Source of the DNA: Sphyrna mokarran
Taxonomy: Eukaryota
Direction: 5' to 3'
Assembly (NCBI GenBank): GCA_024679065.1
Contig: JAGIQG010000009.1
Location: 91,326,001 to 91,390,000, forward strand
Length of the DNA stretch: 64,000 bases
A program made the translations under genes and the position numbers. This document shows, piece by piece, positions 1 to 64,000 of the stretch. The first letter of the stretch is position 1, and each line of letters starts with the position of its first letter. The notes beneath the pieces are model-generated. The model was not told the origin of the DNA and ran no database searches. It worked only from the letters and a program-made list of their open reading frames with translations.

Positions 1-3000
1 GGGGAGTGGAGATGAGGGGAGTGGAGGATGAGGGAGTGGAGTATGCGGGAGTGGAGTATGGGAGTGGAGCATGAGGGAGTGGAGTATGAGGGAGTGGGAG
101 TAATGAGGGAGTGGATTATGAGGGAATGGAGCAGAGGAAATTGAGCATGATGGAGTGGTGCATGAGGAGTGGGGTCAGAGGGAGTGGAGCGTGAGGAGTG
201 GTGTATGAGGGAGTGGAGCATGAGGAGTGGAGTAGAGGGAGTTGGCGATGAGAATGGAGCTATGAGTCGGAGTGGAGCATGAAGTAGTGGAGCGTGAGGG
301 AATGGAGCGTGAGGAAATGGAGGCATGAGGAATGGAGCATGAGGGAGTGGAGCATGAAGGGAGTGAGGTTGAGGAGTGGAGTTGAGAGAGTGAGCAGAGG
401 AAATGGATGCATGAGGGAGGTGGAGCTGAGGGATTGAGCATGAGGAAATGGCGCGTGAGGAATGGAAAATGAATGGGTCATGGGAGGGAGTGAAAGATTG
501 AGGAAATGGGCATAGTGGAGTGGATCATGAGGGAGTTGAGCATGAGGGAGTGGAGCGGGAGGAAAGGAGCCTGAGGGATGGAGCTGAGAGCATGAGGGAG
601 TGGAGCATGAGGGAGTGGAGCATGAGGGAGTGGAGGATGAGGGAGTGGAGCATGAGGGAGTGGAGCATGAGGGAGTGGAGCATGAGGGAGTGGAGCATGA
701 GGGAGTGGAGCATGAGGAGTGGAGCATGAGGAAATGGAGCATGAGGGAGTGGAGCATGAGGAAATGGAGCATGAGGGAATGGAGCATGAGGAAATGGAGC
801 ATGAGGAAATGGAGCATGAGGGAGTGGAGCGTGAGGAAATGGAGCATGAGGGAGTGGAGCATGAGGGAGTGGAGCATGAGGGAGTGGAGCATGAGGAAAT
901 GGAGCGTGAGGAAATGGAGCATGAGGGAGTGGAGCATGAGGGAGTGGAGCATGAGGGAGTGGAGCATGAGGAAATGGAGCATGAGGGAGTGGAGCATGAG
1001 GGAGTGGAGCATGAGGGAGTGGAGCATGAGGGAGTGGAGCATGAGGGAGTGGAGCATGAGGGAGTGGAGATGGGGAGTGGAGCATGAGGAGTGGAGCATG
1101 AGGGAGTGGAGCATGAGGGTGGAGCATGAGGAGGGAGCATGAGGGAGGGAGCATGAGGGAGTGGAGCATGAGGGGAAATGGAGCATGAGGAAATGGAGCA
1201 TGAGGGAGTGGAGCATGAGGGAATGGAGCATGAGGGAGTGGAGCATGAGGAATGGAGCATGAGGGAGTGGAGATGAGGAGTGGAGCATGAGGGAGTGGAG
1301 CATGAGGAAATGGAGCATGAGGGAGTGGAGCATGAGGGAGTGGAGCATGAGGGAGTGGAGCATGAGGGAGTGGAGCATGAGGGAATGGAGCATGAGGGAG
1401 TGGAGCATGAGGGAGTGGAGCATGAGGGAGTGGAGCATGAGGGAGTGGAGCATGAGGGAGTGGAGCATGAGGGAGTGGAGCATGAGGGAGTGGAGCATGA
1501 GGGAGTGGAGCATGAGGGAGTGGAGCATGAGGGAATGGAGCATGAGGGAGTGGAGCATGAGGGAATGGAGCATGAGGGAGTGGAGTATGAGGGAGTGGAG
1601 CATGAGGGAGTGGAGTATGAGGGAGTGGAGCATGAGGGAGTGGAGCATGAGGGATGGAGCATGAGGGAGTGGAGATGAGGGAATGGAGATGAGGGAGTGG
1701 AGTGAGGGAGTGGAGCAGGGGAATGGAGCATGAGGAAATGGAGCATGAGGGAGTGGAGCATGAGGGAGTGGAGTGTGAGGGAGTGGAGCATGAGGGAGTG
1801 GAGCATGAGAAATGGAGCATGAGGGAGTGGAGCATGAGGGGTGGAGCATGAGGGAGTGGAGTTGAGGGAAATGGAGCATGAGGGAGTGGAGCATGAGGGA
1901 GTGGAGCATGAGGGAGTGGAGCATGAGGGAGTGGAGCATGAGGAAATGGAGCATGAGGGAGTGGAGCATGAGGAAATGGAGCATGAGGGAGTGGAGCATG
2001 AATGGAGCATGAGGAAATGGAGCATGAGGGAGTGGAGCATGAGGGAGTGGAGCATGAGGAAATGGAGCATGAGGAAATGGAGCATGAGGGAGTGGAGCAT
2101 GAGGGAGTGGAGTATGAAAATGGAGCATGAGGAAATGGAGCATGAGGGAGTGGAGCATGAGGGAGTGGAGCATGAGGAAATGGAGCATGAGGGAGTGGAG
2201 CATGAGGGAGTGGAGCATGAGGGAGTGGAGCATGAGGGAGTGGAGCATGAGGGAGTGGAGCATGAGGGGTGGAGCATGAGGAAATGGAGCATGAGGAAAT
2301 GGAGCATGAGGGAGTGGAGCATGAAAATGGAGCATGAGGAAATGGAGCATGAGGGAGTGGAGCATGAGGGAGTGGAGCATGAGGAAATGGAGCATGAGGG
2401 AGTGGAGCATGAGGGAGTGGAGCATGAGGGAGTGGAGCATGAGGGAGTGGAGCATGAGGGAGTGGAGCATGAGGGAGTGGAGCATGAGGGAGTGGAGCAT
2501 GAGGGAGTGGAGCATGAGGGAGTGGAGCATGAGGGAGTGGAGCATGAGGAAATGGAGCATGAGGGAGTGGAGCATGAGGGAGTGGAGCATGAGGGAGTGG
2601 AGCATGAGGGAGTGGAGCATGAGGGAGTGGAGCATGAGGGAATGGAGCATGAGGAAATGGAGCATGAGGGAGTGGAGCATGAGGGAGTGGAGCATGAGGA
2701 AATGGAGCATGAGGAAATGGAGCATGAGGGAATGGAGCATGAGGGAGTGGAGCATGAGGGAGTGGAGCATGAGGAAATGGAGCATGAGGGAGTGGAGCAT
2801 GAGGGAGTGGAGCATGAGGGAGTGGAGCATGAGGAAATGGAGCATGAGGGAATGGAGCATGAGGGAATGGAGCATGAGGGAGTGGAGCATGAGGAAATGG
2901 AGCATGAGGGAGTGGAGCATGAGGGAGTGGAGCATGAGGGAGTGGAGCATGAGGAAATGGAGCATGAGGGAGTGGAGCATGAGGAAATGGAGCATGAGGA

Positions 3001-4995
3001 AATGGAGCATGAGGGAGTGGAGCATGAGGGAGTGGAGCATGAGGAAATGGAGCATGAGGGAGTGGAGCATGAGGGAGTGGAGCATGAGGGAGTGGAGCAT
3101 GAGGGAATGGAGCATGAGGGAGTGGAGCATGAGGAAATGAGCAGAGGGAGGGAGCATGAGGGAGTGGAGCAGAGGAGTGGAGCATGAGGAAGGAGCATGA
3201 GGAATGGAGCATGAGGGAGTGGAGCATGAGGGAGTGAGCATGAGGGAGTGGAGCATGAGGGAGGGAGCATGAGGGAGTGGAGCATGAGGGAGTGGAGTAT
3301 GAGGAAATGGAGCATGAGGGAGTGGAGCATGAGGAAATGGAGCATGAGGGAGTGGAGCATGAGGGAGTGGAGCATGAGGAAATGGAGCATGAGGAAATGG
3401 AGCATGAGGGAATGGAGCATGAGGGAGTGGAGTATGAGGGAATGGAGCATGAGGGAGTGGAGCATGAGGGAATGGAGCATGAGGAAATGGAGCATGAGGA
3501 AATGGAGCATGAGGGAGTGGAGCATGAGGAAATGGAGCATGAGGGAGTGGAGCATGAGGGAATGGAGCATGAGGAAATGGAGCATGAGGGAGTGGAGCAT
3601 GAGGAAATGGAGCATGAGGGAGTGGAGCATGAGGGAGTGGAGCATGAGGGAGTGGAGCATGAGGGAGTGGAGCATGAGGGAGTGGAGCATGAGGGAGTGG
3701 AGCATGAGGGAGTGGAGCATGAGGGAGTGGAGCATGAGGGAGTGGAGCATGAGGGAGTGGAGCATGAGGGAGTGGAGCATGAGGGAGTGGAGCATGAGGG
3801 AGTGGAGCATGAGGGAGTGGAGCATGAGGGAGTGGAGCATGAGGGAGTGGAGCATGAGGGAGTGGAGCATGAGGAAATGGAGCATGAGGAAATGGAGCAT
3901 GAGGGAGTGGAGCATGAGGGAGTGGAGCATGAGGGAGTGGAGCATGAGGAAATGGAGCATGAGGGAGTGGAGCATGAGGAAATGGAGCATGAGGGAGTGG
4001 AGCATGAGGAAATGGAAGGATGGAGATGGGGAGTGGAGCATGAGGGAGGAGGGAGTGGAGCATGAGGAAATGGAGCATGAGGGAGTGGAGCATGAGGGAG
4101 TGGAGCATGAGGGAGTGGAGCATGAGGGAGTGGAGCATGAGGAATGGAGCATGAGGGAGTGGAGCATGAGGAATGGAGCATGAGGGAGTGGAGCATGAGG
4201 GAGTGGAGATGAGGAAATGGAGATGAGGGAGTGGAGCATGAGGGATGGAGCATGAGGATGGAGCATGGGGATGGAGTGAGGGATGGAGCATGAGGATGAG
4301 CATGAGGATGGGCATGAGGGAGTGGAGCATGAGGGAGGAGCATGAGGAAATGGAGCATGAGGGAGTGGAGCAGAGGGAGTGGAGTATGAGGAAATGGGCA
4401 TGAGGGATGGAGCATGAGGGATGGAGCAAATGAGGGAGTGGAGCATGAGGGAGGAGAGGAAATGGAGCATGAGGGAGTGGAGCATGAGGGAATGGAGCAT
4501 GAGGAATGGAGCATGAGGAGTGGAGATGAGGGAGTGGAGCATGAGGAATGGAGCATGAGGGAGTGGAGCATGAGGGAGTGGAGTATGAGGGAATGGAGCA
4601 TGAGGGAGTGGAGCATGAGGGAGTGGAGCATGAGGGAGTGGAGCATGAGTGAGTGGAGCAGAGGGAGTGGAGCAGAGGGAGTGGAGCATGAGGAGTGGAG
4701 GGAGGGAATGGAGCGTGAGGGAGTGGAGCGTGAGGGAATGGAGTGTGAGGGAGCGGAGTGTGAGGGGTGGGCGTGAGGGAGTGGAGCGTGAGTGAATGGA
4801 GGGTGAGGGAGTGGGGTGTGAGGGAGTGGAGCATGAGGAGTGGAGCGTGAGGGAGTGGAGGGTGAGGGAGTGGAGTGTGAGGGTGTGGAGCGTGAGGAGT
4901 GGAGCGTGAGTGAATGGAGGGTGAGGGAGTGGAGTGTGAGGGAGTGGACGGTGAGGGAGTGGAGTGTGAGGGAGTGGAGGGTGAGGGAGTGGAGA
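1..4995 (+). repeat. 15-bp G-rich minisatellite (GAGGGAGTGGAGCAT)n with GAGGAAATGGAGCAT variants; degenerate at both ends
   Basis: Direct tandem periodicity over about 5 kb. The long ORFs here (MLHSL/PHAPL/SCSTP repeats) are translations of the unit. Confidence 0.97.
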
Positions 4996-5102
4996 GTCTG
5001 AGATTCCCCTGTAGTAACCCTGAGCTGTTCCAGGAGAGTATAATTTTATAACTTTCAATCTCTCCTTTCACATTCTCAATAATCTGTCCCTCAGTCACTC
5101 AC

Positions 5103-5134
5103 TGGAGCTGTTGTGTACGTCGCACTTGGTGAAT
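5103..5134 (-). pseudogene. Gene A first cytoplasmic exon (DSPSATYTTAP)
   Basis: cttctgcag acceptor and gtgagt donor; Tyr motif resembles class I exon 6; paralogous to 44804-44773. Confidence 0.7.
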
Positions 5135-5233
5135 CTGCAGAAGTGAAATAAATGTCAGTGAGAATGGGGAATAATCCATTCTCAGAGAGTGAGAACACAA
5201 CAAGTGTGAGGGAATGGAGATTGTGTGAGAAAT

Positions 5234-6909
5234 CTTATTCACGCAGAGTGCTGGAAATGTAGCTATGGAGAACACTGAGGTACAGGGTTGCAAATTGGGA
5301 AGTATTGTAGTAGATAGGGAGGATGTGTTAGAAATTCTCGAGGGTTTGAAGTTGGATAAGTCCCCTGGGCCGGACGGGATTTACCCTAGGATTCTCTGGG
5401 AGGCAAGAGAGGAGATTGCAGAGCCTCTGGCTCTGATCTTCAGGTCCTCGTTGGTTACGGGTGTGGTTCCGGAGGACTGGAGGATAGCGAATGTGGTCCC
5501 ATTGTTTAAGAAGGGGAAGAGAGACCTTCCAGGGAATTATAGGCCAGTGAGTCTTACTTCTGTTGTGGGCAAGGTATTGGAGAGAATTATTAGGGATAGG
5601 ATTTATAGTTATTTAGAGAGAAATGAATTGATTGGGGATAGTCAGCATGGTTTCGTGAAGGGTAGGTCATGCCTTACTAACCTCATTGAGTTTTTTGAAA
5701 AAGTGACCAAAGAGGTGGATGGGGGTAAGGCGGTTGATGTAGTATATATGGACTTTAGTAAGGCGTTTGATAAGGTGGCCCATGGAAGACTTCTACAGAA
5801 AATGCAGATGTATGGAATAGAGGGTGATTTAGCTAATTGGATTAGGAATTGGCTAGCAGATAGAAGACAGAGGGTGGTGGTTGATGGGAGATATTCATCC
5901 TGGAGTTCGGTGACAAGTGGTGTGCCTCAGGGGTCTGTTTTGGGGCCCCTGCTGTTTGTAATTTTTATAAATGATCTGGATGAGGGTATTGAGGGATGGA
6001 TCAGTAAATTTGCAGATGACACTAAAGTCGGTGGAGTGGTAGATAGTGAAGAGGGGTGTTATAGTTTACAGAGTGACTTGGACAAGTTGCAGAGCTGGGC
6101 CGAGAGGTGGCAAATGGAGTTTAATGTGGAAAAGTGTGAGGTAATGCACTTTGGCAGGAACAATAAATGTGTAGAGTATAGGGCTAATGGTAGGGCTCTT
6201 AATAGTGTTGAGGAACAGAAGGATCTTGGTGTATGTGTCAATAGATCCCTGAAAGTAGGCAGTCAAATGGATAAAGTTGTTAAGAAGGCATATGGAGTCT
6301 TAGCTTTTATTGGTAGGGGGATTGAATTTAGGAGCCGCAGCATCATGTTGCAACTGTACAAAACTCTAGTGCGGCCGCACTTGGAGTATTGTGTGCAGTT
6401 CTGGTCCCCACATTATAAGAAAGATGTGGAGGCATTGGAGAGGGTACAGAGGAGGTTTACCAGGATGTTGCCTGGTATGGAGGGCAGGTCCTATGAAGAG
6501 AGGTTGAAGGATTTGAGGTTGTTTTCGTTAGAAAGGAGGCGGCTAAGAGGGGATCTTATTGAAGCATATAAGATGATTAGAGGTTTAGATAGGGTGGACA
6601 GTGATAGCCTTTTTCCTAGGATGGAGAAAGCTAGCACGAGGGGACACAGCTTTAAATTAAGGGGTATGAGTTATAGGACGGATATCAGAGGTAGGTTCTT
6701 TACTCAAAGAGTGATTAGGGAGTGGAATGCCCTGCCTGCAGCTGTTGTAGATGCGCCAAGTTTGGTGGCGTTTAAGAGGTTAATTGATAAGTATATGGAA
6801 GAGAAGGGAATGGTTTAGTTTGGAGGGGCATTGCTTTTTATTTTGGTCGGCACAACATCGAAGGCCGAAGGGCCTCTTCTGTGCTGTAATGTTCTATGTT
6901 CTATGTTCT
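5234..6909 (+). mobile_element. 5'-truncated CR1 LINE with open RT-containing ORF2 C-terminal part (5265-6818), short 3'UTR and (TGTTCTA)n tail
   Basis: RT motifs GVPQGSVLGP and KFADD. AAAT duplicated at 5230-5233 and 6910-6913; the paralogous intron near 44900 is the empty site. Confidence 0.95.
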
Positions 6910-7190
6910 AAATACTCATTCTCACACTCCCCTCCATCCTTACACTTTATGGAGATCCTGTAGATCTCTTCCATTCCATCCATATTCAGTAGGTGAGGAT
7001 GTGAGTGTGTGCGGTGGCTTTAATGATCAATATTATACCTGGACTGGGCTGATCACACAAAGGAAAATGAGACAGGGAACAAGATGTGTTTATACGTGTG
7101 TATTTGTGTGTGGGAATTAAATCAGTTCATTCAATACAATGTCCCATATTCCCATTACTGGAGATTCCCCACACTCACTCTGTCCCCTCA

Positions 7191-7432
7191 TTGTAGCACA
7201 AAGTGGAGTAATGCTGCATCACTGTACCAGAAACCCAGGTTTGATTCCTGGCTTGGGTCATGGTCTGTGTTGAGTCTGCACATTCTCCCCGTGTCTCTGT
7301 GGGTTTTCTCTTGGTGCCCTGTTTCCTCCCTTAGTCCAAAAGGTTTTGATGCATTGGCCATGCTAAATTCTCCCACAGTGTACCCAAACAGGTGCCAGAG
7401 TGAGGCGACTAGAGGATTTTACAATGAAACTT
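7191..7432 (+). mobile_element. tRNA-headed V-domain SINE (HE1-related, non-CR1 tail)
   Basis: B-box-like GGTTTGATTCC and V-domain TTCTCCCCGTGTCT...TTTCCTCCC...TCCAAA; absent from the paralogous intron near 45180. Confidence 0.75.
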
Positions 7433-7457
7433 ATGTTTCCCTCTCTCTGATTCTTAC

Positions 7458-7568
7458 CTCTCCGCTGTCTTTTCCAGATGATTATTCCAAATATAACAGC
7501 CAGTGCTGGGATCACTGCTCCAATTATTATTCCAACATGTGAATGTCCCACACTGTTTTCCGGGATTT
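7458..7568 (-). pseudogene. Gene A connecting-peptide/transmembrane exon (EIPENSVGHSHVGIIIGAVIPALAVIFGIIIWKRQRR)
   Basis: 111 nt, phase 1-1, hydrophobic stretch followed by basic stop-transfer residues, gtaag donor. Confidence 0.88.
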
Positions 7569-7694
7569 CTGAAACACATTTGAATAATGCGAGGATTGTC
7601 TCTGTTCTCGGATCCATTCCCAGTTCTGTGTTCATTGGAGACAATTTGAACTGAAGTCATCGCAGTCCAAATGGGATTGGTTGAAGCTTTGGCC

Positions 7695-8430
7695 CCATGG
7701 TGGATAAGGGAGTGTCTATGGATCTGCTCTGGATGGACTTCCAGAAGGTCATTGATAAAGTTCCACCCAAGACATTCTTGACAATAATCAGAGTGTTTGG
7801 AATTGAAGGGAATCTTTGACACAGGGTGAAAATTGGTTGGGAGAGAAGAGACAGCTGGATGCACACCACAGACAATGGGAATATATTCCCCTTGGCAGGA
7901 TGTGATCAGTTTTATTCCCCAAGGATCTGTACTGAGCCTCATCTTTTCACCATTCGTATTAATGACTTGGATCAGGGTTTGGATTCAGCAGAATGATCTA
8001 CAGCTCAGAGGGTTCAGTTATGAGCACAGGTTATATAAAGCTGACATGTATTTCCCTGTGTTTAACTGGATGAAGGATGATCTGATCCAGATATTTAAAA
8101 TGATACAGTAAGCCGATCGGGTCAATACAGAGAAAGTATTTTCTCTGGTGGTGGAATCTGGGACAAGACAGCATCATTTTCAAATTAGACTGAGGACATT
8201 TAGGAGAGAAATCGGGAAGCACAGGAAATCTGGAACTCTCTCCACCAAAACGCCGAGGGTGCTGGGGGCAACTGATATTTTCCAAACTGAAATGGTGAGA
8301 TTTTTATTGGGTCAGAACAGCGAGAGATATGGAGCGTTAGTGGGGAAATGGAGCAGAGGAACAGACCAGTCAGGATGTGAATGAATGCTGGGACAGAATC
8401 AAGGGGCTGAATGGCTGGCTGCTGTTGCTA
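7695..8430 (+). mobile_element. Old degenerate CR1 ORF2/3' relic
   Basis: Decayed MDFQK.FDKVP and PQGSVL motifs; typical CR1 tail AGGGGCTGAATGGC. Confidence 0.7.
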
Positions 8431-8489
8431 AATTTCACATGCACATATACACACCGCAGTAACCACAGAACAGTTTGACAGTTCCTTAC

Positions 8490-8768
8490 CCAACTGATAG
8501 AGCTTGGGCTCTTCCAGGCTGCTGTGTTCAATTTGACAGGAGTATTGATCCTCATCCCCAGCATTTATTTCAATCTCTTTCTGGATCTGATGGGTTCCAT
8601 CGTGGTTCGGTCAAATCCCTGAGGATAGTGTCTCAGACATTACCTCTCCATTCCTTAACCACTTCACCTCAATGTCTACAGGATAAAAGCCAGTAACCAG
8701 GCAGGAGAGAGTGAGGGGCTTGGACTGACTATTGGGCTCACTTCTGGAGATGAAGACTTCAGGCTGAA
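8490..8768 (-). pseudogene. Gene A alpha3 (C1-set Ig) exon with premature stop
   Basis: 279 nt; LSCLVTGFYP...W...YSCQIEH; TGA at 8613-8611. Confidence 0.93.
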
Positions 8769-8885
8769 CTGTAATGGGAAAGAGTGAAAACACAAACAAT
8801 AAACCCACACTGAATAGAATGGGGGAACAGTTTGATAAATCAGTGAAGTTAGAGCAGAACATGGAGTCAAAACTGAATTCAGTAC

Positions 8886-9161
8886 CTTTCTTTTTGAGAT
8901 ATTCCTTTCCAGCCTGGTAATATCTTCTTAAATTCTGGGCCCATTCTACTTCCAAACTCCATTTCCAAAACTTGTTCCAGGATTGATCTGAATTCCATTT
9001 CTCTTTAGTCTTCACTGCAAAGTGATTGGATGCGACCCATCTCATTCTGTCTGGCTCTAAACTAATATAGTCCTTCCCATCAAATCCAAACCGCATCGAT
9101 CTCTTAATGGAGCCGTCTTCAGTGACCTCGACAGACTGAATCCATTGGAAAATATGGATTC
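8886..9161 (-). pseudogene. Gene A alpha2 exon (open frame, no cysteines)
   Basis: 276 nt; GIHIFQW...FGFDGKDYISL...KTKEKW...LRRYYQAGKEYL. Confidence 0.93.
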
Positions 9162-9984
9162 CTGTCAGAGAGCAAATGATGATCAATATTCAGTGAACTG
9201 GAGGATTGGAAATATTGCTTTGTTAATCAATAAAGTGGAGAAATGATCTTTGTGATAGAATTGTCAGCAAAACTGAAATCCCTGGAATAAAATAAGCAGC
9301 ATCAGAATGTAAACAAATTTGCCGAATGGATCGGAAACAGAGTGGCCAGGATTCTCCCAAAATAATTCAACTGTCAAATTCGTTTGAAACCTGGAGTAAA
9401 TCACGTTTGTTTTTACAGCGGGAGTTTCAAAATGAATCTCCCACAATATGTACATTGCAGAGAGCACGAGCAGGTTTCACACTGAAAAGCTGTCAGTGGG
9501 GCCTATTCCCGCTGGAGAGACTGACAGCAAAGTGCTGAGTGGGCCACTGCACATGTGTCAATCAGTCAGATTGGTGCATGCTCTGTAGCCCCTGGCTACT
9601 GGCCTCCCAATTGCCGGCCGACTCGATCGCTGGTCAGTTCTGAAATTCCCACAACGTCAGCCCTTCACCGTTCCCAACCGCACCCCCCTGCCCAACTCTC
9701 CTCCTCCCCCCACCTCACGGCCCGATCTCTGAACATTCGCGCACCATTTCCAATCCCAACCCCGCCCTTCCAGCCCGCCCTAATCTCCAGTACCCTCTGA
9801 TCCCACATACTCTTGACAATTACCCCTCCCCACAGTGCCAACCATTCCACACTCCGTAGTGCCAGCACGCCCTCCCCTGTGTAAGGCAGCCCCACTACCC
9901 CCCACCTCCAGCGCGCTGACCCCACACCCACACCGATGGCCAGCCCTGATCGTTGGCCTTCCTTCCTCCCCCATGATCCTCCAT

Positions 9985-10805
9985 GGTGGCATTGCGGACA
10001 GTGAAGAAAGTTATCTCCAATTGCAATGGGATCTTGATCAATTGGGCCAGAGGGCTGACGAATGGCAGATGGAGTTTAATTTAAACGAGTGCAAAGTGAT
10101 GCATTTTGGTAGATTGATCCAGGGCAGGACTTAGTTAATGGTAGGGCACTGGGGAGAGTTACAGAACAAAGAGATCTAGGGATACATGTTTATAGCTCCT
10201 TGAAAATGGAATCACAGGTTGAAAGAGTGGTGAAGAAGACATTTGACATGTTTGGTTTCATCGGTCAGAACATTGAATACAGGAGTTGGGACATCTCACA
10301 AGACATTGCACACTTAGAATACTGTGTGCAACTCTGGTCACCCTATTATAGAAAGGATATTATTAAACTAGAAAGGGTACAAAAAACTTTTACTAGGATG
10401 CTCCCAGAACTTGATGGTTTGAGTTATAAGGAGAGGCTGAATAGACTGTGGCTTTTGTCTCTGGAGCGGAGGAGGCTATTTGGGTGATCATATAGACATC
10501 AATAAAATAATGAGGGGCATAGACAAGGTACAAAGAACAAAGAACAAAACAAAGGTAGATAGTCAATATTTTTTCCCAAAGATAGGGGAATCTAAAACTA
10601 GAGGACATAGGTTTAAGGTGAGAGGGGAGAGATACAGAAGTGTCCAGAGGGCAATTTTTCACACAGAGGGTGGTGAGTATCTGGAACAAGCTGCCAGATG
10701 TAGTAGTGGAGGCGGGTACAATTTTATCTTTTGAAAAGCATTTAGATAATTACATGGGTACAATCGGTAAAGAGGGATACGGGCCAAATATGGGCAATTA
10801 GGATT
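9985..10805 (+). mobile_element. Older CR1 3' fragment
   Basis: WQMEFN, HLEYCVQLWSP and TRGHRFKV motifs, interrupted by stops and frameshifts. Confidence 0.88.
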
Positions 10806-13771
10806 ACAAAAAACAAAGAACAAAACAGCACGGGAAACAGGCCCTTCGGCCCAACGAGCCTGCGCCGCCACCCTGGTGTTCCCACCTCTACCCATCATCC
10901 CTGTCTATGTTTATAGGTCTATGGATTAAAAAAATCAAATTTGAGACAATTTAGGGAGAATTTGTTTTGCCAATTAGCCTAAGAGCACATCTTTGGGATG
11001 TGGGAGGAAACCGGAGCACCCGGAGAAAACCCACGCAAGCACGGGGAGAATGCGCAAACTCCCACAGACACAGGCCCAAATCCATGTATCTGCACAGCAC
11101 AGCGATAGTCACTGAGCTGTCGTGTTGCCCATCAAATGGTCCAGGTCAAGCGTACACTAACGACGTGAAGCACTAGGATACTCTCGAAAAAAATCCAAGA
11201 GCAGCCCTCTCACGACCCATCGCGTGTATGCCCCTTGTTAGACAACAAGGTGGACCAAAGCACCTGTAGGATAAAAACAAGTACATCAATATCATCATCT
11301 ATTTACACTCTTCCCAGGGACTCCCAAGGCTCATGATCCCTATTTTAAATCAGTTTTCTATACCCCTCCATTCCCATTCTGTTCATGTGCCCATCTAAGT
11401 ATTTCTTAAATAACTCCAGAGTGCCTGCCTCCACCACTTTACTTGGCAGCGCATTCCATACCCCCACCACCCTCTGTGTGAAAAAACTCCCTCCAGCATC
11501 CAAATTATACCTTACCCCACTCACCCTAAGCCCTCGACCCCTTGTGTTATTCGAGTCCATCCTAGGAAAAAGCTTAACCCTGTTTACTCTATCTATACCC
11601 CTCATAGGAATAAAAAGCCTTTGGATTTTCCTTAATCCTATCCGCCAAAATCATTTCATGCCCCTTTTTTGCCCTTCTAACTCCCCGTTTGAGCTCCCTC
11701 CTACTCTCTCTATATTCCTCCAACACTGTCTCCGTTCCTGGCTGCTTTGAACTATCATACGCCTCTCTTTTCTTCCTAACCAAGTCCTCAATAGCCTTAG
11801 TAATCCACGGCTCTCTAATCTTACCTTTCCCATCTTTCCTCTTAGCCGGCACACATCTTTCTTGCAACATTTTCAGTATTCCCTTGAAAGAATCCCACAT
11901 GCCTAGTGGGGACTTACCTTCGAACAACCGTTCCAATCAGTTTCCATAAGTTCCTGCCTAATCCGATCTATCAGATCTCCCCTTAAGTCTACGTCTTTCT
12001 AAGGAAAACAGTCCTAATTTGCCTAACCTCTCCTCGTAACTCAGAGCTTCCATACCAGGCAGCATCCTGGAAAAGCCCCTCTGCACTCTCTCCAGAGTCT
12101 CCATGTCCTTCCGGTAGTAAGGTGACCAGAACTGGATGCAGTATTCCAAATGAGGTCTAACCAACGTTTTATACAACTGCAACATTAAAGGTCAGCTCTT
12201 GTACTCTATAGCCCTCCTATAAAGGCTAGCATACTATATGCTTTCTTCACAGCCTTCTCCACCTGCTCTGCCACCTTCAGAGACTTGTTCACCTGCACCC
12301 CCAGGTCCCTCTGCATTTCTATACTGTTAATAGGTCTACCCTTTATCATATACCTCCCTCCTACATTCTTTCTCCCGAAATGCATCACCTCACATTTATC
12401 AGGATTGAATTCCATCTGCCATCTGTCTGTCCAAGTTACCAGCCTATCTATGTCCTGCTGCATTGCCTGACAATGCTCCTCACTATCCGCAAGTCCAGCA
12501 ATCTTTGTATCGTCTGCAAACTTGCTGATCACTGCACTTACTCCCTCTTCCAAGTCATTTATATATATCACAAATAGAAGAGGTCCCAGTACCAAGCCCT
12601 GCGGCACACCACTAGTGACCGACCTCCAGCTAGAAAAACAACCTTCCACTATTACTCTCTGTCTCCTATTACCAAGCCAGTTACTTATCCATCTAGCTAC
12701 CTGTCCTTGTATCCCATGAGCCTTGATTTTCTTGACTAACCTCCTATGAGGGACTTTGTCAAACGCCTTACTAAAATCCATATAGACGACATCAACGGTT
12801 CGCCCTTCATCCACCGATTTCGTCACCTCCTCAAAAAATTCTACCAGATTTGTAAGGCATGACCTCCCCTTAACAAATCCATGCTGCATATCCCTAATCA
12901 GATCACAACACTCTCAGTGCCTGTACATCCTATCTCTAAGAATCCCCTCCAACAGCTCCCCTACCACTGACGTCAAACTCACTGGCCTATAATTTCCAGG
13001 GTTATCCCTACTACCCTTTTCAAACAACGGTACAACATTAGCTATTCTCCAGTCCTCTGGGACCTCACCTGTGTCCAAAGAAGAGACAAAGATTTGTGTC
13101 AGAGGCCCAGCAATTTCACCTCGCACCTCCCTAAGCAGCCTGGGATAAATGCCATCAGGCCCCGGAAATTTATCAGTTTTAATGCTACCTAGAAGCTCTA
13201 ACACTTCCTCCCTCTGTATGGATATTTCCCTCAACTGGTCCACAGCTCCCTCAGAGACAGGAGCTGTCAATAAGCCCCTCTCCTTCGTGAATACCGACGC
13301 AAAGTATTCATTCAGGATCTCCGCCATTCTCTCCGGCTCTAAGCACAGTTCCCCTCCTCTGTCCCTAAGAGGTCCGATTTTTCCTCTAACCACCCTTTTA
13401 TTTCTAACATAGGAGTAAATAGCCTTTGGATTTTCCTTAATCCTATCCACCAAAATCATTTCATGCCCCTTTTTTGCCCTTCTAACTCCCCGTTTGAGCT
13501 CCCTCCTACTCTCTCTATATTCCTCCAACGCTGTCTCCGTTCCCAGCTGCTTTTGACCTATCATACGCCTCTCTTTTCTTCCTAACCAAGTCCTCAATAT
13601 CCCTAGTAATCCACGGCTCTCTAATCCTACCTTTCCCATCTTTCCTCTTGGCCGGCACATATCTTTCTTGCAATATTTTCAGTGTTCCCTTGAAAGAGTC
13701 CCACATGCCTAGCGTGGACTTACCCTTGAACAACCGTTTCAATCAGTTTCCATAAGTTCCTGCCTAATCCG
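10806..13771 (-). mobile_element. Young CR1 (subfamily with ORF2 ending GYRKLI and long V-domain 3'UTR), internally rearranged
   Basis: ORF2 pieces 13660-12914, 12889-12206, 12185-11958, 11936-11606 and 11605-11345; 3'UTR closely matches 52307-52849. Confidence 0.93.
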
Positions 13772-26870: not shown

Positions 26871-28077
26871 ATCTTTCTACACCACCTTAAACTCCTTTTT
26901 AAAAAAAAAATTCCACATACTCTTCCAATACAACAACCCTCTGTACCCCCTTCCCCATCTCTCTCCTGCACTATATCATCATTTCACATTCTAAAGCTTG
27001 CAACTTCTTGCAATCTCTTACAGTTACAGTTTAATCTCGTTTTTCCCTCTTTTTAGTTCTGATGAAGTGCCAACGGACTCAAAATGTTAACTGTTTTCTC
27101 TCCCTACAGATGCTGCCAGCCCTGCTGAGTATATCCTGCATCCTTGGTTCTATATTCAGTTCCTTTCCCACTTTCACACACATAGCCTGTAATCAGTACA
27201 TCAGCACAAATGTCACCCAACATCACCCACTGCCCCTCCACCCCTTCACTCACCATCGTTGTCCCACACACTGTAATCAGTCTCTCTCCCCCTTTCTAGA
27301 CATTCAGACCCCCGACACCCAGACTTCACATAGACACTCCCCCACACACACAGACCGCTCCAACATATACACACACACAACTTACACCTCCCCCTCATGC
27401 CCCACCCACCCACTGCCCCCTCACCACATCCACACACACACAGACACACACACACACACCAGCGAGCACCTAAACAGCCAGCACAGACATGGCAGCTTTG
27501 AACAGCTGGACTCCAGCCCAAGCCTGAGCCAGTGTACAGTCATGTTGAAATGCAAGACACACAGGGAAATGGCAGGACCAGACTCCACATGGATCTCCAT
27601 CTCAGATGAAGGCTGCATCTACAAGATGCTCTGCAGTGACCCAGCACAGCTCCTTCACTGGGTCAGGACCCTGACCTCTCTTCCTAACAGCACTTGGCGT
27701 GTACCTACACCTCAGGGGACTGCAGCAGCTCCAAAAGATAGCTCAGCATCACCTCACCAGGGCAATTAGGGAATGGGCAATCAATGCTGACCTCAAATGA
27801 AGAACAAAAAACCTTCTAACCCCCCCTTCCCCCCGATGCCTGCCACTTAGGCAGAAATGAGCTACAGCCAGATGGGAACAGCAGTTTCTGGAAATTCTCC
27901 TTCCAGTCACTGACCATCCTGACTTGGAATTGAATCATTCCTAATCTGTGTGAAAATACACATGGACACCAAGGTCTCTCTGTTCAGTTACAATCTGCAA
28001 AATTATCCCCATCTATAGCACCTAATAAACCATTATGATGAAGCTTCTCCATGACCTTGTTGAAGAATTGCCTGTTT

Positions 28078-28149
28078 GGGGGCATAGCTTAGCGTTAGAG
28101 CATTTAATTGCAAATTAAGAGGTGCCTGGTTCAAATCCAGGTGTACCCT
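28078..28149 (+). tRNA. tRNA-Cys(GCA)-like gene or pseudogene
   Basis: 72 nt, GGGGGCATAGCTTAGCGTTAGAGCAT...GGTTCAAATCC. Anticodon arm TTTAA-TTGCAAA-TTAAG, perfect T-stem CCTGG/CCAGG, T-run directly after. One acceptor-stem mismatch. Confidence 0.75.
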
Positions 28150-28154
28150 TTTTC

Positions 28155-28630
28155 TTTACCAGGATGTTACATGGTATGGTGGACATTAGCTTCGAGGAGA
28201 GGTTGGAGAAACTTGGTTTGTTCTCACTAGAATGACAGAGGTTGAGGGGAGACCTGATAGAAGTCGACAAGATTATGAGAGGCATGGACAGTATGGATCG
28301 TCAGAAGCTTTTTCCCAGGGTGGAAGAGCCAATTACTAGAGGTCCAGCTTTAATGTGCGAGGGGCAAGGTTTAAGGGGGATATATGAGGCAGATTTATTT
28401 TTACAGAGGGTGATAGATGGCTGGAACTTGTAGCTGGGGAAGTAGTGGAACGGGTTATGGTAGTGACTTATATAGGGCATCTTGACAAATATATGACTAG
28501 GATGGGAATAGAGAAATATGGTCCCCTGGAAGGTTAACGGGTTTAGTTAAGCCGGGCAGCATGGTCGGTGCAGGCTTGGAGGGCCAAAAGGCCTGTTGTC
28601 GTGCTGTAATTTTTTTTGTTCTTTGTTCTA
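28155..28630 (+). mobile_element. CR1 3' fragment beginning at the FTRML codons
   Basis: LRGDLIEV and KLFPRVE motifs; tail GGGCCAAAAGGCCTGTTG...TTCTTTGTTCT. Confidence 0.88.
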
Positions 28631-28719
28631 ATTGAATCAAGTTTGTCTCCTTTTTTTTGAAGGATTATTTAGTCTCCATGGTGTGAAGCCCCCAGCATGA
28701 GGCACTGTGGAAGCAGCCT

Positions 28720-29095
28720 CTCATTGGCTATGAACTACATTACCCATGATGCCTGGCGGTGCTGTGTGAACACAGTAAGAAGTCTGACAACACCAGATTT
28801 AAATCCAACTGATTTATTTGATAGTAAACTTGCAAGCTTTCGACTCTATAGTCTCCGTCAGGTGAATGAAGTGTTCTGGTCTCCAACAGCACACATACCA
28901 GCACAGACTGTTTACAGATTACTGTGTTTACCCCAAGTCCAACGCCGACATCTCTACATCAGTGCTGTGTGGAACCAGGAGCTGCCCCTGTGCGTGATGG
29001 GAGATGTAGTTCTGACGTTCCGAGTGGCAGTTGGTGCACAGGAATTTGAATCGGAGAAAAGCACGAGTGGCTGTCACGCGGGAAGCGGCCGTTAA
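28720..29095. promoter_or_regulatory. Candidate promoter with two opposed ZNF143/Staf-type motifs and a CCAAT box
   Basis: AACTACATTACCCATGATGCC at 28733-28753 (+), AACTACATCTCCCATCACGCA at 29011-28991 (-), ATTGG near 28723, CpG-containing 3' part. Confidence 0.5.
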
Positions 29096-29490
29096 ACCCC
29101 TGAACCCCACCCCTCCCCCTTGAAAGCCACCCTCTTCCCCTGAACTCCTCCCCCTCCCCCTGAAACCCTCCCCCTCCCCCCGAACCCACTCCCTCCCCCC
29201 TGAACTCCTCCCCCTCCCTCTGAACCCACTCCTCCCCTCCCCCCTGAACTCCACTCCCTCCCCCAATCCCCAACCCCTCTCCTCAGAACCCAACCTCTCC
29301 CCCTGAAGCTCAACCTCTATCCCCAACCCCAATCCCTCTCCTGAATCCCATTCCCTCCTCCCAGAATCCCAACTTCTCCCCCAATCCCCAACCCTTCCCC
29401 CGAACCCCCTTCTCATTCAAACCTCCTCCCTACCCCCTCATCCCCAATCCCTCCTCTCTCCCCAACACCCTCCCCCTACCACCCCGGCCT
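29095..29490 (+). repeat. C-rich minisatellite of about 20 bp (CCCTGAACCCCACTCCCTCCC-like)
   Basis: Direct inspection. Confidence 0.8.
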
Positions 29491-30907
29491 CCGGGATGAT
29501 CTGTGATCTCAAACCCATTTGAAAATTGTCCCTGAACCCTGAGCTTGAAAATGTATGGAGTGTGAAAAGTTGCACAATGTTTATCCCAACTAATAGTAAT
29601 TTGGACCATAAACTCTGAAGCAAATTTAGTCAGTGAAACAGTCACAACTTCATTTGAAACAACAAAGGTAAGAAGTTAACTTTACAATTTTAACTTTAAC
29701 AACTCCATTTTTGACTTGCTGATTCTTTTAGAAACTTAAATACTTCCCAGAGACTCAGAACTTCCACCGCTTTGTTGAATTCTTTAGTCCATTCCTTTCT
29801 CTTCAGGGGTTGCTTCTCTTCCTTCATGGATTTTCTCTCTCTTCACTCAGAGGACAAGCTGCTCTGGTCTTTGCCGTGAGTAGGTTCACCTTTCAATAAG
29901 CTGGAGATTCAGGTTAGGTTAAGTCTTGCCAGCATTGGGTTTTTATAATTTTCTGGTGACTTTCTGGAATTTTCCAAGGGCTTGACCCATCAGGGGCATC
30001 AAGTTAATTGATTTTATCATCTTAAAATGTTATTAATGGTTTTCAATTGCTTGCTAACGCTTTGTATGTGTGCTTTGGGCCTGGGTGTCCAGTTTCTGGT
30101 CAGAATATGCATCTGGTTTTTTTGTTTTACTGAGACAGGTCTGCCCCATGTATTGAGTGGTTTGTTTGTCAGCAAATGTCTAACTGCCCTCTTATACTCA
30201 CTAATGTGTTCTGGATCATTTCTGGTTTTCAATTATCTGACTCTTGTAAAAGCCAGTCTCCAGGCAGAATTGTCTCAGTGTGTTTGGATTGAGCTATTCC
30301 CAGCATACCTTGCTTATTGGCCAATTTTTGTGCCCTGTTCTTATTTCAGCTGCTGTGTTTGTATTTCTGGCTTTATGGTTGTTTGTAGTTGGTTGCTTTT
30401 TAATGATTCTACTTTACTCGAGCAGCCACAGGCTGCTACATTGCTTCTCTTGAATAATAGGAGCATAAGCGAACACCGTCTATTGTACAAAGCTGAGGTA
30501 GGCCTGTCATGAAGTAGATGTGTTGATGAGGTAGACTTGTTGAAAAGATGAGCTATGGTATAAGTCATCACGAAGACAAATCAGATACTTCAATGAGCGT
30601 GCAGGTTAAGATAGTAAAGAGGGGTGGTTTGCAACTACACATTTTTTTAATCCAATTAATCAAATCAAGTCCAATTCAGAGTCTCAACAAGTTGAGACAT
30701 TCCCAATCCAAGCTGACAAAACAGGGCTCTCACCTTCTGTCTTGGGCTTGATCGACATGATCCAAGCTGATTGGAGTAGGCATAGCTCCTCCTCCAAGGC
30801 TTCATCTCATTCGCATCTTAGTCAAAACACGAAGATGGCCCTTTTAAAAATTTCTTCAAATGAAGCTAAAATGTAACATAATAACTTCAACCATGCACAG
30901 CATGTCA

Positions 30908-30934
30908 ATACTACATTTGATCTTAGCCAAAAGG
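30908..30934 (-). ncRNA. U2 snRNA 5' fragment (about nt 13-39); pseudogene or retroelement-associated
   Basis: Minus strand CCTTTTGGCTAAGATCAAATGTAGTAT versus U2 CCTTTTGGCTAAGATCAAGTGTAGTAT (one mismatch). Confidence 0.8.
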
Positions 30935-31529
30935 ATGTATATCAGTTAACTCTATTAAGCTTATGTGTGCAGGAATTGGGGTTTGAAACAAAGAGTGGTG
31001 GTTATCATGTTGTAAGTGGAATCTCCATGCTGATAGCTATTAGGGTTCTTATACAGTATCTCCCTCCCCGCTGTAAGAGAACTATCCTCAGGCTCCTAGC
31101 TTCGAGGGTTCAGTTTGTTTAAAATCACAGAGAACATGTTCGTTTGGAGATACAGGGTAGGAGCAAAAGATGGTGTGACCTGTCTTTCATATTTGCTTAG
31201 GGTGATGCCTATCAGCGTCCCCTGTCTCTCCGTACCATATAGAAGGCATCGTGGTAATGCATCTTTCTTTATATTCCCAATATTTTTGACTTCAAAGACC
31301 CTCAAACCAACTTTGTCAATAGGAATAATTGGAATCCCTAGCACTGAGCCCAGCATCTTGTCGAGACTGACCTTGCAGTTGTTAGTGAAGTACACTTTAA
31401 TAAGCTGCCATAACTGACATCTGGAGATTCCCGGAACAAAAGTTCAAGCTCCATGTCACTGACCCAGGACAGGAGTTTCCTTCAGCTGGCCTGTCGGAGG
31501 TCGTCACTGTCACTGTCTCCCCTCACCAT

Positions 31530-32230
31530 CCTCTCACTCTCCCATCACTCTCCTCCTGTCAGAGTCACTCCCTCCCCTCACTCTCCCCCTGTCAGGGTCT
31601 CTCCCTCCCCTCACTCTCCCTCTGTCAGGGTGACTCCCTCCCCTCACTCTCCCCCTGTCAGGGTCACTCCCTCCCCTCACTCTCCCTCTGTCAGGGTCAC
31701 TCCCTCCCCTCACTCTCCCTCTGTCAGGGTCACTCCCTCCCCTCACTCTCCCTCTGTCAGGGTCACTCCCTCCCCTCACTCTCCCTCTGTCAGTGTCTCT
31801 CCCTCCCCTCACTCTCCCCCTGTCAGGATCACTCCCTCCCCTCACTCTCCCTCTGTCAGGGTCACTCCCTCCCATCACTCTCCTCCTGTCAGAGTCACTC
31901 CCTCCCCTCACTCTCCTCCTATCAGGGTCTCTCCCTTCCCTCACTCTCCCTCTGTCAGGGTCACTCTCTCCTCTCATTCTCCCCCTGATAGGGTCACTCC
32001 TTCACCTCACTCTCCTCCTGTCAGAGTCACTCCTTCACCTCACTCTCCTCCTGTCAGGGTCACTCCCTCCCCTCACTCTCCTCCTGTCAGGGTCACTCCC
32101 TCCCCTCACTCTCCCTCTGTCAGGGTCATCCCTCCCCTCACTCTCTCCTCTGTCAGGGTCCTCCCTCCCCTCACTCTCCCTCTGTCGGGTCACTCCCCCC
32201 CTCACTCTCCCTCTGTCAGGGTCACTCTCA
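31530..32230 (+). repeat. 30-bp minisatellite (TCACTCTCCCTCTGTCAGGGTCACTCCCTCCCC-like)
   Basis: Tandem units give the PHSPSVRVTPS pseudo-ORF. Confidence 0.95.
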
Positions 32231-32249
32231 CCAGAGTTGGCAACATGAC

Positions 32250-33025
32250 GTCGGCTGAGAGGGGATCTATTAGAGGTATATAAGATTATAAGGGGTATAG
32301 ATAGGTAAATGGTGGTAAGCTTTTTCCACCATTAGAAATGGATAGAACAAGGGGTCACGGCCTTAGGGTGAAGGGGGCTATGTATAAGACTAATATTAGA
32401 GGGCATTTTTTCACACAAAGGGCAGTGGGGGTGTGGAATGCACTACCGAGTAAGGTGGTGGGAGCAGGCACGCTAGGGTTGTTTAAGGGTCTCTTGGACA
32501 GCCACATGAGCGGTCTGCAGATAGAGGGGTATAGCAGGACTGTCTAAATATCTTATTTGTTTCCACAGGCAATTCGGTCCACCTTGTTGACCAACAAGGT
32601 GCATGCATTCGGCAGGTCGTGCGAGGGCTGCTCTTGGATGTTGCTTCAGGAGTGGCCTAGTGCTTCAAGTCGTTACTGTATGCTTAAACTGGACCATCTG
32701 ATGGGCAACATGACAGCTCAGAGAACATCGCTGTTGCTGTGCAGACACATAGATTTGGGCCTGTGTCTGCGGGAGTTTGCGTGTTCTCCCTGTGGTTGCA
32801 TGGGTTTTCTCCGGGTGCTCCAGTTTCCTCCCACATCCCAAAAATGTGCTCTTAGGCTGATTGGGTAACAAATTGTCCCTATATTGGTCCCTCTATGGGA
32901 ATCTTCCACAATAGGCATAGCCTAAAGTCATGGATATGTCATTAAGACGTTAGGACGGCGGCGCAGGCTCATTGGGCCGAAGGGCCTGTTTCCCGTGCTG
33001 TGTTACTCTTTGTTCTTTGTTTTTT
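32250..33025 (+). mobile_element. CR1 3' fragment (xYxRTV subfamily) with V-domain 3'UTR
   Basis: ORF2 end 32338-32547; UTR homologous to 14208-14670. Confidence 0.9.
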
Positions 33026-36000
33026 GTATGACACAGTATTAAGGAATCGTGAGCAGCAGTCCCTACGGGTTACCTCCCAGAGGCCTATTCCATGTGTTGG
33101 ATGGATACAACAGATAGAGTCATTGTTACAGAGTCATTATTATCGATGCTCTAACCCCAAGTCTACACAATTTTATCTATACTTCCCTTCATGGCTGGTA
33201 GAACAAGGGTCGTGAGAAGCAGCAAGAGAATCATCCTATCACTTAATTATAACCCGCGCGACTGTTATCCAATGGACCAAAGGCTATATCACTGGTGTGC
33301 AATTTCCCGTACACCAGTTCAGCTTGCCTGGAGACCAATTATCTCATGGATCTGTGAATTGAGTACATTACATATTTTTCCAATTGGTGTCGGTATATTT
33401 TTTTAACTGAGTCCGATGTTTCCTGACGTCCCTGCCTTGCATATCTACGGCGACACAGATATCACCACTGATTATGACCTCATAGAGGCCATTCCGTTTG
33501 GGGGTGAACTCAGGCTTTCCAGGTAACGTCTTCATCATAACCTTGCTGCCCGCTGGGTGGGGGGGTATCTCAGGGGCCAGTGCTAGCTCATTTTGCTCAT
33601 CCTTCACTATATGGTTTTCCCTTTCTCTTTTTCACATATCCTTCAGTTCGGCGCTTAGTTCTAAAACATATTGTCTAAATCTATCCCGTAATGGGCCCAT
33701 ATCTGTCCCACCGGTAATAATGGACTTGGACAGTTGCACAGCCCTTCTGGTCATTCGCTCACATGGAGTCAACCCAGTGGTTTGATTCGTAGTGGCTCTG
33801 AGTTTCATTAATATGGTGGGTAACACCTCGGTCCATTTTTTTCCTGAATACTGCATGGCCTTTGCCAGGGAGGTCTTTAGTGTTCTATTCACATGCTCCA
33901 CCATTCCCGAGCTTTGAGGATGAGAGGGTATGTGAAATTTCTGTTTTATCCCATCAGTTGACATACAGTTTTTATTACCCTCCCCGTGAAGTGTGTGCCT
34001 TGATCGGATTGTAACAGTACCCTCCATTTTGGGATAACTTCGTCAACTAATATTCTCACCACCGTAATGGCTGAACAATTTTTAGTCGGGAATGTCTCTA
34101 CTCATTGGTGAATTGGTCAATTATCACTAAGCAGCAGGTTCTCCCATGTGACTGTGGAAGAGGTCCTGTAAAGTCAATTTGTAGATGTTCCCTGGGGCCC
34201 TTAGGGTGAGCTGGTGCCTGATCCTGATTTGTTTACTCCCTGGGTTATACTGGGCACAAATTACATACCAATGACAATACCATGCAACATCCCATCCTAT
34301 TCCTTTCCACCACCACTCTTTCCCTGTACTGGTTGTCATGGCATCTCTCCCCACATGTGACAGTCCATGAGATAACTACATCTGGCGCTAGAATATCATT
34401 TAATCACAAGCAGCCTTTTTATCAAATGTAGCTCCCTGAGCTTTCCACCTCGCACACTCTTCTTCAGGTGTATCAGCATGTAGCTATGAGATGTCTGTTG
34501 GGGGTTCAACAGTAACCGAGGCAGCTGACACGGCTTGCAATTCTCTTGTTTCTAAGGCTGATTGTGTTGCTTTGTCAGTTGCCTGGTTTCCCTTAAAAAT
34601 ATATCATTCAGGGTTTTGCTTATCTGGTCCCCTTTGGTGTGCTTTTAACTTCAATACCTCAACTTCCAGGGGGAGTTTGCTGGCATCTAATAAGGTTTCA
34701 ATTATCTGTCCATGCTTGATTGAGATACCTCCCATTGTAACAAATCCCCTTCTTCCCCAAACAGCCATTTAGGCATGCATAATTGCAAATGCATATCGAC
34801 TGTCAGTGTAAATCTTGACTCTTCTCCCCGCCACCTCAGTAAAAGCCTGGGTCAAGGCCGCTCGTTCTGCCACTTGTGCTGACATACGTCCCTCTATTCT
34901 TCCTGCTCGGACCACTGCCCATCCTGTTCGCAGTAACCCAACTACATACTTCTGTAACCCATCCGCAAACAGGGTCAACTCCGGTGCCTCCAAGGGCACA
35001 TTCTTTATTCTATTTTCCTCTATCTCCTCATTGATGCTTCTGCACGTGTGTTATTTCCCTTCATCTAACATTCCTTCAGCGGGGTTCTCTCTCATATTTC
35101 GTACGATGGTGATGGAATTAGAGAGGGGATGAAGTACTGCCTCCCATTTCGCCCTTCTCATATTTGAGACAGATCATAATTTTCCAGTGTTTAACATTTC
35201 CACCAAGGTATGTTTGGTGTGCAAGACTATATTTCCCATCATTACAATGGGCTAGCTGACTTTTACTGCCCGTGCCGTGCAATCAAGCGAGGCTGTACAC
35301 CAGGGTAATCCAAATACTACAGAGCCCTCAGCTGTAGAATAATATCCCACCGGCCGCTACTTGTCCCCATGGGTTTGGGTTACTACTGCCAAATAGAACC
35401 CTCCTTCACTGTTACAGTAGATATGGAAATCCTTGTTAGTCCTTATTGAACTGGTAACCCTTGTCCTGAGGCCCACATTAATCCTGCTTTTAGATTACTA
35501 TATGCCTCTTCCTGTTACGATCCCCACTCCACAATTTTAGAGTGGGTTCCCCCCTTTTAATTGCCTTTGGATTGGCTCAACTAATTTGGCATATTCTGGT
35601 ATGAAGTTGTGGCTGTAATTAAACAATCCCAAAACCTTCCTTACCCCTCAGACAGTTACTGGTCTTAGCCTTTGTTGTATTGTCGTTTTTTTTTGGCTAC
35701 AGGCATTTCCTTGGTCCTTTTGGATATTAAATGTCACAAATATAGTACCTGTGGTTTTCCTATTTGGGCCTTTTTAGGGCTTGCCTCAGTCCTCGATCTT
35801 CTAAGTGCTTCAAGACTGAGTATAGTGCTGTCTGATGTTCTGCATTAGTTTCAGAGGCTATCAAGATGTCATCTATATACTGTAAAATTTTGCTCCCTTT
35901 CAGGAGTTCCACTTGTTCCAATATCTTACTTATTACCGGTGAAATATGGCTGGGCTGTTATGGAATCCCTGAGGGAACTTAGTGCATGTAAACTGCTTAT

Positions 36001-36867
36001 CACTCACTGTGAGGGCAAATTTATTCTGTGAATTAAAATCCAAGGGGATGGATCAAAATCCATTAGCAATGTCTAATACTGTAAAAATCTCATGGGATGG
36101 TGGCAACCCATTTAGATTGGAGGAGATCCCACAATGGGATGTAGTTTAGCAGTTACTTTAATTAAAGTATGTAATCAATGGTTAATTGGTAACTCCCATC
36201 CGGTTTGGACAGCGGCCAAGTCAGGGCATTGGTGGTAATGGTGGTCTCCTGCAGGATCCCCTTTTCCACCAATCACTTCACAATTTCCTCAACTGCCTCT
36301 TGACTTTGGGCTTAATCGGATATTGTCAGTGAGGTTTATGCTCCAGACCTTCCACTGTTATGGAGTGAATGTTAATTACCAGGTATCTAGTTTAGTTTTT
36401 GCCCATATCCCTGGGATGGAAGTGCATATGGCCCCAAATCCGCTGTCCTCTAATCGCCAGTCACATCCTGTCACAGATGCAGCATGGATGATTCCCAAAT
36501 GATTTGCACAGGCTCCCACTTTTTCCTTTTTGGCATCGGGACGGGGCCAAATCAATTCACCTTTTCCACAATCTATTAAAACTTCATATTCCTTCATTAA
36601 ATCATTCCCCATAATTGTTCCTTTATTGTTCTTACACACATAAAATCACATAGGTATATACAATTATTTAATTCTACCAGAATGGTTTCACTTAGATAGG
36701 CTGGGGTTTTCTGTCCGTTAATTCCTCTCACATAAATCATTTTATTAGTTGTGGGTAGTGGTAGATTCATAATGGATATGGAGGACTCCACGTCCACCAG
36801 CATTTCAAACTGTCTGCCCCCTATTAGCACAGACACATAAATCCTACTTTCCTTATTACCTGTACCT

Positions 36868-38822
36868 AAGAACAAAGAACAAAACAGCACGGGAAACAAG
36901 CCCATCGGCCCAACGAGCCCGCGCTGCCACCCCGATGTTCCCACCTCTACTCGCGATCACTCTCTATGTTTATAGATCTATGGATTAAAAACCAAATTTG
37001 AGAAAATTTAGGGAGAATTTGTTTTGCCAATTAGCGTAAGAGCAGATCTTTGGGATGTGGGAGGAAACTGGAGCTCCCGGAGAAAACCCACGCAAGCACG
37101 GGGAGAATGTGCAAATTCCCACAGATACAGGCCCAAATCCATGTATCTGCACAGCACAGCATTAGTCACTGAGCTGTCGTGTTGCCCATCAGATGGGCCA
37201 GGTCAAGCATACACTAACGACGTGAAGCAGTAGGATACTCTCGAAAAAGATCCAAGAGCAGTCCTCTCACAACCCATCGCGTGTATGCCCCTCGTTAGAC
37301 ACAAGGTGGACCAAAGCACCTGTAGAATAAAAACAAGTACATCAATATCATCATCTATTTACACACTTCCCAGGGACTCCCAAGGCTCATGATCCCTATT
37401 TTAAATCAGTTTTCTATACCCCTCCATTCCCATTCTGTTCATGTGCCCATCTAAATATTTCTTAAATAACTCCAGAGTACCTGCCTCCACCACTTTACTT
37501 GGCAGCGCATTCCATACCCCCACCACCCTCTGTGTGAAAAAACTCCCTCTAGCACCCAAATTATACCTTACCCCCCTCACCCTAAGCCCGTGACCCCTCG
37601 TGCTATTCGAGTCCATCCTAGGAAAAAGCTTAACCCTGTTTACTCTATCTATACCCCTCATAATCTTGTACACCTCTATCAGATCTCCTCTAAGGCTACG
37701 TCTTTCTAAGGAAAACAGTCCCAATTTGCCTGACCTCTCCTCGTAACTCAGTCCTTCCATACCAGGCAGCATCCTGGTAAACCTCCTCTGCACTCTCTCC
37801 AGAGTCTCCACGTCCTTCCAGTAGTAAGGCGACCAGAACTGGACGCAGTATTCCAAATGAGGTCTAACCAAAGTTTTATACAACTGCAACATTAAAGGCC
37901 AGCTCTTGTACTCTATATCCCTTCCTATAAAGGCTAACATACTATATGCCTTCTTCACAACCTTCTCCACTTGCTCTGCCACCTTCAGAGACTTGTTCAC
38001 CTGCACCCTCAGGTCCCTCTGCGTTTCTATACTCTTAATAGGTCTACCCTTTATCATATACCTCCCCCCTACATTCTTTCTCCCAAAATGCATCACCTCG
38101 CATTTATCAGGATTGAATTCCATCTGCCATCTGTCTGCCCAAGCTACCAGCCTATCTATGTCCTGCTGCATCGCCTGACAATGCTCCTCAATATCCGCAA
38201 GTCCAGCCATCTTTGTATTGTCTGCAAACTTGCTGATCACTCCACTTACTCCCTCTTCCAAGTCATTTATATATATTACAAATAGAAGAGGTCCCAGTAC
38301 CGAGCCCTGCGGCACACCACTAGCGACCGACCTCCAGCTAGAGAAACACCCTTCCACTATTACTCTCTGTCTCCTATTACCAAGCCAGTTACTTATCCAT
38401 CTAGCTACCTGTCCTTGTATCCCATTTGCCTTGACCTTCTCGACTAACCTCCCATGAGGGACTTTGTCAAACACCTAACTAAAATCGATATAGACAACAT
38501 CAACGGCTCGCCCTTCGTCCACTGATTTTGTCACCTCCTGAAAAAACTCTACCAGATTTGTAAGGCTCAACCTCCCCTTAACAAATCCATGCTGCTTATC
38601 CCTAATCAGATCACAACGCTCTAAGTGCCTATACATCCTTTCTCTAAGAATCCCCTCCAACAGCTTCCCTACCACTGACGTTAAACTCACCTGCCTATAA
38701 TTTCCGGGCTTATCCCTACTATCCTTTTTAAACAACGGCACAACATTAGCTATTCTCTAGTCCTCTGGGACCTCACCTGTGTCCAAGGAAGAGACAAAGA
38801 GTTGCGTCAGAGGCCCAGCAAT
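36868..38822 (-). mobile_element. Young CR1 (GYRKLI subfamily) inserted at the ERV gag/protease junction
   Basis: ORFs 38741-38475 and 38474-37401; full 3'UTR and tail. Confidence 0.95.
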
Positions 38823-39302
38823 GGGAGCTGGCGACTGTCAGTTAGCCTCTTCCATTGCAATGGGGGAGGCTGGGTTATGTTGACAATGTTTGCTCCAACA
38901 AATGGCTTCTGTATGTCCACTCTTCTGGCAAAATTGGCATGTAAGCATTTTCCTCTTATCTCCCCTTTGGGGCCCTACAGTCCTGGGCAAAATATCCCGG
39001 CTTCTCACAATTATGACAAGTCCCCTTAAGTTTGATCCCATTAGTTAAGGCTATGTGCTCCTGCTTTATTCTTGGGTATTGCTTTTTGCCTGGTCTGTCC
39101 TTAATTCCACAAGCCCATTCCACTAATTCATCATAATCCTGTGACCTGATAACTCCCATTTTAAGGATTTTCTGATGAGCTGGCGACAGCCCATCTTTAA
39201 ATGTCTGGATAAATGCTCTATCTGTACGGGCTGCTTCGGGTATTCCCGAGCATTCCTGGTTGACCTTAAAAAGTCGCTTCATGTATTCGGAGGCCCCTTC
39301 AC

Positions 39303-40085
39303 AAGATTACGAGGGGTCTAGATAGAGTAAACAGTGGTAAGCTTTTTCCTAGGTTGGAATCAAATATCACAAGGGGTCACGGGCTTAGGGTGAGGGGAGT
39401 AAGGTATAATTTGGATGCTCGAGTGAGTTTTTTCACACAGAGGGTGGTGGGGGTATGGAACACGCTGCCAAGTAAGGTGGTGGAGGCAGGCACTCTGGAG
39501 TTATTTAAGAAATACTTAGATGGGCACATGAACAGAATGGGAATGGAGGGATATAGAAAACTGATTTAAAATAGGGATCATGAGCCTTGGGAGTTCCCTG
39601 GCAAGTGTGTAAATAGATGATGATATTGATGTACTTCTGTTTTATCCTACAGGTACTTTGGTCCGCTTTGTTGTCTGACAAGGGGCATACACGTGATGGG
39701 TCGTGAGAGGGCTGCTCTTGGATTTTTCGAAAATAGCCTATTGCTTGAACTGGGCAGTTGATGGGCAACATGACAGCTCAGTGACTATCGCTGTGCTGTG
39801 CACATACATGGATTTGGGCCTGTGTCTGTGGGAGTTTGTACATTCTCCCTGTGCTTGCGTGGGTTTTCTCCAGGTGCTCTGGTTTCCTCCTACACCCCAA
39901 AGATGTGCTCTTAGGCTGATTGGCAAAACAAATTCTCCCTAAATTGTCTCACAAATTTGGTTCCAATGCATAGATGTATAAACATAGACAGGGGTCATGG
40001 GTAGAAATGAGAACATCGAGATGGCAGCGCTGGCTCGTTGGGCCAAATGGCCTGTTTCTCATGCTGTTTTGTTCTTTGTTCTTTG
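39303..40085 (+). mobile_element. Young CR1 3' fragment inserted in ERV gag
   Basis: TTCAC duplicated at 39298-39302 and 40086-40090; removing the insert restores gag KQQKGEGASEYMKRL. Confidence 0.93.
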
Positions 40086-40619
40086 TTCACCCTTCTGTTG
40101 TTTAATAGTTGTAATTTTAGACCGGTTGGTTGGCGCATTACCCAGGATATGCTGTGCTGTGGGTAGGTGGTTCGTACATCTTGTAATGTAACTGGTGGCC
40201 AACCCATGTGTCCAACTCTGACCAAAATTTTGCATTTGCATTCTGGGGCTGAAATTTCCGCAGCAAAATCAGGATCTAGTGTCTTTCCCTGGGTGAAGGG
40301 CTTAAATCGGGCAGTGAGGGCACTTATAGTACCTCCCTGAACTACAGGGGCTAAGTTATGAATCTCCTCCTCATCGAGGTCAAAATCTCCCACTGGTGCT
40401 GTGGTCTTTGTATCCGGCTACTGGGATACAAGGGCACGGATTCCCAAGAATGGTCCCCTAATGTTTGACTTTTTTTCCAATTCTCTAACATGTGATTCTA
40501 ACGTCTTGATTCTTTCCTTATCATCAGCCCATTTTTTACTAGAGACAGAGACCTGATTAATCAGTCCAGCTAGTTGGTACACCGGAAAAACTCCAGTGTT
40601 ATTGGTCCTGTTTTATTTC

Positions 40620-41175
40620 CTCTAGCCACTTCCGCTGTCGATCCAGAGGACAACGAAGAGTACTCTGTCCGCCTTTTCTGCATTTGTCTTCTGAGGAGGT
40701 CGGTGTGGTTTCTCACTGTGGTGCGTCGAAACTATCAATTGATGAGTTGAGCGCCATATCCTGTTCTTATGAGGGCATCTTTCAGTGTCTAGGGGTGCGA
40801 TCTTCCTCATCTGAGCAGATCCTATCTGTAGGGAAGGGCTTGTCTGTAGGGGACTTCTTCATAGTGTTTAAGGTGGAAGCTGGAGAAGTGGAGCATCGTG
40901 AGGTTGTCTGTGGGCTTGCGGTATGGTGAAGTGCTGAGGTGACCGTCCTTGATGGAGATGCGTGTATCCAACAATGCAACTGATTCTGGAGAGTAGTCCA
41001 TGGTGAGTCTGATGGTGGGATGGAACTTGTTGATGTCATCATATAGTTGTTTCAGTGATTATTCGCCATGAGTCCAAAGGAAGAAAATGTCATTGATGTA
41101 TCTAGTGTATAGCATCAGTTAAAGGTCCTGTGCAGTGAAGAAGTCTTGTTCGAACCTGTGCATGGAGATGCTGGC
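40620..41175 (-). mobile_element. Penelope-like RT fragment
   Basis: ASISMHRFEQDFF...YTRYINDIFFLWTHG, RICSDEED and RVLFVV motifs. Confidence 0.75.
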
Positions 41176-42359
41176 ATATTTTGAAGTACGAATTGAAGTA
41201 CATATTTTGAAGTCTGAAAGCTAGTGGCTTTTGCTAGCAAATAAACCTGTTAGATTTTAACCTGGTGTTGTGAGACTTCTCACTGTACTTACCCAAGTCC
41301 AATGCCGGCATCTCCACATCGTAATAAAATCTCCCTTGTTTCACTCTGTATCCACATGGTTCTGTCATTTCCTGGGAGAGGAAAAGTAACTCACGAGATG
41401 GAAAGGAGACATAGAGAAGAAACAGCCCCAGTTTACAGAGGGAACTGAGGCACTAACTGAGCTGGAGGGAAAAGGGGAGTGACATCCAGATCAACAGGAA
41501 GCTCGCTGGGAGACAGCTGAACTGACACTGTCACTCCTATCCCCACCTTGTCCTTCCAGGGTATGAATGTGGGGAGAATCCAGAGCCTGGGACAATATTC
41601 AGATCACCATCTCTCCATCTCTAAGCCCCTCTTGATCTGAGCAAGGCAATACGATAGCTATGAAGATGATAGTGTAGGGTGACTGGGAGAATGTGTATGA
41701 TAAAACTGGTCTGATCTATTATCTGGCGAGGAACTTCCAACAATTCAAGCACTTGCTCTGTGATCTTCAGTGACTTGTGGATCACAGCAGCCCCCTGAGG
41801 TGTTCATTACAGACCTGAGGAACGTACTGGTGTCTCAACGTGACAAACTCCTTGTCTCTTTGTAGCAGAGCAGACAGAAGGTGAGGGAGTTGAAGACAAG
41901 TATTTCTCAGCAGCTGGTCCTTTGTATAAAAACCATTATTGATATATTGACTGGTACAAAGCAGACCCATCTCAATCCTTATAGCCACATGGAGGATGCT
42001 GCAAAGTCTCATAACCAGAGGCCAATACAAAGACATGAGTTATATTGAGCCAGGATAGCTCAACCCCAATAGAAACACTCCTGCCAGTTCCAAGTATAGA
42101 AACAGTGCAGGCCCATGACATGCAGTTTCTGGTTAACAGCGTCCAGTGACCAGTTACCAGCTGTTGGGCACGTGTCTGACACGAGAGGGGCAAGATGCAG
42201 GTACAAGGAAGATGCAGAGGGCATTAGGATGGCAGATCCTGCAGAGTGCATGTTTTTATCTCCCCTCCCCCCAGATTTGTGACAGAGACCTTCAGGGCAC
42301 AGAAAGGGGGATTTTTTGATGTTCCATTTGGTGGAATTGTTTGTAAACTCTTATTTAAT

Positions 42360-43000
42360 AGAACAATGAACAAAGAACAAAACAGCACAGGAAACAGGCC
42401 CTTTGGCCCAATGAGCCCGCACCGCCACCCCGATGTTCCCACTTCTACCCGTGGTCCCTGTCTATGTTTATACATCTATGGATTCAAAATCAAATTTGAG
42501 ACAATTTAGGGAGAATTTGTTTTGCCAATTAGCCTAAGAGCACATCTTTGGGATGTGGGAGGAAACTGGAGCTCCCGGAGAAAACCCACGCAAGCACAGG
42601 AAGAATGCGCAAACTCCCACAGACACAGGCCCAAATCCATGTATCTGCACAGCACAGCGATAGTCACTGAGCTGTTGTGTTGCCCATCAGATGGTCCAGG
42701 TCAAGGGTATACTAACGACGTGAAGTATAGGATACTCTCGAAAAAAATCCAAGAGCAGTCCTCTCACGACCCATCGCGTGTATGCACCTTGTTAGACAAC
42801 AAGGTGGACCAAAGCACCTGTAGGATAAAAACAAGTACATCAATATCATCATCTATTTACACACTTCTCGGGGACTCCCAAGGCTCATGATCCCTATTTT
42901 AAATCAGTTTTCTATACCCCTCCATTCCCATTCTGTTCACGTGCCCATCTAAGTATTTCTTAAATAACTCCAGAGTACCTGCCTCCACCACTTTGCTTGG
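42360..43000 (-). mobile_element. Young CR1 3' end (GYRKLI subfamily)
   Basis: Last ORF2 codons plus full V-domain UTR and tail. Confidence 0.93.
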
Positions 43001-43309
43001 CACTTTATCTTGCTTTAATCTTGCTTCTAGTTTCTATGACCTTGTTGATCGTTAATGAGAATTCTATTTCTAAATTAGAAATTGTGTTCTGTTTGAATTT
43101 GCTGTGTAGTTCTGTTTGAGCTCAGAGTCATTCTAGATAAATAATTTTATTCACATGAACTATTTTAAGATGATGACAGTTTACAAAGTAGAAAAATACC
43201 TCAGAAATACAAACGTTATTAAATATTTTAGACTAATTTGCTGAGGTTGATATTGTTCAGTAATAACTCTCACAAAGTTGTGCAATGTCTATTTGCTGCT
43301 ATAATAAAA

Positions 43310-44190
43310 TCTGTAAGAAGTCTCACAACATCATGTTAAAGTGCAACAGATTTATTTGGCAGCAGAAGCCACAAGTTTTCAGAGCCTCAAGCTCCTTCAT
43401 TGGGTAAATAGGATTTCAGTTCACAAACAGAGCATATAAAGACACAAACTCAATTTACAAAATAATAGTTGCAATGCAAGTCTTTATAGGTAATCAAGTC
43501 TTAAATGTACAAACAATGTGATTGGAGAGAAAACACCATCCACAGGTACAAGCTACATACTTTTGCAACTTGGCCAACATTATCCACCTGATGTGCTGCA
43601 GGAAAGGATGACCCGAGGCATGGTATATCGGGGAGATCACGCAGACGCTACGACAACGGATGAATGAACACCATTTGACAATCACCAGGCAGGACTATTC
43701 CCTTCCTGTCAGGGAACACTTCAGCAGTCACGGGCATTCAGCCTCTGATCTTTGGGTAAGCGTTTCCCAAGGCAGCCTTCACGACACACGACAACACAGA
43801 ATCACTGAGCAGAGACTGATAGCAAAGTTCTGCACACATGAGGACGGCCTCAACTGGGATCTTGGGTTCATGTCACATTATCTGTAACCTCCACAATTTG
43901 CCTGAGCTTATAAAATCTCACTAACTATTCTGGCTGGAGACAATGCATGTCTTTTTGACCTGTGCTTAACCCTTTTTCCACTCACATTGTCTGTATCTTT
44001 AAGACTTGATTACCTGTAAAGACTCGCATTCCATTGTAAATTGAATTTATGTCTGTATATGCCTTGTTTATTTGAAATCCCACTCACTTGAAGCTCCTAA
44101 GCTAGTGCTGCCAAGTAAACCTGTTGGACTTTAACCTGGTGTTGTGAGACTTCTTACTGTGCTACCCCATCCGATGCTGACATCTCCATA
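43310..44190 (+). mobile_element. Penelope-like element 3' part (GIY-YIG) with inverted terminal copy
   Basis: AWYIGEITQTLRQRMNEH...LPVREHFS...EQRLIAKF. 43310-43505 is an inverted copy of about 43995-44160, a typical Penelope arrangement. Confidence 0.8.
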
Positions 44191-44338
44191 TCGTAATAAA
44201 ATCTCCCTTGTTTCACTCTCCATCCACACTTCTTTTCCAGAAATTCCTGGGGAAGGGAGAGGGATTTTTCTCTCTCTCAATATCCAAATCTATCAGCCCC
44301 CTCCACCAGGTGCTCTCCAGCCTCCCTGACAACTGCAG

Positions 44339-44443
44339 TCACCTTTCCTCAACCTCTCCCTGAGGCCTGACTCCAGGAATATCCATGTTGGTATCCTCCA
44401 TTTTGGAAACAGTCTGTTGTGTGGAGCGAGGGGTCAGTGCTTC
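44339..44443 (-). CDS. Gene B predicted last coding exon (EALTPRSTQQTVSKMEDTNMDIPGVRPQGEVEER*)
   Basis: ttccctgtttgtgcag acceptor; phase 0 matches the previous donor; same frame seen in copy C at 53747-53805. Confidence 0.55.
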   Translation of the reverse strand, partial: EALTPRSTQQTVSKMEDTNMDIPGVRPQGEVEER

Positions 44444-47400
44444 CTGCACAAACAGGGAAAGTTGTGCAACATGTAACCGAACTCCACAATCTCTGACGCT
44501 GTGATAGGAAAGTCTGGCAAAGTGACTCCTGACCTGTGCAGGTACTGGGAACAGGAATTCAACAACCTGATTGTCCTCTTCATTCTTAACATGTTTTGTA
44601 TATTCTATTATACACTTCTAATGATTTTGAAAAACATTTTTGATGGAATCTTGACAAATGCCAGACACATTGAAGATTTTAAAAGTTACATTGAAAATCT
44701 TTCAGAAAGTGCGGAATGTCCATCAAATGTGAATGTATTTCATTCCCAACAATCTGTCCCTCAGTCACTCACTGGAGCTGTTGTGTACATCCCACTTGGT
44801 GAATCTGCAGAAGTGAAATAAATGTCAGTTAGAATGGGGAATAATCCATTCTCAGAGAGTGAGAACACAACAATTGTGAGGGAATGGAGATTGTGTGAGA
44901 AATACTCATTCTCACACTCCCCTCCATCCTTACACTTTATGGAGATCCTGTAGATCTCTTCCATTCCATCCATATTCAGTAGGTGAGGATGTGAGTGTGT
45001 GCGGTGGCTTTAATGATCAATATTATACCTGGTCTGGGCTGATCACACAAAGGAAAATCAGACAGGGAACAAGATGTGTTTATACGTGTGTATCTGTGGA
45101 TGGGAATTAAATCAGTTCATTGAACACAGTGTCCTGTATTCCCTGTACTGGAGATTCCTCACACTCACTCTGTCCCCTCAGTTCGACATTCCCCTCTCTC
45201 TGATTCTTACCTCTCCGCTGTCTTTTCCAGATGATTATTCCGATTATTCCAAATATAACAGCCAGTGCAGGGATCACTGCTCCGATTATAATTCCAAGAT
45301 TATTTTGTTTCCCACTGTTTTCTGGGATTTCTGAAACACATTTGAATTATATGAAGATTGTCTCTCTGTTCCCAGATCTATTCCCAGTTCTCTGTTCATT
45401 GGGGACAATTGGAACTGAAGCTGCCCATCTGGGAATTGATGGGATTGGCTGAAATGCTGGTTTTATACTCGCCCCATTTCAACCTCCAGTGAAGTGACGA
45501 AAGGTTCCCATTGATGGTGTTGTCAAAGCCGTGTTATCTCAATCCCACAGGATACCTTCCCAGCCAGTTCAGTTCTAACTCTCCCCAATGTCATAGAATC
45601 ATAGAACCTTACAGTGCAGAAAGAGGCCCTTCAGCCCATCGAGTCTGCACCAAACACATTCCCACCCAGGCCCTAACCCATATACCTACAGATCATACCC
45701 ACTAACCCCTCTAACCTACGCACTCCTGGACACGAAGGGGCAATTTCTTAGCCAATCAACCTAACCCGCACATCTTTGGACTTGTGGAGGATACCCACGC
45801 AGACACAAGGAGAATGCGCAAACTCCACACAGACAGTGATCCGAGCTGGGAATCAAACCATGGGTCCTAGAGCTGTGAAGCAGCAGTGCTAACCATTGTG
45901 TTACTGAACCAGCGTCTGTGTGTCCTGTCCTTGATCAATCCCAGGGTTACATTGTACGTCTCAGCAGGCAGCATCGCTGATAGTTTTCACATCAAACTTT
46001 AAAGGGATTGCAGGAAACTGGACGGAGCTGAGAATAAGGAAATCCACAGAGCAAATGTTTCCAAAGAAGCACCTGGTCCAATCCAGCAGCAGGACTTAGT
46101 CCTAAATCACTGCACTGAGCCCACCATGGAATAGTGAAAGAATCCAACACAAAGATTTCACAAATGTCCAGAGATTGAGTTCCAGACACTTAGACAACTA
46201 TCAGCTGGTCAAAAAGAGACAGGATGGATTTGTGAAGGGAACATCATGTCTGACTCATCACAGTAAATATGGTGAGAAGCACAATAACATAAAGAACAAA
46301 GAACAAAACAGCACGGGAAACAGGCCCTTCGGCCCAACGAGCCCACGCTGCCACCCCGATGTTCCCACTTCTCCCCGTGATCCCTGTCCATGTTTATAGA
46401 TCTATGGATTAAAAACCAAATTTGAGAAAATTTAGGGAGAATTTGTTTTGCCAATTAGCCTAAGAGCACATCTTTGGGATGTGGGAGGAAACCGGAGCAC
46501 CCGGAGAAAACCCACTCAAGCACGGGGAGAATGCGCAAACTCCCACAGACACAGGCCCAAATCCATGTATCTGCACAGCACAGCGATAGTCACTGAGCTG
46601 TCGTGTTGCCCATCAAATGGTCCAGGTCAAGCGTACACTAACGACGTGAAGCACTAGGATACTCTCGAAAAGATCCAAGAGCAGCCCTCTCACGACCCAT
46701 CACGTGTATGCCCCTTGTTAGACAACAAGGTGGACCAAAGCACCTGTAGGATTAAAAACAAACACATCAATATCATCATCTATTTACACATTTCCCAGGG
46801 ACTCCCAAGGCTCATGATCCCTATTTTAAATCAGTTTTCTATACCCCTCCATTCCCATTCTGTTCATGTGCCCATCTAAGTATGTCTTAAATAACTCCAG
46901 AGTACCTGCCTCCACCACTTTACTTGGCAGCGCATTCCATACCCCCACCACCCTCTGTGTGAAAAAACCCCCTCTAGCATCCAAATTATACCTTACCCCC
47001 CTCACCCTAAGCCCGTGACCCCTCGTGCTATTTGAGTCCATCCTAGGAAAAAGCTTAGCCCTGTTTACTTTATCTATCCCCTTCAAAATCTTGTACACCT
47101 CTATCAGATCTCCTCTAAGTCTACGTCTTTCTAAGGAAAACAGTCCCAATTTAACTAACCTCTCCTCGTAACTCTGACCTTCCATACCAGGCAGCATCCT
47201 GGTAAACATCCTCTGCACTCTCTCCAGAGTCTCCACGTCCTTCCAGTAGTAAGGCGACCAGAATTGGACGCAGTATTCCAAATGAGGTCTAACCAGCGTT
47301 TTATACAACTGCAACATTAAAGGCCAGCTCTTGTACTCTATACCCCTTCCTATAAAGGCTAGCATACTATATGCTTTTTTCACAACCTTCTCCACTTGCT

Positions 47401-50400
47401 CTGCCACCTTCAGAGACTTGTTCACCTGCACCCCCAGGTCCCTCTGCATTTCTATACTCTTAATAGGTCTACCCTTTATCATATACCTCCCCTCTACATT
47501 CTTTCTCCCGAAATACATCACCTCACATTTATCAGGATTGAATTCCATCTGCCATCTGTCTGCCCAAGCTACCAGCCTATCTATGTCCTGCTGTATTGCC
47601 TGACAATGCTCCTCACTATCCGCAAGTCCAGCCATCTTTGTATCGTCGGCAAACTTGCTGATCACTCCACTTACTCCCTCTTCCAAGTCATTTATATATA
47701 TTACAAATAGAAGAGGTCCCAGTACCGAGCCCTGCGGCACACCACTAGTGACCAATCTCCAGCTAGAGAAACACCCTTCCATAGTGGACAAGGGAGTGTC
47801 TATGACAAATTTGGTTTTTAATCCATAGATCTATAAACATGGACAGGAATTGCAGGTAGAGTTGGGAACATCAGAGTGGCGGCGTGGGCTCGTTGGGCCG
47901 AAGGGCCTGTTTCCCGTGCTGTTTTGTTCCTTGTTCTTGCAATACAGACAAATACACGTGCATGTATACACACACGCGCGCGCACACACAGTATAGTTTG
48001 ACAGTTCCTTACCCCACTGATGGAGCTTGGGCTCTGCCAGGCTGCTGTGTTCAATTTGACAGGAGTATTGATCCTCATCCCCAGCATTTATTTCAATCTC
48101 TTTCTGGATCTGATGGGTTCCATCGTGGTTTGGTCGAATCCCCGAGGATAGTGTCTCAGACATTACCTCTACATTCCTTAACCAGTTCACCTCGATGTCT
48201 ACAGGATAAAAGCCAGTAACCAGGCAGGAGAGAGTGAGGGGCTTGTACTGACTATTGGGCTCACTTCTGGCAATGAAGACTTCAGGCTGAACTGTAATGG
48301 GAAAGGGTGAAAACACAAACAATAAACCCACACTGAATGGAATGGGAGAACGATTTGATAAATCAGAGAAGTTAGAGCAGAACATTGAGTCAAAACTGAA
48401 ATCAGTACCTTTCTGTCCAAAATATTCCTTTCCAGCTTGTAAATATAACAACAAATCCTGGATAAACTTTTCTTCTAGACTTGTTTTCCAATATTTGTTC
48501 CAGGATTGATCCAAATCCCATTTCTCTTTAGTCTTCACTGCCATGTGATTGGATGCGACCCATCTCATTCTGTTGGGCTCTAAACTGATATGGTCTTTTC
48601 CATCAAATCCAACTCTCATCGATCTCTTTATGGAGCCGTCTTCAGCAATCTCAACAATTAGGATCCATTGAAAAACGTGAATTCCTGTCAATAACCAAAA
48701 ATCAATAATCATTTATTCCCAGAAAGTCGCAATTATCTAATCAATGGGGAAATGAGCAATCATACTAGAATGGTGTCAAAGGATTTGAGGATTACAAATG
48801 TTACACCCTCATTGATTACACTCCAATCATTGAAAACAAAGGCACGAGGACCAGAGAACCTCAAAGGGGAGGAAAGGGGCTAAAAGGGAGATAGTTGTTC
48901 GGGGATGGGAGGGTTAAAGGAATAGATAGGCGCTTCTGTGGTCCAAGGCGGGACTCCAGGATGGTAGTTTGCCTCCCTGGAGCAGGGGTGCAAGATGTGT
49001 CAGACAGGGTAGAGGGCATTTTGAAGGGTGAGGGGGCCCAGGTGGATGTGATTATTCACGTAGGAGAGAAGGATGTAGGAAGGAAGTGCAGGGAGGATAT
49101 AAGAAGGCAGTTCAGGGAGTTGGGGGGTAGGCTGAAGAGCAGGGCCTCGAAGGTGGCGATCTCAGGTCTGCTTCCAGGTGCGGGTAATAGCGGAGCCAGG
49201 AGAAATGAGATCCTACAGCTGAATGCGTGGCTGAAGGACTGGTGTAGGGCAGAGGGTTTTGTATTTGTGGATAACTGGGAATTCTTTGGGAAAGAAGGGC
49301 ACCTGTATAGAAGGGATGGGGAACACTTGAATGGGAAGGGTGTGAATATCTTAGCTGGGAGGTTAGCTGGAGTGTTTCGGCAGGATTTAAACTAATATAG
49401 AGGGGGGGAGGGGCTGAGACCGATAGCTCGGTAGAGAGCGAGATGGGAGATAGAGTAAGCTTGGACGAGAAAAGATGCACCAGAGAGAAGTAGGTTCCCA
49501 GTGGTCTTGGAGGTCTGGAGTGTGTCTGTTCCAATGCGAGGAGCTTAACGGGAAAAACGGATGAACTTAGGGCCTTAATGTTTGTGAGGAACTTGGATGT
49601 GGTTGCAGTGGCAGAGACCTGGTTAAAGGAAGGGGAGCAGTGGCAACTGAACATTCCTGGATATAAGTGTTTCAGGCGTGACAGAGGAGGGTCCAGAAGA
49701 GGTGGGGGAGTGGCCTGGTTAGTTAAGGAGAGCATCACGGCAGTGCAGAGGGAGGACAATACAGAGGAGGTAGGAGTGGAGTCGCTGTGGGTGGAGATGA
49801 GGAATAGAAAGGGGGCAATTACTATGTTAGGGGTGTATTATAGGCCACCCAACAACCCACGGGCAGTTGAAGAAGGCATATGTAAAGACATTTTGGATAG
49901 GTGCAGAAAGAACAGAGTCGTTATAGTAGGAGATTTTAATCTCCCTAGAGTGGATTGGAAAGTACCTAGAGCTGGGGGTTTGGATGGGCAGGAATTTGTA
50001 AAATGTGTACTGGGAGGATCGTTGGAACAGTATGTGGCTAGCCCGACTATAGAAGGACTATATTGGATTTAGTTCTGAGTAATGAGCCAGGGCAGGTGGT
50101 TGATGTTGTAGTAGGGGAACATGTGGCTAACAGTGACCACAATTCTGTCTACTTTAGGATACAGATGGAAAAGGATGCTTGTTGCCCTAGGGACAGGGTG
50201 CTGAATTGGGGGAAGGCTAACTATGGTCGAATTAGGCAGGAATTTAGGGAAACTGATTGGGAACGGTTGTTTGAGGGTAAGTCCACGCTAGGCACGTGGG
50301 ACTCTTTCAAGGGAATACTGAAAATGTTGCAAGATAAGTATGTGCCGGCCAAGAGGAAAGATGGGAAAGGTAGGATTAGAGAGCCGTGGATTACTAGGGA

Positions 50401-53184
50401 TATTGAGGACTTGGTTAGGAAGAAAAAAGAAGCGTATGATAGGTCGAAGCAGCTGGGAACGGAGACAGCATTGCAGGAATATAGAGAGAGTAGGAGGGAG
50501 CTCAAACAGGCAGTTAGAAGGGCAAAAAGGGGGCATGAAATGATTTTGGCAGATAAGATTAAGGAAAACCCAAAGGCTTTTTATTCCTATGTTAGGAATA
50601 AAAGGGTGATTAGAGGAAAAATCGGACCTCTTAGGGACAGAGGAGGGGAACTGTGCTTAGAGCCCGAGGGAATGGCGGAGATCCTGAATGAATACTTTGC
50701 GTCGGTATTCACGAAGCAGAGGGGCTTATTGACAGCTCCTGTCACTGAGGGAGCTGTGGACCAGTTGAGGGAAATATCCATACCGAGGGAGGAAGTGTTA
50801 GAGCTTCTAAGTAGCATTAAAACTGATAAATCTCCAGGGCCTGATGGCATTTATTCCAGACTGCTTAAGGAGGTGTGAGGTGAAATTGCTGGGCCTCTGA
50901 CGCAAATCTTTGTCTCTTCCTTGGACACAGGTGAGGTCCCAGAGGACTGGACAATAGCTAATGTTGTACCGTTGTTTAAAAAGGGTAGTAGGGATAACCC
51001 TGGAAATTATAGGCCGGTGAGCTTGACGTCAGTGGTAGGGAAGCTGTTGGAGGGGATTCTTAGAGATAGGATGTATAGGCACTTAGAGCGTTGCGATCTG
51101 ATTAGGGATACGCAGCATGGATTTGTTAAGGGGAGGTTGTGCCTTACAAATCTGGTAGAATTTTTTCAGGAGGTGACAAAATCAGTGGACGAAGGGCGAG
51201 CCGTTGATGTTGTCTATTTGGATTTTAGTAAGGCGTTTGACAAAGTCCCTCATGGGAGGTTAGTCGAGAAGGTCAAGGCAAATGGGATACAAGGACAGGT
51301 AGCTAGATGGATAAGTAACTGGATTGGTAATAGGAGACAGAGAGTAATAGTGGAAGGGTGTTTCTCTAGCTGGAGGTCAGTCACTAGTGGTGTGCCGCAG
51401 GGCTTGGTACTGGGACCTCTTCTATTTGTAATATATATAAATGACTTGGAAGAGGGAGTAAGTGGAGTGATCAGCAAGTTTGCAGACGATACAAAGATGG
51501 CTGGACTTGCGGATAGTGAGGAGCATTGTCAGGCAATGCAGCAGGACATAGATAGACTGGTAGCTTGGACAGACAGATGGCAGATGGAATTCAATCCTGA
51601 TAAATGTGAGGTGATGCATTTTGGGAGAAAGAATGTAGCGGGGATGTATATGATAAAAGGAAGACCCATTAAGAGTATAGAAACGCAGAGGGACCTGGGG
51701 TTTCAGGTGAACAAGTCTCTGAAGGTGGCAGAGCAAGTGGAGAAGGTTGTGAAGAAAGCATATAGTATGCTAGCCTTTATAGGAAGGGGTATAGAGTACA
51801 AGAGCTGGCATTTAATGTTGCAGTTGTATAAAACGCTGGTTAGACCTCATTTGGAATACTGCGTCCAGTTCTGGTCGCCTTACCACCGGAAGGACGTGGA
51901 GACTCTGGAGAGAGTGCAGAGGAGGTTTACCAGGATGCTGCCTGGTATGGAAGGTCTGAGTTATGATGAGAGATTAGGCAAATTGGGGCTGTTTTCCTTA
52001 GAAAGACGTAGACTTAGAGGAAATCTGATAGAGGTGTACAAGATTTTGAAGGGGATTGATAGAGTAAACAGGGTTAAGCTTTTTCCTAGGATGGACTCAA
52101 ATAGCACGAGGGGTCACGGGCTTAGGGTGAGGGGGGTAAGGTATAATTTGGATGCTAGAGGGAGTTTTTTCACACAGAGGGTGGTGGGGGTATGGAATGC
52201 GCTGCCAAGTAAAGTGGTGGAGGCAGGTATTCTGGAGTTATTTAAGAAATACTTAGATGGGCACATGAACAGAATGGGAATGGAGGGGTATAGAAAACTG
52301 ATTTAAAATAGGGATCATGAGCCTTGGGAGTCCCTGGGAAGTGTGTAAATAGATGATGATATTGATGTACTTGTTTTTATCCTACAGGTGCTTTGGTCCA
52401 CCTTGTTGTCTAACGAGGGGCATACACGCGATGGGTCGTGAGAGGGCTGGTCTTGGATCTTTTTCGAGAGTATCCTACTGCTTCACGTTGTTAGTGTATG
52501 CTTGACCTGGACCATCTGATGGGCAACACGACAGCTCAGTGACTATAGCTGTGCTGTGCAGATACATGGATTTGGGCTTGTGTCTGTGGGAGTTTGCGCA
52601 TTCTCCCTGTGCTTGCGTGGGTTTTCTCCGGGAGCTCCGGTTTCCTCCCACATCCCAAAGATGTGCTCTTAGGCTAATTGGCAAAACAAATTCTCCCTAA
52701 ATTGTTTCAAATTTGGTTTTTAAATCCTTAGATCTATAAACATGGACAGGGATCGTAGGTAGAGATGGGAACATCGGGGTGGCGGCACAGGCTCGTTGGG
52801 CCGAAGGGCTTGTTTCCCATGCTGTTTTGTTCTTTGTTCTTTGTTCTTTGAAACCTTTAGGGAGAAAATTATCCTGAAGTCTTCATCACCAGAAATCAGC
52901 CTGATAGTCAGTACAAGCCCCTCACTCTCTCCTGCCTGGTTACTGGCTTTTAATCTGTAGACATTGAGTTGAACTGGTTAAGGAATGGAGAAGTAATGCC
53001 TGAGACACTACTTTCTGGATTCAACCAAATCACAATGGGACCCATCAGGAAAGAGATTGGAAAGAGATCTGGAAAGAGACTGAAATAAATATTGGAGATG
53101 AGGCTCAATATTCCTGTTAAATTGAACATCGCAACCTGGCAGAGCACAAGCTCTATGAGTGGAATAAGGAACTGTCAAACTATA

Positions 53185-53217
<33 letters not shown>

Positions 53218-56200
53218 TGTGTGCGTGTGTGTTGATGTAAAAACCATCAGTGATACTGCCTCCTGGGATGTAGAACATAACCGTGGGAATTGAACAAGGG
53301 CAGGACACACAGACATTGGGGAGAATTAGAACTGAACTGGCTGGGAAGGTATTTCATGTGATTGAGATAACACGGCTTTGACACTACCATCAATGAGAAT
53401 CTTTCGTCACTTCACTGGAGGGTGAAATGGAGCGAGTATAAAACCAGCATTTCAGCCAATCCCAAGAATTCTCAATGCGCAGCTTCAGTTCCAATTGTCC
53501 CCAATGAACAGAGAACTGGGAATGGATCCGGGAACAGAGACAATCCTGATATTATTCAAATATGTTTCATAAATCCCGGAAAACAGTGGGGACATTTCCA
53601 CCTTGGAATTGTAATTGAATCAGTGATCTCAGCACTGGCTTTTATATTCAGAATAATCAATTGTATATTGATTATTATATTGATTATAAAATAATCAATT
53701 TTATATTCAGAATAACCAATTGCTGTTTGTTTCAGAAATGGATGAAATGGAAGATCCCAACATGGATGTCCCTGAAGCCAGGTTTCAGGGAGAAGTTGAG
53801 GAAAGGCCGACTGCAGTTGTCAGAGAGGCTGGAGAGCAGCTGTGTGGGGTGCCCATAGATATTGAAAGGGAGAAAAATCCCTCTCCCTCCCACAGGAATA
53901 CCAGAAAAGAACAGTGTGGATGGAGAGTGAAATAAGTGAGATTTTATCACAGCAGCAAATAGACAAGGAAGGAGATTACAGGGGCTCTGACCCAAATTGT
54001 TAATTCTTCTCTAGCCACAGGGGAAGTGCTAGAGGATTGGAGAACAGCTAATGTGGTTCTGCTGTTTAAGAAGGCTTGTAGGGATAATTCAGGGAATTAC
54101 AGACCCGTGAGTCTCATGCCAGTGGAAGGAAGGCTATTAGAGAAACTTCTGAATGAAAGAGTCTATCTCCACATGAAGAGGCAAGGTTTGATCAGGTATA
54201 GTCACCATGGTTTTGTCAGAGGGGGGCCATGCTTAATAAATTTGGTTGAATTTTTTGAGGAGGTCACCAGGTATGTTGAAGAGGGTGGTGCAATTGATAT
54301 AGCTTATATAGATTTCAGCAAAGTGTTTGACAAGGTCCCAGATGGGAAGCTTATAAAGTAAGCAAATCCGCATGGGATATAAGATAATTTCATAACTGAA
54401 TTTAAAATTGACTTAGTTATTGGAGACAGAGGCGATGACAGAAGGCTGCTTCCGTGACTTGAAGCCAGTGTCCAGTGGGGCACCACAAGAATCTGTGCTG
54501 GGTTGTACATTATTTGTCATTTATGTAAATGATGCAGATAACTATATTGGGAGAGGGGGTGAGATTAGTAATTAGTCCCAACATTGGACAGAAGGTTAAC
54601 AGTGAGGCGGAGTGCCTTGGGCTACAAGAAGATATAGATGGAACAGCAATTGGGCAGATGGAATTTAATCCTGAAAAGTATGAGGTGATACATTTTGGAA
54701 GGATGTATTTAAATGAATGCCATGACATTAGGAAGCTTTGTGAAACAAAGTGGCCTTGGCGTGTTTGTCTCTAAAGGCAAAAAGACATGTTAGCAGGATG
54801 GTGAAAAATGCATATGGGACACTTGCCTTTATCGATTGAGGCACCGATTTCAAAAACAGGGAAGAGATGTCGGAATTGTACAACTTTGGAAGGATGTGAT
54901 TGCAGTGGAGAGGGTGCAGAGGAGATACACTAGGATGCTGCCTGGGATGGAACATTTAAGTTATGAAGAGAGGTTGTGTAGGTTTGGATTATTTTAGCAG
55001 CTGGTAACTGGTCACTGGGTTGTTGCTGATCAGAAGCTGCATCAATTCGAGATCCAGCTGCTGTCAGATGGACCTGCACTGTTTCTGTATTTAAAACTGA
55101 CAGGAGTGATTCTATTGGGGTTATTTGTGTTGCTGGCATCCCAGCTCTACATAATTCATGTCTTTGTATTGCTTCTTGTGAAGGGACCTTGCAGCATCCT
55201 CCATGTGGCTGTAAGGGCTCACCTGAAGAAGAAGTAACACTCTGAAAGCTTGTGCTACCAGATAAACCTGTTGGATGTTGTGAGGCTTCTTAGTGTACTT
55301 TTTGTTCAAGCAGAGAAGACTGAGGGCTGACCTGATCAAGGTGAACAAGATTATGAGGGACACAGTGGACAGAGAGAATAGGAAGCAGCTATTTTCCTTC
55401 GTTGAAGGGTCAGTACAAAGGGACACAAGTTCAAGGTGAGGGGCAGTAGATTTAGGACAGATTTGAGGAAAAGAAGTTTTACCCAAAGAATGGTAATAGC
55501 CTGGAGAGTGTTGCCTGGGAGGGTGGTAGAGGTGGGTTACCTCACATGCTTTAAAAAGTATCTGGATGAGTATTTGGCACAAAATAACATTTAAGGCTAT
55601 CATAGCTATCCTAATGCTTCATAGCTATCCTAATGCTTCGATCAAATAACAAGGGCTCAGAGATGGAGAGCTGGTGATCTGAGTATTGTCCCAGACTTGG
55701 GACACTCCCTACGTTAACACCCTGAAGGGGTAAGGAGTCACTGTGTCAGTTCAGCTGTCTTCCAGCCAGGATGCTGAGCCTCTTGTTGATCTGAATGTCA
55801 CTCTCGTTCTGCCCACAGTTCAGTTAGAGCCTCAGCACCCTCTGTGAGCCGGGGCCCAATGTCTTCATGTCTCCTTTCCGCCCCCCCGAGCTGCTATCAC
55901 TGAGTCACCACCACCTCCAGCCACTGTGTCCAAAGACAGCACTGTCAGAAGAACACATTGACACTGAGCGGTGAATGAGGGCAATGTAATTGATGTCGTC
56001 TACACGGATTTGCAAAATACTTTTGAGATTGTACCATGTGAAAAACTTGTCAATAAGACTGAAGCCCTTGGACTAAGTTGAACCATAGTGGGATATCTGG
56101 AGGTGGGGTGGGAGTGTTTGAGGAGCTAGTATTGCTTTTTGCTCAGTTGATAAAATGCTAGTGTGTCAATCAGATTAATACAATAGCGCAGGAGTTGATC

Positions 56201-59200
56201 CCCATTCAGCTGAGGCTGGCCGTGTTTCACTGAATGATCATCAAGATGTTTTAAAAAACTGGTTAAAATATGAAGAACAGGGAGTTGTGGTGATTGACTG
56301 CTTTTAAAACTGGACGGAGATATGCAATGATGTTGGCCCAGCTTTCAATACTAGAACCACTGCTGGTGTTTATTCTTGGACTTGGGGGATAGAGGGATGG
56401 ATTTAAGATGACACAAAAGTTGATGTATAGTATGAGGAAGACAGTTTTAAAGAAAAACATAAGACAGGATTGTGGAATAGGAGGGTCATGATGTAGACAT
56501 GCCGGCATTGGACTGGGGTAAACTCAGTCAAGTCTGGCAACACCAATTTTAAGTCCAACCGATTTATTTGACAGTAAATCTGCGAGCTTTCGGCCTTCAT
56601 GGCCTTCGTCAGGCGAAGGCCACAAAGGCCGAAAACTCGCAGATTTACTGTCAAATAAATCAGTTGGATTTAAAATTGGTGTTGCCAGACTTTACGGAAT
56701 AGGAGGGCACATGATATCAATGATATATGAATTATATTGTCAACTACATAAATGCATGCCTTTGTTTAGTTACACACCTACAGCACTGAGAGATAGAGAC
56801 TGCTGGGACAATGTCTGGGTCAGTTAAAACAATTCTGCTTTCTGTAAATAAGCCTTTCATTAAAAAATACACTTTATCATCTAGCATGGGCGTGAAGCAG
56901 AGACTGCTTGTTGAAGGTTGGGAATAAAGGATGGGATTTTCCGCAACCTTCTCTTCTCCAAGGATGTTTCATGGTGGCAGAGGAGGCCCACCATTGGCTG
57001 GCTGTAGAAGCTTCGTTATCAGCAGGTTTCCCATTGAATGGACCCCTGTTGCTGGGAAAACTGTGCCGGGCATTCGCTGTCGGCAGGACCAGAAGATCCT
57101 GGTGGTGAAAACGGCCAGAAAATATCAGCCTAAAGATTTGTTTCAGACAGAAGATTGTAAGCTGAGGTATCTCTGTTGAAGAATAGGAGAGATCAAAGGG
57201 CTGATTTTCAGTCGCATTTGTCTTCAACAAGAACAGACACGGGAGGAAAATACAGTGAGAATCGAGAAACATGATTCTCACCGGCAAGATCATGTCTTCC
57301 AATTTTTAATGCCCATGGTGAGTGACATCCACAAGGTTCAGTCCACAAAGGTCAAGAACCTGAGTTTAATGTTTTTACATATATTTCAATGTCATTACTG
57401 ATTGCCTGCCCCAGCCTGTGCTTAGCACATGATCCCACTCACTGAATATTCAATCCTTGACAATGTGACACCATATCAGCGAGTCTAACAACAGGTATTT
57501 GAATCAGTTGGGGTCACAAAGATAAACACAGCCTCCAGAAGGAAGAGAGACATGCTTGGCAGTGCCTTGGCATTGCTCTCTGGAATGGTGCCTTGACACA
57601 AGTTGGCACTACCAGGTCTCCAACTTGGCCAAGGGGCAACGCCAAAGGCTGACCCTCTGAGAGATCCCACAGGCCTTCTGAGAGTGGGGGGTTAGGTACA
57701 CACCTAGGTCATTGAGTGGCAATCTTGCAGGTACAGGGTTTGGGAGGGGAGGGGGGTAATTTCAGGCATGGAAAAGGGGAATGAGCAGAGAGGGAGAAAT
57801 GCTGGTGATACAGCTAAGGTGATTCTTGAATGTGTGGGGTTGAGAGGATTAAAAACCCCTAGTCTTTGTGCCATTGGGGGAGCACTGCAGAGACAACCCT
57901 GAGGATTGTGCTCTGAGAGGCACATGAAAAGCCCCCGGGACCTCGGTGTGGTAGTAAGGGGTTGGTGGGGAGAGAGACAGAATTCAGCTTCAGTGTTAGT
58001 CAGGGTGCCCTGTTAAAGGTGGCGTCCCAATCTCTGAGGAGCTGCCCTTATCATCTCCATCAGGTCCCACACCACTAGATTGACAGCATAAACCAAACCA
58101 CTTATTTGTTTTGTCAAGATCTGATCTGGAAACTCATGAAACTCACCAGTTTTTAGTCAGCGCCTGACATTCCAATAATTATAATAAAATAAGAAGCTTG
58201 ATTGGAGAGTTGAATTTACCATGCAGTCAGACAAGAACTGATGCCAGAGATGATGAAACTAAATACAATAAATGAGGTGGTGTCGATGGTAAATAAAATA
58301 CTAAAGAAATTAAATTCAGGGCAATGTTACCGGCCTTGGCTAACCTGATGGATATTAAATTAGTCAGTTTTAATGACATTCTTCACACCAAACTTCAGGG
58401 TGGATATTCCATTGCAACTGCATCTGAACTATATGATCATGGTGCCAAATGGAGATGCGGCTCTTTGGTCTCAGGAAGCCAAGAAAACACAAAGTGTGGT
58501 TAAAAGCGGACAGAGGAGCTGGAGTGCCAGATGTTGGAGATGATCGTTGTTCAGTGGGGGAGTTGCTGGCTCAGAGTGTGTGGAGGGGAGTGAGGAGAGA
58601 AGAAGAGGCTGGTGATCGCAGGCGTCTGGATAATGGGCTGATGATCGTAGGGGGACTGGAGAAGGGGCTGGTGATCAGGGATGCGGCGGGGAAATTGTCG
58701 ACTTCGCCTAGGGATTGGGAGGGGAACCCCTGAGACCTCCATGATGGGCTATGAGGGAAGTTTTCTAAGGTTGTTATCGGGGTGCCTTTAAAATGGTCCC
58801 CAGTTTCTATGCAAGTTAGGTCGGTATGTTTATGTCCTGCTCCCTTATGATGCTTTGAAGTATGCCCCCTAGACTTGTTTTGGCAGAAAAACATGCCAGT
58901 TTTCTCTCCAGAAATACCACTGTGTTATTTCTTGGTAAGATTTAGACCACTGTTTCTAGTGGAAACAACAGAGGAGGAGTTATACTTATCAAATACGTTT
59001 GCAGCTATAAAAGAGGTATTGTGAGAAGAGTTTGCCCATTGAATACTTAGCAAGTAAGAGTTCCCTGTGGAATCTGTAAATTACTTTACAGCATGTGTGT
59101 ACTGCAGGCTAGATCAATATTTACAGCCTATCCCTAATTGCCCCTTGAGAAAGTGATTAAGAATTCCTTTCTTGAACCGCTGTGGTCCTTGCAATGTAGA

Positions 59201-62200
59201 CCCACAGTGCTCTTAGGGATGATTTTGATCCCAAAACAGTGAAAGAACAGTGATATATTTTTGAATCAGGATGGTGAGTGATTTGGCGAGGGACTTGTGG
59301 TGATGGCGTTTCTATGTATTTACTGTCGTTGTCCTTGAAGGTGACTGAGGCATTTTAATTTTTAAATAGAGTAGGAAGGTGTAATACAGCTCATATATTT
59401 TAATTAATCAATTGTGGAATAATATTAACTTGAGCTTACATTGCACATTTAATGTGGTATGTCCCAATGAATCTTATCTGATAAAACTGTTAAATGGCCA
59501 AAAGCTTGGTCAAACAGATAGATCTTAAGGAATATCTTAAGTAGGGGAGGAATACGAGGGGGTTTAAGATTGAACTTCTCAACCTTAGGTCGAGCTAACT
59601 AAAAACATGGCACCAATGAATGAGGATTGGAAGTTAAGGGTGTACAAGAAACTAAAAGTAAATGAATGCAAGTTGCTCAGAGGATTGTAGGGCTGCAGAA
59701 GGTTACACATTGGGGTAGCATGGTGCCATAGGAGGATCTGAAAATGAAATTGTGAATTCTAATTTCAAGCCTGAAATCAATGCAGGTCGTCAGTAAGCAC
59801 AGGCACAAGAGTAGAATTTATAGTAAATCATACTGTCAGAAACCTCCCAAATCTCTTCATGTACAATCAAGCCATCCAAAACGCTGCTAGCCATATCTTA
59901 TGTCACATCGTGTCCCACTCTTCCTGGCATACACTGTCACGCAATATCCTGAATTTAAATCATCATTCTTGTTTTCAAATCCATTCCTGGCTTCATCTCT
60001 CCCTGCCTGTAATCATCTCCAATCCCACAACATCCCAAGACATCTGCACTCCTTCAGTACTGGCTTCTTGAGCATGTGTATAATTGCTGCACCATTGGTA
60101 GCGATGCCTTCAGTTAACCAGGTAATGAGCTCTGGAATTTCTGCACTGTACCTGTTCACTTCTCTTGCTTTCTTCCTTTCAGATACTTCTAGAAATACCT
60201 TTCAGACCAAGCTTTTGATCATTACAGCTAATATCTCTTTCTGTGGTTTAGTGTCTTTTTTTCACAGTGTTCCTGTGAAGCACTATGATGACTTCAGCCA
60301 TTCTAATGAAGTTGGCTTCTAGAGTATGAAGCCCTAAGTTAATTTGAGTTAGTTTATTTGTTTGTATACAAAAGAGATACCCAATTTTTCTCACAATCGA
60401 TGCCTTCCACACTGCAGGGGCTAGCGTATATTACTGACCCCGAAAATCACATTATGATTTGGTGTTTTAAATTTCCTTTCTAATTTGTTTTTTGTTGAGG
60501 CTGTTCCTTCTCCTTTAGGAGGTCTGCTCCTTTTAATTTGTCCTTAAGTTAATTTGAGTTAGTTTATTACGTTGGCACATGTTAAGTTCTAATTGGTTAA
60601 ATCAGAGAGCCTCGTGCTCCCTATTCAAAGCAGATTTGTCAGTCTCTCAGCCTGCATTTAGCAGGGAGCAATTGGAGAGCTGGCTGTGTGCAGATCTATG
60701 TTGTAAATAAAGTAATTTGTGATGGGACTTTCACTTCTGTGAAGTTATACAAGCACTTTGGAAAATTTTGTTACAATGAAGGCTCTCCACAAGTTGACAG
60801 TGTTACTATTGAATTGTTTTGAAAAGTGGCTAATGTTGTGATGAAAGCAAACAGCTTCATTACAGTATTACTGACAAGAAGCAATTCTTCACCTAAAGAG
60901 GGATCAGTGACTGAAGTGGTCTCCAGATAGAGGTATGGGTTTAGGATACTCACTATCCTTTCTCCACGACATGGGTACAGGGTACATGAAATAGAGGCCT
61001 CAGATCATTATGCAACAGAAGAATACAACTAACTCCATGTACTGCTTGGAAGTCTTGTGGTTGATTGGGAAGAATTGTGCCTCTGAGTCAGAACCTCTGG
61101 CATCTCCAGAACTTGTTCTCTGCTGGAGAATAGTTCATGATGAGAAATAATCTGTTAATCGTAGAATCCTTACAGTGCAGAAGGAAGTCATTCAGCCCAT
61201 TGAAACTGCACCGCCAAAAGTGTCACCCAGTCCCAATCCTCATCATGCCATATACTTACTTTGCTAGTCCCTCCGACATGAAGATCAATTTAGCATGGCC
61301 AATGAACCTAACCAGAACACCTCTTGGACTGTGGAACGAAACCAGTGCACCCAGAAGAAACCCATGCAGACACAGGGAGAACACTTAGACTCAGCACAGA
61401 CATTGACCTGAGGCCGGAAATGAACCCAGGTCCTCGGTGCGGTCAGGCAGCAGTGCTAACCATTGTGCCACCGTGCCAACCCAAATTTTATATCTAATTT
61501 TATATTAATGGAGGCGGAGGCATTATCTTAGGGTTTATCTGGGCAAAAAGACTTGTTTGCATAATGGAAGAGGTTAAATGAAGATTGGTGGAGTATGTTT
61601 GAAAGGATTCAATCTCTAATGAAATGTTGAGCAGAGAAAAGACAGGCTGCAGTTCCATTTCTCAACAACTGACTTTCTAGATTATAACAGCAGGGATCAA
61701 TCATTCTCATCACAGAACTTGTGGATTTGTAACCTCTGCCCTGCACAATATGCTACTCTGCCATACAAAGTAGAGATTCAAAAGTGTTCCCTTATCCAGT
61801 ATAAAGTTAATCACAGGAGTGTCAATGTAAAGATCTCAATCAGAACAGGAAGAAGGAACAGAATCACTCTCCATATCTCCCTGATTCATGGACCCACACG
61901 CTGTATACCCCAGGGTCACAGTCTGCAGTATAACTGTGGTTAGGTACCTGTCTGACACACATTAAACAGTCAGTGGGAGATTGGACATCACTGATCTTAC
62001 CGGATGTTTGGTTTGTGTTCTTCATTATTGAATTCAGACTCTCCTTTGCCATGTCTGATCGTACATTTACGACAGATGTAAGCTGTTCCCAAAATTCCTC
62101 ATCAAAAAATTCCACCATGAATTGCTGTCTGGGAATCATCCGACGAATGTGAGTGTCATGATAATTAACTTGAACTCCTTTCACTATTGCAACATTAGTA

Positions 62201-62261
62201 ACCTCAGGAAGATCACCAATTCCGGAGATTGCCGTGTATATCACAGTCAGTGAGTCAGTAT
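44339..62261 (-). CDS. Non-classical MHC class I heavy-chain gene B (spliced; leader not found). Exons: alpha1 62261-62001, alpha2 48684-48409, alpha3 48291-48013, TM 45330-45211, cyt1 44804-44773, cyt2 44443-44339
   Basis: Six AG/GT-bounded exons with compatible phases (1,1,1,1,0) and no stops. Linkage of alpha1 across a 13-kb intron is inferred from order and from homology to gene A. Confidence 0.8.
44773..44804 (-). CDS. Gene B first cytoplasmic exon (DSPSGMYTTAP)
   Basis: ctgcag acceptor, gtgagt donor, class I-type tyrosine motif. Confidence 0.72.
45211..45330 (-). CDS. Gene B transmembrane exon (EIPENSGKQNNLGIIIGAVIPALAVIFGIIGIIIWKRQRR)
   Basis: 120 nt, phase 1-1; has an extra 9-nt GII repeat relative to gene A. 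Confidence 0.9.
45590..45905 (-). mobile_element. HE1-like V-SINE
   Basis: tRNA-like head (TGGTTAGCACTGCTGC...GGTTTGATTCCC), V-domain, CR1-type tail (TTCTATGA)n. Confidence 0.85.
46291..47780 (-). mobile_element. Young CR1 (GYRKLI subfamily), sense-oriented in the alpha3-TM intron of gene B
   Basis: Open ORF2 C-terminal part 47780-46826, full UTR and tail. Confidence 0.95.
47806..47940 (+). mobile_element. Short CR1 3' tail fragment
   Basis: Matches the last roughly 140 nt of 52710-52849. Confidence 0.85.
48013..48291 (-). CDS. Gene B alpha3 (C1-set Ig) exon
   Basis: 279 nt open; LSCLVTGFYPVDIEVNW...RPNHDGTHQ...YSCQIEHSSL...W. Confidence 0.95.
48409..48684 (-). CDS. Gene B alpha2 exon
   Basis: 276 nt open; GIHVFQW...GFDGKDHISL...KTKEKW...YLQAGKEY; no Cys. 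Confidence 0.95.
48830..52849 (+). mobile_element. Near-full-length CR1 LINE: ORF1 SGNH/esterase-like domain (to 49395), ORF2 APE endonuclease plus RT (about 49500-52306, one frameshift near 50050 and one stop at 50876-50878), 540-nt 3'UTR
   Basis: CLPGA..HVG..D..DG.HLN; AVAETW, GVYYRPP, VGDFN, SDH; KFADD; (TTCTTTG)n tail. Confidence 0.95.
52869..55880 (+). pseudogene. Inverted decayed partial MHC class I copy C: alpha3 (about 52869-53163), TM (about 53571-53657), last exon (about 53737-53935), downstream homology blocks at 55000-55220 and 55660-55880
   Basis: PEVFI..QYKPLTLSCLVTGF* with stops and a triplicated GGAAAGAGA; donor gtaag>ataag; TM acceptor cag>cat. The downstream blocks match the reverse complement of 42165-41970 and 41625-41400. 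Confidence 0.88.
53985..55600 (+). mobile_element. Old CR1 relic, fragmented and interleaved with copy C sequence
   Basis: EDWRTANV, GNYRPVSL and DFSKVFDKVP motifs with many lesions. Confidence 0.8.
56530..56692. repeat. Near-perfect 163-bp palindrome made of two Penelope terminal-repeat ends
   Basis: Arms AAGTCTGGCAACACC...GGCCTTCG and CGAAGGCC...GGTGTTGCCAGACTT around a 5-nt loop at 56609-56613. Confidence 0.85.
59480..60300. mobile_element. Old L2-like LINE 3' relics
   Basis: IQNAASHIL motif near 59875 and L2-like tail CCTGTGAAGCAC; heavily decayed. Confidence 0.45.
61160..61480 (-). mobile_element. HE1-like V-SINE
   Basis: Head GGCACGGTGGCACAATGGTTAGCACTGCTGCC, V-domain, CR1-type tail. 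Confidence 0.85.
62001..62261 (-). CDS. Gene B alpha1 exon
   Basis: 261 nt open, phase 1-1; DTDSLTVIYTAISGIGDLPEV...EEFWEQLT...KNTNQTS. Confidence 0.92.
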
Positions 62262-62554
62262 CTGTAAAATAGTAACAGGTTAATAGATGTTTCCACAGAC
62301 TACCAGCTGATCACAGTGAGAGCCATCCAAACTCCAATAATCCACATTCAATCCCAATAGAATCCTGTCTGATATTAGCAAAGGGGTGATGGACAATCCA
62401 GAGCAGGATCTTCACTATCCTTCACAGAGCTTTTTAATCCCCCTTTATACATACTGTCTAGGATGTAGTGCTCTGAGGTAACCTGACCTATTCAACCATG
62501 AGGACATCACACTTATCCTGAGGTGGGTTAAAGATGGATTATCCTTCACACAGG

Positions 62555-63105
62555 AACATAAAATATAAAAGCAGGATTAAACCAAACGGCTGGTTGAGCC
62601 TGCTCCAGCATTCAATACAATCATGGGTGAACTAGGGCTTTAACACAAGTTTCACAACTGCTCCCTGAATCCCTCAATTCCTAAGACTCCAAAGATCTGT
62701 TTATCTCAGTCTTAAATGCTTGCAACAGTGGAGGATCCACAACTCCATGGGTGGAGAATTCCAAAGATTCACAACACTTTGAGTGAAGAAATTTCTCCAC
62801 ATCTCAGTCTTAAGTGATCGATCCCTTACCCTGAGACTGTCCCTCTGTGTTTTAGACTCCTCACATTGTCTGTGTTTTAGACGGCGGAAACCATCTCTCG
62901 GTGTCTACCCCGTTAATATCCTTCAGAATTGTGTAGATGTTATTGAGATCCCCTCTCATTCTCCTAAACTCCAGAGAATGCAGGCCCTGTTTTTTTCAGT
63001 CGCTCAACTTAGGGTCCAATTTAGTAAATCTTCACTATGTCGCCTCTAATGCAAGTCGAGCTTTTCTTAAATATGAAGGCCAAAATTGCACACAATAACC
63101 CAGAC
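62555..63105 (-). mobile_element. Old CR1 3' relic
   Basis: Reverse-strand RGHSLRV.G...EMWRNFFTQSVVNLWNS and CR1 tail. Confidence 0.75.
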
Positions 63106-64000
63106 AAAGGATGAGACGGTAAATCATATGAGAGCTGAGAAATCAGGATCACGCCCAATTTCTTGGTTCCTGCAATCTTAGAAGAACTGGATTTCTGGTG
63201 AGGTTAGCCTCTCACCAGAAATGGGCGAGAGGCTAAATAACGTAAATATATTTTAATTTTGCTCTGTATGTGGTTAGCGAGCCTAGCGCTGAATCATCCA
63301 GGTCACTTTTCTTTATGGTCTTGCCAGGAGAGTTCTGTCCGCCAAGGAAAACATCTGCTCCCCATGAATGAGTAACAGCCGTGTTGGTCCCACTGGTTGA
63401 ACCAGAGTCTATTCAGGCTCCCCTGGGGGTGCCGAGCGCAAAGGGGGATGGCTTCTGGGCAATGTCAGCCTGGCATCTCGATAATGGCCACTTGGCAGTG
63501 CCAGAGATAGACCCTATGTGGAAGGAGGCTTATGGGGATGGGGGCCTATGGGAGCAGGGCCTGAAGAGGCCCTGTAGTGTGTTTCACAGCATCAGGAGAG
63601 GGAGAGGGTCCCGTTGCCACTCTGCAGCTGCAATATAAAGAGGGAGGTGAGGGGGTCCCGCCGCCATGCTATAGGTAATCAATGTGGCGGGGGAGAAGGG
63701 CCAACTGCCTCTCTGCAGCTCTGATTGGTTGGGGACACATTCACTGTGGTTGGTGGGGGGGTGGAGGCAGCAGGGGCTGATTTTCTGGGTGATGTGGGGC
63801 TCATAAAGGCCACGGAGCCTGTGATTGCAGTAGGGGGAGAGAGTTTGTGGAGGCTATGTATAACAGTAGAGGCAGGTCTCTCTGTCTGTCAGACTTCTGC
63901 AGTTCCTACAGTGCATGTATAGAATAACAGGTCTACGCATGCGTGGTAGCTCTCTCTGCTGTTGCGCAGTAGCCCTCTTGGCTATTGCCGTTCTACAGGC

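What the first reader, a model, noticed from the sequence alone, without database searches (positions are those of the whole stretch)
52307..52849. Active-looking CR1 LINE whose 3'UTR appears to be a captured V-SINE
Seen: after the ORF2 stop there is about 210 nt of unique sequence, then GGGCAACACGACAGCTCAGTGACTATAGCTGTGCTG (52521). This resembles the HE1 tRNA-like head seen at 61475-61445 but lacks the B-box. It is followed by an intact V-domain (GGAGTTTGCGCATTCTCCC...GGTTTCCTCCCACATCCCAAAGATGTGC...TTAGGCTAATTGGC) and then the CR1 tail. The same module ends at least seven copies of this subfamily and two copies of a second subfamily (13772-14670, 32250-33025). The CR1 at 5234-6909 has a short UTR without it. 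Known: HE1 SINEs borrow their tail from a CR1-clade LINE, and the V-domain is a conserved SINE core of unclear function. Inference: the usual direction is reversed; a LINE has adopted its parasite as its 3' end and kept the V-domain across two subfamilies, which suggests the domain helps retrotransposition in cis.
Basis: partly seen in the sequence, partly recalled or inferred. Interest (0 to 1): 0.75.

Follow-up and report, generated by a model that had tools for sequence, protein, structure and literature searches.

The report
LINE retrotransposon carrying a captured SINE
One branch of a recently mobile jumping-gene family carries, inside its own 3' end, the promoter-less remains of a smaller parasitic element plus a splice site, and has changed that piece far less than neighbouring sequence, which likely means the mysterious 'V-domain' helps the element's RNA and gives a way to test what it does.

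Summary
Confirmed, with corrections. A single CR1 clade (at least five subfamilies, roughly 60,000 copies by extrapolation) carries a ~460-nt insert in its 3'UTR: a splice acceptor, a 133-nt predicted stem-loop, a V-SINE head with box B deleted, the V-domain and a spacer. The sister CR1 family lacks it (0 of 25 copies) and shows the empty site, so the LINE gained it. The tail is the LINE's own (50/57 to the sister LINE, 40/57 to the SINE), so the SINE was inserted into the 3' end rather than replacing it. Between subfamilies V differs at 5-10% of sites against 16-45% at fourfold ORF2 sites, although it mutates normally in dead copies; this points to selection in active lineages. New: the acceptor is used. 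One retrocopy joins a 5'UTR donor exactly to it, removing both ORFs (1 versus 790 unspliced), with a probable second. The focal copy is dead; subfamily C has intact ORF2 copies. Function is inferred, not shown. Repbase and Dfam could not be checked. Precedents exist for SINE pieces in other transposons (MER6, Ingi-3_AC).

The parts
48839..49395 (+). 3' part of ORF1 (SGNH/GDSL esterase); element 5'-truncated here, frameshift near 48900
   Evidence: Pfam Lipase_GDSL_2 E 1e-8; alignment to subfamily consensus
49311..52306 (+). ORF2 (endonuclease + reverse transcriptase), broken in this copy by a frameshift near 50058 and a stop at 50876-50878
   Evidence: Pfam Exo_endo_phos, RVT_1
52307..52322 (+). 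Ancestral UTR stub ending in CATGAGC, the left edge of the insert
   Evidence: Same motif precedes the tail directly in sister family E
52323..52388 (+). Start of insert, ending in a pyrimidine tract and CAG: 3' splice acceptor (exon starts 52389)
   Evidence: Kept in six subfamily sequences despite 44-56% turnover of the 25 nt between lineages; best-scoring AG of the element; used in retrocopy L345
52389..52520 (+). Unique 133-nt segment, predicted three-way junction with a long hairpin; origin unknown
   Evidence: z -2.7 to -6.1 with the head; 7 pairs with changes on both sides; no Rfam match; no hit outside this LINE clade in 1.87 Mb
52521..52580 (+). Remnant of a tRNA-derived V-SINE head: collinear with SINE positions 1-57, box A altered, box B deleted
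52581..52698 (+). V-domain and the conserved bases after it
   Evidence: 81-86% identical to the genome's free V-SINE consensus S0; 102 of 118 columns invariant in six subfamily sequences
52699..52780 (+). Fast-changing spacer; no detectable likeness left to the SINE body
   Evidence: 33-64% divergence between lineages; not significant against SINE post-V parts
52781..52849 (+). CR1 3' tail: stem-loop and (TTTGTTC)n; the LINE's own
   Evidence: 44 of 45 columns invariant; 50/57 to sister LINE E, 40/57 to SINE S0; repeat
13777..14674 (+). Subfamily C copy with the module (young family, ends in poly(A))
32247..33027 (+). Subfamily B copy with the module
5229..6910 (+). Control: CR1 family with short UTR, no module
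61157..61476 (-). Free V-SINE of family S0 (another at 45597-45900 minus; a family S1 copy at 7199-7420 plus)

Best explanation
An ancestral CR1 LINE gained a ~460-nt insert in its short 3'UTR, made of a splice acceptor, a predicted stem-loop, a V-SINE head without box B and the V-domain, and its active descendants have conserved this insert, likely because it acts on the LINE's own RNA. Shown: gain, position, own tail, conservation, occasional use of the acceptor. Inferred: the insert came from a host transcript or locus that already held a V-SINE just below an exon boundary (by template switching or by insertion followed by loss of one tail); loss of box B silenced the internal Pol III promoter; the module now works like a terminal exon of the Pol II transcript, the acceptor and folded RNA aiding 3'-end formation, stability or export of the mostly unspliced mRNA and so raising retrotransposition in cis. 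Full splicing to the 5'UTR donor is a rare by-product that yields an ORF-less ~500-nt RNA.
For: Gain: V-UTR copies form one clade (100/99) among short-UTR CR1s (99/97); sister family E has no module in 25 of 25 copies and shows the two flanks adjacent. Selection: fourfold ORF2 sites differ 115/294 (A/B), 129/285 (A/C), 53/331 (B/C), 29/150 (A/A2) while V differs 9/117, 12/117, 6/117, 6/118 (Fisher p 2e-11 A/B, 0.002 B/C, 5e-4 A/A2). In dead A2 copies V mutates like its flanks (0.060 vs 0.051 spacer, 0.064 unique). 14 of 19 informative module columns follow the ORF2 tree and 11 V columns are LINE-specific, against swaps or conversion by SINEs. RNA level: acceptor keeps pyrimidine tract and CAG|G under sequence turnover; exact spliced retrocopy L345 at a donor listed beforehand; paired changes in the hairpin.
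Against: No functional or transcript data. Short-UTR CR1 families are abundant and young in the same genome, so the module is not required for CR1 mobility. V alone has no unusual folding energy (z -0.65 to 0.1), and an unconstrained consensus fold of 16 copies gave a different structure. The unique segment is not significantly below neutral for B/C (27/123) or A/A2 (15/131, p 0.07) and the head is not for B/C. The spacer changes faster than fourfold sites, so those sites may understate the neutral rate and the spacer may have been replaced. Spliced copies are rare (1 vs 790 in B; 0 of 20 candidates in C). Only two deep lineages (A, B/C) are compared, so the tests are not independent.
Confidence: 0.55

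Rival explanations
1. The module works at the DNA level (enhancer, transcription-factor site or shield against silencing) for the master copies; splice site and hairpin are incidental.
For: Conservation alone does not tell RNA from DNA; V alone is not unusually structured; other SINE central domains act as enhancers (PMC4824008, section 13).
Against: Acceptor conserved by composition rather than sequence and used; double changes in the upstream hairpin.
Confidence: 0.15
2. The selected product is the spliced, ORF-less RNA: the element splices out both ORFs to limit or tune its own activity, and V acts in that RNA.
For: L345 joins the first 47 nt of the element to the acceptor and removes 4,143 nt; L376 is a probable second case in subfamily A; acceptor ranks first among the element's AG sites.
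Against: Only 1-2 retrocopies; none for C (0 of 20) and none of an ORF1-only form in A; no splice joint to the acceptor among the listed joints (contigs, DNA-like). In human L1 spliced copies are dead ends (PMC5860796, abstract).
Confidence: 0.12
3. The insert is a neutral passenger; low divergence comes from recent exchange of the segment between lineages or from chance.
For: Module exchange is common among SINEs (PMC11481361 passages); short-UTR CR1s thrive without it.
Against: Module sites follow the ORF2 tree (14 of 19); the spacer between V and tail diverged 33-64% while both neighbours stayed fixed; LINE-specific V letters are shared by all subfamilies.
Confidence: 0.1
4. One reading: the LINE replaced its 3' end with a whole SINE, tail included.
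For: Head, V, spacer and tail lie in SINE order and the spacer is about the length of the SINE body (75-92 vs 70 nt). An extinct SINE with an E-type tail cannot be excluded.
Against: Tail matches sister LINE E 50/57 including the (TTTGTTC)n repeat, the SINE 40/57; both flanks of the insert are adjacent in E.
Confidence: 0.06
5. Reverse direction: the V-domain is native to this LINE's UTR and the SINEs took it from there.
For: SINE bodies can come from LINE UTRs (PMC5786205).
Against: The LINE keeps a tRNA-head remnant starting at the SINE's first base; the clade is nested among V-less CR1s; V-SINEs reach cnidarians and bivalves (PMC4824008).
Confidence: 0.02

Closest known systems
CR1-clade LINEs of cartilaginous fish (HER1 is the listed partner of HE1; PMC3747384 table)
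   Same: Esterase ORF1, endonuclease-RT ORF2, 3' stem-loop with short tandem repeat, frequent 5' truncation
   Different: UTR of 470-545 nt with a SINE-derived insert and a splice acceptor instead of the 50-90 nt seen in the other CR1 families sampled; subfamily C ends in poly(A). Not aligned to HER1 itself (sequence not available).
V-SINEs (HE1, DANA, Ac1; PMC4824008)
   Same: tRNA-type head followed by the V-domain and a CR1-type tail, in the same order
   Different: No box B, altered box A, not an independent unit; copied as part of an autonomous Pol II transcript; free V-SINEs here are old (median 80-82% to consensus) while carriers reach 99%.
MER6/MER6A (PMC6887750)
   Same: A head-less or promoter-less V-SINE carried inside another transposon
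   Different: MER6 is a non-autonomous DNA transposon, long inactive, and the paper reports no selection test on V; here the host is an autonomous retrotransposon with evidence of constraint.
Ingi-3_AC with a Ceph-SINE/RTE-like piece, and RTE-1_DAn with a tRNA-like piece (PMC5786205)
   Same: SINE-like sequence inside a LINE UTR
   Different: 5'UTR or unspecified position, no V-domain, origin uncertain, conservation untested.
SpIREs of human L1 (PMC5860796)
   Same: Retrotransposed copy of a spliced LINE RNA
   Different: L1 cases are within the 5'UTR or 5'UTR/ORF1; here the acceptor lies behind ORF2, both ORFs are removed, and the acceptor appears maintained.

Membership tests
CR1-clade LINE | ORF2 with apurinic-type endonuclease and reverse transcriptase | tested here: met
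   Pfam Exo_endo_phos and RVT_1
CR1-clade LINE | ORF1 with esterase domain (PMC13343379 passage) | tested here: met
   Lipase_GDSL_2; 322-aa frame in the A consensus
CR1-clade LINE | 3' stem-loop followed by a short tandem repeat | tested here: met
   tail fold z about -3; (TTTGTTC)n; subfamily C has poly(A) instead
CR1-clade LINE | RT phylogeny with named reference CR1 elements | not testable with these tools
   No reference repeat library; trees hold only this genome's families. The label CR1 rests on domain layout, tail and recall.
V-SINE | V central domain | tested here: met
81-86% to free SINE consensus S0, 80-83% to S1.
V-SINE | tRNA-derived head with boxes A and B | tested here: not met
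   Free SINEs match both recalled box patterns with 0 mismatches; LINE-borne heads have 2-3 (A) and 4-5 (B)
V-SINE | Moves as an independent unit starting at the head | tested here: not met
   None of the module-bearing hits in 800 kb plus window starts at the head; small sample
V-SINE | Identity with the published HE1 consensus | not testable with these tools
   Ogiwara 2002 not held; no Repbase or Dfam
SpIRE-like spliced retrocopy (L345) | Junction exactly at GT donor and AG acceptor, with normal 3' end | tested here: met
   CTG|GTGAGT donor to CAG|G acceptor, tail repeat intact; a 2-nt shared G|G means a chance deletion is not formally excluded
SpIRE-like spliced retrocopy (L345) | Spliced RNA detected in cells | tested here: inconclusive
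   Only assembled contigs, DNA-like in depth; no such joint among those listed

The most novel reading that the evidence does not exclude
The V-domain is a promoter-independent RNA element that benefits any retrotransposon carrying it. This LINE domesticated its parasite's core, outlived the free SINEs, and uses a conserved acceptor to switch between a coding mRNA and a spliced, ORF-less, SINE-like V-RNA that tunes its own mobility.
Probability: 0.2. Interest if true: 0.8.

Novelty: new variant of a known kind. Interest (0 to 1): 0.6.

Why it matters
Why SINE central domains stay conserved from cnidarians to fish is an open question; the papers read here list RNA stability, transcription and host benefit as untested ideas (PMC4824008, PMC11481361). 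A SINE cannot easily be tested apart from its promoter and partner. Here V is conserved in lineages that only multiply as LINE RNA, without a Pol III promoter, which favours a benefit to the element over a benefit to the host. Nature supplies the controls: an intact-ORF carrier (subfamily C) and a sister family with the empty site (E), so a standard reporter assay can ask what V does.

Tried and rejected
Single-copy head comparison with plain scoring: not significant; rescued only with consensus and transition-aware scoring, and weak for C. ORF1-only spliced copies of A: 0 matches. Host exons spliced onto the acceptor: 30 of 179 A junction candidates inspected, all point or indel variants, insertions or 5' truncations with unrelated flanks (79 matches were not listed); 20 of 20 C candidates likewise (the 5' end of C is not known, so its own donor could not be matched); of 8 B candidates one was spliced, one (L342) a deletion inside ORF2 without a GT; of 6 matches three were mutated acceptors, one unrelated, one L345 again, one L376. 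Rfam: nothing (best E 6.8). Second, decayed tail or SINE body in the spacer: not detectable. First estimate of A/A2 neutral distance (13/38) was too high; 29/150 is used. L235's 1,092-aa frame ends well before the ORF2 stop and is not counted as an intact ORF2. Public runs: X1 looks like DNA, small-share runs not used; no statement on expression or on spread to other species could be made. Earlier findings of the scan: none.

Full report
Observation. The focal element runs 48839-52849 on the plus strand. It is a LINE with an esterase ORF1 and an endonuclease-RT ORF2, 5'-truncated and broken by two frameshifts and a stop. Seven full copies of this subfamily (A) and one each of two others (B at 32247-33027, C at 13777-14674) are in the window.

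How common. Genome searches gave 40 scored copies each at 96-97% (A), 96-97% (B) and 98-99% (C), and two more subfamilies, A2 (older) and B3; B2 is seen in four loci. In 80 evenly spaced 10-kb blocks 18 module-bearing copies were found, about 60,000 genome-wide if extrapolated. Full-length A is 4.7 kb; 22 of 29 ORF1-bearing copies reach the same 5' end. An uninterrupted 989-aa ORF2 was found in 2 of 11 long C copies, 0 of 20 A and 0 of 9 B. The two free V-SINE families are older: median 79.5% and 81.8% to their consensus, best 87% and 91%.

Direction and anatomy. Of 128 CR1 ORF2 ends in the random blocks and the window, the full module follows directly only on A, B or C-type ends; the other families have UTRs of 50-90 nt. 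In a tree of 81 of 241 usable ends (the two largest clusters thinned) the carriers form one clade, 100/99, inside short-UTR families. The closest family, E, is sister at 92/91, moderate support, and lacks the module in 25 of 25 copies. In E the motif CATGAGC is followed at once by the tail; in A and A2 the same motif is followed by about 460 nt and then the tail. The carriers' tail matches E at 50 of 57 positions and the SINE S0 at 40. So the LINE gained an internal insert and kept its tail. The insert's SINE part starts at the SINE's first base and is collinear for 57 nt (0, 0, 1 and 26 of 500 shuffles for A, A2, B, C); the next 18 nt, with box B, are missing. V is 81-86% identical to S0.

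Selection. Fourfold ORF2 sites differ by 39% (A/B), 45% (A/C), 16% (B/C) and 19% (A/A2). V differs by 8, 10, 5 and 5%, the head by 7, 15, 11 and 7%, the unique segment by 20, 32, 22 and 11%, the spacer by 51, 59, 64 and 33%, the tail by 0%. V is below neutral in the three pairs tested as a whole (p 2e-11, 0.002, 5e-4) and in both halves for A/C; the head is not for B/C, the unique part not for B/C or A/A2. In 20 dead A2 copies V mutates as fast as its flanks, so this is not low mutability. The module's informative columns follow the ORF2 split in 14 of 19 cases and 11 V columns separate all carriers from both SINE families, so neither swapping nor conversion explains it. Limits: consensus-based, two deep lineages, B2 taken from one copy, copies chosen as best hits.

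The acceptor. Just behind the stop all six subfamily sequences keep a pyrimidine tract and CAG|G while the 25 nt turn over by 44-56% between lineages. Under a home-made score it ranks first of 499 and 482 AG sites in A and B and ties first of 417 in C. One search listed a strong donor at position 94 of B. A search for B exons lacking the tract gave 8 matches; one, L345, is the first 47 nt of the element joined exactly from that donor to the acceptor, 4,143 nt removed, tail intact, against 790 exact unspliced matches. L376 has about 14 nt of the homologous A exon end at the same junction and is a probable second case. No ORF1-only form and no C case turned up. The segment after the acceptor folds more stably than shuffles (z -2.7 to -6.1 with the head, 60 shuffles; V alone about 0); the consensus-derived structure is 93.5% paired in 16 copies with 7 doubly changed pairs (9 of 500 shuffles), but it was derived from related sequences and a free fold gave another answer.

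Mechanism. Shown: gain, site, own tail, loss of box B, constraint, occasional splicing. Inferred (about 0.55): the module acts on the LINE's RNA as a terminal-exon-like unit that helps processing, stability or export and so mobility in cis. Rivals are a DNA-level role, a regulatory spliced RNA, a neutral passenger, whole-end replacement and the reverse origin. Against any strong claim, short-UTR CR1 families are doing well in the same genome.

What is known. PMC5786205 (parts 1-4 of 5 read) compared all Repbase LINEs and SINEs; it reports no match for conserved SINE bodies, drops pairs that match at the 3' terminus, and notes Ingi-3_AC and RTE-1_DAn. PMC6887750 (parts 1-3 of 5) describes a V-SINE inside the DNA transposon MER6. 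PMC4824008 (passages and section 13) and PMC11481361 (passages) call the role of the domains unknown. PMC13343379 (passages) surveys vertebrate CR1s and mentions 'UTR' once, for the 5' end. PMC3747384 (passages) pairs HE1 with HER1. PMC5860796 (abstract) defines SpIREs. Searches (listings only, beyond the papers named) showed no report of a V-domain in a LINE 3'UTR; the Ogiwara papers, Repbase, Dfam and all supplements were not seen, and a library entry may hold this sequence unremarked.

Verdict. Real, and better supported than first written on selection, corrected on the tail. A new variant of known kinds (CR1 plus V-SINE chimera), of moderate to high interest because it makes the V-domain testable: 0.6.

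Noticed in passing
window 47831-48712 minus (related pieces 8436-9167 minus, 52873-53222 plus): A 293-aa open frame holds an MHC class I alpha-2 part and an Ig C1 domain without an intron; the window seems to be a cluster of class I-like genes and fragments. A shark nonclassical lineage with fused extracellular exons is recalled, not checked (listing only).
   Followed up: partly
L240-L250; window 14660-14690: Subfamily C ends in poly(A) instead of the (TTTGTTC)n repeat of its sisters and has an A/T-rich replaced spacer; it is the youngest carrier and has intact ORF2 copies.
   Followed up: partly
   Followed up: partly
L321-L340: Subfamily B3 has an extra ~80-nt insert between the stop and the acceptor, with its own T-tract and AG.
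   Followed up: no
window 7199-7420; A second V-SINE family (S1) shares head and V with S0 but has an unrelated tail, so V sits in three kinds of carrier in this genome.
   Followed up: partly
L261, L274, L282, L285, L384: CR1 copies inserted into other CR1 copies, several at or next to the acceptor site.
   Followed up: no
window 2-4994: 15-nt tandem array, 339 copies, open for over 1,500 codons in all three minus-strand frames, no Pfam match; likely a minisatellite.
   Followed up: partly
window 28078-28149 plus: tRNA-Cys call directly ahead of a CR1 3' fragment at 28155-28636; could be a tRNA-LINE chimera.
   Followed up: no
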